Shown: piece after piece, positions 1 to 64,000 of the stretch | How the letters are laid out: each line of letters starts with the position of its first letter | How positions within the stretch are numbered: position 1 is the stretch's first letter | Origin: Ascidiella aspersa | Lineage: Eukaryota | Assembly (NCBI GenBank): GCA_963924565.1 | Contig: OZ004607.1 | Span: 7,812,001-7,876,000 of the forward strand | Reading direction: 5' to 3' | Length of the DNA: 64,000 nucleotides | The notes under the pieces: generated by a model | Told to the model about the DNA's origin: nothing | The model's database searches: none | Seen by the model: only the letters and a program-made list of their open reading frames with translations | Made by a program: the position numbers and the translations under genes

Positions 1-290
1 GAGCTTGCGCATTACAATAATTTACTTGCATTATCGACTAAACAATATACAACTAATCAAATATTTTTACATAACACTTTCACGAATCACAGAATATATC
101 TTCAAACCTGTATCATTGCATAGCGACAATAACAATAATATAAAAAATAAAAAAAATTGCTTATATCAACAATATTGGCTTGATCTCACATGTTTGTCAT
201 ACAAACAGTCGCGAGGTGAATAGCGTAGTAACCGGCGCTTATGAAATGCACGATTGTTTAAAACTCATTGGGGGTACTGAGTGTTTCTAA

Positions 291-5488
<5,198 letters not shown>

Positions 5489-6630
5489 TCGTTGTGTTTT
5501 CGGTTAATTTGGAAGTTTTGATTTGTGTTTGATTGATTTTTCTTAAACGTGGACTTGCCTGACGGATATTGACTAGCAGTCCTGTGTTTTTTACTATTTT
5601 GAAAGCCGCCCATGGTGGTTATATTTGTGTCGTCACCGTTCTCTCTCGCGTCCTATAGTCATCGTTTTGTTTGCCTTTTTATCCTTTTTTACTTGAAACC
5701 TGCCCAGATTATTGTTAATTTCCGTTGTTTTTCTCTCGAAATCAGCCAATTGTTTTTGTTTTTTGCATCAGGTCCATTTTTCTGCTTAAAAACAGACTTT
5801 GCCGTCGGCTAAAAAATCTGGCTTGTGTTACGTTTGATTTCGATTTGTCGCGCAAAAAATTATCGTGAGAATTCAAACTTTTTACTGATATTCACAGTTC
5901 GTCTCGTTTGTGCTGTACAAATCTGACCTTCGTTAAAATATACTTGCTTACTGATAGGTTGGAAATTTGACTTGCAGTTCAAGTCACGTTCTTCTTGTAT
6001 AAAGCCAACACATTCGTCGTTTTAATTGGCCGATTGGTTCTGGTATATGCGAGAATTCAAATTAAACTTTTCCATTGTTTTCTTATGGATAGTAAACCAG
6101 TTTTGTTTTTTGTTCCACTCTCCTAAAAGATCTTGCCGTCCATTTTTTCACCAGAAAGTCTTTCATTATATAAGCGCCCCTTGCTTGCAATTGAGGATTT
6201 CGTTTTTAAGAAACGCGCTTGTCTTTTGTTAATATTTACCGTTGTGCATTTTGTAAATTTCTTCGTTAATTTTTAACAGTTTAGCATTTTTTTAACTTTT
6301 ATTGAAGGAGATTAGTCGTGTGTGCCTTTTTTAGTGGGTCATGGTCGCTTTAATTTGGTTTACCTAATCGAGTTTTAAAGTTAAATTCTGCTTTATCTTA
6401 GTTTACTGTTTGTGGCCAACTGAGATTACTACCTGTTACCGTTTTTTTCAAACGCCATTGAAGTATATTACTTTTTTTGTTTTTTAAGAACAATCGCCAT
6501 ATTGCTGTTTTATATTGTAAATATGTGTAAAATCAATTTCAGGTTTACAGCTTATACTAAGAAATGCAGTTTCTCACGCATAAACGAGTTCAAAAACGTT
6601 ATTCTATAATATTCGGAAACTATTCAAATC

Positions 6631-7086
6631 TTTGTATTACTGTAAGTTTTGTAGTACTGTAAGTTTTGTAGTACTGTAAGTTTTGTAGTACTGTAAGTTT
6701 TGTAGTACTGTAAGTTTTGTAGTACTGTAAGTTTTGTAGTACTGTAAGCTTTGTAGTACTGTAAGCTTTGTAGTACTGTAAGCTTTGTAGTACTGTAAGT
6801 TTTGTAGTACTGCAAGTTTTGTAGTACTGTAAGTTTTGTAGTACTGTAAGCTTTGTAGTACTGTAAGTTTTGTAGTACTGTAAGTTTTGTAGTACTGTAA
6901 GTTTTGTAGTACTGTAAGCTTTGTAGTACTGTAAGTTTTGTAGTACTGTAAGTTTTGTAGTACTGTAAGTTTTGTACTACTGCAAGTTTTGTATTACTGT
7001 AAGTTTTGTAGTACTGTAAGTTTTGTAGTACTGTAAGCTTTGTAGTACTGTAAGTTTTGTAGTACTGTAAGTTTTGTAGTACTGTA
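6631..7086. repeat. 17-bp minisatellite (GTAGTACTGTAAGTTTT)n, ~27 copies
   Basis: Directly visible; explains the 17-aa periodic ORF 6624..7130. Confidence 0.97.
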
Positions 7087-7849
7087 CAAAATAATCGCTG
7101 TTGACTAAATAAGATTACAACCTTGTACATTTCAATCTATCTTACTTTTTTTTACTTTTTGCAGGTGTATAAAAACAATCACTTTATTGCTGTAACCCGA
7201 ATCATATGCCGCGGAGATTGTTGTTTCAAGTGTAATTACCTTATCACACGCGTGCAGTATTTAATCGACTTCCATTGCCACGTGCCTCACTTTTATCTTT
7301 CGAATGCTTCCGTATTAAGCTGACGCTCACCGTCCTATTACGCTTTGCAGTTAAGTTTCACTATCGTTCAGTCGGTAGCTGCCGTGTTTTCTGTCTGACA
7401 TTTTCGCTCGTACTTTTTATCAATAAAAAAAAAAACTTTACGGATTTGGCAGTTTGAGAAGGAAATCTAACAAACGCCAAACAATTTACAGAAAATGTGA
7501 AACCCCCTTTAACCGGAATACATTTAACATTTGAAAATTGCTATATGATAGGCACTTTGAATTACATTATTTTTTATTGTTAAGAAAGATATTTTTTGCA
7601 CGTGCATTTTGAAGAGCTTGTGGGCATAGCAAATATAATTCTGTTTTACAGAAATGCATACTTACAGCTTACAAGTGACGGCGGAGTAGGCTGTTATGGT
7701 GATTTTTGGTAATAGTGGCAGTTCAAAACTTTGTTGATGTTATTTGAACTGAAGTAAATATTTAGTTTTAGATCCTAATTATACTGATTGACTTATCTGT
7801 TTAAAAACCCTGCTATATTCAGTTAAAAACGTCAAAAGATCATTTGAAT

Positions 7850-8414
7850 CAGGGGTGGGCAACGTGCGGCCCTTCAACCTCTTCGAGCTATTTTTACCTA
7901 AATAAGGCTATGAGCGTGCACCATGTTGGAACTTTTGCTCTATCAGTTTCCTGTTTGAAGTGCGATGTAACCCATAGGCTGCACAGCTACACTAATGCAT
8001 TGTACAAAAATGGGAACCATCTATTACAAAACAATCTTCATTCATAAAGTTTTACTCGTGTCATGATAAAGAGTTTTTTTTTGCAACATTTACACTTGTC
8101 TAGCACGGTCAAGGTGTAACATACTTTTGGCACGCATATTGACGGAGATGTTATGTTTAACAGCTGGTTTTGAATTAGGACTGTTAATTAAATTGTACTG
8201 AGCCAATCCGTACCAGAAAGGCGTCATTGGAATTAAAATTTCCGAATTCACAAGTAGACAGCACTGCCAAAACTGCCTAAGTTGCAACCTAGTAGCTCAT
8301 TAGTTTTTCTAGTAAAAGCTGTAAATATGAATTAGTGTTCATTTGATATGCGTCCCTCCTGTAAGCATTACATTTCCTAACTGGCCCTTGTGTTAAAAAG
8401 GTTGCCCACCCCTG
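7850..8414. mobile_element. hAT-type MITE
   Basis: Perfect 14-bp TIRs CAGGGGTGGGCAAC / GTTGCCCACCCCTG; 8-bp TSD atttgaat/atttcaat. Confidence 0.8.
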
Positions 8415-10624
8415 ATTTCAATCATTCATTACCACCGCAAATACCTGAGCAATCAGCATTTTTTATCACCTTAAATCTCTTTAGCGCGGTAAGTGGTAAA
8501 ATAAAACATAAATATATTCCTACAGAGAGCGATATGAAGCTAAGTTTACACAGCCCAGGGCACTTAGTTAATAAAGCGCACGTTTAATCCGCATTAACCA
8601 TTTAGTGAAACTATCGGAACAGTGCCGGAAAAAGTTCTACCTGCGTACCTGCGATTAGCCGACGTGCTTTTCGATCGTTAAAAGACTCAGTGAGCTTAAA
8701 AATGTTTTTTAATACTGACCCTCTATATTAAGTGCTTGTTAATTTCAACCGTTTGTCCAATGCCTACGGCTTTATTTGGTTCAATTTGTCTTTTCAATGC
8801 TAATATAACGTTTTTAAGTGTGGCAATATTAGCACCACAAATTAGAAATTCATTAATTTTATTAGATAAAAATCCCTTGCAAATTGTATCGAAACTTTAG
8901 TCTCGCAAAAACATTTCGAGGAAATAGTTGTTTTTTTATTGAAACAAATTTTAACCTTGTTTTGAAAACTTGTTTTTCCTTATGCTAAAATCAACCGGTC
9001 GGTTGCAGGCACTAACTTTCTTGCCTGCTCAAAATTTGTTACATTTTGGAAAAGGCTTACGAGAAAACATCTCTTTAATTACTTGGCAAAACGACCTTAA
9101 TGGTGTTTAACCATTGCGATGGTATAACAAAAAAGCCAGTTATGTTTTTCTCCAGCCACATGTCACCGCTTTGTCATTATGGTATGTGCTCTTATCTTAT
9201 GTTCTTAACCTTATTTGTCGCCACATTATCTTTTCTTTTCGACTGGGTGAAAAGTAAAAAATATCTTGTTAAAAAATGTTCGTTCCCTGCTAAAAAGGCG
9301 GCAAAAAATTAGCTAAACATGCGTCAAAAACCTGATCGATGATGCCAAAATGGTCCAAACTAAAGACGTCCGATAATATCGGATAGATTCCCGTCACTAA
9401 ATGATGTCGAGTCATTTTCGATACCAGGACGGTGCCAACGACAAACCCATACCAAAATGCTTTATGCCTTGTCTTGCGATTTAACGCATTTTTTTCATAC
9501 AAAAAATTCCAAACCAAAATTTTGGCTTTTCTAAATTTAAGATACAAAAATTTGATTGTTTTCTCACTTCGAACAGTAGTCCAACACCTGTGTTGCTAAT
9601 AGCCAAACAAATTTTGTGCGAGATGCCGTAACAAGAGCTTTTACGCAACAGCAACAGCAGCCATGGGCGCTTGGCTTGGCTCAAACTGGCAAGGTAGGTC
9701 GATGCTAACTGGCTTGCTCGCCGCGTGACCCGTTTAATGGATGCAGGTTTATTCCTGATCCTCAATGCCGTTTCCCCGGGGAGCAAATCGCGGCAAGATC
9801 GACGGGCTAAAATAAGCGGTTTTGTCATCTTGTCGGGCGTCCGCGAATAGAATTATTTCTATATGTGTACGACGCTGCATTGCGACGACAAAATTAATTA
9901 GCATTTAGATCGCGCGACGAACGCATGGCCAAAGTGCTGCTGGCATACGCTATTGATTTTTTTTTGTTCGAAGCAGGCAAGAACTTCAGCGTTTATAATG
10001 TAACTTGTTTTATGACTCCACGGGTATGCAGATCTACAATTTTTTTGAATTATATTAGTAAATCAAACGACAGATTACTGTACAATCATATTTATCTTCA
10101 TATTTCGGATATTGGATTAAGGCGTATTTGTTTTTATGAATAATTAGTATGGTTGATTTTAGAAGTAAATTTCACTTTCGAATCTGCAACACACGGCAGT
10201 TTTAATGTCTGTTCGCATTGAGTTAATACATAAATAAAAACAGGCAGCACAACAGCAACGTCTCTTTTCCCCAAAAACAAAAATATCCCTTACTGAAATG
10301 ACACGATTGTTATATTATGGTTGTTTTGCTCTCCAAAGGATTTTAAAAATATACTGCTATAAATATATATTAAAAAAGATGCATTGATTACTTTTAAATT
10401 CACAGAAATTGGGGTATTACTTAAGCAAAGATAACATTGGTATATTAAGTAAAGTAATTAAAAAGTGCACTCAACTGGATAGAGGAATTTTGGTATGAAT
10501 TTATGAGGCGTAATAAATGTGTAATTTCAATAAAAATCCAATTTTCATCCTACCAAAAACACAAATTCGTCTCAAGACGAATCAGTTTGAATTGGAAGCA
10601 CTTTCGCGACAATCGTTGAAATCA

Positions 10625-10692
10625 AACACACAAACAAGTACACACGCACACACACTCACCCACACGCACACACACACAAACACACACACACA
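10625..10692. repeat. Imperfect (CA)n microsatellite
   Basis: acacac-rich tract. Confidence 0.85.
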
Positions 10693-10944
10693 AAGCAGAT
10701 GCGCATCCGTCTCAGCCCGACGGCGACGAGCGAGAGAGGCGCGATTTCGATCCCAGTAAGCCGGTCTTGAACTTAACGTTCGACTGCGACCTTTGCCTCA
10801 CCCAAGTTGTGCAGCAGCTGCTCGGTCCTAGCAGCAGAAGGAGCAGCGGCATCATCCCCTTGCGACCTTCATGTGCCGCCTGCGCCGTTTCCTACGCACA
10901 AGAGGCGCTAATGCAGTCGGGCGGCCCCACCAACTATAGATGAA

Positions 10945-11990
10945 CTGATCATATCGATTCCTATATTTTAGCTTTAAACCTTAAATGGGTAGTAACATTT
11001 TTGGTTGTAACTACACAGCCCCTTGGAAACATTTAGAAAAAAATGAGTTATCCTTAATGCAGCTAGAGGGCTTGGTTAGAGGCAACCTGGAAATAAATTC
11101 AAAACAAAGAAAAAAAAATTGTCCCCCTGCAAACTATACGAAAAATAATGTCAGACCCCAGAGCCATAATCCAATTGTCCATTTAATAAAACGCACAGCA
11201 GGTCACTGTGGGTGTCAAAGAGCGTCAAATTTAAAAGCCAAACATTTTACTTGAAGCCTCTCATCGATGCGGAAATACTCGAACACTCAGACTTACTCGA
11301 TTCGGAGGGAGAATATCTTAAGTATGACCAATTGGCAATAAAATACAATTTTAAACCGAATAACGAATCCTTTAAATTCTTCATTAAAATGATTGCTGCC
11401 TTAACACCCGAATGGGACCACACTGACGACATTTCGAAAAATAAAGTGTGTTTAGTTAACAAATGTACGGAACTATTTCAAATGTGTGACACACCAAAGG
11501 CTATGTGCAAAAAAAGTAAAGCAGTTTTCACCGGTTCGCCCGGAAAAGCAACAACAAAATTGGGAACGGGATTTAGGCTTTTCTCCAAATACAACTCCTT
11601 GGGAAAACTGTATTGTAACGTCTATAATTCCACAATGGAAACCAAACTACACTCGTTTCAAATTTAACTTAACCTATAGGCTACGTGCCGTTGTAGAAAA
11701 CGAAGCATTACATTCCTTTGAAAAAACTGACTCCGACCGATGTGTTTTCTGTCGAAATGCCCCTGAAACTATTTCGCATATATTTTATAATTGTAAACAT
11801 ATTGAAAGCTATTTGGGAAAAATTAAATTTTGGATCTTTTCAAAACTTTTGATTTCCTTACAAAACAACAAAACAAGTAACTTTCCTGTTTGCAACTGGT
11901 GCTGACAATGATTTGTTGAATTGTTGTTTTGTGCGCGGTTCGTTATGTACCTTTGTAAGTATGCAAAGAAGATATCACCAACGCTTTTTA
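10945..11990 (+). mobile_element. Decayed 5'-truncated non-LTR retrotransposon (L1/Tx1-like ORF2 C-terminus with zf-RVT motif)
   Basis: Frameshifted segments IDSYILALNLKW, SDLLDSEGEYLKYDQLAIKYN, YNSTMETKLHSFQ and DSDRCVFCRNAPETISHIFYNC (CxxC..E...H.F..C) occur in the order typical of L1/Tx1 ORF2. Confidence 0.8.
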
Positions 11991-14900
11991 TGTTAGACGC
12001 TATTTTTATTCTCGTCCGTCTTTCTAATTTGTTGTTTTAGAGTAATATAACAATTAAACTACACAGCAGCACACGGATGAACTATCCTTGGTTGCTGTTG
12101 CTCTCTGTCGAACAAACTTTAATATTGTAATTTTTCAGGTTTAATTTCCCTGAAAAACTTACTGCTTACTTATGATTGGATACTCACGTTAAAAAGAGCA
12201 AAAATATACGTTAAAAGTATTAGTCAGGAAATAAATATTTGTGTTCTTATTATCAAACGCCGACAAAACTAATAACGAAAAGGACAATTTTACACGATAA
12301 CTCCTTGTGACGACATCACGTGGCCTATGTTGCTCACGTCAGCTCGGGGTGAATCGCTTACGTAAATTTCAACCGCCAGGTGTCCTCTTGCCTTCCGGAG
12401 TTAAGTTTGATCGAAAAATTGTTGTCCGGCTAATTTACGAACGACACCCGCGGCCAGTGGTAGTGCATTAACGTAAAGGCGGTTTCACAACCAGTTATGA
12501 CTCACGCCTTTTAAAAAATTATGCGGAATTTGTATCAGTGTTATGCAATACCCAGAATTTTAAATATTCGGGGATTTTTTATGTTTACACACGTTTTGTG
12601 TGACTTTAAAAAGTTTGCGAGTTCTATCTGGCACTATTTTTTGGCTTTTCACTAGCTAAAAATCTCTTTAAAAATATAGACAAGCCACCTCGCAAATCAA
12701 CTATTTATCAAAGTATTCTAAGCCCCGTTATATTCCCTTCATATTTAGCAATTTGCAGCTATATGCATACGCCTTAAAAAGTCCCATTTTGCCAAATATT
12801 GATCGGTGTTCGATTATATTATGGAGAAAACATCTTCCTAAAAAGCAACTTACATTCGGGTATTTCCGCATCATTTTCATATACTAAAAAAATTGGCTCT
12901 TAATAATAATTTTTTGCCCAATATAACAACCCAATTTAGCCAGATTCGTGAGTGATAACAAAACTTGAACGTTTTTTTGCCCGACATTTCCCAGATCAAC
13001 TATTTCGCCAATTCGGTAAACGTGTTTTTCGTCAGGCAATCGAAAAAAATGGACAATCGACATCAGTGACGTCAAAACGTCCCCGGACAAACAAATTTCT
13101 CAGATTTTTTCAGAAATTCGGGTAATTAATCACGGGATACCGCGCGCAACCGGCCCGACCGTTTTAAAAGTTGATGGGACCGTCCTATAGCGGCCGTGTT
13201 TGTGTTCAATGCGGGGACAAGGGTTAGCTACGACGGGGATCAACGAAAAATCGATGATCGATTTGTGCGCGGTTTCTGTTCTAAGGCTTGATCAATTCTG
13301 TCGCAAAATATCAGCGTCGCTTTCCAAGTTGAACGCGCTGCAAGCGGCAAGGCTTCGCTGCTGCTGAGATGCTAATTGCTGTCTCTAACATAAAGGGAGG
13401 TGATGGTGAATATTGACCACCCTAGTTAATCTAATTACAAAATAAAGACAAAAACTTTGCTTGTGAATTTTTGCTTGCGTTTTTGTAACAATAGGTTTGC
13501 ACCAATGGTACTATTAGTTACGCAAATAGTAAGAATTTGATAAACCACCTCCTTAAGTACTAGCCTCGAAAAAGAGGCTACACCTTCCATACTCTTATAG
13601 ATGCTGTATAATTCATTGTTTTTAAATGACTTGATACTTTTCTGGTGTTAAAGATGGTCAATTGGCCATCCGTTGAATTGAAAAGATCCCAATAAATGCA
13701 ATGCTGATCATCAAGCCAATCAGTGTACTTTGTAAAGGATTCAAGCCAGTAAAAGTAAAAACAAATAATCAAGATGTAAAGAAATTAACAAAATTCGTGG
13801 GGCTGAGCCTCTATAATTTCCGCTATGCCCTATACATTTTAAGTTTTTTTAAAAGAACACACAATTAGGTCGTATTGTATCTGTACTTGTCCAAAAGTGT
13901 GGAATAAGTGCATTTCTGCAACAGTAAGTTCCAACCAGGAATACTTAAATAAAATACATAGGTGACAACAAAACTAACAAGCTCAGCGCAGCTCGTACTA
14001 AATAAGATAAACTTTGTTGTCATAATTATATATTTTTTGTTATTCGGACAAGGTGGTGCAAAATTGTCAGCTTATAGGACCACAGACTTGTTGGTTGTTT
14101 TCCGACGGCCACACACAGCACGCTATGAAATCCCGCGCTTAAATTTGCATCACTTACTAAAATTTATTAGCTTTTATGAATTTTTCTTTAATTTTGTTAA
14201 TATTGACGGTGGGCGAAGGCAAATTTACAGGGTTTGAACAACTCTCTATTCAGTATTGATATTAAATCGTGCAGCGATATCAATTGTTCTCAATAAAACC
14301 AGTGTCTGTTTTAAAATTTGGGGAGATACTGGTAACAAAAATAATTAATCCTAGTGCCTTTCAACCCTGCTTATACCGATCAAATACTACCCCTCCACAC
14401 TTCCACATCACACCAGCGCCTTAAAGTCATTTTCAAAATCCAGTCTTTCCAAAGGCTTGGAAAGACTCTCCCAAACGTCACCGTGCCTTTGCGGCTAAAG
14501 GTAATCAAATTATCTTGTTATCAGCTGTTGTGAGTGCTTGGAAACGCAGTTTTGTTTGCCCGTTACCTTTGTGACGTAACAGCTAGCGTGGCGGTAACCC
14601 GGCGAGTCTTACTTTTCCAGCAGTAGGCTATTGTAGTTTTGTTGGAGGAATTTATAACCGCTACAGTCGGGGCGCTTGATTAAAAACTTCACAAAGCAGT
14701 CGCTTGGTCCATTCAAGGCAATATTCCGTGGCAAATTATAAAGCATCAAGCACGCTTTTGTGGTTTATACTTGACCAGTTTGAATGATTATTTTAGAAAA
14801 ACACTATATCCTTTAATTTCTCAAGCTTTGGGCTTTAGGATTTTTAGCACTGTTTGGTTGTTTAATATTAGTCAATATACCTCATTACTGTATTTGTGTT

Positions 14901-17900
14901 ATTTTGGCCTCTTTATGGGTAAATGATTGGGACAAAGTTAGCTAGTAAATTAGCTGTTTATGAAATCCTTATTCGAAAAATTATCCAGAAACCTTTTCAA
15001 GGTATTGCAAGCGACACCCAAACTACGTGTAATTTGTCAATCATTTAGCAGCTATATACGACAAATCTAGTTACAATGCTGGCGTAAATTAGCTATCAAT
15101 GTTATGACAACCAAAGTACTGCCATGTCGACGTAGAACATGCTGGTGAGATCACAAATATAATTTTCCAGCAGTACCGATTTGCTTAAAATTTCGGCTCA
15201 ATTTTTTTCAGTACGCTGTGCATTCATTCCAACAACGAACCTTTATTGTTTGGCTTGCTGTGGCTGTAGTAAGCACAACGGTTGTAGTTGGCTTTGTGTG
15301 AAGCGCACGCTTTGTCGGGGCAATACACGGACAGACGTAGCGCATTTTAATAGCGCTCTTTGCTATTAAAAATGCCGTTGGGTAAGTAAGGCTCACTGTT
15401 GCAGCGTTTTTAAGGCATTGAACACCCACAGGCGAGCGGCAAAGTCGGCTGCGCAAAAACGACGACAGGCCAAAGTTCGTTTTCGCGTCGACAAAAATCG
15501 TCAACGGCGCGCGCTCAGATCGATTTGCCGGAGGAACGCGGACCCCGGTTGCGTCACAAACGGTCGACAATGGAAAGCGGACGACGTACAAAGACGGATC
15601 GGTTACGAGTTCGACGAACGAACACGGCAAACAGCGCGTCGCCTGCGTAACCTTAATCGAGCCGAAAGCGGCAAAACAATGGGGAAGACCGCCGCACTGA
15701 AAGCCCCCCCTCCCCGTTCCCTCTCAACCAAACACACACATCCAGTCGAGCAGACCGCGACGCCCCTTTGGCTTTGTTTGACCAAGCGTCGATTCGTTTC
15801 CCTGTTTTTGCTCGACGCAACGTGAAACAAACGCGACTTGTATAGGTAGGTACAGAGAACACTGGCTGTTTTCGAGCAAGGTTCTTCAGCCTAGCGTAGC
15901 GAATTTAGGGCAAAGTAAGATGGGCGTGATTTAGGCTCTGACGTTGTTCGACGCTGTTGGAAGTGAAACGTAACGGTGTAGAGTTGCTGTTTTTCGCAGG
16001 TCCTTGCTCGCTTCGCGTTGCGACGGTGCGGCGTTGGACGGCGGCCGAGTGGCTTTCAGATTTCTCCTTGCGATAAAAAAGAGCCTACGCGCGCAAATCC
16101 GTCGTCAAAAGGCCGTGAAAAAAACGAACGGCCTTCTTAAGGCGAGATTTGACGACGCTTGAGCCGCCGCTTCAAGCAACATCAGCAGTGTGCCAGTTTA
16201 TTGCAGCAACAGCAGGAGGAGGAGTGAACAGGTCCAAGTTATTTTCGTTGGACGTTTCGTTTCGGCGCCTGGTGAGATAACAAACCCACGCATCTGCGAG
16301 TGGCTGTTAATACAAGGAACTTTATTGTTTACTGCCGTTACGGAGCACAGTTAAAACGATATTGGTCCGGTGACGAGTTCTAAGGAGAAATATTTTTCAC
16401 ACCTGTTAAAGTTGATGTTCTAGGCGATTGAAATGCAGCAACTACTCATGCGTAGTCAGGGAATATTCACAAAATTGCAAAAAATTGAGTTAAAGTGAAC
16501 GAATACACGACACCGTTCTCAAACAAAATTTATCAAGTAAAGCAACTTAATTTTTGAATAAAAGCACAAAACATAGATTTGTGAAACTATTTTACAAAAC
16601 AACTGTCCGGTCGCCTTTTGAATTTATAAACGAAGACACGCATCGCTCTATTAGCGTAACCTAAAAAGTAAAAAAGGTATCGCTTTATTAACGTCAACAT
16701 TGGACCTCGAAACGGGGCAATGTGAAAAACGCACGACGGCCGGGCGAAAAAATGAGGTGAAAGCAAGCCGGGCGCATATTTGAAGCGCTCGTACCGCGAC
16801 CGGCAAGAGCTCTTAAGGTGCTGGTCGGCGCGCTACGTACAGACGCACAACAGTCGCGCACACCTACAGGCCTGCCTATACCTGCGTCAGCCAGTCAAAC
16901 AATGAGAAGGCCCGTTTCGCTAGAGCGTAGACCACGCAAAGGCTGCTGAATATATACGAGAGCGAAAGAGCAAGCGAGAGATCACATGGACCAGCGTGGT
17001 GCCCGGCGCAAAAAATGCGGGACAGCGACGAAAAACGCTGCTGTTTCTGGCTTCTGCAGGCGTCGAGGCCGCCACGGGCATTAAAATCCAACGCCACATA
17101 AACAAGGCAGCAGGCGCCCGCGTCTAATCGCCAGCACTCCAGCGACTTTGCTTTGCCAAGTCGACGTTATTTTGCTGTCGATTGCTTGAGGCCTACTGAC
17201 GGCAAAATCTTATCGCTGTTTGTGTTATAGGGCTGAGTGTGGACGACGCTGAGGAGACAGTTGCTTATGTTAGTCGCCGTTTGCGCTTATGCTGTGAAGT
17301 GTAGCTGTGTAAGTGTAGTTTTAGGAACAGTCGCCTGCAGATGGTGTTTTGCCTAGCGGCTACTGGTTTTGCTTAGCGCGTGAATTTAACTTATTTAGGC
17401 ATATGTCCCCTTGTTTAGCGGGAAATAAGTTATGCTAATACCGCCGTCTTTGTTTGTTTGCAACTTTTCCGCACTCATTTGCTTTGGTGAGGATGCAAGT
17501 GGTTTGTTTGTAATTAAATCCTACACTAGGCAGTCTGAGATACAAGCATTGCGACAGAGCCGTGTACAATGCAGCATCCTGTTTTCAGCCTTCTATTCAA
17601 TCGCCTACCTATTGTACTTTGCCGCTATTTTGAAGCGTTGTCACGAGGCCTATCGCTTGCCTACCGAAGTCAAATTAGGTCGAGTGTCAATAAATAACCA
17701 GTCAAACTGGGAGGAATTTGCAGGCAAGGCGTATAAAAAGCAGTCGGCGCCTTGATTAGTTGCATTTTGATGCAATTTTGAGAACTGTAATTGTCACAAA
17801 ACAGTAATAAATGCGGTTACAAAGCTGCACTGTTAAACAGGAAAGAAAAGGGGCAAAACTGTTTTTAAAAACAACCGGTACGTTTTGTAAATGGCCAGTG

Positions 17901-18771
17901 TAAGGCGGCATGTTGTGATTTGCTGGCGGTGGTCGATTTGTGCGGCCAGGCGTTCAAATCGAAGCCGATTCGACCTCGCTGCAAAAGGAACGCACACAGC
18001 TGAAAAAGAACGTAAATACGGCCTTCCAGCGTCGCCAGACCCGTGGCAGCAAATTACAGACTAATAGCATGCGTGGCTGCGTCAAAACAGGGCCACGTGA
18101 AAGGGGCAAGCGACCATTTGCGACGAAAGTAGGGTGCCATTGTGGTCTTGTCTCAGCGGAATTTTGTCCAGTCCGTGGGCCGATGGTTTGACTTGTGTGA
18201 CCTCGATTGACCTCGCCGGGCGAGTTACTGCATTTGGTTAAAACCTGAAACCTAAACAAAATGACCAAACATGTGCATTTATGAATTATAAAACATATAG
18301 TGTGACCTTTGATTTTTAAAACAATACAGTTTTCCTAACTGTTAAGCTGTTTTAAACATGAGGGACTTCTAGCGTGTTGCAGAAAAGGTATACAGTACAG
18401 GTTCTATAAAGACCTACGAAATAATTGTTCATGTTGTGGATACCACATGAGGTTTCTACTGGAATAGCCTTTTTAGGATTGCTTATTGTATATTAATTGA
18501 TATTAGCCAATCACTTCTTCTTTGTGGTTTGGTGCTGGAATGGTAGCTATGCTAATCTTGGGATAGGCTGATATACATGACAATTTCAAAAGCACCGCGC
18601 CCTTTTACTCAACAAAAATTACGTGCTATTTGCGACGCTCTGAGGTAGTTTATTCATGGACCCTTAGAAAAGTGAAATTATCTCAATAATTGAAAAAAAA
18701 ACATTATTTAATTGAGAACTTTCTTAACTTTAGATAAACAGCAATAAGACTAATTCCCTAAACCATTCCCA

Positions 18772-18880
18772 AAAAGGAAAACTAAATTGTAAACATCCGA
18801 AATTTACAAGTTAAAAATTGCCGCAAAAGGAAAACTTAACTGTAAATATCCGAAAACTAGCAAGCTAAAAATTGCCGCAA
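18772..18880. repeat. Tandem duplication, ~53-bp unit x2
   Basis: aaaaggaaaact..tgtaaa.atccgaaa..caag.taaaaattgccgc occurs twice. Confidence 0.75.
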
Positions 18881-20835
18881 CAAGAATCAAATCAATATTC
18901 GTTAGCTCGTTCTGGAATCACATCAATTAGTCAGTCATTTTATGAAAATAATGTAAAATACTTCACCATGCAAACTAAAAACTGGTATAACTGTCATTTT
19001 TGTCAGTATACTTGCAAGGCCGAGGCAATATGTTTTCATAATTGCCTTTATTTAAACTTACTGCCGTTAATTTCGAGGGGGTGTACTTTCACAAACATCT
19101 CTAGTTAGCCAGAATTTTAGATGCTCATCAGCCTTGGCGCGTAACTCGTCGTAACCAAACCATAGTAAGCCAAGCGACATATAGCACGTGTTGCCTTCGT
19201 TTTCAGTTGCGCCGCCCTTGGGGGCTAAGCATTGCTCGTCGCTCATCGCTTTTCATCAACGTAATATATACGCGTATCGATTTTCTGGGGGGTGGGGGCC
19301 GTGTTGTTGCCGTGCCGCCGGGTCACAGCAAATTTCGTGATCGTAAATGTATTGAACGCGGCTGCGGAATAACAATGCAAATTTTAGGCGAAAAACGAGA
19401 CTCCAGCTAAAATAAATGTGGTAACTTTGATAAAGTGTGCTCATTTTGGCGGGAGGGGAGCTTTATCGTTTCCAGTCTATATACAAGAAAGGCTATTTAG
19501 ACTAAAAAGTATTTAAAACCAGTGTAAGATTGTTTCGGGTTCTTTGAACTTTGTTCGATTTGATTGCAATCGTTTTTTACGTTTGCTAAATCAATGCGAT
19601 GTAGCCACTGCAACAGGATTTTGTTGTTTTACATTTACAAGGCTGCTGCTTTCGCCTGCACCCGATTAAGGGAGACAGATTTCAGTTTAGCCACCTTTTC
19701 ATTTTTATATCTAGCGATTTGTTTAGCTAAAATTCGAGGTTTTCGACCCTCTGGCCCATTTTAACCAAAATGTTCTGCTCGAAATTCCGGAAAACGGCAA
19801 ACGTTTTACGTACACCAATACAATTTTTTCTGTAAATGGCAGGTTAACGGTGTACCACCGTAGATGTTTTTTACCTGTAGCCCTTCAAAACGTCGAAAGA
19901 TTTCAATCCAGGCGGCCCTCTTTTTCTTTCAATATCTCGCGATTAAATCGCTGCTGCCCGGCTCGCTGATGAGCTATTAGTTGCGCGCGCGCGCCTGCAA
20001 TTTAATCAACGTTTAATGCATTAATTGATCAGGGGCCATCGCGGTGCTACCACGGCTGGCGGTGTCCGGCCACCCACCACCCACACCAGTAGCGTTGGCA
20101 CCATCTGGCCGCGTTTTCGGCGCCGAAATCTTTCCTCGCGGGCCTGGCAGCGATCAGTCGGGACGCCGGCTGCTGAATTATTCAGGTCTGCGAAACGCAA
20201 GGTTGCCCTCCTAACGATCGCACCCTAATCGAATTACGACTCTTCGTTTTCTCCAACCACCCCCCTTCGTCCAGGTATAAACCGACCCTAATTTTTGGTT
20301 TTGTGAATGAACTCTTGGGCAGAAAGCTGTGTGTAACGATGTCTTATGGTCACAATCAAATTGCATTGTCGCTTTATGGCGTGTTTTACCATATATGGTC
20401 AGTGTATTTTTATTGCAATAGCTACGGGATGATCTGTAATCGGTTAATTTAACCGCAGCCTTGGTTCCCATTGTTGAACAATATTCGGAAGTTAATTCTC
20501 ACACCTGTGATTTGACTGTTTTTTTTTTAATTTTATCAGTTTGCTGTAAATGCTTAAATGTTTTAACTACTAGCAGATAATTGCCTACAAGGGTTTTTTT
20601 ACTCTATTAGTGATATTTCACATTTTATTACATTTAAACACAAACCCAGGAGGCCAAATATTAATTATTATTTTACCAAGATGGCTGAATGACCGAACAA
20701 ATATTGTCATCGTATTTCAAGTTAGCCATTTAATTGTATTTAACGGGGGATTCCATCTAAAGATAGAAATAAGCCTATAGGGGCATTCAATTAAGGATTT
20801 GTATCTAAGTGGGTGCAAATGTGTTTGATCAATAC

Positions 20836-21103
20836 TAGGGGTGTCCAATACGTACTATGCCCAGTCAAGCAAAATATATCAAACTGAAACTTTCAGTTTA
20901 TAAGGCCAAAATCTTGTTTAGCCGCCAATTCAGTTGATAAAATCTACTGATTTTTATAAATTTAACTTTCAAGATAGAAGTTACTGCATTGTATCGCAAA
21001 TCATGGCTAAACTTCCTACATTAATTGGGTAACCGGCGCCGATGCCGCCCGAGTATCGGACGAGTATCGATATTTCGATATCCGATATTATCGGACATTC
21101 CTA
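20836..21103. mobile_element. hAT-type MITE (same family as 1836-2201)
   Basis: taggggtgtccaata / tatcggacattccta ends; partial TSD atcaatac/gtaaatac. Confidence 0.6.
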
Positions 21104-24100
21104 GTAAATACGACTTAAAATGGGCTCGTTAACAGTTTTACATATGTGTTAGGTGTGTTTGAATCTTGACGTTATATAGTTTCACCAAACCACAAAAATG
21201 GCTTGTAACAGGTCTTGAAAGATTGGCGTTATGTAAAATACTCTACATCTCGAAGGTGATGGATGGGATTACATAATACCTTTTTCGTTTCGATAATTTG
21301 GACAGGCGGAACGGCTTACATAACCGAAAACCCCATTCCGTCCTACTGAGATGTTAAATTGAATTCATCTGTAGCGCCTATCAATCACGGGCGTCGTTTC
21401 TGCAACGACTGAGCTTCAGTATCCGGGGTGACACTGCTGGTAAAAAAAATACAGTTCTTGCCAGTTATTTTTAACCAAAAATTAGGAAGCCAGTAAACTT
21501 AGCAACGTTGAGTATACAAACTATAAAAATACCTAAAAAAACAGTCTGCCCCTTTGGTCCGATAAAAAGAAAGAAGAAAATAGCAATTTTCTGTAGAAGA
21601 TTAAAAAGAGCAAAGCCGAAGTGTGAAAAAACGTTTTTCCACCACAACTGTTTGTTTTGACGATTTTTCTGGCATTGGTGGATCAATTAAGTAAAACTAA
21701 AACACATGTCAGTCACCTTTTATTAATTTCTATATATTTATTTATTTTTAAAGGCAATATCGATAGTTTGTACCGTGTAACAAGTATTTTCCCTGGTACT
21801 TTCCTGGCAATAAAATGGTATCTATCGACGTAAGAGCAGGCAGGGGTACTTTATCGCGTGGTATTTTGTCTTAATAGTTTAAATTTGAAGAGCAGAGCAA
21901 AATAGCATAAGTTTTAGTAAGAAGTTTCGTTACGTACTTGCATTACATCAGTTATACGGTACAAGTGCCTATCGAAACGTTTGATAGAAGTACGTTTCGA
22001 AAGTATTACAAGATAATTAGTTCGACCAATTTGGTATTCCTATTCAGGCTGCATTATAGACGCTACCAACCCGACCCGTGCATATCCACTGATCCCAGTT
22101 TAATGGTAAGTCTTTCTTCATATTTAGTTCTGCATGTGGGCCAGTAGCTTATTTCACTGAGCAACTCATAATTTGGTGATGCTCAGATATACTGGTCATT
22201 AAGCTAAATGTTATGCCAAATTGATCATTATGGAGCATCACTGACACAGATAGTGCTGTCTATTAAACAACAATCGCAAATAAAACAGGCTGCGTCCCGT
22301 TTTGGCTAGTCGTTTTTCGTGGAAATCATCAGTCTTTGTAAGCTGTCACCAGCCACAACATTCCCTATTCGCCGTCGCGTCTCTTCACGTTGACGTACAA
22401 CTGGGGGCAGATTAAATCTGGTCTGGCGCACAGACATCTGCAATGGGGATCTGCGGGCTTGTTTTTCTAGTTGTCTCGGTCGTCTATTGTCGGGCAGCGA
22501 AACATATCGATCGCATTTGGTCCGAGGCGAACTTGTTTTCATTAGTATTTTGATTCGTCGAACCTTTCCAATCGAGCGAATTACCTATAACCCCTGAACG
22601 ACTTCCTTTGTTCCTCGAGTCATTTTTTCGACGAGTTACGGATTTTTATACGGCACGCCTTACCCTAGGACAGTGTTTCTCAACCTTTTTTCGCAGCGGC
22701 CCAAATTTTAAGCTGAAGTATAACATCAAAGCTAGAATTTAAAGTGAAATGACAAGACATTGCTTGATGGGTATATACATGTTAAAAGCATCGTGAAACA
22801 TGTTTTGTAGCGAACCTACATTGTTGCGCTATAGCTCGGTGTTCTTTCTACGAAAAAGTACGAAAGATGGGTGGAAATGCAAATAACCGTTTTGAGATGC
22901 CTCAAATCCAATGCAACCACCAACTAACTTTTTCACGATTAAATAACTGGCACGTGCAGCGTCGGTCAGTGCAAGCAAAGTCGGGCATTTATCCTTCTGT
23001 ATCCACCAGACAAGTTTTCCCAAGGGTTTGATAATTGCGATGCGGTTTAGATTACTTTCGGGGACGAGGGGGATTCAAATTAAAGATTGGGATTTAGATT
23101 AACGAACTCCCACAACTTAAAAAAAATGGTTTACTCGAAAAGTGTTAAGGTTATTCTATGTCGATGTAGATTTTAATCCTTTTTAATCGGCGTTGCTTCA
23201 AATTTGTTTTATTTTATTACAGTTTACCATCTGTTTTGACTTGTGCAACTAGACTACAGCCATGAAATGGTAAAAAGTCGCTTTATTGGTTTTAATAATT
23301 GGTATGATCTATTTTCAAAGATGTTTAAAATCTTTTTGATTTTATCTACACATTTAACTTATTTTTATTGTGTTTTGACAACGAGGCTAGTATAGTTTTA
23401 GATTAAGGTCAATACGATTAGCACGCCGCCTTAAAAATCGCCCCTCGCACTTAAAGTTGCACTTAAACTTGTTTCCCCCAGCCGAGCGTCCTTCCAAATC
23501 CAAAAACGGCGCTGCCACGCTAAAGATACGCGCCGCAAAAATAGCGCGCGCTTACCCAGGATCGAGCGTCGCAACGGAACGAAAAGCTTTGAGCTTTAAG
23601 CCGCGCAGTTAACCTGTCATCGCCAGGAGCTTTGCTTCAGCCTGGCGATCGCTCTTGATCCGCTATCATCACCCTTGTGTTGGGCGCGGTATGAATGGCA
23701 TCATCAGGGCAAGTGCAAGTCCCGAAAACTAGCAGGTGACCCGAAACAGGTTAACGAGTATGTTAGACTTGCTTGCATGGCAGACCTTGCTCTATGATAT
23801 CCTTCGAGTAGTCTATCACCATTTAAATATATAAATTCAACCTGAATCTGTTGATCTTCCTAAAAGCGGCGATTCAAATCTTCCGAATCTGTACTGAAGT
23901 ATATTTATCCCTGGCGATTTTGACCGTTAAGGCATTTTTAAGTGCAAGAAACCTTAAAAGTATATTATTAAGGTTGGAACAAAACATGTTTTTTTTAGTC
24001 GGGTCGCTTAAAACCCTGAAAAGATCTATCGCTACGATTTTGAAATGCATTTTACTAATGTTGTTAATTGAGTGGCGTCGTTGTTGTTCTTATAGCTGCT

Positions 24101-26942
24101 GCAATCTTAGCTGGTCAAGCATTCCACTAGTTACTTTTCGTTGCAATGTTTCACCCTTGATGGAAGCGCTGGTCGTATTGGTCTGTTGCTTGCTATAATT
24201 TGTGGAATCTCTCCAAAACGTAAACGACGGTCACATTAAAAAAAATTGTGCTTTAATTGTAGCATCGTATGAAGCTTTGCTTTCCAGAGTTCACTCAGAG
24301 TTAAAGTTACAAGTTCGTTGTCAAAGGTGTCTTAGGAAGAAGGGTTCCAGGCAAAAAATGACGCTTATTCACTGGGACGACAGGTCTAAGTAAATGTGTG
24401 GCCTAGGCCAAGAAATACAACAGTCCTATCATTTTTATCTTACATTACCGTCTTACTCTTATGATGCAGTTTACTTACATGGAGTTAATATGGTATCAGG
24501 GCGAAAACTGAACAAACTGTACAGCCTTTTACCTCTTCACAAACTAATAACAGCGGCACCCCAGATGGTCGAATAGTGCTTGTCATTGACCTTCCAATTT
24601 CAAATGGATTGATTCACTACCGAAAGTGATCTTCTCAAGGAGACCACTTCAGACGGTTTTATTCCGAAATTGCGCAATCCCCAGCACTCTCGAAAACCGG
24701 GGGAGGGGGGATTAATGAAACGAGCGCAGATCGCTTGCGTAACGCGTGTAGCGCAAAGCTCGCCAGCAGATATACACCCCCCTCCCCTCTATTGTAGAGC
24801 GCGCGCTCTGGCGATAGGCCAACAGGCGCGCCTGCTGTACAAGTTATATCTGTATCTCACCTCTGCGGCGCGCCAGCGGTGAGCGGCGATGGAGCTTTAG
24901 CGTCCAACGGCTGAGTTTGACCCCGGCCGCTCTACTGCATGGCGGCATAGATAGTGAGCGGGTGACGCGGTGGGACAGCTGCGCTTTCTAAAACCAGCGG
25001 CGAGCGAACGCGTGTTGGCCCGGGCTACCGGTGTAATGCTGCTCGCTATTAGCCCGTCGATCCGCCGCTGGCACGCCTCAACTTAACAGGTCCCCATGCA
25101 GCCCCTGTGCGCTTATTGCTTCTGCTGCTGATAGGATTTTTTCGCTATGCTGTTAACCTTACGGACACTGCCAAGACCTTCGTTCGCTCGCCTTGCCTGT
25201 TTTGTGACTGGTCGACTTTGGTTGCCAGCTGGTCAGCTGCGGCGGCTGCTGTCGGGAGTGTTTATTGGCGACAGTCGTTGCGCCTGTTGTAAGTTTAGAT
25301 TGGCGAAGTTGGCAAGCTGGGGACCTTTAGTTTGCCGGAATTGCAGGTTTACATATATGGATTTTATTTGCGCTTACTTAGATTCTAGGAACAAAATGAA
25401 GTCTCTCCATGTTTATGTATATTGTTTCAAAGTTTTTTTAGCCATTATTATTTGTTTTTGTTAGAATGGTCAGGGTGAAAAATGTGTAGGAACTTGTTGG
25501 AAGGTGTGATCAGTGTTTTAGTTGTCAGCATCCAAAATAAAATAACAAAAATCGGCTTTGAAAATCGCTATGCCAAATTTGCAGTTGGCGAAAATATCGT
25601 TTGAAACCTTTAAAAGTGGGTTCCTATCGGTTTTCACCCGATCGCGTTATCAGCCGAACACCCTTAACATCGTCCGATTAGCCGCGAGAGAGAGCGTATG
25701 GCATGTGCGTGCCGCCCTCGCCAGCCTTGACGTTCCAAAATAGAAAGTTGACGCCTGGCGTCCCGAGGGAAGGCCTGCGTGACGTCGAAGCGGGAGGACG
25801 GCAGCGCAGCAGTTGCTCTTCGCTCGCCGACGATTTGACAGCGCAGAGTCGAGCCCGTCCAGGGTGAGGCTTGTAGCATTGCTGTGCGAACTCGGTCGCT
25901 CCGCCTTTGCGGCTGCTGCTGATCTTAGGTGTACGCTGCTGGAATTTTGCCGTTTTTTGGCCAGGATTTTCGAGTTTTGAAGCAAAGTAGACTGCCAGGC
26001 GTGGTGCGATGTTTGTTGAGTTTGAGTTTACAGTTTACAGTTCGTAGTTTCTTGCACGGTCAAGAGATTGTTTTTTTTGGCAGCGAAACACTGGCTTAGC
26101 TTTCCAGCAACATGGCAGACTTAGGTTTGCAGCATTCGACTAGAGGCAAGCCTAATTTATGAATGTGTTTCGTTTAGATTGGTTAAATTATATTTAAGGT
26201 ATATGTGGTTGGTTATGGATTGTTCTGCCTTAACAGGAAACATTGTTTAAGCCAGTTAGATTTACTTTGTAAAAACTTCTTTGAATTGAAACACTTTTGT
26301 ACTGCAATTAAAGCAATCAGATAAATGTTTAAAATTACTGTAACTCGTTATTCTTTCACCGAAACAGTATCATACAGGAAGTCTTCGTAGTTTAATTAAA
26401 AAAGCATCCTTCGTTATTTGAACCTGTGAGAAACTGTGAATATCGTTCGGTCCGTTTTGATTTCCTTACCGATAGATAGAGACATAACAACTTCCTGCAC
26501 AATAGGTCGATTTTGAAAAATTGGTGCGAAAACGTCTGGTTGTTTATTAGCAGCGACATCGGGCTCATCACGGTTGCGTACAGCCGTTTCCAATTGTGAG
26601 GCTGCTTCTCGAGGCGACAGACAAAGCTCGCAGCTGTTCGTTTTGCTCCGCGAATTGCTCCCGCAAGGCTCAATTCGTTTTGCCGAACACGCTTGCGGCA
26701 AGATAAATTGATCAGGCCGTGAACCCCGCTGATTAATTAACGACCTATAAGGGAACGGGAAAACTTTGCCTCGCATCGATTGTCGGAGTTTTTCTTAAAT
26801 CTTCTCTCTGTCTGCAAGTTTGTTTTCTCGTAAACAGGTGAAATCACTTTTGGGGTTTTTCCAGTTGTTTTAGTGACAACTGAGAGCAAAACAAAATACA
26901 GTGAGAACTTTCGTAAGATTTAAATTGGTTTAGACTCTAGAC

Positions 26943-27235
26943 TAGTGGTTCTTAAACTCTTTTAGCTTACATCACACTAAAAAAGTTAAACAAATATTCG
27001 CAGCATACTTTCTACCAAACTGCAAATTATAATTAGGCAATCGTCCTTACTACAGGGCAAGGCAATAGTTAACTTTTCACATGTGTATTATGAATTGAAC
27101 TCTCACATGGTTGTGTGCATGCGTATTCGTAATACAAGTTTATTTCTAAAATACAAAAAAAGATCCGCTTTCGTGAAACACTTTAGAACCTCTCGAGGCC
27201 CACATGTGTTGCGGCAAATAGTTTGAGAATCACTG
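26943..27235. mobile_element. Degenerate Charlie-like hAT MITE
   Basis: tagtggttcttaaact ... agtttgagaatcactg ends; TSD is poor. Confidence 0.45.
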
Positions 27236-28915
27236 TTCGTGACATAGGTTATGATCTTTATTCTACATGCATACGTTGGCATCTTGTTTCTTCGTCTCAC
27301 TTGCTGTCATATGGGTCGATTCAAACTGAATTTTGTTCTGCGGTTGCTGGTTTTGCATTGAGCAATGTTCTTACATCAAGTCAGGAGCATACTTTGGCCA
27401 GTGCAGATAAAGTTTGCACTTTTCAACAAAGATGAAATTGGATTTAAAAAATTAAAAGCCGGCCAAACACTTTGCAAATTACAACACTACAAAACATTGC
27501 CGAAAACTAATTTAAAGGGCAACAACTATAACTTACATAGCAAAAGATATTCTAGCAGTTTTAATGTATAGACACCTTACTCAGAACTTGAACTGTGGAA
27601 GGTGGTTGGCTTAAAAACTGCGACCAAGTGTTGCCCAACCCGCACGATTAGGTTCGACACAAGTGGTTTCATATCAGCTTACACATTGAATCCTGGGGGA
27701 AATTTCAACACATGCTCTCTGTCGTTTTCAAAGGCCTGTGGGATATCCTTAGCATCGTAGTTTAGCTGCGTTAGTTAAACGAAAGGCGGGCCAAGTAATT
27801 AAACCTCGTACTAAAACCTGGTAAAAATTAGGATAATAAAAAAACATGCGCGTTTTAAGGAACCCCAGATTTTTAAGAAAGCCCAATTTTGTTACGCTGG
27901 ACACAGTCCAGGTGCCGTGGCCACTCACAACGGTTAACTGCAAAAGTTGGGCCGTGAAAATGTGCACAAAAACAAAGGGGGTCCGTTGCCTTCAGGCGAG
28001 TGTTCAATAACGCCGAGACGAAGCCAGGGAGAGAAAAGAGTGTTCATAAACGTCTCGACGGCCGAATATATCTTCTTGCGATCCACCGCGTCGAGCGCTT
28101 ATTGAATCTCGGCGGAGGACATGAATTATTTATCGATCGGCCTGTTTGCCGCGCCTCTGTATGCCCGGGTGCCATGGCAGACGCGCGCGCTCGCGCTCTT
28201 ATACTTTATTACGTCACAAACGGGCAAGCCGACAGCGCGCCGTATGCGTTTCGGGCGTCGCGTTCTTCGGTGGCATCAGAATTAGCCAACTTTGCGAAAA
28301 CAAAAACATAAAGATGCAGGAAAAATTGTCAGGCAGCAGGAAACTACTGACCAAGTCCAAAAGCGAATGCTGTCGCTGTTTTTGGTTCTTTACACATTAT
28401 TGGACACTTGCGACATTCAAATATTGGTCCTTTGTTACGAAACAAGAGTGACAATGCGTTGTTAAAAAAGTAAAGTTAGTAGTTTCGTGCTGCCTGGCAA
28501 TTTTTCTTGCATATTTATGTTTGCGTTTTAGCAAAGTTAGCTATGTTACCACGGTTAAATTGAGCAGTTTTTGATTGAATCTTCAGTTTCGTGATCAGTA
28601 CTTAAACGTGGGAAAGCTGTACTGCAGAACAATAGCACGCTGTTAGGTTTCGTTATATTTTATCTTTATGCAAACTTAAATAAAATACCTTAACCTAGTT
28701 TTGCTATTGAAATGTCCTTCAACACTGTAAGTCGTTCCTAGATTGTTTTAAAGTCAAAATCAAAACTTATTAAACAGCTAAACCACCTGTGTTTTGTTTT
28801 TCCTATAGGCGTTGCGCAAATTCCACTGTTTTCTTTAACGCGACAATGCTTTAAGCGTCAGCTGTCGGACAAGAAGCAAGTTATTTCCGTGGCACGGCAG
28901 AAGAAGCGGCAAAAA

Positions 28916-30286
28916 ATGGAATCAAGGTCGGCGGCGTCATACGCGACGGAGCCTTGCGGCGGCCAGGCGACCACAACAACAACAAAAACGACGACAAGCG
29001 CGGGCTTTTGGGGCAAGGAATCGATAACGAGAAGAGGCGGTGGAAACCAGGCGAAGAAAAACTGGCGTTTTAGCTTCGCTGTCCCAAACCGAGCCCTGCT
29101 GCCTTGGCTTCTACTCGGCGGGCTTTTCCTTCTCGGTTGCCCGCCGAACGCCGGCGCTCAGACCGAGGTGATGTGGCCGGACATCGAGGAGCTGGAATAC
29201 GACCGCTGCCATCCCAATGTGACCGGCAGGCCGCGGGTTTGCGAGCGAGGCCTGATTGTCCCCGTTTGGCCACCGGCGCAAACCGTCGACCTAACGACTG
29301 GCGACATTTGGGCGCGCGCCATTGTCTATCTCATCGCTCTTGTTTATCTCTTCCTTGGCGTTTCCATCATTGCGGATCGCTTCATGGCCTCCATCGAAGT
29401 GATCACATCCAAAGAGAAAGAAGTGGTTTATCGGCGTCCGGACGGCGAGGAGGTCACCACCACGGTGCGAATCTGGAACGAGACCGTCTCCAATCTCACC
29501 CTGATGGCTCTCGGCTCCTCCGCCCCCGAGATCATGCTCTCAGTGATTGAAGTGATGAGGAAGGGCTTCCGCGCCGGCGACCTCGGACCCTCCACCATCG
29601 TGGGAAGCGCCTCCTTCAACCTCTTCATTATCATCGCCATCTGCATGTACGTGATCCCAGACGACGAGCACCGCAAGATCAAGCACCCGCGCGTTTTCTT
29701 CATCACGGCCACCTGGAGCATCCTCGCCTACGTGTGGCTCTACGTCATCCTGGCTGTGACGTCGGTGGGCGTGGTCGAGATCTGGGAGGGCGTGCTCACC
29801 TTCCTTTTCTTCCCGGTCCTGGTGGTGCTGGCCTGGATCGCCGACCGGCGTCTGCTCATGTACAAGTTTATGCGCAAGCGCTACCGCACCACGCACAAGA
29901 ACATGATCGTGGAGACCGAGGGAGGAACGCCAAGCGGAGACCGGAAGAGCCAGGATGGCAACATGATGCTCAACATGGAGACGATGGGCGAAAGAGACAG
30001 CCCTTGTGGAGAGGAGGACGCGCTCCATGACGAGCACGCGGTCGACTTCGATGGAGGAGACGACGTGATTAATCCGGAGAACAGCCGCAAGAAGATGATC
30101 CGGTTGATGCGGGATTTGAGGAAGAAGCACCCAAACGCCGACATGGCCGAGCTGGCGCGCCTCGCCACCGCCGAGTCCATCAACAAGCAGAGCAAGAGCC
30201 GGGCCTTCTACCGCATCCAGGCCACCAGGATGATGACCGGCGCCGGCAACATCCTCAACAAGAGCAAGACAGAGCAGATGAAATCG
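28916..30286 (+). CDS. SLC8A1: NCX coding exon 1 (signal peptide, TM1-5, alpha-1, XIP)
   Basis: Acceptor tatag ends at 28808; first in-frame ATG at 28916; donor gtgggt at 30287; 457 codons. Confidence 0.93.
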
Positions 30287-33200
30287 GTGGGTGCACTTTG
30301 CGTGGGGTTCTTTTCAGGGAATGGCCTGGTGCCGTTTAATTTTTGATCCTCGCGTTTCTGTTTGGCTCTTTTCGCGACCGTTTTTATTAAGCCAGGTCGT
30401 GTATTTATTTACTTTTTGCTAGGTTCTTGAGCCTAGCAAATGATTTTTTTCGCCTGTTTTGACAAGGCTGGAACTAAGTTTAGAACACAAGCAAGTCTGA
30501 GCGAATAAATCGCTGTGGGGGGACTGCTCATGATTTTGTGGGGAATTTGCCTGGCGCAATTTTAAACCTTGTGCCACATATAGTTGCGTACTTATCTTAG
30601 GTTTGGGCCTTATTTATTTCGCGCCATATTGATTGGTGCCAGGAGATTTTAATTTTCTGCTTGTGTGTTCTTGCCTTGTCAAAATATTTGCTTCACTGAC
30701 CTGTACTGTATAATAGGTTTAAAATAATGGCGATGCACTTCTTTTAGAATTGGAAACAGTTGCTGGCCCAGGTGCAAAACTTGAATTTGCATTTGTGAAG
30801 GGAAAGTTAATTGTGGTGTCTTAGCAAACTATTTTGATAAATGTATTATTAGGCCTTCGTAGTTACCAGGAATACATATTAGGATAAAAGGTTGCTTTTA
30901 ACAGCCCTTCCATTTCAAGGTTGACCTAGGTAACACGAAAACCATAGGAGACAAAGTTTTTTTTTTGAAAATCAACCTAGAAAACAAGCGAGAAAATACT
31001 TCCTTACCTTTAATTTTCATTGAGAGTTACGCCTTTTCGGTGTAAATAAGGCGTTGAGCAAAGTCAAAGCTCTCGAGCGCACAAAGGCCGCATAGTACTG
31101 AAGTAGCCCTAACGACCATCTCTCAACCCTCCAAGAGTGGCGGCGTTATTTTGAAACGATAACAAACGTTTCGGGCGAGCGCCGTAGGTGGCCTGGGTCC
31201 GTCTTGACCCGTCCCTTTGTGCCCGGGGAATGCCGCCGGGCGCTGGCCCAGTCAGGCGTAACAAAACACCGCCGCCGCTTCCCGACGTTCTGCTACAAAA
31301 GACGTTCTTTTTTGCGATTCAAGTGTTTTACGAAATTTTCAATGCGTATATGCTTGGGCAAATAGCATTTTGGTTAGGCTGTTAGGAGAATGATATTTTA
31401 CATTATCTTTTTAAAAATAAAAAAATCTTTGCTTCCAACGAGGGTTTCATTTCCCGCGCCCATGGACAATTTTTTAGGATTTTCTTACTTTTTTTTACAC
31501 CTAGGTCATTTTGTAAGTTTGGAAAAATGTCGTGAAAAAGGGGGCACGTTAACTTGTAAAGTTGGCAGTTTATCCGTTGCATTTTTGGACAAACACCCGT
31601 TGTCTTTTATGCAACAAAAACGACGTCCGTTCTACATTGCCGTAAATTTGTGGTTGTTGCTAACGTTCAATGGGACCAAGTGCTAAGAGTTGCAGAATGC
31701 ACATTAAAAAAACGTTCAATCCCAGTAAAGTCACCAACAGGGAAATCAGTCCCTTTTATTAGGAGTTGGTAGTTTTTACCTATAGAATTTCTAAGAATCA
31801 ATGTCCCCACTATCGTCTGATAAATGCAGGATAATATGTTTGTTTATTGTACAAAATAAAAGCCTTAAAATCACTTTTCCAACCGATTGAAACCCCTCCG
31901 AGAAAAACTGAAATTTGCTGTTTTTGATGTCTTGGTTTAGCTCAATGAGAAACTGTTACCGAGGAATGCTCACAAAAATAAATCGACACCAGTGCAAATA
32001 ATAATATTAGGTTCTCTGTCGAATAGGATGATAAAGAGATTCTTAATGCTAACAATAAAGATAAAGTGGCAATTTGTCGCATTTTTTGCCCAGACGGAAA
32101 ATCTGGACAGCATTTCGGTGGACGCCGACGATTCTGTTGCCAAGGTCTCATTCGACCCTTCCGACTACAAGGTCATGGAGAATTGCGGGCACGCAAAGTT
32201 ATACGTAAGTAAAGTGCTGCTAATTTGCTTCCTTTGGCCGTGATTCGCTTGAACCAGAAATCAACAGATTTCATATTTGCTGGCACAATTTAAAATTGGC
32301 TTGGTATAGCGTTAGTGGTTGTCTTTAAGGGAAGGCCCAAACAAATGTGATGCCTTATCTCGTTTTTGGCGGTGGGCTAAAACCGTTAATTAAAACCAAA
32401 TCGCATTTGGATGATTTCAATTTAAAACATTCTCATTTATTTTTCTAAGCTAATTTGCAAATTGTGACCTGCAATTCCGAGAGTTTCTTTTCGAGTCCAA
32501 ACATAAAAAAATAGAAACCGTATTTCAAAGCAACCGTGTATAGCCGAGGTTCTAAAAGTTTGGCGGGCGCATTTGATTCTTTGAAATAAAGAACCCGTCA
32601 ATATTTTTTTATATAAAGAAAATGAAAAAAAACACGGATTAATAATAGCAATTACTTTAACATTCAAATCACTACGAATGCTGACTACTTACGTTACAAA
32701 AGCTGTTAATGATTTATTACCAATAAGTCTTAGTAAGTAGGATTTGCCCCAGCTAATAATATATATCAGGTAATATATTTAAAGTATGTTATGTAGGCCT
32801 CTTGCGAATTCCTAACGGACCAGTAAGGATTCGCGAACCTCAATTCGAGAGCCGCTGCTCTACAGTGTTTTCCTAAATCAAGAACTGCTACTCAAAAAAA
32901 AAACAATTTACGGATGAAAAAAACACTTTAATTATTGCCATTCAGCATTATATATTTCCTTTGCGAAATTGGCTGGTTTTAACGATTTCCTGAATCCCAG
33001 GAAAGATGGTTCACAGAACCGTGAAATGTGCGTATATACCTTTCGTGGCAGTAAAACAGCAATTTACTTTCTATTTTAAATTGGGAGTTGTTTTCGTTCG
33101 TAACCATCGCGCGATCAAATCGAATGCCCTATTAAAATAAAATGCGTCATATAACTTTGCGAGCAACCAAATAAAACTTAAAAAAAAGCGAAAAATTGTC

Positions 33201-36200
33201 TATCAGGTGACAAAGAGAAGGTGTTTTTGCGTCTCATGAAAAACATTTAATTAAATCCAATGCTTCTTAGGAACATGTCATACATCTACTGTATATCCAC
33301 ATGGACCAAATATATTTGTCCTTCTCATCACAAAAACGTTTTTATTAAAGTTGAGCGAACGTCGATTAGCCATTGATGTTCAGTGTTTTCTTATTTTAAA
33401 GCTGTCAAAGGCACGTTGAACACATAGTTCAACAAAGCTTTCTGTGTTAAAAAGAATCACAGGGTTGAAAATGACAGGTTGAAAAAACTCTAGTAAATGC
33501 ACTTTAAGGTTGCGTATATGTACATTTTCTTTTATTCAACATCAAACGAACCATTCTAATTTTTCCACTAAACTGGATCTGTAAAAAATCACTCACAAAC
33601 ACAAAGTGTACCACTAAAATTCCGGACATGTCTGTAAAAATTCGAAGGTATAAATTTTTTATACGTTTTTTTTACTGTACAAAAGTCTTGACCTGTTTTT
33701 CCACGGGTTTTAAACTTACACTTTCACTTTATTTATACTTTTTATATAAGCTGGCTAACGCATTCTCGTTTTAATTATTAACCCTGATGAGGTCTGCTGC
33801 CGTTTGATGCGTTCTTTATTTCACCAGAAGAGCGATTTCTAACTATTAATATGCTGCCTGGTGGCGCTAACTCTACTTGGAGTTTTACTGTTGATATACT
33901 CGTCGGGCCGTCGGTGGAGCAGTGATGGACAAGCAGAAACCTACTGCCAAACACAAACAAACACACAAGGCAGAGAAACATAGACAACACACACCAACGC
34001 AAACACACACAGAAGCAAACACACACAAAGACACATAGACAGACACATACACACACAAACACACACACATACAAACAAACAAACAAACACACAAACGCGT
34101 TTCTGATTCAATAAATTATATAATTCCTATAAAGGTGGTGCGAAGCGGCGGCGACTTAAACTCGACTCTGTACGTCGACTACCGCACCGTGGACGGCACG
34201 GCCAACGCCGGCTCCGACTTCGAGTTTTCCGAGGACACGATCGTCTTCAAGCCGGGAGAGACGATCCGGACGATTCGAGTTCGCATCCTGGACGACGACA
34301 TCTTCGAGGAAGACGAGTACTTCAGCGTGGAGCTCTTCAACGTGAGGAGCGGATCGGCAGACGGGATGTTCGACACCAGCGGTGACGCGAGACAACTGGC
34401 GCGCCTCGAACCGCCAGCCACCGCCCACGTTGTGATCCTGGACGACGACCACGCAGGAGTGTTCACCTTCTCTGAGGAGAAGATATCGGTGAGTTGTTGT
34501 TTGATTCGGGTTTCACGGAGGAATAGAAGGTCTATGAACTTTTATTAACGCGGATGTCTGAACAAATTGTTTGGTTGGTTCAGGGTCGGCATGCAATTTT
34601 TTGAAAAAAGGACGTCATGAGACATGAACAAGTAGACGTAATAAACCTGCTTTTTTAAGTCCAACAAATGCGAAACTGAAAAAAGCGCCAAAGCGTCCTG
34701 TTTATAATTAAACTCTTCTTAAAGTTTTGGGTTTTAGGGAGTTGAGTTTTTGACTTTGGTTTAGTTAAGTTTAAGCACGGCTTTCGAACTTTTCATTCTG
34801 CCACCTCATTAAACGTTTACACGACCATTTACGTTTGATGCTAATGAAGCATTTTTATTGTCTGCTTTGTCGCGCAATTTTCGAAGTAATATGCCCGACA
34901 GGGTCGAAGGGAAACAGATTGTTCGTTACATTAAAAATTTTCGCACACCAAGCCCTGCCATTTGTTTAAGCATAGTGTAGGTTAATGTCACTTTGGATCG
35001 TTTTAACTTTTTTGATTTAAAACATTTCCATCGAAAATTGATCTACAGCGTTTGGTAAGTGAAGTAAGGACTGCTTTCAGATCACCACTTTAAAGGACCT
35101 CGTTTTAAGATAATCAAACACCAATGTATAAAGCGATATGAGAGGTCCATCACGCCAAGCGATTTTTCTAAAGTGGAATACTTGACGAGGCGCTTTGTCA
35201 GCTCTTTAATTCTACTTCGTTGTGTACTTTGCTAAGCCACGAACTATAGTACTTTGCTAAGCCACGAACTATAGTACTTTGCTAAGCCACAAACTATAGG
35301 CCCAAACACCACAAAATCAATCGTTTCCAAGTTATTGTGATACGAGGCGTACAGCAGCAAAACGGTCAGCGAGACGTTGACCTTGACTGTCAACGCTCTG
35401 ACCTCTAAATCGACAGCACAGTGCGTCATTTGTCCTTGGCGCGGTGCCAGGACGCGGGAGGGGCCTAAAATAAGCAACGCGCAGCGCGTTTCTGCTCGGC
35501 ATTGTCCGAGGTGCCAAGACGTCACCTTTGACAAATCAGGCCGCGATCCAATCGACACGCCGGCTTGCAAATCAACACGTCGCCTGTTTGCTTTATCGTG
35601 TAAGCCACGCAGCGGCGCGACACTGCCGGGTAGAAGTGTTGTGTTAGGTGCCGTTTACCTCTGTGACGCTAATCGTGGTTTTAGGGGGGTCTTGCCCGCC
35701 CCAGACGAGCCCACGGCTCCAAAGAGACAGCACAAAAGAGGCACTGTCCTGATATCGGCCAGTTTTTTAGGCTAATTCAAAGAGTTCCTATAGGCGTTTC
35801 GATTTATATTTTACGTTCCATTTAAATGGCTCATTTGAAAGTATTCAAGCAAGTGATTTTCTTACTTCTCGGCCAGTTAACTTAACTACGTTAAGAGTCC
35901 CCAATGATTCTTCCTATTTTTTTACATTTGAACAGCTTAGATGTAATAAGGTTTCAATCTCGCCTTGGTGATGTCAGCTAGCTTCTATCGCCTAATCGTC
36001 TGTTTTTACTTTGTCTACGCCAAATGAGCAACTTTTGTAGATTTGTATAAGGCTCTTTTCCAAAAAGCATCACGGCGGCCACAAAAATCATTGCGCGCCA
36101 CAGTTCAGAGCGATGGTGTAACTGTAAGGCCATGTTTTTGTCGTAACATCACGGCCGTGTAATCCGAATTGTAAAAAATGGGCCCCGCAATTTTCTGGCC

Positions 36201-39200
36201 GCTTTTAGAGGCCTGCAACTCAATAGTCGAAGATAGGCCGGCCTACAATCCTAAAGCACGTCTGTTTCACAGTGGCCTTGTTCCCCAATAGCCATACTTA
36301 GGCCGGCCTGCAATCCTAAAGCAAACCTGTTTCACGGTGGCCTTGTTGCCCAAAAGCCATACTTAGGCCAGCCTACCTAAAGCAAGTCTGTTTCAAAGTG
36401 GCCTTGTAACCCAATAGACGAAGATAGGCTGGCCTGTAATCCTAAAGCAAGCTTGTTTCAAAGCGTCCCTGTAACCCAATAGCCTGGCCTGCGCGTCCGG
36501 GATGCTGGACTCTGTCAGCGCCCGCCCGAAACCCTGTAAGGCGTCGTGCGTCATTCGGTGCGCCGCAATTGTGCCGGCGATCAATAGCCCGGGACCAAAA
36601 TAGCACCAGGACGAACACAAAGGGAGCGAAAGTCGCCCGTTAAGTTGCTGCCACTGCTTGTTCCGTTAGCCGCTTCCGCGCAGGTCGGAGCGCTTTTGGC
36701 GTGTTTACGGCGCGATCTTGTGTCCTGGAAGCGTGCATTTAGACGCTCGGTCCAGTGTCGGTCCTCCCCTTATGGCAAGATAAGGCAGAAAGGCTCTGTT
36801 ATTTTATTTGGTACCCGGATTTAACGATGCTATTACAGTATATAAATATCTGCCAACTTACATTTCTAACGGATTTCGCCTTGAATTAAGGCGCCGAAAG
36901 ACCTTAACACATTTTGTGACGTTCCACGAGGCGTGCGTATACAACAACCAACGGAAATATAAAAATAAGACGGCACTGCCGCAGAATATACTCCCGATTA
37001 GCTTTACGTGGCAGCTTTTTAATCGAATAAAGTTGACGATCTTTGGGTATAAACTGGTGTTGCCTTCAGGTTTATACTGGCGAATGACGCGAATAAGCCG
37101 TTTTTGCGTAAAATTAACTGGCCAATGAGAGTTGAAGTTAATGGCCCATCACCTGGATTATATGCTTTTATGTAACGCCAATGTCATTTTCTGAAACACT
37201 TAACTTTTTAACCTGGTATTCCACTATTTTGCTTACTTGTAAAACCGGAAGGCTGTATCAGCTTTTCAAACAAGGAAGTTTATAAAATACGTGGGTGGTA
37301 TAACAATATACAAACTACCTATTGTACAAAAGCTGTGAAATATTTCAATGAAATTCGTTGATCCTAAATCCTAACATTCGTCTACCAATTTAAAAAAATG
37401 TTGCGAGTACCTCTTAACCTAAACATTCTACTGGTCCAAGTTTGCGAACCACTGCTGGTGTTACTTGAGTAATACCCACATCAGGGTAAATACTTAAAAC
37501 AAGGAATCATAAATTCAAATGTATAGCTGTAATTATTATTGGAGTACATAGGTTGCGGATTTTGTTAAGGACTTTAATCCCTACAATAAGATGTGAAGTT
37601 TCGCAACTTAGATGTCGGACTGTCGGTGCAGGTCTGCATCAACAGGCGACAACCCTTGCTATTTAGTTATATATTACCAAATAGACAGCTGTAATATTAC
37701 ACGGAAATTACAGTTTAAAAATCAGTAAAAGTAGTGTAATTTTATAAGATAAGAATTTCTCAAGCAAACAAGTCTACCTATTTACTAGAATTTTTTTTAC
37801 AAATAAAAACAGTAGCCATGATTTTCTTAGAAAGGCACTTTTTCAAAGTGTGGTCAATACATAAGAACTCTATGTTTAAAAAAAATAAAGGTTTTCAGCC
37901 TCATCTTGTAAACGCTATCTGTATCATGCCGCCAACAGATTTTCTGTTTTATTATTTTAAATAGAGCCCCACCACTAAATACACTCATAAACACAGACTC
38001 CTTGAAACAAAAACTTAACGGAAGAGCTTGTTTAGAGAGAGCATTAATCATTCATGCTTGCGTAAGCGTGCGGCAAACTTGCGTGGACGTTATCTCGGCG
38101 TTCTGTCACGTACGTTAACCGCTCTGTTATCCGATGCGTCATCAGGACTTTACCGCACATAGACAACGCACACGCCTTAAGAATAAGCAAGGTCCTAGAA
38201 ATGACCTGGGCAAACTTGGCGCGCCGATTTTTTTGGCAATATGTCGGAGAGTTGTGCGGCTAATAGAGATGATTTTTTTATACAGTCCTTGCATTGACTT
38301 TAGCAATCCAGCAAACACACTTTTAGCTAGAAATGCAGTAAGGAAGCTAGGATTCGTACGCGGCGCGAGTTAATTTTAAATTTGGTGCAAGTCTTTAAGT
38401 TATGGGCTTCATGTTTATTGCAAGTTCAGTTAAAATAAACGTCCCAACGATAAGTGAAACAAGAAGTTGTTTTAAAAGTTGTGTTCCAGGTTCAAATACT
38501 TGCATAAATTATAAAGGCCATTTTATGTTTTAATGGCTTAATTTAAGTAAATGTTCAGATTTCGTGAAACATGTAAAGCTACGTTTTATGTATAATGGGT
38601 TCCATTTTGGTTGTTTTATGATTATTATATACAAATCTTAAACGCAATAAACACTGTTGAAAATCAGGTTTTACTATTCTGAATATAAACACTGCTACTC
38701 TGGTTAAACATTAAATAATAAATACATAGCAGTTATCCGACCTTTGACCTTTCAACCCTCTATGTCACAGGTCAGCGAGGGCGTTGGAATTCTCAAGGTG
38801 GAGGTGTCCAGGAATTCGGGGGCCAGGGGGAGGGTGATTGTCCCCTACAAGACGATCCCCGGAACCGCCAAGGGAGGAGGCGAGGACTTTATCGACGCAA
38901 TTGGGGAGCTCGAGTTTGAAAACGACGAGACGACGTAAGTTTTTTTTGTTTTGAAAGAAATTTCTCGCAGTAAATAGGGATTCTATATGTAACCGAGTGT
39001 TGCTCATCCAGCAGTTTTATTAAAACAGAACAATGTTATTTTATTTGCAGTAGTTATAGCCTATGATTACAAGTCGTTAATGGATATAAGTGAAACATTA
39101 TTAGACGTTGCGCTTCACCATAATCCGATATCATTGCAATGATAAAAGGCGTAATATAGCTATTTAAATTTCCCACGATATACTAAAATATGATTAACAT

Positions 39201-42200
39201 ATAGAATCCTGAAATCAGCTATTGCTGACAGGCATCGTGTATAACCGAGTATTGCTCATCCAGCAGTTTTATTATAAACAATAGACGTTTTCAAGTGCTA
39301 TACAAGACACTTTCATCAGGATAATGCAATTGCAAGCAATTTGTCACATTATAAGTAATCTGTTTTGCAAGATATGCCATTATCCTGATGAAAGTGTCTC
39401 GTATAGGACGTCGAAACTAAGTTGAATCGTCGATTGTTTATAATAAAACTGCTGGATGAGCAATACTCGGTTATACATTATGCCTGGCAGCAATAGCTTA
39501 TTTTAGGATTCTATGTTAATAATATTTTAGTATATCGTGGTAAAATTTAAATGTCCATAAAACGTATTTTTTATTGGAAAGATATCGGATAGTACTGAAA
39601 TGTAACGTTTGACAATGTTCCACTTATATCAATTCACGATTTGAAATGATTTGCTATAACAACTGAAAATATAATAACATGGTTCTGATATAACTATAAC
39701 CATTGGACGTTGAGTTATAGTAGAGCGACATCTTAAATACGTTCTGTTTTTAAATAATTGTATATTTTTTTTATCATATGTACGATTCTCAAGTCTTCGA
39801 AATATGTTCCTTAGTAATTATAAATTTCTGTCCATAATCTCTGATCAGGACCGTTTTTATTTTTTGGCTTTTATCCAAGATTTTGACCAGGTCATATATT
39901 TTATCTATTTATAATTTTTAATTTCTAACTTCATATTAAAATGTAGTCACTTTAGTGTTTAGGCCTATTGTAAGCCTAATTAAATGCGAAGAATATTTGT
40001 CTATCTTTATTAACAGTTTTTTTACATTAAGATTATTAGCCTTGTGTAGAACATAGATAATGTATTTTGGAGAACATAAAAGTAACATCTTCGGTTTTCA
40101 AACCGCTCTCTTTCTACTTTCTCTGCTCCTTCTTAGTTCTTCTATAGTTCAAAAAACTCATGCTTCATTTAAACCAACTTAACGGTCGAGCGTACAATGA
40201 CCTTTCAACTGTCGTCTTATCCAGCTGTCGCGTCTATTAGTGTCGGCTCTCTGGGAATGCGACTTGACATAATTATAGCTAACTTGTGGTTTAAAATGGT
40301 CCAAGGTTTAAATTTGCGAATGACGCGTATAAGCGGTTTTGCTAATTTTAAAAGCGAACAAAACGAACCGCTAATGGAAGTTTAACGTCAATGGTCCGTC
40401 ACCAAACCGGATTAAATGCTTTTATGTAACGCCAATGTCATTTCCTAAATCACTTTCTGTTCGGCCAATTAATTATTCTAAAGTGGTGGTTTAAGTGTAT
40501 CAATGGGGGTTAAAACTGTTTTTTTTTTAAATGAATCGTCGACAGATTTAACAACACATTCAGAAAGTTTTATTGGATAATGAACAATGTGGGGGTAGTC
40601 TTCACATAGACTACCATGGAAATGGGGCAACATGTGTTTATAAAGATACTAACCACAAAAATACGTTTAGCTGATCGAAGCACCACAAGCCCGCATAAAA
40701 ATCAAACGGTTATTAAGGTTTGATTGTCGACTAAATGGATCTCATAAAAGATTTGAGGTTTACTTGTAATCCTGTTGGTTCGATATGGATCAGTTAGACC
40801 AGTGGTTCTCAACCATTTACTTTCTTGGCCCAATTTCGTTGCACAAAAATTATGTGGCCCAATAAATGTTTATGAAAAAACAACTATATGAAATAGGTTT
40901 AGAACAAAACACAGCAGAACATGTTTGAAAACAGATTATTTCTTTAACCGTACAATAGTGAGATACTAGCTGCTGAACAATATATTTACCTTCCTTCTGT
41001 AAAATTAAGTGTAGTGACACAAATAAAACTTAATTCTTCATTAAATCTAGCTTTATAAAATTGGTCTGTGGCTCACTCAAAATGTTCCCATGGCCCACTA
41101 GTGAGCCATGGCCCACTGGTTGAGAACCGCTGAGTTAGACGAAGAACCTTGCCTGCTAATCATATAAATCCAAAAAGCAGCGCAATTTACAAAAGCTTTT
41201 GGGCGGGTTTGCTGCATAGCTTGATTAAGCAAAGGTGGAGATCGTTTACTCTTGATGGTGAAATTATCTCTTAGGCAAAAACCGGATCGAGGTATAGGCC
41301 AGTTTCCATGGACGCTTTTAATTGGTGCAGACTTCCCTACCAAGTCATGTTTTTATGTTTTCCATTTTGGGTCTACAGTAGTAACGTGACGTCTCTACAT
41401 TCAGCCCCGACACACCTATTTTCGCCCTGCTTTATACGATTTGTGCACAGCTAAGAAGTAAACCGTCATTAGCTGAAGACCGCCTGTGAAAATACGTCAC
41501 GAATTCTTTGATATTTTTAAACAGAAAAGCTTGTCTCGACGATATGCAACAAAGCAATAAAACAATTTACAGCCTTTTGTATAGGGCTGTGAAAACAGGC
41601 TAATCAATACTTTTTCATTCATTAATCATTTAGAGAAGATAGGATAAAACACTATAGCCCCAAAAAACTGGCGCCTTCTAAACAACATCGTAAACAATGG
41701 CGTCACGATTTTTTTTCTGTCTTAAGCGCGAGCCGAAGACGTTCAGGTGGCGACCAGGTACGATTTGTCTTCGTGCATAATTCATCCACGTTCATTGGCG
41801 CGCACGTGCCTTTCGCGCGTGAATCGTACGCGTAACGTCTGCGGATTAACGTCCGCAACGTAACGACGTTGAAGATAATTACGCGCGTGATTTCGCAAGG
41901 CGTAAAGAAGCCGTTAACCAAGTCAAGCAGTTTGGCGTTTTATAGTTTGGAAGTTTTATTACGCTGTAGGGTTTTCGCGAATATGTTACCTCTCTAACAA
42001 ATAGCGCGTTTTGTGATTATGTTCGAAAAGTCCCAATTGTACTTCAAGGAAAAATTTAACAAAATGTGATCATTTTTTTTGTTTTTTTTTGCTTTTTTTT
42101 TCCACAAAGTGTGTTTTAGTTTTACTAATTTTTTACTAAAATTTGCAAAAAAAATTTAGTGTTACGAAATTTAACTATAATTTTACTGACGTTTTCCCCC

Positions 42201-45200
42201 CAATTCGTTTTTTTTAAAAATAGTGTTAAAAAATAGTTGTCAGTTTCAATAACGAAAAGTTTCCCAGTTTCACGAAATGTGATTCAATTTAACGAAGTAA
42301 TTTCTATTTGAAAATGATTTTTACTTGATGAAATTTTTGAAATGATTTTACTTGATGTGATCCATGTTCGCGAAGCTTTTTCAATTTAGCTTACCGTTTC
42401 CGAATTTCATGAATTGTAAAAAAATCCCGTCATGTTATCCTACACAATATCTAATGTTATTTGCTGCAAAACGCAATACAACACTTTATACAGTTCGAAC
42501 TCTCCTAAAAGCCTGTAGGTGTATTCTACGTCAAATCAAGCAAACAAACGTCCTATACGTGGAATTCCGCTACACCTGTTTTACCGCGCTCGAGCACGAA
42601 ATCAGTGTGGTCTCCAAATTGCCATCTGCGCATTTATTGTAGTGAGACAGTCGTTGTATGTCGTTGCAAGAGAGAAGGACGTCTATTCGAGACTAATGAA
42701 TAATTCAAATCACCACCTTGCAATGATCGCCCGATCCGGAGCACTACTCTGTCGCTTGGTGTATTGAGGATTGGGCTCAGTGCGCTATAATTAACAGGGC
42801 AAAATTAAAACAAGAAATTTTTGTAGACAAAGCCTTTGGCTGCCATTGTCAACGGACTTTAGGATTTTTTGGTAGATGGTGATAAAGAATGTCGCTCTTC
42901 ATAGACGTGAATGATTTTAAAAGGATTTCAGTAAATACCTGTCAGAAATTCCTATATTAAGAACCGCCGAACAATATTTCCTAATTTGAAAACAAAAAGA
43001 GTCTTGTATAAAGTGATAACAGCGAAAATTTTAAATGTCACAAATAATTTTTTAACCCTGGTGATTTGATCACGGCGAAATTTTACTTTGAGGTACTGCA
43101 CTGCAATTGCACGCCCAACACACACTCAATAACCCACGCACACACGTTCAACAGTGCCTTCATCTGTCTAGCACATCAAATAGAAGACCCTCGTGTTTAC
43201 TATTATATTAAACCGACCGATGTTAATTGATTCCGGCAATAATCGAAATTCCCGTCAAAGATTTTTTTCGTTTCGACGTCGATCAACCGCGACCCGCGAC
43301 CCGACGATCGACCAGGATCAAATTGGTCGAAAGATAATCGCACTTTCTCTGTCAGCCTAGGTTTACGTGGGTAGGAACCCGCTTAATGTCCTTACGATCG
43401 TTACTGAATCGCCCGATATATATTTTTAGCACAATTGTGAATGGATCAGTGTAACAAAATTCCAGCAATGTATTAAAAGCAGTGTATAAACATTTTGAAA
43501 AGCAAGGAGAAGCTCTTTTAACTTAATTTAAACTTTATTAGTATATTTTGGAAAATGTTAGACCAATTCTGCTAATTTGGTTTTTACTTAAAAAATTGAC
43601 TTGGCAAAGTTATTGCTTAGGTTCGTAAATTCCACAGCTATACAATTTTTAAATGTATAAGTGCAAGGTTTTCTTAGATTTGAAGCTACAATTAATGGCC
43701 ATCCAAACTTCGATGTCTTTAAATTGGCCACTAAATTTCCCAAAAGACCGATCGAGTAACGCACGAATTAGTTTCCTCCCACGCTTACCAGTACGAGCGA
43801 ACTACTTGCTATTACAAAGTGCGTTAAAATTTTAGGCTGAGGGTCACTGCCTTTAGAAGTTTGTGCTCTATTAAACGCTGTTTTTAGCACGCCTCACTGG
43901 GCATAAATTTCCACAATCTGTTAAATTGCTAAGCGTTTTAGGCAATTACTTTTAATCCGAAGTTAAAGATAATCTAAATTCTAGATCGATTAATCGGGCG
44001 AAGTGCGGATTAATTTTGAATCACGTATTTAATTTCGCGGATTAAAAAATAGGATTGGTTATGGTTGCACTATACACTGTGGAATCATTTACCATACATG
44101 TGACCATACTGAAAAACAGGAACGTATTTTAAATATGTGCCTCCCTCCTTGGCACATGTTTCAAGGCACCAGAAAAATTGTTATGACAGACACAAAATGC
44201 AAAAGTGTGTGCAGCCATTTACTGAAAAATATATAAAAGTATCACTTGGCCAACTGACTCGATAACAACCCCTTGTTTTTTTAACCTTTTGCTACTTGTG
44301 GTTAAATTTGTGGCCAAAAATAAAAGAAAAACAGAAATCAAAAAAAGAAAAAATAAATGAATCTCCCTATTGATTTATCATGCTTATTCGCGAAAACGCA
44401 AAACTTGTACCAATGTTTTACTTAACATTTTATTTAGGAGCCTATGATACAAGATTTCGCGTGTTTGCCTTTGGTAGGCCCCGAACCTTAAACGCCCAGA
44501 GCCATTGCCTGAAAATTGCCTTGTATAAGGAACATAGAGTAAACCGATTGTTTTTTCAACCTGAACAACAACAGAAAGTGCATTCACGTGCAAATCGTGG
44601 ACGACGAGGAATATGAGAAGAACAAGAGCTTTTCCATTGAGATCGCGACGCCCAGAATCGTGGCCGAGGACGGCGAGTCAGGTTTGTGGCATCCGTCAGT
44701 CGCCACTGACAGGAACACTTGCCGTGTCCGCATGCCAGTGTTCTTAGTGTGTGTCGCGAGGCTTGGGCTTCGGTAGGATGCTCGGTTTGTTCATTGTCAT
44801 GTCTTGGAGTCTCTGGCGTTTGTTTGCTTTTATCACGCCGTGGCCACGTCACTGTTGTCGTTGTTTTATTTTGTTGTTGTAGTTGCGGAATGAGTTGTCC
44901 ACTTTCATGTTTGCCTGATCTTTACGTAACGTTTTGCCTGAAAGAGTCCGTTTTCGACTCACAGAAATCACGCTTTGCTTAGGGAGAATATTAACATTGC
45001 GTTTACAGCAAATTAGAGCGTATAGCGCTTTTTTATTGAAGGCAGCAGCCTCTGTCCATTCCTGGCTAAGAAACATTTTCTTAGATAATTTTCTTTATGG
45101 GTAAACTTCCATGGATTTACATTAAAAATTCCAAGATTTTGACGTCCTATGCAAAACAACTGAATTGGGGTGTTACAAAGTAATGTCACAAGGCGTTTTG

Positions 45201-48200
45201 CATGGTACATCAAAATATCCGAGTTTTCTTATAAATTTCCCATAATAGCGGCGACTGCGTTATAAATAGCAGCAACAGAATATTACAAGACGGTTTGCAG
45301 GTTATTTTACACGTCTACGCCATTACTCGCTACGCCTTTTAAGCCATTAGGCAGGAAAAAGAAGGACGTTTTGGTGTCGGGGCGTCTAGGAGTAGTTTAG
45401 ACCCTTGCTCGTCGGCAAACCCAAAAATGAACTGGAGCGCCGGTTTGAGCTCGCGCAACGGATAATATTGCGAAACCTCATTACGAGGCTGGTTTCGAAT
45501 CTCCAACGACCGACATCAAAAATAAATGAGACGAGGGTTGAGGGATACGAGTTTGTAACAGATGCAGCTGTATTGTATATTCCACTAATACTGCAAAAGT
45601 AGGCGTAGGTGGACAAGACGTCCAGCAAAAATACTTTCGATATACGTTTGCACGTTTGACTGACGTCAGTTAAATTTAAGGACACGTTAATTAGGAAACA
45701 AAGATTTATCAAATACTATCCCAACTCAAATGCTTAAAATGGATAACGTTTAACACAGTCTCACTCAAATATTTATTTTTTGTCATCACACCTATCAAGG
45801 TTAAATTAAAACGGTTGGCCTTCCTTTGTAAGATTTAACTAGGTGCACTGGGGTTTAGCTCTTTTCAATAGACACAGCATGCTTGTAATAGGCCTTTTGT
45901 TGCTAGAGTTTTGGGATAATTTATGAGGTGTAAACAGCACTAGGCCCTGGAAGGCCCATTCTCACTTTACTTGAGAATAACTGTATTGATGTGCTTGTAT
46001 GGCTTCAGGTTTAGCAGACTTACACTTGCACATAGATGACACACCGCTGCGATGCTAGATAAACTTATTCTACTTTGAAGTTCAAAGAATTGCGCGAGTT
46101 TGTTTCCAGGGCATGGTCATTTAAAAAAAATGCTGCCTCTCAAAAGGATATTGGTTCAGGGTGTGTGACACAGAATACATATTAAGTAAATACAAAGTTC
46201 GTTATACTGTTCCAAGGTTTTAATAAAACAACATACATTATTAACGGTATACTTAAGTGTATATGAGGTTGGAGCAAGGCCTGTGATAAACACAAAGCCC
46301 ACACAACTAGGATATGTAAGCAAACACTGCAATGAATAAAGTTGTGGAAGTCTTAAACTCAAGTCTGCCAGCCAACTCAAGCACTTAGCTACTATAGGTA
46401 ACTTCCAACATACAACGACAATGTGAGATTCCCGGTTTCTAAAAAGTTTAAAAAAGTTAACAAAACTATAGTATCTATAGTACAACCAGAAGCGTACAAA
46501 CGCACATGGTAATGGTTTGGGCGTTGGGCACGTGCAACCGTTTACCGTTTTTTTTTAAATGTATTGAAAACAGCTATCGATTAATACTTGAGTTGTGATA
46601 CGGTGGGTAAAATAACTAAAATCTGAGGAGACCTCAGTTTTTCTGCGTTTTGTTCCATGTATTTGCAACAACTAATAATGTATAATTTACAAATATCCAG
46701 GTCGTCATGATTTTACGTATTTTTTCCATTCCAAGTTGCAAGTGGATTGACTTAAAAGTTAAAACCTAATGACGTTGTTTTAAAGTCCGAACAGTCTGCA
46801 GTCTAAACCCGTTCTGGGTCACTTTGAGTAGCGATAAGGGGGAGCCTGTCCCCGTGAAGCAATAAAATCAAGGGTTCACTCGGTGTCGAATGACACGCAG
46901 TCGCAAGACATAGTTGGCCAGGTTTTGTGGCCGTTACCGGTCCGCTCTTTTTGTCTTCTCTATGTTTAAGCAGCTTGCAAATTTCTGAAAGACAGCAGCC
47001 TGGCACCTTAACCTTGACTATAGTTTAAATCGCAGGAAAGTTGTTTCGAAAATGGTAATTTGACGTCTTCAAGCTATAGTCATGGCGTGTAAGATTCTCT
47101 TGCTTTGACAGTGACTCCTTTGATGTATAAAATGCCATTTAATTTGAGATAATCATTCGATAGCGAGTGGAAAAGCTAGTTGCTATCTCTTAAGTTAGGC
47201 GACTTTAACCGGAGTAAATTGACTTACCATGATAATAAACTTGGTAAGCAAGATATTTGTCAAATTTTCTATTTCCCAGTCAAGGTCTACGTAAATAAAT
47301 TGGAGAAGTTAGGCCGTAAACACCTTGCTCAAAGTTCTTCCAGGGTAAAACAACACTAAAACGTTAAAAAAACACTAAACCAAATAAAATCAAAGACTGC
47401 CTTTGCACAAATATAGAGACCCGGAAAAGGCTGAAAGGAGAAAAGCGGAAATCCGACCTCCGTGGCCACCGAAAGCGGCCAATTAAATTGTGTGGTTTCG
47501 CCGTCGCCTCTTTGTCTGCAATTGCGCCGAACTTTTTCACAACCAACGTCAAGGTTCAGCTCTCGACTCTTCCCCCACTCTATACCTCCTGGCGATTCTC
47601 CCAGACCCCAGTGTTCCGGGAGTTTTGCCGCAGTCGCTGGAGATTTTAATGGTCTGTGCCTTTGCGGGATTTCGCGGAATTGAATTGCGCCGAATCCCGT
47701 CTATTCCTGTAGCTTTTCGTTGCCTTTGACGAGTAAAACCTGTCGGTTTTGTTTTGCCAAAGAATCCTGGAGGGATTTACCGAAGTCTTCTTAGATAACC
47801 TGGTTACGTCTCAATTGGCGAGAAGTCATTTGACCTGCAGAGACGAAGTTGCAGGTGTCGCATTACAAAGTAATTGGGGTTGTTTGAAGAGATTGGCTTG
47901 CGTTCTGCGCAGATGCAAACGTTGTTCGGCAAATTAGGTTTGCAGAAATGTGTGACAACGTTTTGAGATCACCTGATCTAATTCATTTACTTTGTATTAA
48001 TCAACCTGTAATAAAAGTCGCCTCGTAACGTGTTCACAATGTGTAGATATCCAAACATGTAAAAAATAATGATTAAGACGGATTTAAATGTTCGCCATGG
48101 TTAACAATACGGCGGTATAAGTGAACTCGGAATTTTAATCGCAGTTTCTCGTTTTTCTCCCGGAAGGTTTAATTAAAGCTATAAATAGTGTTTATTCAAA

Positions 48201-51200
48201 AAGGTTAAACGCTTCCAAGCTATTTTTTTATCGAAACCCCTAATGGTGAATAAGAATCTGACCTTGGGTAGATTACTCATAACTTTTGGAGTGTAACTCT
48301 TACAATACTCCTACAACTCGGAAAAAATGTGTAAAGAAGAAACGGGCGATATCAATTCATGTCAATTTGCATGGTGTGGCTCTTTGTGGCGCTAAACCTG
48401 ACTACAAAATAAAGATCTGTGACGGTGTCGCCACCCTCGTCCCAAAGCATGGGCGCAGGCGCGGCGTTTGAACTCCCAAGGTCGCGTTAGGGGTGTAACG
48501 TGAAGCACTGGGCCACGCATTCTCTTAAGCCGGGAAGACGCGCAGACGTTACGCACGTGTGGGAATGTAAGGCCCCAGTCATGGCGCGTTTGTTCCTTGT
48601 AAGCAGAGCGACGCACCGACGCCCCGGGCTGCCTTGACGCGCTCCTCTTCTAGAGTTACCACCGTGGACGATGTTATCGATGCCTGTGCGACCGAGAAAT
48701 TCTAAAAACCTGCCATTTTGGAAGCGGTTTTCTTTAGCTGAAAGTACTTGTTTTTTAAGACAAGTGAGACGAACGTTGCTCTACAGCTGCGTCCACTTGT
48801 TGAGTGGAAAAATTGTTGCCCCAACTCACTTGCGCCTGGTCTAACGGTGAATGTTGGTGGACCAATTTTGTACGACACGTTGTGTGGCTTCTCTAGCCGT
48901 TTTTCAGTTTATCTTTTTTAACTTTACATTTTAAGGTATTTAAACCCTAATTGAAAGCAAATCAAACTCAACTGTAAACTGTCGTTCAACCGTTGTACGT
49001 GGCCATTATTTTGGCATTTCACCCATAGACGCACAAAATGCTTGGCATTCCCATCCATGTTGTGTTTTTCACTGAAGTTTTGTCCTGTGCACTTTTATGA
49101 GATTTAATGTCACTAGGGATAAGTTCATTTGTATAATAAAACCAATTGCGTGTTTGCCTCGAATCGTTGGTAATAACAGCAGGAGTTTCGCTTTAATTTA
49201 CAAAGGGCCCTTTTATTGAGCTTTTATTCCACAGTCAATGCCCCCGTCAGGCCGCCCACCATTTGCAAATCTCGCGTGTCGAATCTCTGATAAGGCGCAA
49301 ACGAGACTTTCAAAGTCGTATGAAAACCATCCGAAGTTGGTTGACGACACAATAAACTCAGGAGCCTCGGTAATAGGCAGCTGTTGGCTATTTTGTGGAT
49401 AAAGTGTTGGCGTATATTCACGTATTGCTGATTGCTTGGGATGATTAGCGAGCGCTGGATATTCGTGTCATGGGTTCACGAGTTCACACGTTTTACGCAC
49501 AAAGTTTTTGCCGGCAAACTTTCAAGTAACATGTGCAATTGGAGAGGTAACATTTTTCAAACAGTGACAGTCCGCACATTTTTACTAACGTTTCGAGCGG
49601 GTTAGGACTTAATTAACATTATCCAAACCGTACGGGCAATTTTGCTTGTTTTTGCTTTGAAGAGCTAGTAAAATGAGATATAATTATTCCTTCATCTGAC
49701 AATTAATATAAGGTAAAATGATAAGGATACAAAAATGCCGTAATGCAGACCACAGGATTTCATATATGGCAATATCCGGACTGCAACATATTTCGAACTC
49801 TATATAGAGTCTGGCTTTAACTTGAATCTTATCATGCAACTCATGGCCCCTAACAACTATAGGTAAAACTAAGTTTGGTTGATTTGATATTATAAGCTTG
49901 AACTTCTTATTACCTGAGGAACAATCCCAACGCCAAGACTCTTAACCCCGCTCTCAGAAGATCTTCCTGCCTCTTTTCTCTTTATCTTCATCATCTTCTG
50001 CTTTCCTGTCCTTCGTTTTTTTCGGACTTTCCTCCATTAAGAAGCCACTGAGAGTGTTTTGATTTAACCCGGGCTGGCGTTTGCACAGGGCGTTGCTGCA
50101 CGTGAAAATCATCGACAGCAACTGCTACCATAAGCACGCCAAATTCCGGATATCGCTCTGCGCGCCCTACGAGCCTAGCAAGTCATTCGGTGAGTATAAT
50201 ACACTTCGGCAACGTTAAACCGCCCGGGAAAAGTGGGTTAATTTAACATTGAACCTTCTTCACGAAGAAGCAATGATCAACTAACACGTCCCTGAAATCG
50301 CATAGGTTCCAGTTTAAAAGTGTATCTGTTTTGCGTGTTGTATTTAGCGTAGGCGTACATCTAGTCGTGCATGGTTTGTGTTGCATTTGTGACGTGGAAT
50401 CGCACCACCTGCTTTATAGTCTGCACTTGTGCTCCATAAAACAAAACATATATGCGTTTTGAAAGCTGTGAATATGGTTAACATACTGAAGTGAAAACGT
50501 TTTCAAAAGTAGCTTCAATAATGAAAATGTGTCAACTTTTATTTGTTAACGAAATTTTTTTATCATAAAACAAACTCCACATTCTGTGTCCCATTTTGAT
50601 TTAGGTATCACCGAAAATTATGTATTTTTCGTTGTAAAAATATATTTGCGTCTTTAGCAGTTAAACTGCTGTTTCCTTCCAAACCAAATATTTCTCACAC
50701 AACGTTGACCACATTGGGTTAAATTTTTCGTTTAAATAAGTTACGGCCCTTATTCCAAACACAAAACCTACATTTGCAAATTAACAAAAAAATGTTTAAA
50801 TAAATAAAATACCTAAAAATTCTCACGTCCCCAATAATCTTTGTTCCGGACGTTGCAGGAACGGACGTTGGCAGCGACTCGGGGATCAACGGGAAGGGAG
50901 ACGACGAGTCCAACAAGACGATCTCGGAAGAAGAAGAGGAGGCAAGAAGGATCGCAGAGCTGGGGAAGCCCCGACTCGGAGTCAACCCGAGCATTGAGAT
51001 CGTGATTGAGGAGAGCTACGAGTTTAAGGTAAACACAAATACAAGTGTCGGGGTCTTATGTTTCCGCTTCCAATCGCTTTTTGATCTAATTGTTCCTTTC
51101 AAATCTCCTCCTGGTATAATTGTTCCGTTTCGATTTCCTCCCTTATCTAATTGTTCTCCAACAATTATTCCTCTTGATCCATTGTTCCTCCTCCACATGG

Positions 51201-54200
51201 AGGACCTTCTGATCCAGCTTGAAGTCTTCGACAAGAGGATAATTAATTAAATTTGATTAATATCAAGAAAAAAAAGTAAAATAATAAAACTATGCAAAGT
51301 CTACTTTGAATCTAAACAAACCCGCCATGTTTCGAGTAGTGTAATTCTACTTCAAAGTTAACATACGAGTTAGGTAAAGGGAGAGTTAAAGACTGCAATT
51401 AATTAAATGCTTATTTGGAAAATGATTGAATATTAGGTTTTCTTATTTCGTAGCGTGTTGAAATGTTAACTTAATTTAAAAAGCTTGATAAATAACAAAA
51501 TTCTCACAAATTTAGGCAAAGTTTAGACAATATTTTATAATCATATTCACTACAGCATTGTCACTGTCAAAATTTCATAAAAAGCGGTTAATGCTACGAG
51601 TTTAAGCTAAATGGAAGAACTAAGGAGTGCAATAAATAAAGTGTTTCGTTTTAAGTTTATTTTTTGAGGGGTTTGGGACAACATTACGCTTTCTTTTTTC
51701 TTGTTATGTCTTTATTTCAATTACCTTGTAACTTGTTTAAATGTGGCCTATAACATACAACACACGCTCTGCAAGCTGCATTATATGCAAAAACTGTTCA
51801 TCTGGGAACGAGGCAGTTGCCACGAATATACTTCTTTTTTTACCTAAAGGGCAGAACGTATGGATAATTACCTCCACTTGGGATATTTGACGTTTTAGAG
51901 GGGTTAGTTTTTGAAAAACGAATTTTTTTAATAGGCTCTATTTTTTTTTTTTTTTTTAAATAAAAAAAACTGCAAAGTTTCTCAATTGAAACCGGATTCT
52001 CATTGAAATGTACATCTAGATTCACTTTTTTAGAAATTTCAAGGGTAATAATATAATTTTGTATTCAAACGCTAAAAAGCAAAATTAGTACCATACCTTC
52101 ACAATTTTTAATAATCAATTGTTTTTTTTATGTTTTTTCAACGAGGTAAACATATTTATGTTGCCGTTATTTTCCAACTTCATGTTTGTTGAACATTTTG
52201 TTGTTTTACAGTTTCTGGCTTTTAATCTGTTGACGTAATTTATCTCAACCATATTTTCCTTTCGCTTTGGACAAATTTAAAAATGCTAATAATTCTCCGT
52301 TTGTTAGTAAAACAAAGATAGGTATACTTGCGTCCGTTTTATTATTTTGTTTGACATTTAGCTAAAAGGGTTGCAAAAGTCATAAAACATCGTTTAGCTG
52401 AACGATTATATCTGGTCAGCGCTACTTTTTGTAATCTTGACTGGTTTTATTCGGGTCTTCCACGACGCATAATCTTGCTTTGTACCGTATATGCAGGGCG
52501 TTGTAAAATATTGATTTTAATGTGTTGCAATGTACGAACACTTGAGTGGTCGGGCGATTCTAAGAACATCGGGCTTTTAGTAGATATTTGTGTTAATGTT
52601 TACGGTGGAATGACAGGTACTAAAATCACTTAGCACTGCTTGCCAATGAGGTCCAGTTCTTGAATTACCTTAAGTGAATACGTCTTTGATATAAGTCGAA
52701 CTTAAACAATCACTTTTCACTGTCACATATACCAAAACGTTTGTCTGGATACGGCAGGTTTATGACAAAAAACAATGACTTCTTGTTGTAAATTACCTAG
52801 ATTGAAATCTTTGCTGATCCACTTGGACAATCAAGCTATTTTAAGTTCATCCTGACTCCCTTTTTTAATAATGTGGATCTCTATATATGTTTTACTCTTA
52901 CCCGTAACCTTCAACAACATATACTACTTTATTTATGCATAATAATTTATTGGAATAAAAAAACACAATTTGTTGAGGAGGGGGGCTAATGTTCTTTTAT
53001 TTCAGATTGTTTTAGTTTGTTCATATTTGTACCAATAATATTGGTTTATTGCGATTGCTCAAATAAGGTAGTGTTTATTTTCTATCGTAAACACGCATGA
53101 TTTATAGAATCTTACACTATCTTTTCTCCAATGATGGGCTTCCGGGAATGAGTTGCCGCTGGCAAGGCGTTCGGTTTACAACATATCAATGCGGGAGTGC
53201 ATCCGAAAGAGTATATTAACAGTGCCTAAGAAACAACGGCGTTTTAACAGGGCATGAAAATACCCGCCGATTCGCCGATTTGTGTCACCTATAGGCTGAC
53301 TTTTACAAGTTCGAGCTAGTGGCCAGTACACGTTTTGGGATGTTGACTCAAGGGCCGCCAAAGCAAACACAAGACGCTTTATGGGAGACCCGACTGCAAA
53401 ATGTAGCTGCCCGTTCAATCGGCCTGGCGTTTACGGCCGCCTTTCTATCACCGGGCGAATTCCGAGGACCGCGCTTACATGCAAAGTGCGGAATTCCAGC
53501 AGCCTTCCAGACTATTAAAGCTGCATACCGTAGGACATGTAAATACGTGTAGGTCCTGTCAAGATGTAAAACTGCCGCTTCGAGACACTGCGATTACGAT
53601 TTGACTTATTAAAACAGTTTTATGTATAAGTTGCACCTTACGACACATTATGATCAACTGGATTAGTTGATTAACCGATTTACACGCATTTTGTAGACAA
53701 AGTATATTCATCTTTATAGGGGGAACTTTATACGGATTTTTGTGTGAACGTAATACATTTTAGAGCATAGAAGAGTAAAAAAAATGTAAACTTGAATCAA
53801 AACCACTTTACTTCACTCATGTTATGAAATAAAACCATTTGTTTCCAAGTCGCTATTTCTCATTCAACGATCAACGTGTTAAGGAAAGTGGCTCGTTGCC
53901 TTTATGAAACTAACCTTGGGTTTAATTGCAACGCAGAACACAGTGGATCGTCTGATCAAGAAAGCAAACTTGGCGGTGATAGTTGGAACTTCATCGTGGA
54001 GGGAACAGTTCGTGGAAGCCCTCACTGTCACTGGAGGTATGTGCATTGGGCTGAAACAACAAGTGTGGGAGCGGTTATTTAAAGAAATATTAGCCAAGTA
54101 GATATGATGTATTGCTACCAGGCATAGTTTACACTAAAAGGAGGCTCTTCCGGCATCTTAAAGCATCATGAATAGGTAGCCGAAACGTTGGATGAAATAA

Positions 54201-57200
54201 ATAAGCGCCGATTGAGCTCCTTCTGGTATATTAGTCAAAGGTTGCAACCCAAGAGCACAATTTTTTCAAAGCACTAAAGATTCCTCAATGTACTAGTACG
54301 CTTGTTACACCATCATCTTTTGAGGTCTTTTTGTTTTTCGTTGTATAGTTTTCCCTTGCGATAATTTGTATACCGTATGTTATGCATTTATCCGGCGTCA
54401 ATAGCTACGCAAAGGCAATTGCTAATTAGGACAGAATATAGCTCTTTACACTAGGTTACTGTTAAACAATCGTAAAACGCCGTTTACTACAGAAAAAACC
54501 TACCCTACTACGATCACTACACCCACATATCTAACATGTTCAAACATACAACAACAACAATATGTAACAGACTAATGGAGAAGGCGTATAAACTTCTCGG
54601 GTTAACAAGTTGAAGCGTATATGTGTAGTTCTAACTGGGATCAGCCCCTTAAAAGTCTTACCGGCCAACGAACGGCATTCGTATCAATAGTGCATCTCTT
54701 CTGTTTGATTGACAGGTGATGACGAAGACGGCGGTGAGGAAGTTCAGACAGAACCGACGTGCTTCGATTACGTCATGCACTTTCTCACTCTCTTCTGGAA
54801 GGTGAGAACGTTACTATGCAAACCGGTTAATTTCGTGGCCAATTTTATACCTTTTAAGCCCATCTTCTAAACCGTTTTATTCCACAGTTGCATACGCAGC
54901 AAACAATGTAACTACATAAGTCTTGAATGGTAGAATTTTGAGCTACGTTGGCCGATTAAGAATTGTCTAGAAAAATTGTTAAAACGATTAATTTGCCTAG
55001 GATTTGAGGACTCTTATTGATTTTCGTTTTAACATGATTTTCTTCAGTTAAACAGAGCTACTTTTAATTATTTTTAGGTTGTGATGTAAAGTTTGACAGC
55101 TATTTTGTAAACCAGAATTTCCATAACAAGCACAAGGGCTATTAATACTAACCAAAGAACAAAGGGCGTTTTCGACTGTTCCTTGACAAACAAACAAGTA
55201 AATGTTGGCATAACTTATAGAAGTCAAAGTTTAAAAATTTGCCCAAAACTTGTGTCGACTGAGCTATATCGGTTCTATAAACCTTGATCGAATTCTTGAC
55301 ACCTACGAAGCGATAAAGAATTACTTTGTGTCAATCGAAAGCAAGGAAGTCGTAAGGGTTTGCAATTTAGTATGGGCCCTATATCATAATATTTGATGGA
55401 CATTCTTTTTTGTAGCCTTTCATTTGTGAATCAAAGTGCAGAATCCAAGAGTATGGGTGTTGCAGGAAGGACAGCTAAATTGAATAAATTTTTTATACAA
55501 TTTCTCTCCCTGTCAAATCTATTTGTACCATGCAGTTATTTAGTCAAGTTAAATATGGACTGGTATTTCAACTATCGAAACATATCATGACTTTTAAACG
55601 TGAATACGAGTGAAGTTGGTAAATTCGTTGACTTTAATCGTTGCTTAAAAGCTACCTATCTTTCATCTCAATACAAATATTCAGCAAACACACTATTTTA
55701 TACGTATTAAATAAAAAAAAAGCCTGAAAAGAAAAGCGAATATTGCACAAAATTTACCAAACAAAAACACTAAATTTTAAGTCAAAGTCACTTGTTTATT
55801 TGCTCAACGAATTTAAAATCAGTGTCTTCAGTGTCTGTAACTGAATGTCTGGTCAAGTATGATAAAAAACTTGTGTTAAATGTACTTAAACGAAATGATA
55901 TAAGTCACAGTCTAAGCACTTTGTTCATTTACTTAAGTCAACTAATTTGAAAACAGTGAAGTGCACTGAAACTAAATGACTTAAGTTAAAGTCAAAGTCA
56001 GTAGAACAAAGTAATTTAAAAATACAGTCTCAGAGAACTAATACTAAATGAATTAAGTGAAGTCAAGTCAAGTATGTTGAAATAAAAACACCTATATTAA
56101 CTACACTGAAAAAGATGACTTCAGTCACAGTCGAAGTAACTTGTTAAGTGCTACCAATCAACCAATTTGAAAACAGTGTCTGAAATGCACTAAAACTAAT
56201 TATGACTTAAGTCAAAATGAATGTCAGTAGCACAAATGACTTAAATCAAGTCAGGCAATTTAAAAATAGTATCTTGATTTACTTATAGGCTACTAAATGA
56301 TTCAAGTCAAGTCAAGTATGTTGACAACCATGTATTTTAACTACCCTGAAAAGAGTACTTAAGTCACACTCAAAATAATCTATTCATTGAAACCAGTCGA
56401 TTAATTTAAAAACAGTGCTTTAAGTGTACCGAATTGAACTCAATCACTCTAGAAGCATTACAACACCGATCAACACGGGTTTGTTTTGCAGCTTCTCTTT
56501 GCCTTTGTGCCACCCACCGAGTACTTTGGAGGCTGGGCATGCTTCACCACTTCCATCCTTCTCATCGGTCTGCTAACGGCCGTCATCGGCGACGTCGCCT
56601 CCCACTTCGGCTGCGTGGTCAATTTGAACGACGCCGTCACCGCCGTCACAATCGTCGCCATGGGAACCAGCGTGCCGGGTGAGTGATCATTTGGCGCGAC
56701 ACTGCCAGTTGTGCTGTTTAGCAGGGATGGCTGTGCTGTTGACTGTTGACTATGTTTAGAGATGCCCAATACTGGATATTTATTCCGATACCAAATATTT
56801 GGAGCAAAATATATCGCGATCCGATACCAAATTACGTCATTGCTATGCTTAAACAAGAAAATTGGCTGAATTGAAACGTTCAAGAGTAGTTTCAATAGGT
56901 TATTAGGCAAAAATTAAAAAAAATAGTGATTTTCAGTTGTTAACCTACTACTTTTTTGATAAATTTACATCCATAGGTAGAAATTGCTGTGTTTGGTCGC
57001 AAATCTTGGCTAAAATTCTTATAATAATTTGGTATCGAGTCGGCACCGGTCCGATATTATCGGGCATCCTTAACGGTGGTTAAGTGGCTGATGTCCTTCA
57101 AAATGGCTGGCGAACGATTTGTTTGTTGGCATATGGGAAAACAAGACTGATATTTATGGCAAAGCTTATCGTCTTGCGCCTTATTGGACTTTGGCCATTT

Positions 57201-59234
57201 TGACTAAAGTATAAGGACAAAGAATGTTAAAAAAAATACATTTCTGTTATAAGTAATAATTTCAATGTTACAGAGCGAAATGTATTCTGCACTTTACTAG
57301 CTTCAAGTAAAAAGTGTTTGAAAAATGTTTTGCACTTTACGAGCTTGTAAAGTAAAAAGTGTTTGAAAATTTGCGTTGGAATTTCTGACCCCGCTAAACC
57401 GCCATATGTTCCATTACACGTGAGCAACAAGAATCGTGCGAACATGTAGCATTAACCAGACCCAAACATCGTTTGAACGTTGTCGTTCCTATACGTAAAA
57501 CTCATCAACCTTAAGGTTAGGTATACACAGTCTGGCCGACGCATATTGCCGTCGAACGTTAACGACAAACCCCACTCATCTGCAAACACCCAATTTATGA
57601 CGAGCAAATTTGTTCAGCTCTGCGTACAACAGGCCGTATGCGACGCTATTTCGGCTTTATTTGATGAATCACGAACAACGCGACGTTTTTTTTATGTGTG
57701 CGTTGTTCCTACAGAAAAACAAACGCGCGTCGCAAAAATGCTTGGTGCGTGCTCATATAGCGCCAGCAACAAGTATAACCATTTAACCACTACATTTGCA
57801 TATTTTTGAAAGTTTTTCCAACTAATCAACTCATTTTTCCAGGATTGTTCCCATAGCTTAGTCACCTACGTTAAATGCGGGCTAAAATAACCTAGAATGT
57901 TGCTCCTAAAACAAATTAGTTGTATAAACGATCTTTTATGGAAAAAAGAGCATATGATCGTAAGAATATATCGTTGTTTAGTAATGAGTTGAACTTGTAA
58001 TGAAAGCCAAAGTTACCTTTAGCGATTTTTTTGCAGCATTAATGTGCTGCTTGAAACATCGCCGGTGCCAACAAATAAAATAATGCTAAATATTGGTTGA
58101 CTTATTTGAGTCAAAACCCGCAGGTTTGATAAGGCATAAACAAGCATTAGCCAGACGTGCAACCTAAACATAAACTTTGTATTTCAGGTGCTATTTTAAA
58201 ACGCTTCTCGTCTACTCTTAACATGTAATCGATATTTACCAAATTTCACACACCATGCATTGTGCAACGTATACAAGTTTTACCAAGCTATACACGGATT
58301 TTAGCCTAAGTTCAATTAGTGACACATAGTAACGGAAGCATATTATTTTTACTGAGTTTTAATATAAAGAAAGTTTGTGTAAGTTGATTACAAAGTTGAA
58401 TGTTAAAGTAATTATTACACTTCAAAAATGATTCCTCATCATTTCAAAGATGAAAGAGGAGGCCGCCAGGTAAAGAACCTTGATCGTTTCTAGTTTTCTG
58501 CTTCTTTTATTTTTTGTTGGAACCCTTTTAAAACAGTGATGGGCGAGGCAAAACAAATCTTAAGGCGGCGCGAGCGCTCTACTACAATATTTCACTTGTA
58601 TACTGATTCGCTTAGTGTTAAGTCTGTTTTTATGCTGTCCAATGCCTTACATAAAAGTGCTCAAGAAATGACCGATAATATCGGATAAAAATCAAAATTA
58701 CAGTTATTTTTTTTTTAAGGTACCGGTTTTATATTTAAAAAATGGTACTGGCTTTATACTTGAAACCACTGAAATAGATGGTTCGCGTTTTACTACTTCA
58801 AGTTACACGCAAAATAACTCAACTCCCGCCTATTTCCAGACACGTTTGCCAGCAAGGTAGCGGCGGTGGGCGACGAGTATGCCGACGCTTCGATCGGCAA
58901 CGTTACCGGATCCAACGCCGTCAACGTCTTCCTGGGGATCGGCATCGCCTGGACGATGTGCGCCATCTACTGGGCGATCGCAGGCACCACTCCGGAGGAG
59001 AAACTCTTCCGCGTTCCTGCTGGAAACCTCGCCTTCACCGTGACCGTTTTCTCCATCTTTGCCGTGTTCGCGGTGTGCGTACTCATGTTCCGTCGTCGCT
59101 ACTCCAAGATCGGAGCTGAGCTCGGAGGACCGCGCAAGTACAAGATCATCAGCAGCGTGATCTTCGTTCTCCTCTGGCTCTTCTACATCCTCCTCTCGGC
59201 CCTGGACAGCTACTGCGTCATCAGCACCTTCTAG
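28916..59234 (+). CDS. SLC8A1: Sodium/calcium exchanger (SLC8/NCX); join(28916..30286,32094..32204,34135..34488,38771..38934,[44575..44681 or 50089..50189],50859..51028,53937..54036,54716..54801,56492..56678,58840..59234); 1014 aa with the A-like exon
   Basis: Contains alpha-1 repeat ([19 protein letters not shown]), XIP region ([14 protein letters not shown]), [12 protein letters not shown], two Calx-beta domains, alpha-2 repeat ([30 protein letters not shown]) and ELGGP. Splice phases are consistent and the total of 3045 nt is an open frame. Likely co-ortholog of vertebrate SLC8A1-3. Confidence 0.96.
32094..32204 (+). CDS. SLC8A1: NCX exon 2 (start of CBD1: [15 protein letters not shown])
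   Basis: cccag acceptor, gtaagt donor, phase 0-0. Confidence 0.92.
32700..32857. mobile_element. 3' part of a hAT MITE, same family as 62247-62560
   Basis: Shares agctgt.aatgattt..tagtaagta..atatatcaggtaatatatttaaa..ttcgcg..gaga.cc..tg with 62400-62560. Confidence 0.55.
33944..34096. repeat. CA/CAAA-rich low-complexity tract
   Basis: Directly visible; ends ~40 nt upstream of the NCX exon 3 acceptor. Confidence 0.85.
34135..34488 (+). CDS. SLC8A1: NCX exon 3 (CBD1 core: [27 protein letters not shown])
   Basis: aaag acceptor, gtgagt donor, phase 0-0. Confidence 0.94.
35224..35299. repeat. 25-bp tandem repeat x3 (GTACTTTGCTAAGCCACGAACTATA)
   Basis: Directly visible, near-perfect copies. Confidence 0.92.
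36210..36490. repeat. Degenerate ~60-65-bp tandem repeat, ~4 copies
   Basis: ggcc.gcct..aatcctaaagca..tgtttca..gtggccttgt..ccaa.ag recurs. Confidence 0.8.
38771..38934 (+). CDS. SLC8A1: NCX exon 4 (CBD2 N-half: [29 protein letters not shown])
   Basis: cacag acceptor, gtaagt donor, phase 0-2. Confidence 0.94.
39278..39326 (-). ncRNA. Minimal hammerhead ribozyme-like motif (antisense arm)
   Basis: Reverse complement reads CAUUAUC CUGAUGA AAGUG ucuuguauag CACUU GAAA ACGUC UAUUG; perfect 5-bp stem II; first stem I pair is disrupted. Confidence 0.55.
39377..39437 (+). ncRNA. Type I hammerhead ribozyme-like motif (sense to the NCX pre-mRNA)
   Basis: AUUAUC-CUGAUGA(39385-91)-stem II-GAAAC(39413-17)...GUC(39429-31)-GAUUGU; base of stem II is imperfect. 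Confidence 0.6.
40800..41132. mobile_element. Charlie-like hAT MITE, 333 bp
   Basis: TIRs CAGTGGTTCTCAACC / GGTTGAGAACCGCTG with a perfect 8-bp TSD AGTTAGAC. Confidence 0.88.
44575..44681 (+). CDS. SLC8A1: NCX exon 5A (exon-A-like: [35 protein letters not shown])
   Basis: acag acceptor, gtttgt donor, 107 nt, phase 2-1; matches the vertebrate NCX1 exon A motif DDEEYEKNK. Confidence 0.92.
50089..50189 (+). CDS. SLC8A1: NCX candidate alternative (mutually exclusive) exon 5B: [33 protein letters not shown]
   Basis: ttgcacag acceptor, G/gtgagt donor, 101 nt, phase 2-1, open frame; aligns without gaps to exon 5A (HV.I.D...Y.K...F.I....P). Confidence 0.78.
50859..51028 (+). CDS. SLC8A1: NCX exon 6 ([30 protein letters not shown])
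   Basis: ttgcag acceptor, gtaaac donor, phase 1-0. Confidence 0.92.
53937..54036 (+). CDS. SLC8A1: NCX exon 7 ([31 protein letters not shown])
   Basis: cgcag acceptor, gtatgt donor, 100 nt, phase 0-1. Confidence 0.94.
54716..54801 (+). CDS. SLC8A1: NCX exon 8 ([28 protein letters not shown])
   Basis: gacag acceptor, gtgaga donor, phase 1-0; not in the ORF track. Confidence 0.93.
55780..56430. repeat. Degenerate satellite-like array
   Basis: Recurring aattt(g/a)aaaacagtg, actaaatgacttaagtc and aagtcaagtatgttga blocks. Confidence 0.7.
56492..56678 (+). CDS. SLC8A1: NCX exon 9 ([28 protein letters not shown])
   Basis: ttgcag acceptor, gtgagt donor, phase 0-1. Confidence 0.95.
56757..57072. 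mobile_element. hAT-type MITE (family of 1836-2201)
   Basis: tagagatgcccaata / tatcgggcatcctta ends; internal ccgatacc and gacgtaattt-like motifs shared with 1836-2201. Confidence 0.6.
57287..57370. repeat. Tandem duplication, ~44 bp x2
   Basis: tgcactttac.agctt..aagtaaaaagtgtttgaaaa occurs twice. Confidence 0.75.
58840..59234 (+). CDS. SLC8A1: NCX terminal exon ([32 protein letters not shown])
   Basis: ttccag acceptor; TAG at 59232-59234. Confidence 0.95.
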
Positions 59235-62200
59235 ACGGCTGCTGTGCGCCCGGGAAGGAACGAAACAATCGCGTGATTACGACGTCACCCGGACCCCTCG
59301 GGGAGACTCGCCCCCCCCCCCCCCTGAACCGCGCGGGTCGAGCGTTGGTCGATAATTGTTAAGCCCCGAGACCTCCTCCGTCCCCCTATCTTTTGCGTGT
59401 GTGTGTGTTCGTGCTTGAAGTGCATTTTCTACTACCGCAGTGTTCGAAATGCGACGGAGCGTGGCGCAGGGCTCGAGTCGGGTCGAGCGCGTTTTTATTT
59501 CGAAATCGTCTCTCAAGTGAACCTCCTTGCAAGTTTGGCATTTTTTGTCGTGCCAAGGTTTAGGAACTTAAAACATATTAGAAAAATTCTGGCAGTAAAA
59601 ACTTATACATAACGTCAAATATGTTGGTGAAAACCCCCAAACTAAAACAGTTGTTCTGTTGCAGAAATTAATTTAAATCTGACCTTGAGTGGTGTTCTTT
59701 ACAAACCTCCAAACGATGTTACCTATACTGTCATAACATGTTTTAAACTATTTATTTCATGTCTTGCTCAAAACTCCAAACAAAACAATCTTTTGAGTGA
59801 TTTTTGCAAACAAGCCTGAAACAAAGGACTACAATATGTTTTGGGTATTTACCCCCAAAGGTGTAATTTGACAATTTGAAGGGGTGTTGTTTTTACCGTA
59901 GCAACACAGAATAGCCCAAAGTGGTATCAGCCTTTTGAGATCATCCTAGCGTTGTTTAATCAATATGTGATTGATGACGACACTATAAAATGCTACGAAC
60001 CACTGATGCACTGTAAATGATGTGATTAAACGGTTACAACACCTCTGTTTTGTCAATAAACTTAATCAAAATTTCGCTGACTAAAAGCACTTTGAAAGTG
60101 TCCTAACTCTTAAATAAAACATACGAATAATAAAATTAACGTTAACAATAGGAGACCCACTAAAACAAACATTACTTTATTAGCAGCTTTACCGAAAAAC
60201 GTCGAGCCCTAAAATGATAACAATTTGTGTGATTTTGAAGCTAAACTGTGAGGCGTCGCCGACTTAAGTCGAACTTCGTGCTGTTTTCCCTTCTGTTATT
60301 CTCTCATCGGCTTTCTTTCGTCTTTTTTCGCTTTTCTTTGTGAAATCCTGCATCCCGCCTGAATCCCATTACTCTTGCCATGTACATTGAGAATTCGGTT
60401 TTCGCTTCTACTTTTTGCGTGGATGTTGATCTTATTATTATTTTTTTGTTACTTCTGTTTGTCAAGCCGCTTTTTTAACGTCATCTGTCGGGAATTCGTG
60501 ATATTGCTTCGGGTAATTATTTACCGGCGCGAAATTGGCTACAATTCGATAATGAATTGACAAGACGAAAGATTTTCAAAGTAGTCCGAGTATCTCAAGC
60601 AAATCATCGATGCCGAAAAAAAACTTCAAGCAATCAGTTTAGTTATGTCGAATTTAAAAAGTCCGATAAAACCCCTGGAAATCGCATGTTCAATGAATAT
60701 GTGATTTACTTGATTCTGTCGCGAATTTCTAGCTTTACCTATCAACGTGCGCGTGTTTGAATATTGATTTTTCATTCGTGAAACACCACACGAAAACTGC
60801 AGCCATCATAAAACGCAAAACTTTAGGTAACTTTTCAAAACTTTAAACCAACCCGAAGTATCAATTGTTTGAAGTTTTCAAATTGCCGCTAAATCGTCAA
60901 TCGACCGTGACGGGGCAGATGTCGGTCACGCATGGGACGAATTCTGGCGCCAACGTCGTTCCACCGCAAAACGTGAAACGTCCATTAACCCTCATCTTTC
61001 TCGGTGGGAGTTCAAATCGATATTGGAAATAAGAGCATTTTAGCGCGAGTGCGGCGATATAATTTTTTCGCCAATAAATGTTATTGCCGTTTCGCTGTTT
61101 GCACGCCTTGCGGCACAATAACCCGATGACGCACGTAAATGATTAAATTCATCGATTTTCGCCGTGCGAGCTCGTCGGTCGCAAAGAAAAGGTGAAAGCG
61201 CCGCGTTCCAAAGCACGTTTTCTGGCCTATTTGGCGCCGCGTTTTGATTCTATAGAAACAACCCCCACCCCGTTGGTTAAGTGGACAACAGGCCTCGTTT
61301 GTCGAATCCACTTTCGGTGATTTATGTATTAAAAAAAATGGGTCGAAAATAAAAATATCCTCGTAAATCGATTGTGATCGAAACTCGGCGTTTCAACAGT
61401 AGAAATCGAATATTTTTTTTTCGATGAAGTGAAATTCTGGGCATAATCATCAAACACCTCGGAAACAAGGTTTCTGTCATTTCAAATGCTTCTCTAAAAA
61501 AATTACGGCATCCGATCGAAAACAAGGGCAATAATGTGCTCTCTGAAAATATTCTCACAAGGTGAAAAAAATACCCAGATGCTACCAGTATGTCCTTTTT
61601 TACTGATGACTCACACTGAAAATTTAACACACCCAGGCCACCTTTGCCTACTTGCTCTTGGTTCCTTATCGCGTTTTTCGTCCTTCGTGAAAAACAGAGG
61701 ATTGAACCGCTTTATTTTTTCGCCGTCTTCTTATTTATTCTGTCGGTCGTTCTCTCGCCGCCGCCAACGCTTTAGTTTTTTCTCCTCTCCGCCTCCTTTC
61801 GCGCCGCTCGTTTTTCTCCTCCTCCTCCTAGTACGCGCGTTTTGCCTACGTCATTACGCGCTCGCGAAGTTTTCCCTGTGTGTACGCGGTCTCGCAATGG
61901 ATTGTTGAGTTTTTTTCTAATCTACGGCCTCGCCGGCCTTGCGGCAAAAGGACTGGCAGTCACGTCACCATGTCCGCCTGCCGTTGTGGAGCTTGACGTT
62001 CCAGACCGTCCTTTTGCCAGCGAGCGCCGACGGGTCGCGCGTTCTCATTTTTGTTCGCGAAATAGAGTCGGACCGCCGTTGCTTGAACGAATGTTTTCTC
62101 GCATGCTGAGATTTGCAACAAGTTCACGTTGATTTCAGCTCTTTATTATCCTAATAGACTCCCCTAAATAGAAATCAAGTTATGTTAACCGTCCTTATTT

Positions 62201-62246
62201 TAATGGCCGGATGAAAATGCTAAAAAGGAAGAGTTAAGTTGAAATT

Positions 62247-62560
62247 CAATGGTCCTCAAACCTGTTCATTTCGCTGACCCATTTGCTTCCTTGAAATAAT
62301 AAAGGACCCCATCCATTTTTTTAGTAAAAAATATAAAGTAAAATTACTGACATTGAATTACTTTAACATTCAAATAAGTACAAATCACTCACTGAACAAA
62401 AGCTGTCAATGATTTTTTATCCGTAAATCTCAGTAAGTATAGGATTTCCTCCAGTTAGAATATATATCAGGTAATATATTTAAAATGTGTATAGTTTTGC
62501 TCCAATGAGACTTCCTCACGGATCAGTGAGGGTTCGCGGAATTCAGTTTGAGAACCATTG
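62247..62560. mobile_element. Charlie-like hAT MITE
   Basis: caatggtcctcaaac / gtttgagaaccattg TIRs; homologous copy at 32700-32857. Confidence 0.6.
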
Positions 62561-64000
62561 TTTTAAATCATTTTATGTAAGGTTTCTTATTAAAATGAAA
62601 GCCTATTTAGGAATATATTTAAACCAAGTTATGCAGTCTGCTTGATGCACTTTAAACAACACTTATCTATATATTTAGAATCTCGGTCAGAAAAATATTT
62701 GGTTTTTATATTGCATTTAAACAGGGGTAGTATTTTAAGTATATTTTATCGAAAAATCACTTGAAAAGGCGGTTATCTTTTCAAAAGAGATCTTACTGTT
62801 AAAATAAGTTTAGAAAAACAGTCAAAAACCATGGATAGTCTAAAGAAGCAACGAAATTTTGCGCATTAAACGTATGACATTTTACTTTTACCCCAATAAG
62901 ACCCTGTCATCGATTGTAGTGTGATCTTTCAGGAGCCACCCCCCCGCCTCCATGTAATTTAACGTGAATTTTTTGCAAGGAATATCAAAACTAATTTTTA
63001 GATTTGCTGACAGGCATAATTGTTGTTAGACTGAATTAGAAATCACCAATTCACATCCCAAAAAGTCGGAAAAGAAACGCTGTCGTCCGTGTAGTGCAAA
63101 ATGAAAGTAACTTCATCTACAAATGGACAACATCCTAACTTCGACAGTTATTGTTATTTGTTTGTGTGTAACGAAGAACTGTCTGAAAAAAAATTTTCGT
63201 GGTGTCATCAGAGACATTTCCTTATAAGGCATTGCAGGCACATGTCTTAGACCTAAATCCCTGAGAGGCACGATCAATTGGTTGATTAAAAATCAGTTTA
63301 AAGTATATTTGCGTCTAACGTTATACCTTAATTGCCAGTGTTTTGTGATTTCTGCCAAATAAAATCATTCCAATAGCCGCCAAGGGTGACAGCAAATCAT
63401 TTGGCTCCGAGCACTTTCAAGGCACAACTATAAAACCTGCGGTCCTTTGGCAATTTAAACATATTGCCTACTTCGACACTGCTTTGACCAAGACAGGCAA
63501 ATATAAGCAAATCTGCAAAATAACAAACATCAAGTTACATGGCAATCCACAAGAGTGCTTTTTCTGGTTTGCTTGGTTTTCTGACAAGGTGAAATTTACT
63601 AATAGGCCAGGGGAGTATATTAACCCGAAAGGCATAAGTAAGCCTGTGGTAAAATGACAAGAGAAAACCTTGGTTTATTTGGCGTAGACTACTACGGAAA
63701 TTGCCATTTTGTACTTGCAGATAAATCTGACAGCACAAGACTTCCCGTATATTAAACACTTTTTATAAAGTTGTTGTTTGTAAAACGACTTTTGTCCAAG
63801 TTCGTTTATTAATAAATATCAAGTTAATCTGCAGTCCATGTCATTTAAGTCGGTCCACAATCAAATATATTAACTGCTCATATTAAGTTCCAATTAAATA
63901 CCAATGCAATCAAACAATAAAAATCATTAGTGGAATTCAATAGTGAAGATTTAGTTACTTCTAATCCAAACGTAAGCAGCAGTCCTGTTTCCGTGGATTT

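Follow-up and report, generated by a model that had tools for sequence, protein, structure and literature searches.

A truncated Penelope/Poseidon-type insertion with damaged hammerhead motifs, probably copied back on itself, in a sodium/calcium exchanger intron of Ascidiella aspersa

Results

The window analysed here, 64,000 nucleotides of contig OZ004607.1 of Ascidiella aspersa, contains a sodium/calcium exchanger (NCX) gene on the + strand, one intron of which hosts an imperfect palindrome (Table 1). The donor of the exon that begins CBD2 lies at 38935, and the palindrome starts ~45 nt further downstream. A contig of run X4 joins this exon to the preceding exon and to exon 5A; onward, 4–5A was the only exon join seen in this run. 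The first-pass annotation had described the intron as feeding a 5A/5B choice, which agrees with the presence of exon 5A and, as a same-phase candidate only, of exon 5B. A second exon 5 was not found by tblastn, but the splice-aware scan did recover this candidate, which has the second-best score within the intron and 9/24 identities to 5A. Both exons are downstream of the insertion, at distances of ~5 kb (5A) and ~10 kb (candidate 5B). A paper search on NCX, Ciona and mutually exclusive exons, with most subscription papers outside its coverage, returned nothing relevant.

Table 1. Features at the palindrome locus, numbered from the first position of the window.
Feature	Position	Strand	Remarks
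NCX exon, start of CBD2	38771–38934	+	E = 4.9e-22 to NCX1 chains; upstream of insertion
Left target-site duplication, 13 bp	38978–38990	+	exact copy after inverted tail at 39197–39209
Segment a, inverted tail-less pseudo-LTR 3' end, without hammerhead	38991–39027	-	94.9% to 39435–39473
Left arm	39020–39336
Segment b, inverted copy of downstream host intron flank 39506–39693	39020–39209	-
Cluster of 10 A>G, likely A-to-I edits	39203–39276	+	X4 contig record 1, depth 2.1
Record 1 A>G positions	39203, 39206, 39217, 39234, 39243, 39244, 39251, 39271, 39274, 39276	+
Segment c, inverted 5'-truncated pseudo-LTR and tail	39210–39336	-	77% to tandem full-length element
Damaged antisense minimal hammerhead, in segment c	39322–39281	-	no match to family descriptor
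Right arm	39337–39693
Segment d, direct 5'-truncated pseudo-LTR and ~31-nt tail	39337–39505	+	74% over 155 nt to three L078 pseudo-LTRs
Hairpin loop, unpartnered 5' part of segment d	39337–39364	+	from fold; arm alignment begins 39365
Damaged sense minimal hammerhead	39382–39434	+	nominal cut after 39431
Right target-site duplication	39506–39516	+	13-mer minus 2 nt
Original host intron flank including right target-site duplication, outer right arm	39506–39693	+
3 A>G, likely A-to-I edits, right arm	39622, 39626, 39632	+	X4 record 8, depth 6.0
NCX exon 5A, 107 nt	44575–44681	+	splice-aware scan; join to upstream exon in run X4
Candidate NCX exon 5B, 101 nt	50089–50189	+	AG/GT, same phase as 5A, open frame

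The palindrome (39020–39693) is the sole long inverted repeat in the window, with 78.2% identity over 692 aligned columns. Alignment and fold both bear out the imperfect hairpin reported near the exon 4 donor, and the RNA folding check suggested with that report gave a long, stable structure (MFE -353.8 versus -154.7 ± 5.9 for shuffles, z = -33.75, 0/20 shuffles equally stable). Arm identity is uneven, at 137/150 inner columns against 128/163 outer columns (p = 0.002). Among the 62 arm mismatches, G.U-type (15) and A.C-type (12) are roughly equal, and selection for RNA pairing of the arms was rejected for want of a G.U excess.

The insertion, 38991–39505, consists of segments a, b, c and d in succession and is bounded by a 13-bp target-site duplication. 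Segment a (37 nt) starts 10 nt downstream of the cleavage site, has no tail, and is joined to segment b via a short A/T-rich microhomology. The tail of segment d (39476–39505) contains the first ORF codons (ATG at 39480), and its translation matches the ORF start. The outer ~190 bp of the arms are unique host intron, since the two matches found in a genome search are the two arms themselves; only the inner ~130–170 bp of each arm are Penelope-like. What had been read as an extra rearranged hammerhead copy at 38977–39022 proved to be the 13-bp target-site duplication followed by the 37-nt tail-less repeat end. Both arms are represented by pieces in runs X1, X3 and X4, and no empty-site allele was seen in the sequencing runs analysed.

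The repeat is dispersed, with 51 matches in 40 of 388 candidates scored and 54 exact matches to a 26-nt family motif (0 for a control motif). At loci L048 and L049, pieces of reverse transcriptase (RT) and GIY-YIG lead directly into the repeat (RVT_1, E = 1.8e-5), while L078 holds a tandem 2.55-kb unit (2553-bp period) with three pseudo-LTRs and RT followed by GIY-YIG (E = 0.001), 36–52% identical in tblastn pieces to P0002 and P0009, proteins that combine RT with GIY-YIG. The three loci share a single-ORF layout of RT then C-terminal GIY-YIG, with broken frames and Pfam scores below the curated cut-offs. By inspection, the L078 translations lack a zinc-finger-like RT–EN linker, as for the Penelope/Poseidon clade; Neptune and Nematis possess such a linker between RT and EN (PMC8557442). 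Tandem pseudo-LTR units, an optional tail and an inverted 5'-truncated copy, all features of EN+ Penelope-like elements, are present. Of 85 sampled family ends, 48 are tailed and 37 tail-less, and head-to-head pairs of a tailed and a tail-less end occur at 11 other sampled loci (L004, L007, L011, L012, L019, L023, L028, L082, L093, L122 and L126); segments a and d make up this usual pair, one tail-less inverted end and one tailed direct end. The search for genomic copies beside Penelope RT/GIY-YIG ORFs that the first-pass annotation proposed thus succeeded, and its Penelope origin holds through this direct link for the inner arms, the outer ~190 bp being host. Sequence comparison supports derivation of the inner arms from a Penelope/Poseidon-type retroelement. 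A pile-up of 5' truncations at the hammerhead cut, an idea that came from a biased sample, was rejected: among the 54 exact-motif copies, 2 end at -1 or 0, and the ends scatter widely between -157 and +15.

The family motif has a 3-bp helix I, a bulged A, G10.1–C11.1 and a palindromic ACGU, with 91% of helix II cells paired. A descriptor comprising the core (CUGANGA, GAA, UH), a bulged base, G10.1–C11.1, a palindromic helix III and helix I found an intact minimal type I hammerhead in 12 of the 59 sampled family copies that cover the core. Covariation is weak across the alignment of the family (double changes in 3 pairs; 24/500 shuffles as high). In the + copy of the palindrome, the catalytic core letters are intact (CUGAUGA at 39385–39391; GUC at 39429–39431, then GAU) and AATAAA follows downstream; its helix II base is weak (A.C, G.U, U.G), an A at 39393 replaces G10.1 so that G10.1–C11.1 is absent, and an 11-nt insertion (39418–39428) breaks the palindromic ACGU. 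The - copy has CUGAUGA at 39319–39313 and a downstream AATAAA, and lacks the first helix I pair (C.U), G10.1–C11.1 and a palindromic helix III. These observations match the earlier description of CUGAUGA and AATAAA in each arm, of GUC then GAU and a weak helix II base in the + copy, and of a broken first helix I pair in the - copy. The "perfect stem II" ascribed to the - copy reflects a register shift following 4 substitutions, with a non-palindromic helix III as the outcome.

The hammerhead fold of the + copy has an energy of +4.4 kcal/mol versus -9.6 kcal/mol for the MFE, in calculations that leave out tertiary contacts and protein help. In the full hairpin the sense CUGAUGA has a pairing probability of 1.0, and the sense core is paired in every transcription prefix folded. 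The proposed masking of the sense ribozyme thus agrees with the folds as far as pairing of the core is concerned, but a regulated, maskable ribozyme is unlikely because the sense motif is damaged on its own. Both hammerhead copies are predicted to be inactive. One X4 contig (record 2) appears, from end distance and depths, to carry G at 39393, and G10.1–C11.1 would therefore be present in that allele or edited molecule. None of the 10 Rfam hits to E 10 at the palindrome was a hammerhead, nor was any found elsewhere in the window; the same search also gave no hammerhead match on three loci with family copies, two of which have an intact motif, so the blank at the palindrome is uninformative. 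Non-LTR retrozymes consist of tandem units, every one of which has an intact hammerhead (10.64898/2026.07.22.740005), whereas the copies here are head-to-head and damaged.

A daughter copy on another contig (G000:C8:1.957 Mb), 91% identical over 192 nt, includes the inversion junction together with 57 nt of the NCX intron, and agrees with the left arm at 12 sites and with the right arm at 7. The junction pattern and the tail-flank pattern each occur at 2 genomic places only, on which ground the left-arm 5' junction was rejected as a subfamily trait. No clear target-site duplication or poly(A) was found at the daughter copy by inspection. The shared letters establish that it descends from the palindrome locus, and the left arm would later have acted as its template.

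Run X4, whose kind is unrecorded, is RNA-like and contains the spliced NCX contig; run X1 is DNA-like. On two locus-specific X4 contigs, all 13 interior differences inside the hairpin are sense-strand A>G, compared with 1 of 11 outside it on the same right-hand contig (p = 6e-6); the tabulated differences are those of contig interiors, and 7 of 17 on record 1, one of them G>T, lie near ends and were left out. Excluding 39251, where G is also a common family variant in X1, the count inside is 12/12 (p = 1e-5). Over all differing places, A>G makes up 19/53 in X4 and 5/44 in X1 (p = 0.009). The left-arm sites are all A–U paired in the fold, and a 5' G neighbour occurs at 0 of 15 A>G sites. The G letters are absent from the window sequence and from X1, which is probably from another individual than X4; in the right arm they number 0 of depth 62 in X1. 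On a third locus-specific contig (record 2), A>G occurs together with A>C, C>A, C>T and T>C. Two genes of the genome combine dsrm with a downstream A_deamin domain. In the raw RNA run X5, of which about 6 in 100 were read, no reads fell on the exon or the unique arms, only on repeat parts.

The suggestion that the hairpin could be an ADAR substrate is in keeping with these clustered sense-strand A>G differences confined to the duplex (one run, depth 2 and 6), and the hairpin is likely subject to A-to-I hyper-editing by ADAR. It is unlikely that the differences are instead DNA polymorphism, another genomic copy or errors. The low contig depth (2–6), the linked SNPs at which X4 and X1 differ, and the polymorphism of the organism (14 differences in ~600 bp in X1) would fit such an origin, but a single substitution type on one strand, clustered and restricted to paired As, would not; moreover, record 1 includes unique intron flank and is without the diagnostic letters of the right arm or the daughter copy. 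Paper searches on Penelope with A-to-I editing, intron or hairpin, and on editing in ascidians, found nothing relevant, most subscription papers being outside their coverage.

Discussion

We consider it probable that the locus holds an old 5'-truncated Penelope/Poseidon-type insertion that includes an inverted copy of itself and of ~190 bp of its landing site, with hammerheads predicted to be inactive and with editing as a likely by-product. The inverted self-copy likely arose by fold-back of a newly made DNA strand, which served as its own template. Both nicked target strands would prime reverse transcription, from tail-less and tailed start sites; the bottom-strand cDNA would self-prime through ~4-nt microhomology, copy segment d and continue ~190 nt into host DNA, giving segments c and b, and then switch by microhomology to the top-strand cDNA, segment a. 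In the NCX pre-mRNA, the arms of the resulting ~670-nt hairpin would pair, burying the sense catalytic core, and ADAR would edit the duplex, as the low-depth differences suggest. Inverted flank copies were seen at 0 of 61 other sampled tail ends, so that fold-back is proposed from one locus, and an inverted host flank was rejected as a habit of the family.

A two-step origin, in which insertion of a and d was followed by inverted duplication of d and its flank, is less probable but deserves consideration. The duplication could reflect a read-through transcript that inserted again at the original site, or repair of a break independently of the element's RT. Segments b and c require a template that already links the tail to the flank, and the daughter copy shows that tail-plus-flank units of this locus can be copied. 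The uneven arm identity also favours two steps, since a single event needs later arm-to-arm conversion. On the other hand, the additional copy is placed precisely where the head-to-head ends meet, is enclosed by a single target-site duplication, and joins segment a through microhomology; two hits at an identical position would be less parsimonious than fold-back in a single event.

The insertion has partial parallels. Pen2a_Av of Adineta vaga (PMC3846280; overview in PMC8557442) likewise has a 5'-truncated inverted pseudo-LTR beside a direct one, a tail of ~31 bp that is confined to one end and contains the first ORF codons, a target-site duplication of about 10 bp, and junctions with microhomology; self-priming and the capture of host DNA between pseudo-LTRs have been proposed for it. 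The palindrome insertion differs in having no remaining ORF and in that its captured host piece is its own downstream target flank, inverted, a case that does not appear in the available text on Pen2a_Av. In vitro work on Poseidon of Anolis carolinensis (PMC11167929) shows cutting and extension of both strands of the target, tailed and tail-less ends that are set by two internal RT start sites, and insertion that is independent of hammerhead cleavage. This scheme fits the layout of a and d, as well as the finding that truncations do not peak at the cut site; fold-back synthesis that runs on into host DNA is not reported in the excerpted account. The footprint (a tail-less end, an inverted host flank, two tailed ends and one target-site duplication) constrains how Penelope integration is resolved.

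As a ribozyme finding the locus is unremarkable: Penelope ends that are truncated, arranged head-to-head and equipped with minimal hammerheads have been described already and are common in the A. aspersa genome. The family motif corresponds to the minimal hammerheads of metazoan Penelope-like elements (PLEs; PMC4209133) in its bulged base between 9 and 10.1, G10.1–C11.1, long helix II, short helix I and palindromic 15.2–16.2, whereas both copies in the window lack some of the defining features. Dual motifs on opposite strands, 100–700 bp apart, are described for PLEs in the same source, where even intact minimal hammerheads cleave poorly and require a dimer.

It is very unlikely that the hairpin is functional, either gating an active sense hammerhead or shifting 5A/5B splicing through dsRNA binding and editing. 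Its onset close to the donor, the recovery of both arms in three runs, the greater likeness of the inner arms, the intact core letters of the + copy and the apparent G10.1 in one X4 contig would fit such a role. Against it, the arm mismatches give no sign of pairing selection, the ACGU palindrome on which dimers depend is disrupted and the pre-mRNA has one sense copy only, the alternative exons lie at distances of 5 and 10 kb, and exon–intron contig depths indicate ordinary splicing to 5A. Similarly doubtful is the bolder proposal that Penelope fold-back turned a host intron into an ADAR-edited duplex in one step, tunes the 5A/5B calcium-sensor choice of NCX and seeded the daughter copy, although a splicing role, if true, would raise the interest of the locus. 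A MITE or foldback DNA transposon with long terminal inverted repeats, suggested by the long palindrome and its target-site duplication, can practically be dismissed, because the outer arms are single-locus host DNA and not multi-copy terminal inverted repeats, the duplication bounds a to d rather than the two arms, and the repeat part leads into RT and GIY-YIG.

ADAR hyper-editing of metazoan inverted repeats produces clustered A>G in long repeat duplexes, with 5' G disfavoured (PMC9989829). The differences in the palindrome resemble this pattern in their clustering and in their lack of 5' G neighbours; in the sea squirt of that study, sense–antisense pairing, not inverted repeats, accounts for most sites. 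The duplex formed here would be mostly host sequence, and the locus illustrates how a single insertion can create an editing substrate made mostly of host DNA.

An intronic palindrome in the NCX gene

The imperfect palindrome reported by the first-pass annotation is real. It spans 39020-39693 (78.2% identity over 692 columns of the arm alignment), begins ~45 nt downstream of an NCX exon donor, and is the sole long palindrome in the 64-kb window. Its folding energy is -353.8 kcal/mol, compared with -154.7 kcal/mol for shuffled sequences (z = -33.75).

Most of the acidic run of exon 5A is missing from the candidate 5B-like exon; in vertebrate CBD2, loss of the acidic run alters calcium binding. 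The analysis yielded no evidence that the palindrome affects NCX splicing. No publication on tunicate NCX exon choice was found in the main texts searched.

Coordinates of the NCX exons, the insertion and related genomic loci
Feature	Position	Strand	Remarks
NCX exon	38771-38934		E = 4.9e-22 to NCX1
Target-site duplication, 13 bp	38978-38990 and 39506-39516		Second copy lacks 2 nt; bounds pieces a, b, c and d
Piece a	38991-39027	-	Inverted tail-less end, 37 nt
Piece b	39020-39209	-	Downstream intron flank (~190 bp) copied in inverted orientation
Piece c	39210-39336	-	Inverted tailed pseudo-LTR
Piece d	39337-39505	+	Direct tailed pseudo-LTR
NCX exon 5A	44575-44681
Candidate 5B-like NCX exon	50089-50189		Same phase as 5A
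Locus L003	G000:C8:1957325-1957516		Aligns with 39343-39152 over 192 nt at 91% identity
ADAR-like gene	G000:C8:19.59 Mb		dsrm + deaminase
ADAR-like gene	G000:C2:32.52 Mb		dsrm + deaminase
Deaminase gene	G000:C2:12.11 Mb		No nearby dsrm match

Penelope-like origin of the repeat

Both arms have a dispersed repeat as their inner portion (scoring 40 of 388 candidates gave 51 matches), and a 26-nt motif of this family has 54 exact matches in the genome versus 0 for the control. RT and GIY-YIG reading frames lie upstream of the repeat at sampled loci L048 and L049 and adjoin it also at L078 (G000:C9:12.54 Mb), a 2.55-kb tandem unit with three pseudo-LTRs, confirming, for the repeat part of the palindrome, the Penelope origin proposed earlier. 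In these broken frames, RT lies upstream of GIY-YIG with no cysteine linker between them, as in the Penelope/Poseidon clade, where the family would fit on this order.

The family copies have 48 tailed and 37 tail-less ends (85 in total), the tailed copies extending ~31 nt past the tail-less point with a tail that contains the first ORF codons. Head-to-head pairs of one tailed and one tail-less end occur at 11 other loci among those sampled, an arrangement known for Penelope (PMC3846280, PMC8557442). The two end types agree with findings for Poseidon, whose RT starts at two internal sites and extends both strands (PMC11167929).

L078 (G000:C9:12543000-12548600) is a full-length Penelope-like unit in 2.2 tandem copies, 98.9% identical and with common frameshifts. 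Amplification of a head-to-head family stub within a ~835-bp tandem repeat and segmental duplications is seen at L013, L014, L017, L020 and L021 (G000:C1:38.14-38.53 Mb), with the hammerhead damaged in 5/5 sampled copies.

Origin of the insertion

Pieces a and d are the normal insertion product, and b and c are extra. The outer arms match nothing besides themselves in a genome search, and an inverted flank copy was found at 0/61 other tail ends sampled. The bottom strand reads flank, d antisense, junction, d sense, tail, flank, a sense, for which we infer fold-back of the bottom-strand cDNA as the simplest reading: the cDNA would have folded back on itself, copied itself together with ~190 nt of host DNA, and been resolved onto the top-strand cDNA via microhomology. 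Self-priming and host capture have been proposed for Penelope elements (PMC3846280, Discussion). A two-step history would instead replace the single event, and the closer identity of the inner arms (137/150) than of the outer arms (128/163; p = 0.002) argues against a single event, so that either this history or later conversion is needed; with fold-back retained, arm-to-arm conversion possibly lies behind the uneven identity.

Close to the centre the arms (39365-39693 versus 39020-39336) are about 91% identical, and in their outer parts about 79%.

Within L003 lie the inversion junction and 57 nt derived from the NCX intron, and both junction patterns occur only at the palindrome and at this locus. 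It shares the left-arm letter at 12 sites and the right-arm letter at 7, and a further 10 changes are its own. The left arm was therefore the template, and copying took place once the arms had started to diverge. L003 shows no clear target-site duplication; it is a daughter copy of the left arm, made via 3' transduction or templated repair.

Decayed hammerheads

In its majority form the family has a minimal type I hammerhead (3-bp helix I, bulged A, G10.1-C11.1, helix II of 5-8 bp, palindromic ACGU), with the features given for minimal hammerheads in PMC4209133. A minimal-hammerhead descriptor matched 12/59 core-covering family copies and neither palindrome arm. The hammerhead letters listed by the first-pass annotation are present where claimed; its extra copy at 38977-39022 contains no hammerhead. 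The + copy has A in place of G10.1 and an 11-nt insertion within the ACGU palindrome, and the energy of its hammerhead fold is +4.4 kcal/mol while its MFE is -9.6; for an intact family copy the values are -9.9 (helices I and II only) and -13.3. The - copy is antisense to NCX; its first helix I pair is C.U and its helix III is not palindromic. As for the suggested masking of the sense ribozyme, its CUGAUGA is predicted to be paired within the full hairpin (probability 1.0) and in 5/5 transcription prefixes, but the motif is already damaged on its own. Both hammerheads in the window are decayed and predicted to be buried. As a caveat, an X4 contig spanning the palindrome centre appears to carry G at 39393, the G10.1 position of the + copy, through allele or editing.

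A 5' truncation peak at the cut site was rejected, as only 2/54 family copies end there, in agreement with the unprocessed RNA substrate of Poseidon (PMC11167929).

The last letters of the 11-nt insertion (39418-39428) could pair with the 3' strand of helix I, the kind of trace expected of a small template switch. Another CUGAAGA...GAAA...GUC string, at 41473 (+) in the same intron, does not match the Penelope-like family unit.

Clustered A>G differences in the hairpin

The kind of sequencing run X4 is unrecorded; its 2,415-nt contig joins the previous NCX exon, the exon before the palindrome and 5A, marking X4 as RNA-like. A>G accounts for 19/53 differing places in X4 and 5/44 in the DNA-like run X1 (p = 0.009). 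The left-arm X4 contig (151 nt, depth 2.1) contains unique intron, carries no diagnostic letters of the right arm or daughter copy, and has 17 differences, of which the 10 listed (interior) are 10/10 A>G. In the right-arm contig (depth 6.0), 3/3 differences within the hairpin are A>G, compared with 1/11 downstream, the other 10 being common to X1. Together these two locus-specific contigs give 13/13 A>G in the hairpin versus 1/11 outside (p = 6e-6), a count that leaves out one more locus-specific contig, on which the changes are mixed. Of the A>G sites examined, 15/15 lie in A-U pairs of the predicted fold and 0/15 follow a G on the 5' side (background 4/30, difference not significant).

Two genes in the genome have dsrm upstream of a deaminase domain, and inverted repeats are standard substrates of ADAR hyper-editing in animals (PMC9989829). 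The clustering supports the earlier suggestion of an ADAR substrate: the sense NCX pre-mRNA hairpin is likely hyper-edited, on the basis of one low-depth run compared with the DNA-like X1, which is probably from another individual. No publication on edited hairpins made by Penelope elements was found in the main texts searched.

Elsewhere in the window, 2836-2910 gives a tRNA-like Rfam match (43.2 bits), and 6620-7140 is a tandem minisatellite, visible as repeated open frames.

What the first reader, a model, noticed from the sequence alone, without database searches (positions are those of the whole stretch)
50089..50189. Hidden mutually exclusive CBD2 exon of NCX that removes the Ca2+-ligand motif (DDEEYEK to DSNCYHK)
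Seen in sequence: 5.4 kb downstream of the exon-A-like exon (44575-44681, 107 nt) lies a 101-nt exon with good splice sites and the same 2-1 phase. It aligns without gaps to exon 5A ([23 protein letters not shown] vs [23 protein letters not shown]; CACGTGAAAATCATCGAC vs CACGTGCAAATCGTGGAC). Including both exons (208 nt) or neither would frameshift, which implies mutual exclusion. Established: vertebrate NCX1/NCX3 use mutually exclusive A/B exons at this position to tune CBD2 Ca2+ binding, and NCX1 exon B keeps DREEYEK. Inference: this exon resembles the local A exon (shared HV) more than vertebrate B and loses the positions equivalent to D578/E579/E580/E582. It may be an independently duplicated Ca2+-blind CBD2 switch. 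Its His/Cys-rich loop could confer pH, redox or Zn sensitivity, which is speculative.
Basis: partly seen in the sequence, partly recalled or inferred. Interest (0 to 1): 0.85.

Follow-up and report, generated by a model that had tools for sequence, protein, structure and literature searches.

The report
Conserved alternative calcium-sensor exon, sea-squirt NCX
The 101-base stretch is a real second version of one exon in a sea-squirt sodium/calcium exchanger gene; it is kept by selection in at least six other sea squirts and already appears in database isoforms of three, it replaces the calcium-binding acidic loop of the second regulatory domain with a non-acidic one, and no RNA from this animal could be checked.

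Summary
Observation confirmed. window:50089-50189 (+) is a 101-nt open exon with AG/GT sites. It has the same phase as exon 5A (44575-44681) of a single-copy ascidian NCX (SLC8) gene.

Its ungapped BLOSUM62 score against 5A is 54. The next-best chance match in the window's six frames scores 34.

It is not a private or decayed copy:
- A related tunicate contig (L002) has a 101-nt exon at the same place and phase.
- RefSeq isoform pairs of Ciona intestinalis, Styela clava and Clavelina lepadiformis differ only by an A-type or B-type exon here.
- A Ciona savignyi model also holds a B-type copy.
- In a tree the seven tunicate B exons form one clade (99/98), with the window's exon inside it.

All B exons lack the acidic DDEEYEK cluster and the Lys matching NCX1 K585. 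A CBD2 that cannot bind Ca2+ is therefore the likely effect; this is inferred, not shown.

Not supported:
- 'Hidden': it is already annotated in relatives.
- The His/Cys sensor idea: those residues are not conserved.
- Independent origin: unresolved. The best tree groups all B exons at 82/89, and the AU test does not reject two origins (p 0.41).

The scan has noted other mutually exclusive exon pairs in this genome, but not this one.

The parts
28919..59231 (+). Single NCX (SLC8-type Na+/Ca2+ exchanger) gene. Exons: about 28919-30298, 32097-32213, 34129-34494, 38771-38934, 5A or 5B, 50859-51028, 53934-54038, about 54694-54855, 56489-56677, 58836-59231.
   Evidence: Pfam hits Na_Ca_ex, Na_Ca_ex_C and Calx-beta on the exon ORFs. 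tblastn of the Ciona protein P0010 and a tunicate transcript protein P0024 maps all exons in order. Best named relatives are Ciona NCX at 72% identity.
38771..38934 (+). Exon 4, the first part of CBD2. It ends with two bases of a Thr codon, followed by donor GTAAGT.
   Evidence: (Calx-beta profile positions 8-70). It holds the VSE and GGGED residues that align with NCX1 E516 and D552.
44575..44681 (+). Exon 5A (107 nt, 35 codons). It carries the DDEEYEKNK motif and corresponds to vertebrate exon A.
   Evidence: phmmer against the PDB hits NCX1 CBD2/CBD12 (3us9, 8sgi, 2fwu, 2kls) at E 5e-9 to 6e-7, aligned to the [17 protein letters not shown] strand-loop. It is 22/27 identical to the Phallusia mammillata A exon.
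49950..50050 (+). Pyrimidine-rich stretch 40-140 nt upstream of the 5B acceptor. The last 40 nt before the AG are only 50% pyrimidine.
   Evidence: pyrimidine fraction 0.75 at -140..-41 against 0.50 at -40..-1. Its role as a distant branch-point or polypyrimidine region is inference only.
50089..50189 (+). Exon 5B (101 nt, 33 codons). It is an alternative CBD2 exon with DSNCYHKHA in place of [11 protein letters not shown] lies at 50087-50088 and donor GTGAGT at 50190-50195.
   Evidence: score 54 against noise 34; too conservative for neutral drift, P = 6e-4; 101-nt counterpart in L002; B-type RefSeq isoforms; tunicate B clade 99/98.
50859..51028 (+). Exon 6, which is constitutive. It starts with two bases that complete the Gly codon begun by the last base of 5A or 5B, and it holds the EESYEFK strand of CBD2.

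Best explanation
window:50089-50189 is the local copy of a conserved ascidian 'exon B' of the single NCX gene. It is a homologous, mutually exclusive alternative to exon 5A.

The spliceosome joins exon 4 (ending at 38934) to either 5A or 5B and then to exon 6 (starting at 50859). Taking both or neither shifts the frame into an early stop, so only one-exon messages give protein.

The exon encodes beta-strands E and F of the second Ca2+-binding domain (CBD2) and the loop between them. Version A carries DDEEYEKNK, identical to the Ca2+-binding NCX1 exon A. Version B keeps the strand core (hydrophobic alternation, Asp, Tyr, Lys, Phe, Pro). It replaces the residues aligned with NCX1 D578, E579, E580, E582 and K585 by Ser, Asn, Cys, His and Ala.

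The likely result is an exchanger whose CBD2 cannot bind Ca2+. Regulation would then run through CBD1 alone, and Ca2+ could not relieve Na+-dependent inactivation, as in the NCX1 exon-B (kidney-type) variants.

Shown: the exon's homology, its conservation and the frame logic. Shown only in relatives' annotation: alternative use. Inferred: loss of Ca2+ binding and its physiological effect.
For: - Anatomy and frame.
- Homology to 5A beyond chance: (54 against a noise maximum of 34).
- Selection since the duplication: A and B share only 52.6% of nucleotides. Placing the same 37 substitutions at random gives a protein score as high as observed in 0.06% of trials.
- Counterpart in another species: L002 has exon 4, exon A, a B exon at 9308-9408 (101 nt, AG/GT, same phase, 15/33 identical) and exon 6, in the same order. 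The introns do not align at all. pS is 0.83-0.97 (saturated), while pN of exon B is 0.375.
- RefSeq isoform pairs that differ only in this exon: Ciona intestinalis XP_078490149.1 / XP_078490150.1 and XP_002126759.2 / XP_018669182.1; Styela clava XP_039248321 / XP_039248320; Clavelina lepadiformis XP_076800121.1 / XP_076800124.1.
- C. savignyi model H2YTJ0 holds a B-type segment downstream of A.
- Tree: tunicate B exons form one clade at 99/98, with the window's exon inside it.
- All seven B exons lack the acidic cluster.
- Published role of positions 552, 578 and 585, and of R578/C585 in NCX1 exon B: PMC9820601.
- An AlphaFold model of the Ciona B isoform gives strand 606-613, loop, strand 622-629 across the B exon.
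Against: - No RNA of this species could be examined.
- The RefSeq isoforms are computed models, and I could not see their read support.
- Every assembled environmental or Logan tunicate NCX transcript I could inspect (about 50 cluster members) carries the A exon only. B may therefore be a minor or tissue-restricted form.
- The B acceptor has a poor pyrimidine tract in its last 40 nt.
- B evolves faster than A (pN 0.375 against 0.22).
- The B peptide alone finds nothing in the PDB, and nothing real among 1.84 billion cluster representatives.
- Loss of Ca2+ binding is read from aligned residues only. The structure model is of low overall confidence (mean pLDDT 54.6), and its loop is below 50.
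Confidence: 0.85

Rival explanations
1. It is a decaying pseudo-exon: a leftover of an exon duplication that is no longer spliced into mRNA and only looks intact by luck.
For: No transcript evidence for this species. Weak pyrimidine tract next to the acceptor. Only A-type exons appear in assembled tunicate transcripts. An open 33-codon frame alone is not rare.
Against: It has the same 101-nt length, phase and splice sites in L002, although the introns are unalignable and synonymous sites are saturated. B-specific residues (KFR, PY.P.K) are shared across ascidian orders. The pattern of change is too conservative for drift. B-type isoforms are annotated in three species.
Confidence: 0.04
2. It is a regulatory 'poison' exon. 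Its main role would be inclusion together with 5A, which creates a stop inside B and sends the message to nonsense-mediated decay, tuning NCX dosage rather than making a second protein.
For: A+B inclusion gives a stop five codons into B. This outcome exists for any such exon pair whose lengths are not multiples of three.
Against: A poison exon needs no conserved protein sequence. Yet B keeps every core residue of the two beta-strands, plus Asp, Tyr, Lys, Phe and Pro, across seven sequences, and pN lies well below pS. RefSeq models use B in place of A, in frame.
Confidence: 0.04
3. Sub-question of origin: the tunicate A/B pair arose by its own duplication, independent of the vertebrate A/B pair.
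For: Tunicate B exons score no closer to vertebrate B than to A exons (mean 27-column scores about 35-48 to vertebrate B against 37-54 to tunicate A). Vertebrate B keeps D[RE]EEY[ED]K while tunicate B has lost it. The AU test does not reject all tunicate exons as one clade (p 0.41). Papers date the pair to vertebrates (PMC2408596; PMC4494069).
Against: The best ML tree puts all B exons on one side of a branch (82/89). Both lineages share the same exon, the same A-then-B order (the vertebrate order is from my own knowledge, not checked here), the same phase, a B shorter than A, loss of the Lys at position 585, and an aromatic residue right after the conserved Pro. Clavelina B even has Arg at position 578, like NCX1 B. 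One duplication is more parsimonious than two at the same exon. With only 27 columns, long B branches and hints of A/B co-variation, neither answer is secure.
Confidence: 0.4

Closest known systems
Ascidian NCX 'exon B' isoforms in RefSeq: Ciona intestinalis XP_078490150.1 and XP_018669182.1, Styela clava XP_039248320, Clavelina lepadiformis XP_076800124.1
   Same: Same gene and same slot between exon A and the [11 protein letters not shown] exon. The exon is 33 residues in Ciona and in L002, as in the window; the Styela and Clavelina B isoforms differ from their A isoforms by +2 and -3 residues. Same non-acidic loop (D-[SNTR]-x-[SCR]-Y-x-K-[RHK]). The P-Y-x-P tail is present in all except Clavelina (PLSK). 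They form one clade with the window's exon (99/98).
   Different: Only 9-15 of 33 residues are identical to the window's exon. The window's His residues at three loop positions and its two Cys residues are mostly private. No isoform model is known to me for this species.
[quoted passage not shown]
   Same: Same exon of CBD2 (strands E-F and the Ca2+ loop). Same phase, with lengths that are not multiples of three. A lies upstream of B in the window and in L002 (the vertebrate order is from my own knowledge). Exon A is almost identical (DDEEYEKNK). B changes positions 578 and 585, which set the number of CBD2 Ca2+ sites (PMC9820601; PMC2408596).
   Different: Vertebrate B keeps most of the acidic cluster (DREEYEK, DEEEYER) and is 34 residues long with a P-x-W..RG tail. 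Tunicate B loses the whole cluster and has a P-Y-x-P-x-K tail. Orthology of the two B exons is unresolved. NCX3 exon B even adds a Ca2+ site, so 'B' has no single functional meaning.
Drosophila CALX1.1/1.2 splice variants
   Same: Alternative splicing inside CBD2 of an invertebrate NCX that changes Ca2+ regulation (PMC9820601).
   Different: The CALX variants differ by five residues in the FG loop, which corresponds to the cassette-exon region. They do not swap the strand E-F Ca2+-loop exon.

Membership tests
NCX (SLC8) Na+/Ca2+ exchanger gene | Two Na_Ca_ex membrane repeats flanking a cytoplasmic loop with two Calx-beta domains | tested here: met
   Pfam: Na_Ca_ex and Na_Ca_ex_C in exon 1; Calx-beta in exons 3 and 4; Na_Ca_ex in the last exons. 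All exons are collinear with Ciona NCX.
Mutually exclusive homologous exon pair of CBD2 (A/B type) | Two tandem exons that are homologous to each other and encode the same segment (strands E-F and the Ca2+ loop of CBD2) | tested here: met
   5A aligns to NCX1 CBD2 residues [17 protein letters not shown].... 5B aligns to 5A without gaps, scoring 54 against window noise of 34.
Mutually exclusive homologous exon pair of CBD2 (A/B type) | Same phase, so that exactly one of the two exons keeps the frame | tested here: met
   107 and 101 nt. 4-A-6 and 4-B-6 stay open; 4-6 and 4-A-B-6 hit stops.
Mutually exclusive homologous exon pair of CBD2 (A/B type) | Transcripts that carry one exon or the other | not testable with these tools
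In relatives, RefSeq isoform pairs differ only by A or B, but their read support was not visible. Assembled tunicate transcripts seen here were all A-type.
Ascidian NCX exon B | Lies between exon A and the next constitutive exon, is 101 nt or 33 codons long, and has a non-acidic loop and a P-Y-x-P tail | tested here: met
   Window exon 50089-50189. L002 exon 9308-9408 has the same length and phase. Motif comparison across seven B exons.
Ascidian NCX exon B | Groups with other ascidian B exons rather than with any A exon | tested here: met
   Clade of 7 B exons at 99/98 in a 39-row tree. Scores of window B to other B exons are 38-78, against 31-50 to A exons.
Vertebrate exon B (orthology) | Common descent with NCX1/NCX3 exon B | tested here: inconclusive
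   The split of all B against all A has support 82/89 (not decisive). The alternative of two origins is not rejected (p-AU 0.41).
Ca2+-binding CBD2 (NCX1 exon-A type) | Acidic ligands at positions aligned with D578, E579/E580 and E582, and Lys at 585 | tested here: not met
   5B has Ser, Asn, Cys, His and Ala at these positions. All tunicate B exons lack them. 5A has all of them. The ligands outside the exon (aligned with E516, D552, E648) are present in exons 4 and 6. Residue numbering is from PMC9820601 and my own count.
Calx-beta fold | The exon-B segment forms the two beta-strands of the sandwich | tested here: inconclusive
   The B peptide alone finds no PDB chain. The AlphaFold model of the Ciona B isoform gives strands 606-613 and 622-629 with block pLDDT of 73, 59 and 79. 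However, the overall model is poor and the alignment is mostly A-type. No joined model of the window's own protein was folded.

The most novel reading that the evidence does not exclude
The NCX A/B exon switch is older than vertebrates. One duplication in the common ancestor of tunicates and vertebrates produced both B exons. The tunicate copy then lost the entire acidic cluster, giving a fully Ca2+-blind CBD2. This would move the published 'vertebrate' date of the switch back to the base of Olfactores. It would also make ascidians, which have a single NCX gene, the simplest system for testing what the switch is for.
Probability: 0.5. Interest if true: 0.55.

Novelty: new member of a known kind. 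Interest (0 to 1): 0.42.

Why it matters
Vertebrates tune Na+/Ca2+ exchange between excitable and non-excitable tissues by swapping this exon. That biology is spread over three or four paralogous genes and many cassette exons.

Ascidians have one NCX gene and, as shown here, a clean two-way switch. Its B version removes every acidic ligand contributed by this exon. This gives a natural 'CBD2 on / CBD2 off' pair in a chordate with one gene and tractable genetics (Ciona).

The papers I could read date the A/B pair to vertebrates. A pair at the same exon in the sister group means either an older origin or a repeat of the same invention. Both are of some interest to people working on NCX regulation and on the evolution of mutually exclusive exons.

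For genome annotation, the practical point is that this exon should be annotated as an alternative coding exon.

Tried and rejected
- Default tblastn of 5A against the window reported only a poor gapped hit to 5B (15.8 bits, E 4.6). My own ungapped scan shows this is a heuristic miss.
- The PDB search with the B peptide found no hit.
- A search of 1.84 billion cluster representatives with the B peptide gave one hit, a repetitive 687-aa protein matched in ten weak stretches. I judge it spurious.
- A region-restricted protein search with the Ciona B isoform returned only A-type cluster representatives, because isoforms fall within 90% clusters.
- Inverted repeats between the introns, tested as a docking/selector idea for mutual exclusion, showed nothing convincing apart from a transposon-like palindrome.
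- Splicing-factor motif scans near A and B gave only a weak GCATG hint downstream of A.
- Gene conversion between A and B: within-species co-variation is marginal (36 of 720 permutations for positions 1-8, 126 of 720 for the rest).
- Nei-Gojobori dN/dS could not be given as a ratio, because synonymous sites are saturated.
Exons were searched one by one by reference. A local script joined exons only to read the frame.
Full report
**What is in the window.** The + strand from about 28.9 kb to 59.2 kb holds one Na+/Ca2+ exchanger gene of the NCX (SLC8) type.
- Pfam finds Na_Ca_ex and Na_Ca_ex_C in a large first exon, Calx-beta in the exons at 34.1 kb and 38.8 kb, and Na_Ca_ex in the last exons.
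- tblastn with a Ciona NCX protein and with a tunicate transcript protein maps ten collinear exons.
- The best named relatives are Ciona savignyi and C. intestinalis NCX, at about 72% identity in exon 1.
- In the region of interest the closest sequence is Phallusia mammillata NCX (22 of 27 residues in exon A).
- The animal is therefore an ascidian. Its assembly is 308.6 Mb in 75 contigs, and the window is C1:7,812,001-7,876,000.

- Exon 5A is 44575-44681 (107 nt) and the candidate 5B is 50089-50189 (101 nt). Each follows an AG and precedes a GT, and the 5B donor is GTGAGT.
- Both read as one base, whole codons, one base (35 and 33 codons).
- Exon 4 ends at 38934 with two bases of a codon, and exon 6 starts at 50859 with two bases that finish a codon.
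- A local frame check shows that 4-A-6 and 4-B-6 stay open. Skipping both runs into a stop, and A followed by B hits a stop five codons into B.
- That script joined exons only to read the frame. No joined model went to any search or fold tool.

**Is the likeness to 5A more than chance?** Yes.
- The ungapped alignment over 24 residues scores 54 in BLOSUM62, with 9 identities (His, Val, Ile, Asp, Tyr, Lys, Phe, Ile, Pro).
- I slid 5A over every position of all six frames of the window. Only 5A itself (179) and the paralogous strand of CBD1 at 34267 (63) score higher, and the best unrelated stretch reaches 34.
- Default tblastn reported only a poor gapped alignment, which is a heuristic miss.
- 5A matches solved NCX1 CBD2 structures at E 5e-9 to 6e-7 over the strand-loop [17 protein letters not shown]. 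5B alone matches nothing in the PDB.

**Has it been under selection?**
- A and B share only 52.6% of nucleotides over 78 aligned bases. When the same 37 substitutions are placed at random on 5A, the protein score reaches the observed value in 0.06% of trials. All six inward-facing hydrophobic positions stay hydrophobic in 1.8% of trials.
- The changes have therefore spared the fold core and concentrated in the loop.

**Relatives.**
- A scan of JGI metagenome contigs with exon 4 returned nine loci. One of them, L002, is a 13-kb genomic contig of a related tunicate (83% identical in exon 4).
- L002 has, in order, exon 4 (2859-3020), exon A (6374-6486), a B-type exon (9308-9408) and exon 6 (10880-11041).
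- The L002 B exon is again 101 nt, follows an AG, precedes GTAAG and has the same phase. Fifteen of its 33 residues match the window's.
- Between the two species only exons 4, A and 6 align as DNA; the introns do not.
- Synonymous differences are saturated (pS 0.83-0.97). Non-synonymous differences are 0.12 for exon 4, 0.22 for exon A and 0.375 for exon B.
- A dead exon would not keep its length, frame, splice sites and 45% protein identity at that distance.

**Database isoforms.** A region-restricted protein search with the Ciona protein, followed by cluster look-ups, showed RefSeq isoform pairs that differ only in this exon:
- Ciona intestinalis X1 (A) and X2 (B), in two versions that probably stand for the two Ciona 'intestinalis' species;
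- Styela clava X2 (A) and X1 (B);
- Clavelina lepadiformis X1 (A) and X2 (B).

An Ensembl model of C. savignyi (H2YTJ0) runs through both an A and a B segment, which at least shows the B copy is in that genome.

The seven B exons share D-[SNTR]-x-[SCR]-Y-x-K-[RHK]-x-[KRW]-[FL], then a hydrophobic strand. All but Clavelina end in P-Y-x-P. In a 39-row tree of exon peptides they form one clade (99/98), with the window's exon inside it.

The exon is therefore old, spans the three classical ascidian orders, and is already annotated in relatives. I found no paper that describes it. On et al. 2008 list only a single Ciona NCX and place the A/B duplication in a basal vertebrate. Abascal et al. 2015 date the SLC8A1/SLC8A3 pair to vertebrates.

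**What it most likely does.**
- In NCX1 the exon supplies positions 578 and 585. Together with 552, these set how many Ca2+ ions CBD2 binds.
- NCX1 exon B (Arg578, Cys585) abolishes CBD2 Ca2+ binding. Such variants cannot use Ca2+ to relieve Na+-dependent inactivation (PMC9820601; PMC2230537, abstract).
- The window's 5A has the full DDEEYEKNK. The ligands outside the exon (aligned with E516 and D552 in exon 4 and E648 in exon 6) are present.
- 5B has Ser, Asn, Cys, His and Ala at the positions aligned with D578, E579, E580, E582 and K585. Every other tunicate B exon also lacks these acids and the Lys.
- I therefore expect the B isoform to have a folded but Ca2+-blind CBD2. This is an inference from aligned residues.
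- An AlphaFold model of the Ciona B isoform, built on a 36-row alignment, gives strand, loop, strand across the exon (606-613 and 622-629). The model is poor overall (mean pLDDT 54.6) and the loop is below 50, so it adds little.

**What is not supported.**
- The His/Cys-rich loop is not a conserved feature. The Cys at the position aligned with 580 recurs only in Clavelina, and the His residues are private. A pH, redox or Zn role therefore has no comparative support.
- 'Hidden' is true at most for this genome.

**Origin.**
- The best tree puts tunicate and vertebrate B exons on one side of a branch and all A exons on the other (82/89, below the level I would trust).
- Forcing all tunicate exons together, as two independent duplications would predict, costs 1.5 log-likelihood units and is not rejected (p-AU 0.41).
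- Simple similarity does not link the two B groups.
- Several features favour one origin: the same exon, order and phase; a shorter B; loss of Lys585; an aromatic residue after the Pro; and Arg578 in Clavelina.
- Against a firm answer stand the short alignment, the long B branches, and a hint that A and B co-vary within species (36 of 720 permutations for positions 1-8).
- I rate the two origins as roughly even.

**Limits.**
- All assembled tunicate NCX transcripts that I could inspect in environmental and Logan clusters carry exon A. B may be a minor or tissue-restricted form.
- The search of 1.84 billion representatives with the B peptide gave only a spurious repeat protein.

**Verdict.** This is a real, conserved, mutually exclusive alternative exon of CBD2: a new member of a kind known in vertebrates and already annotated, though apparently undescribed, in other ascidians. 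It is of moderate interest, mainly because it offers a one-gene chordate model of the CBD2 on/off switch and reopens the dating of the A/B pair.

Noticed in passing
window:38985-39693: A nested set of inverted repeats (arms up to 127 nt, 78-92% complementary) lies in the intron just after exon 4. I saw only the repeats.
   Followed up: no
window:44730 (GCATG 49 nt after exon 5A); L002: 133, 213 and 217 nt after its exon A: GCATG (an Rbfox-type motif) occurs downstream of exon A in both species. It is absent within 300 nt of the L002 B exon and occurs only 180 nt after the window's B exon. This would fit neuron- or muscle-biased use of A, but the counts are small.
   Followed up: partly
window:44575-44600 and 50089-50115; also L002, Ciona and C. 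savignyi exon pairs: The first eight residues of A and B tend to change together within a species: His4 in both here, Ser4 in both in L002, Thr6 in both in Ciona, Pro6 in both in C. savignyi. The permutation test gives 36 of 720. This could reflect gene conversion or a shared structural partner.
   Followed up: partly
L002:6374-6486: The exon A of this related tunicate reads DDEAYQK and is 113 nt long. Even the 'Ca2+-binding' version has lost two acidic residues there.
   Followed up: no
protein P0137 (Ciona savignyi H2YTJ0): This Ensembl model strings exon A, extra residues and exon B into one protein. It is an annotation artefact that nonetheless reveals the B exon in that genome.
   Followed up: partly
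window:6623-7136 (- strand frames): A long tandem repeat whose translation repeats a 17-residue unit (51-nt period) in three frames.
   Followed up: no
window:291-5485 (+ strand): Open stretches upstream of the NCX gene look like exons of another gene. From memory only, the one at 5150-5485 is Cys-rich and resembles a scavenger-receptor (SRCR) domain. No family search was run.
   Followed up: no
window:44576-44680 against 50090-50188: Technical point: tblastn with default heuristics missed an ungapped alignment of score 54 and reported a gapped one of score 29. Short-exon duplicates can be lost this way.
   Followed up: yes
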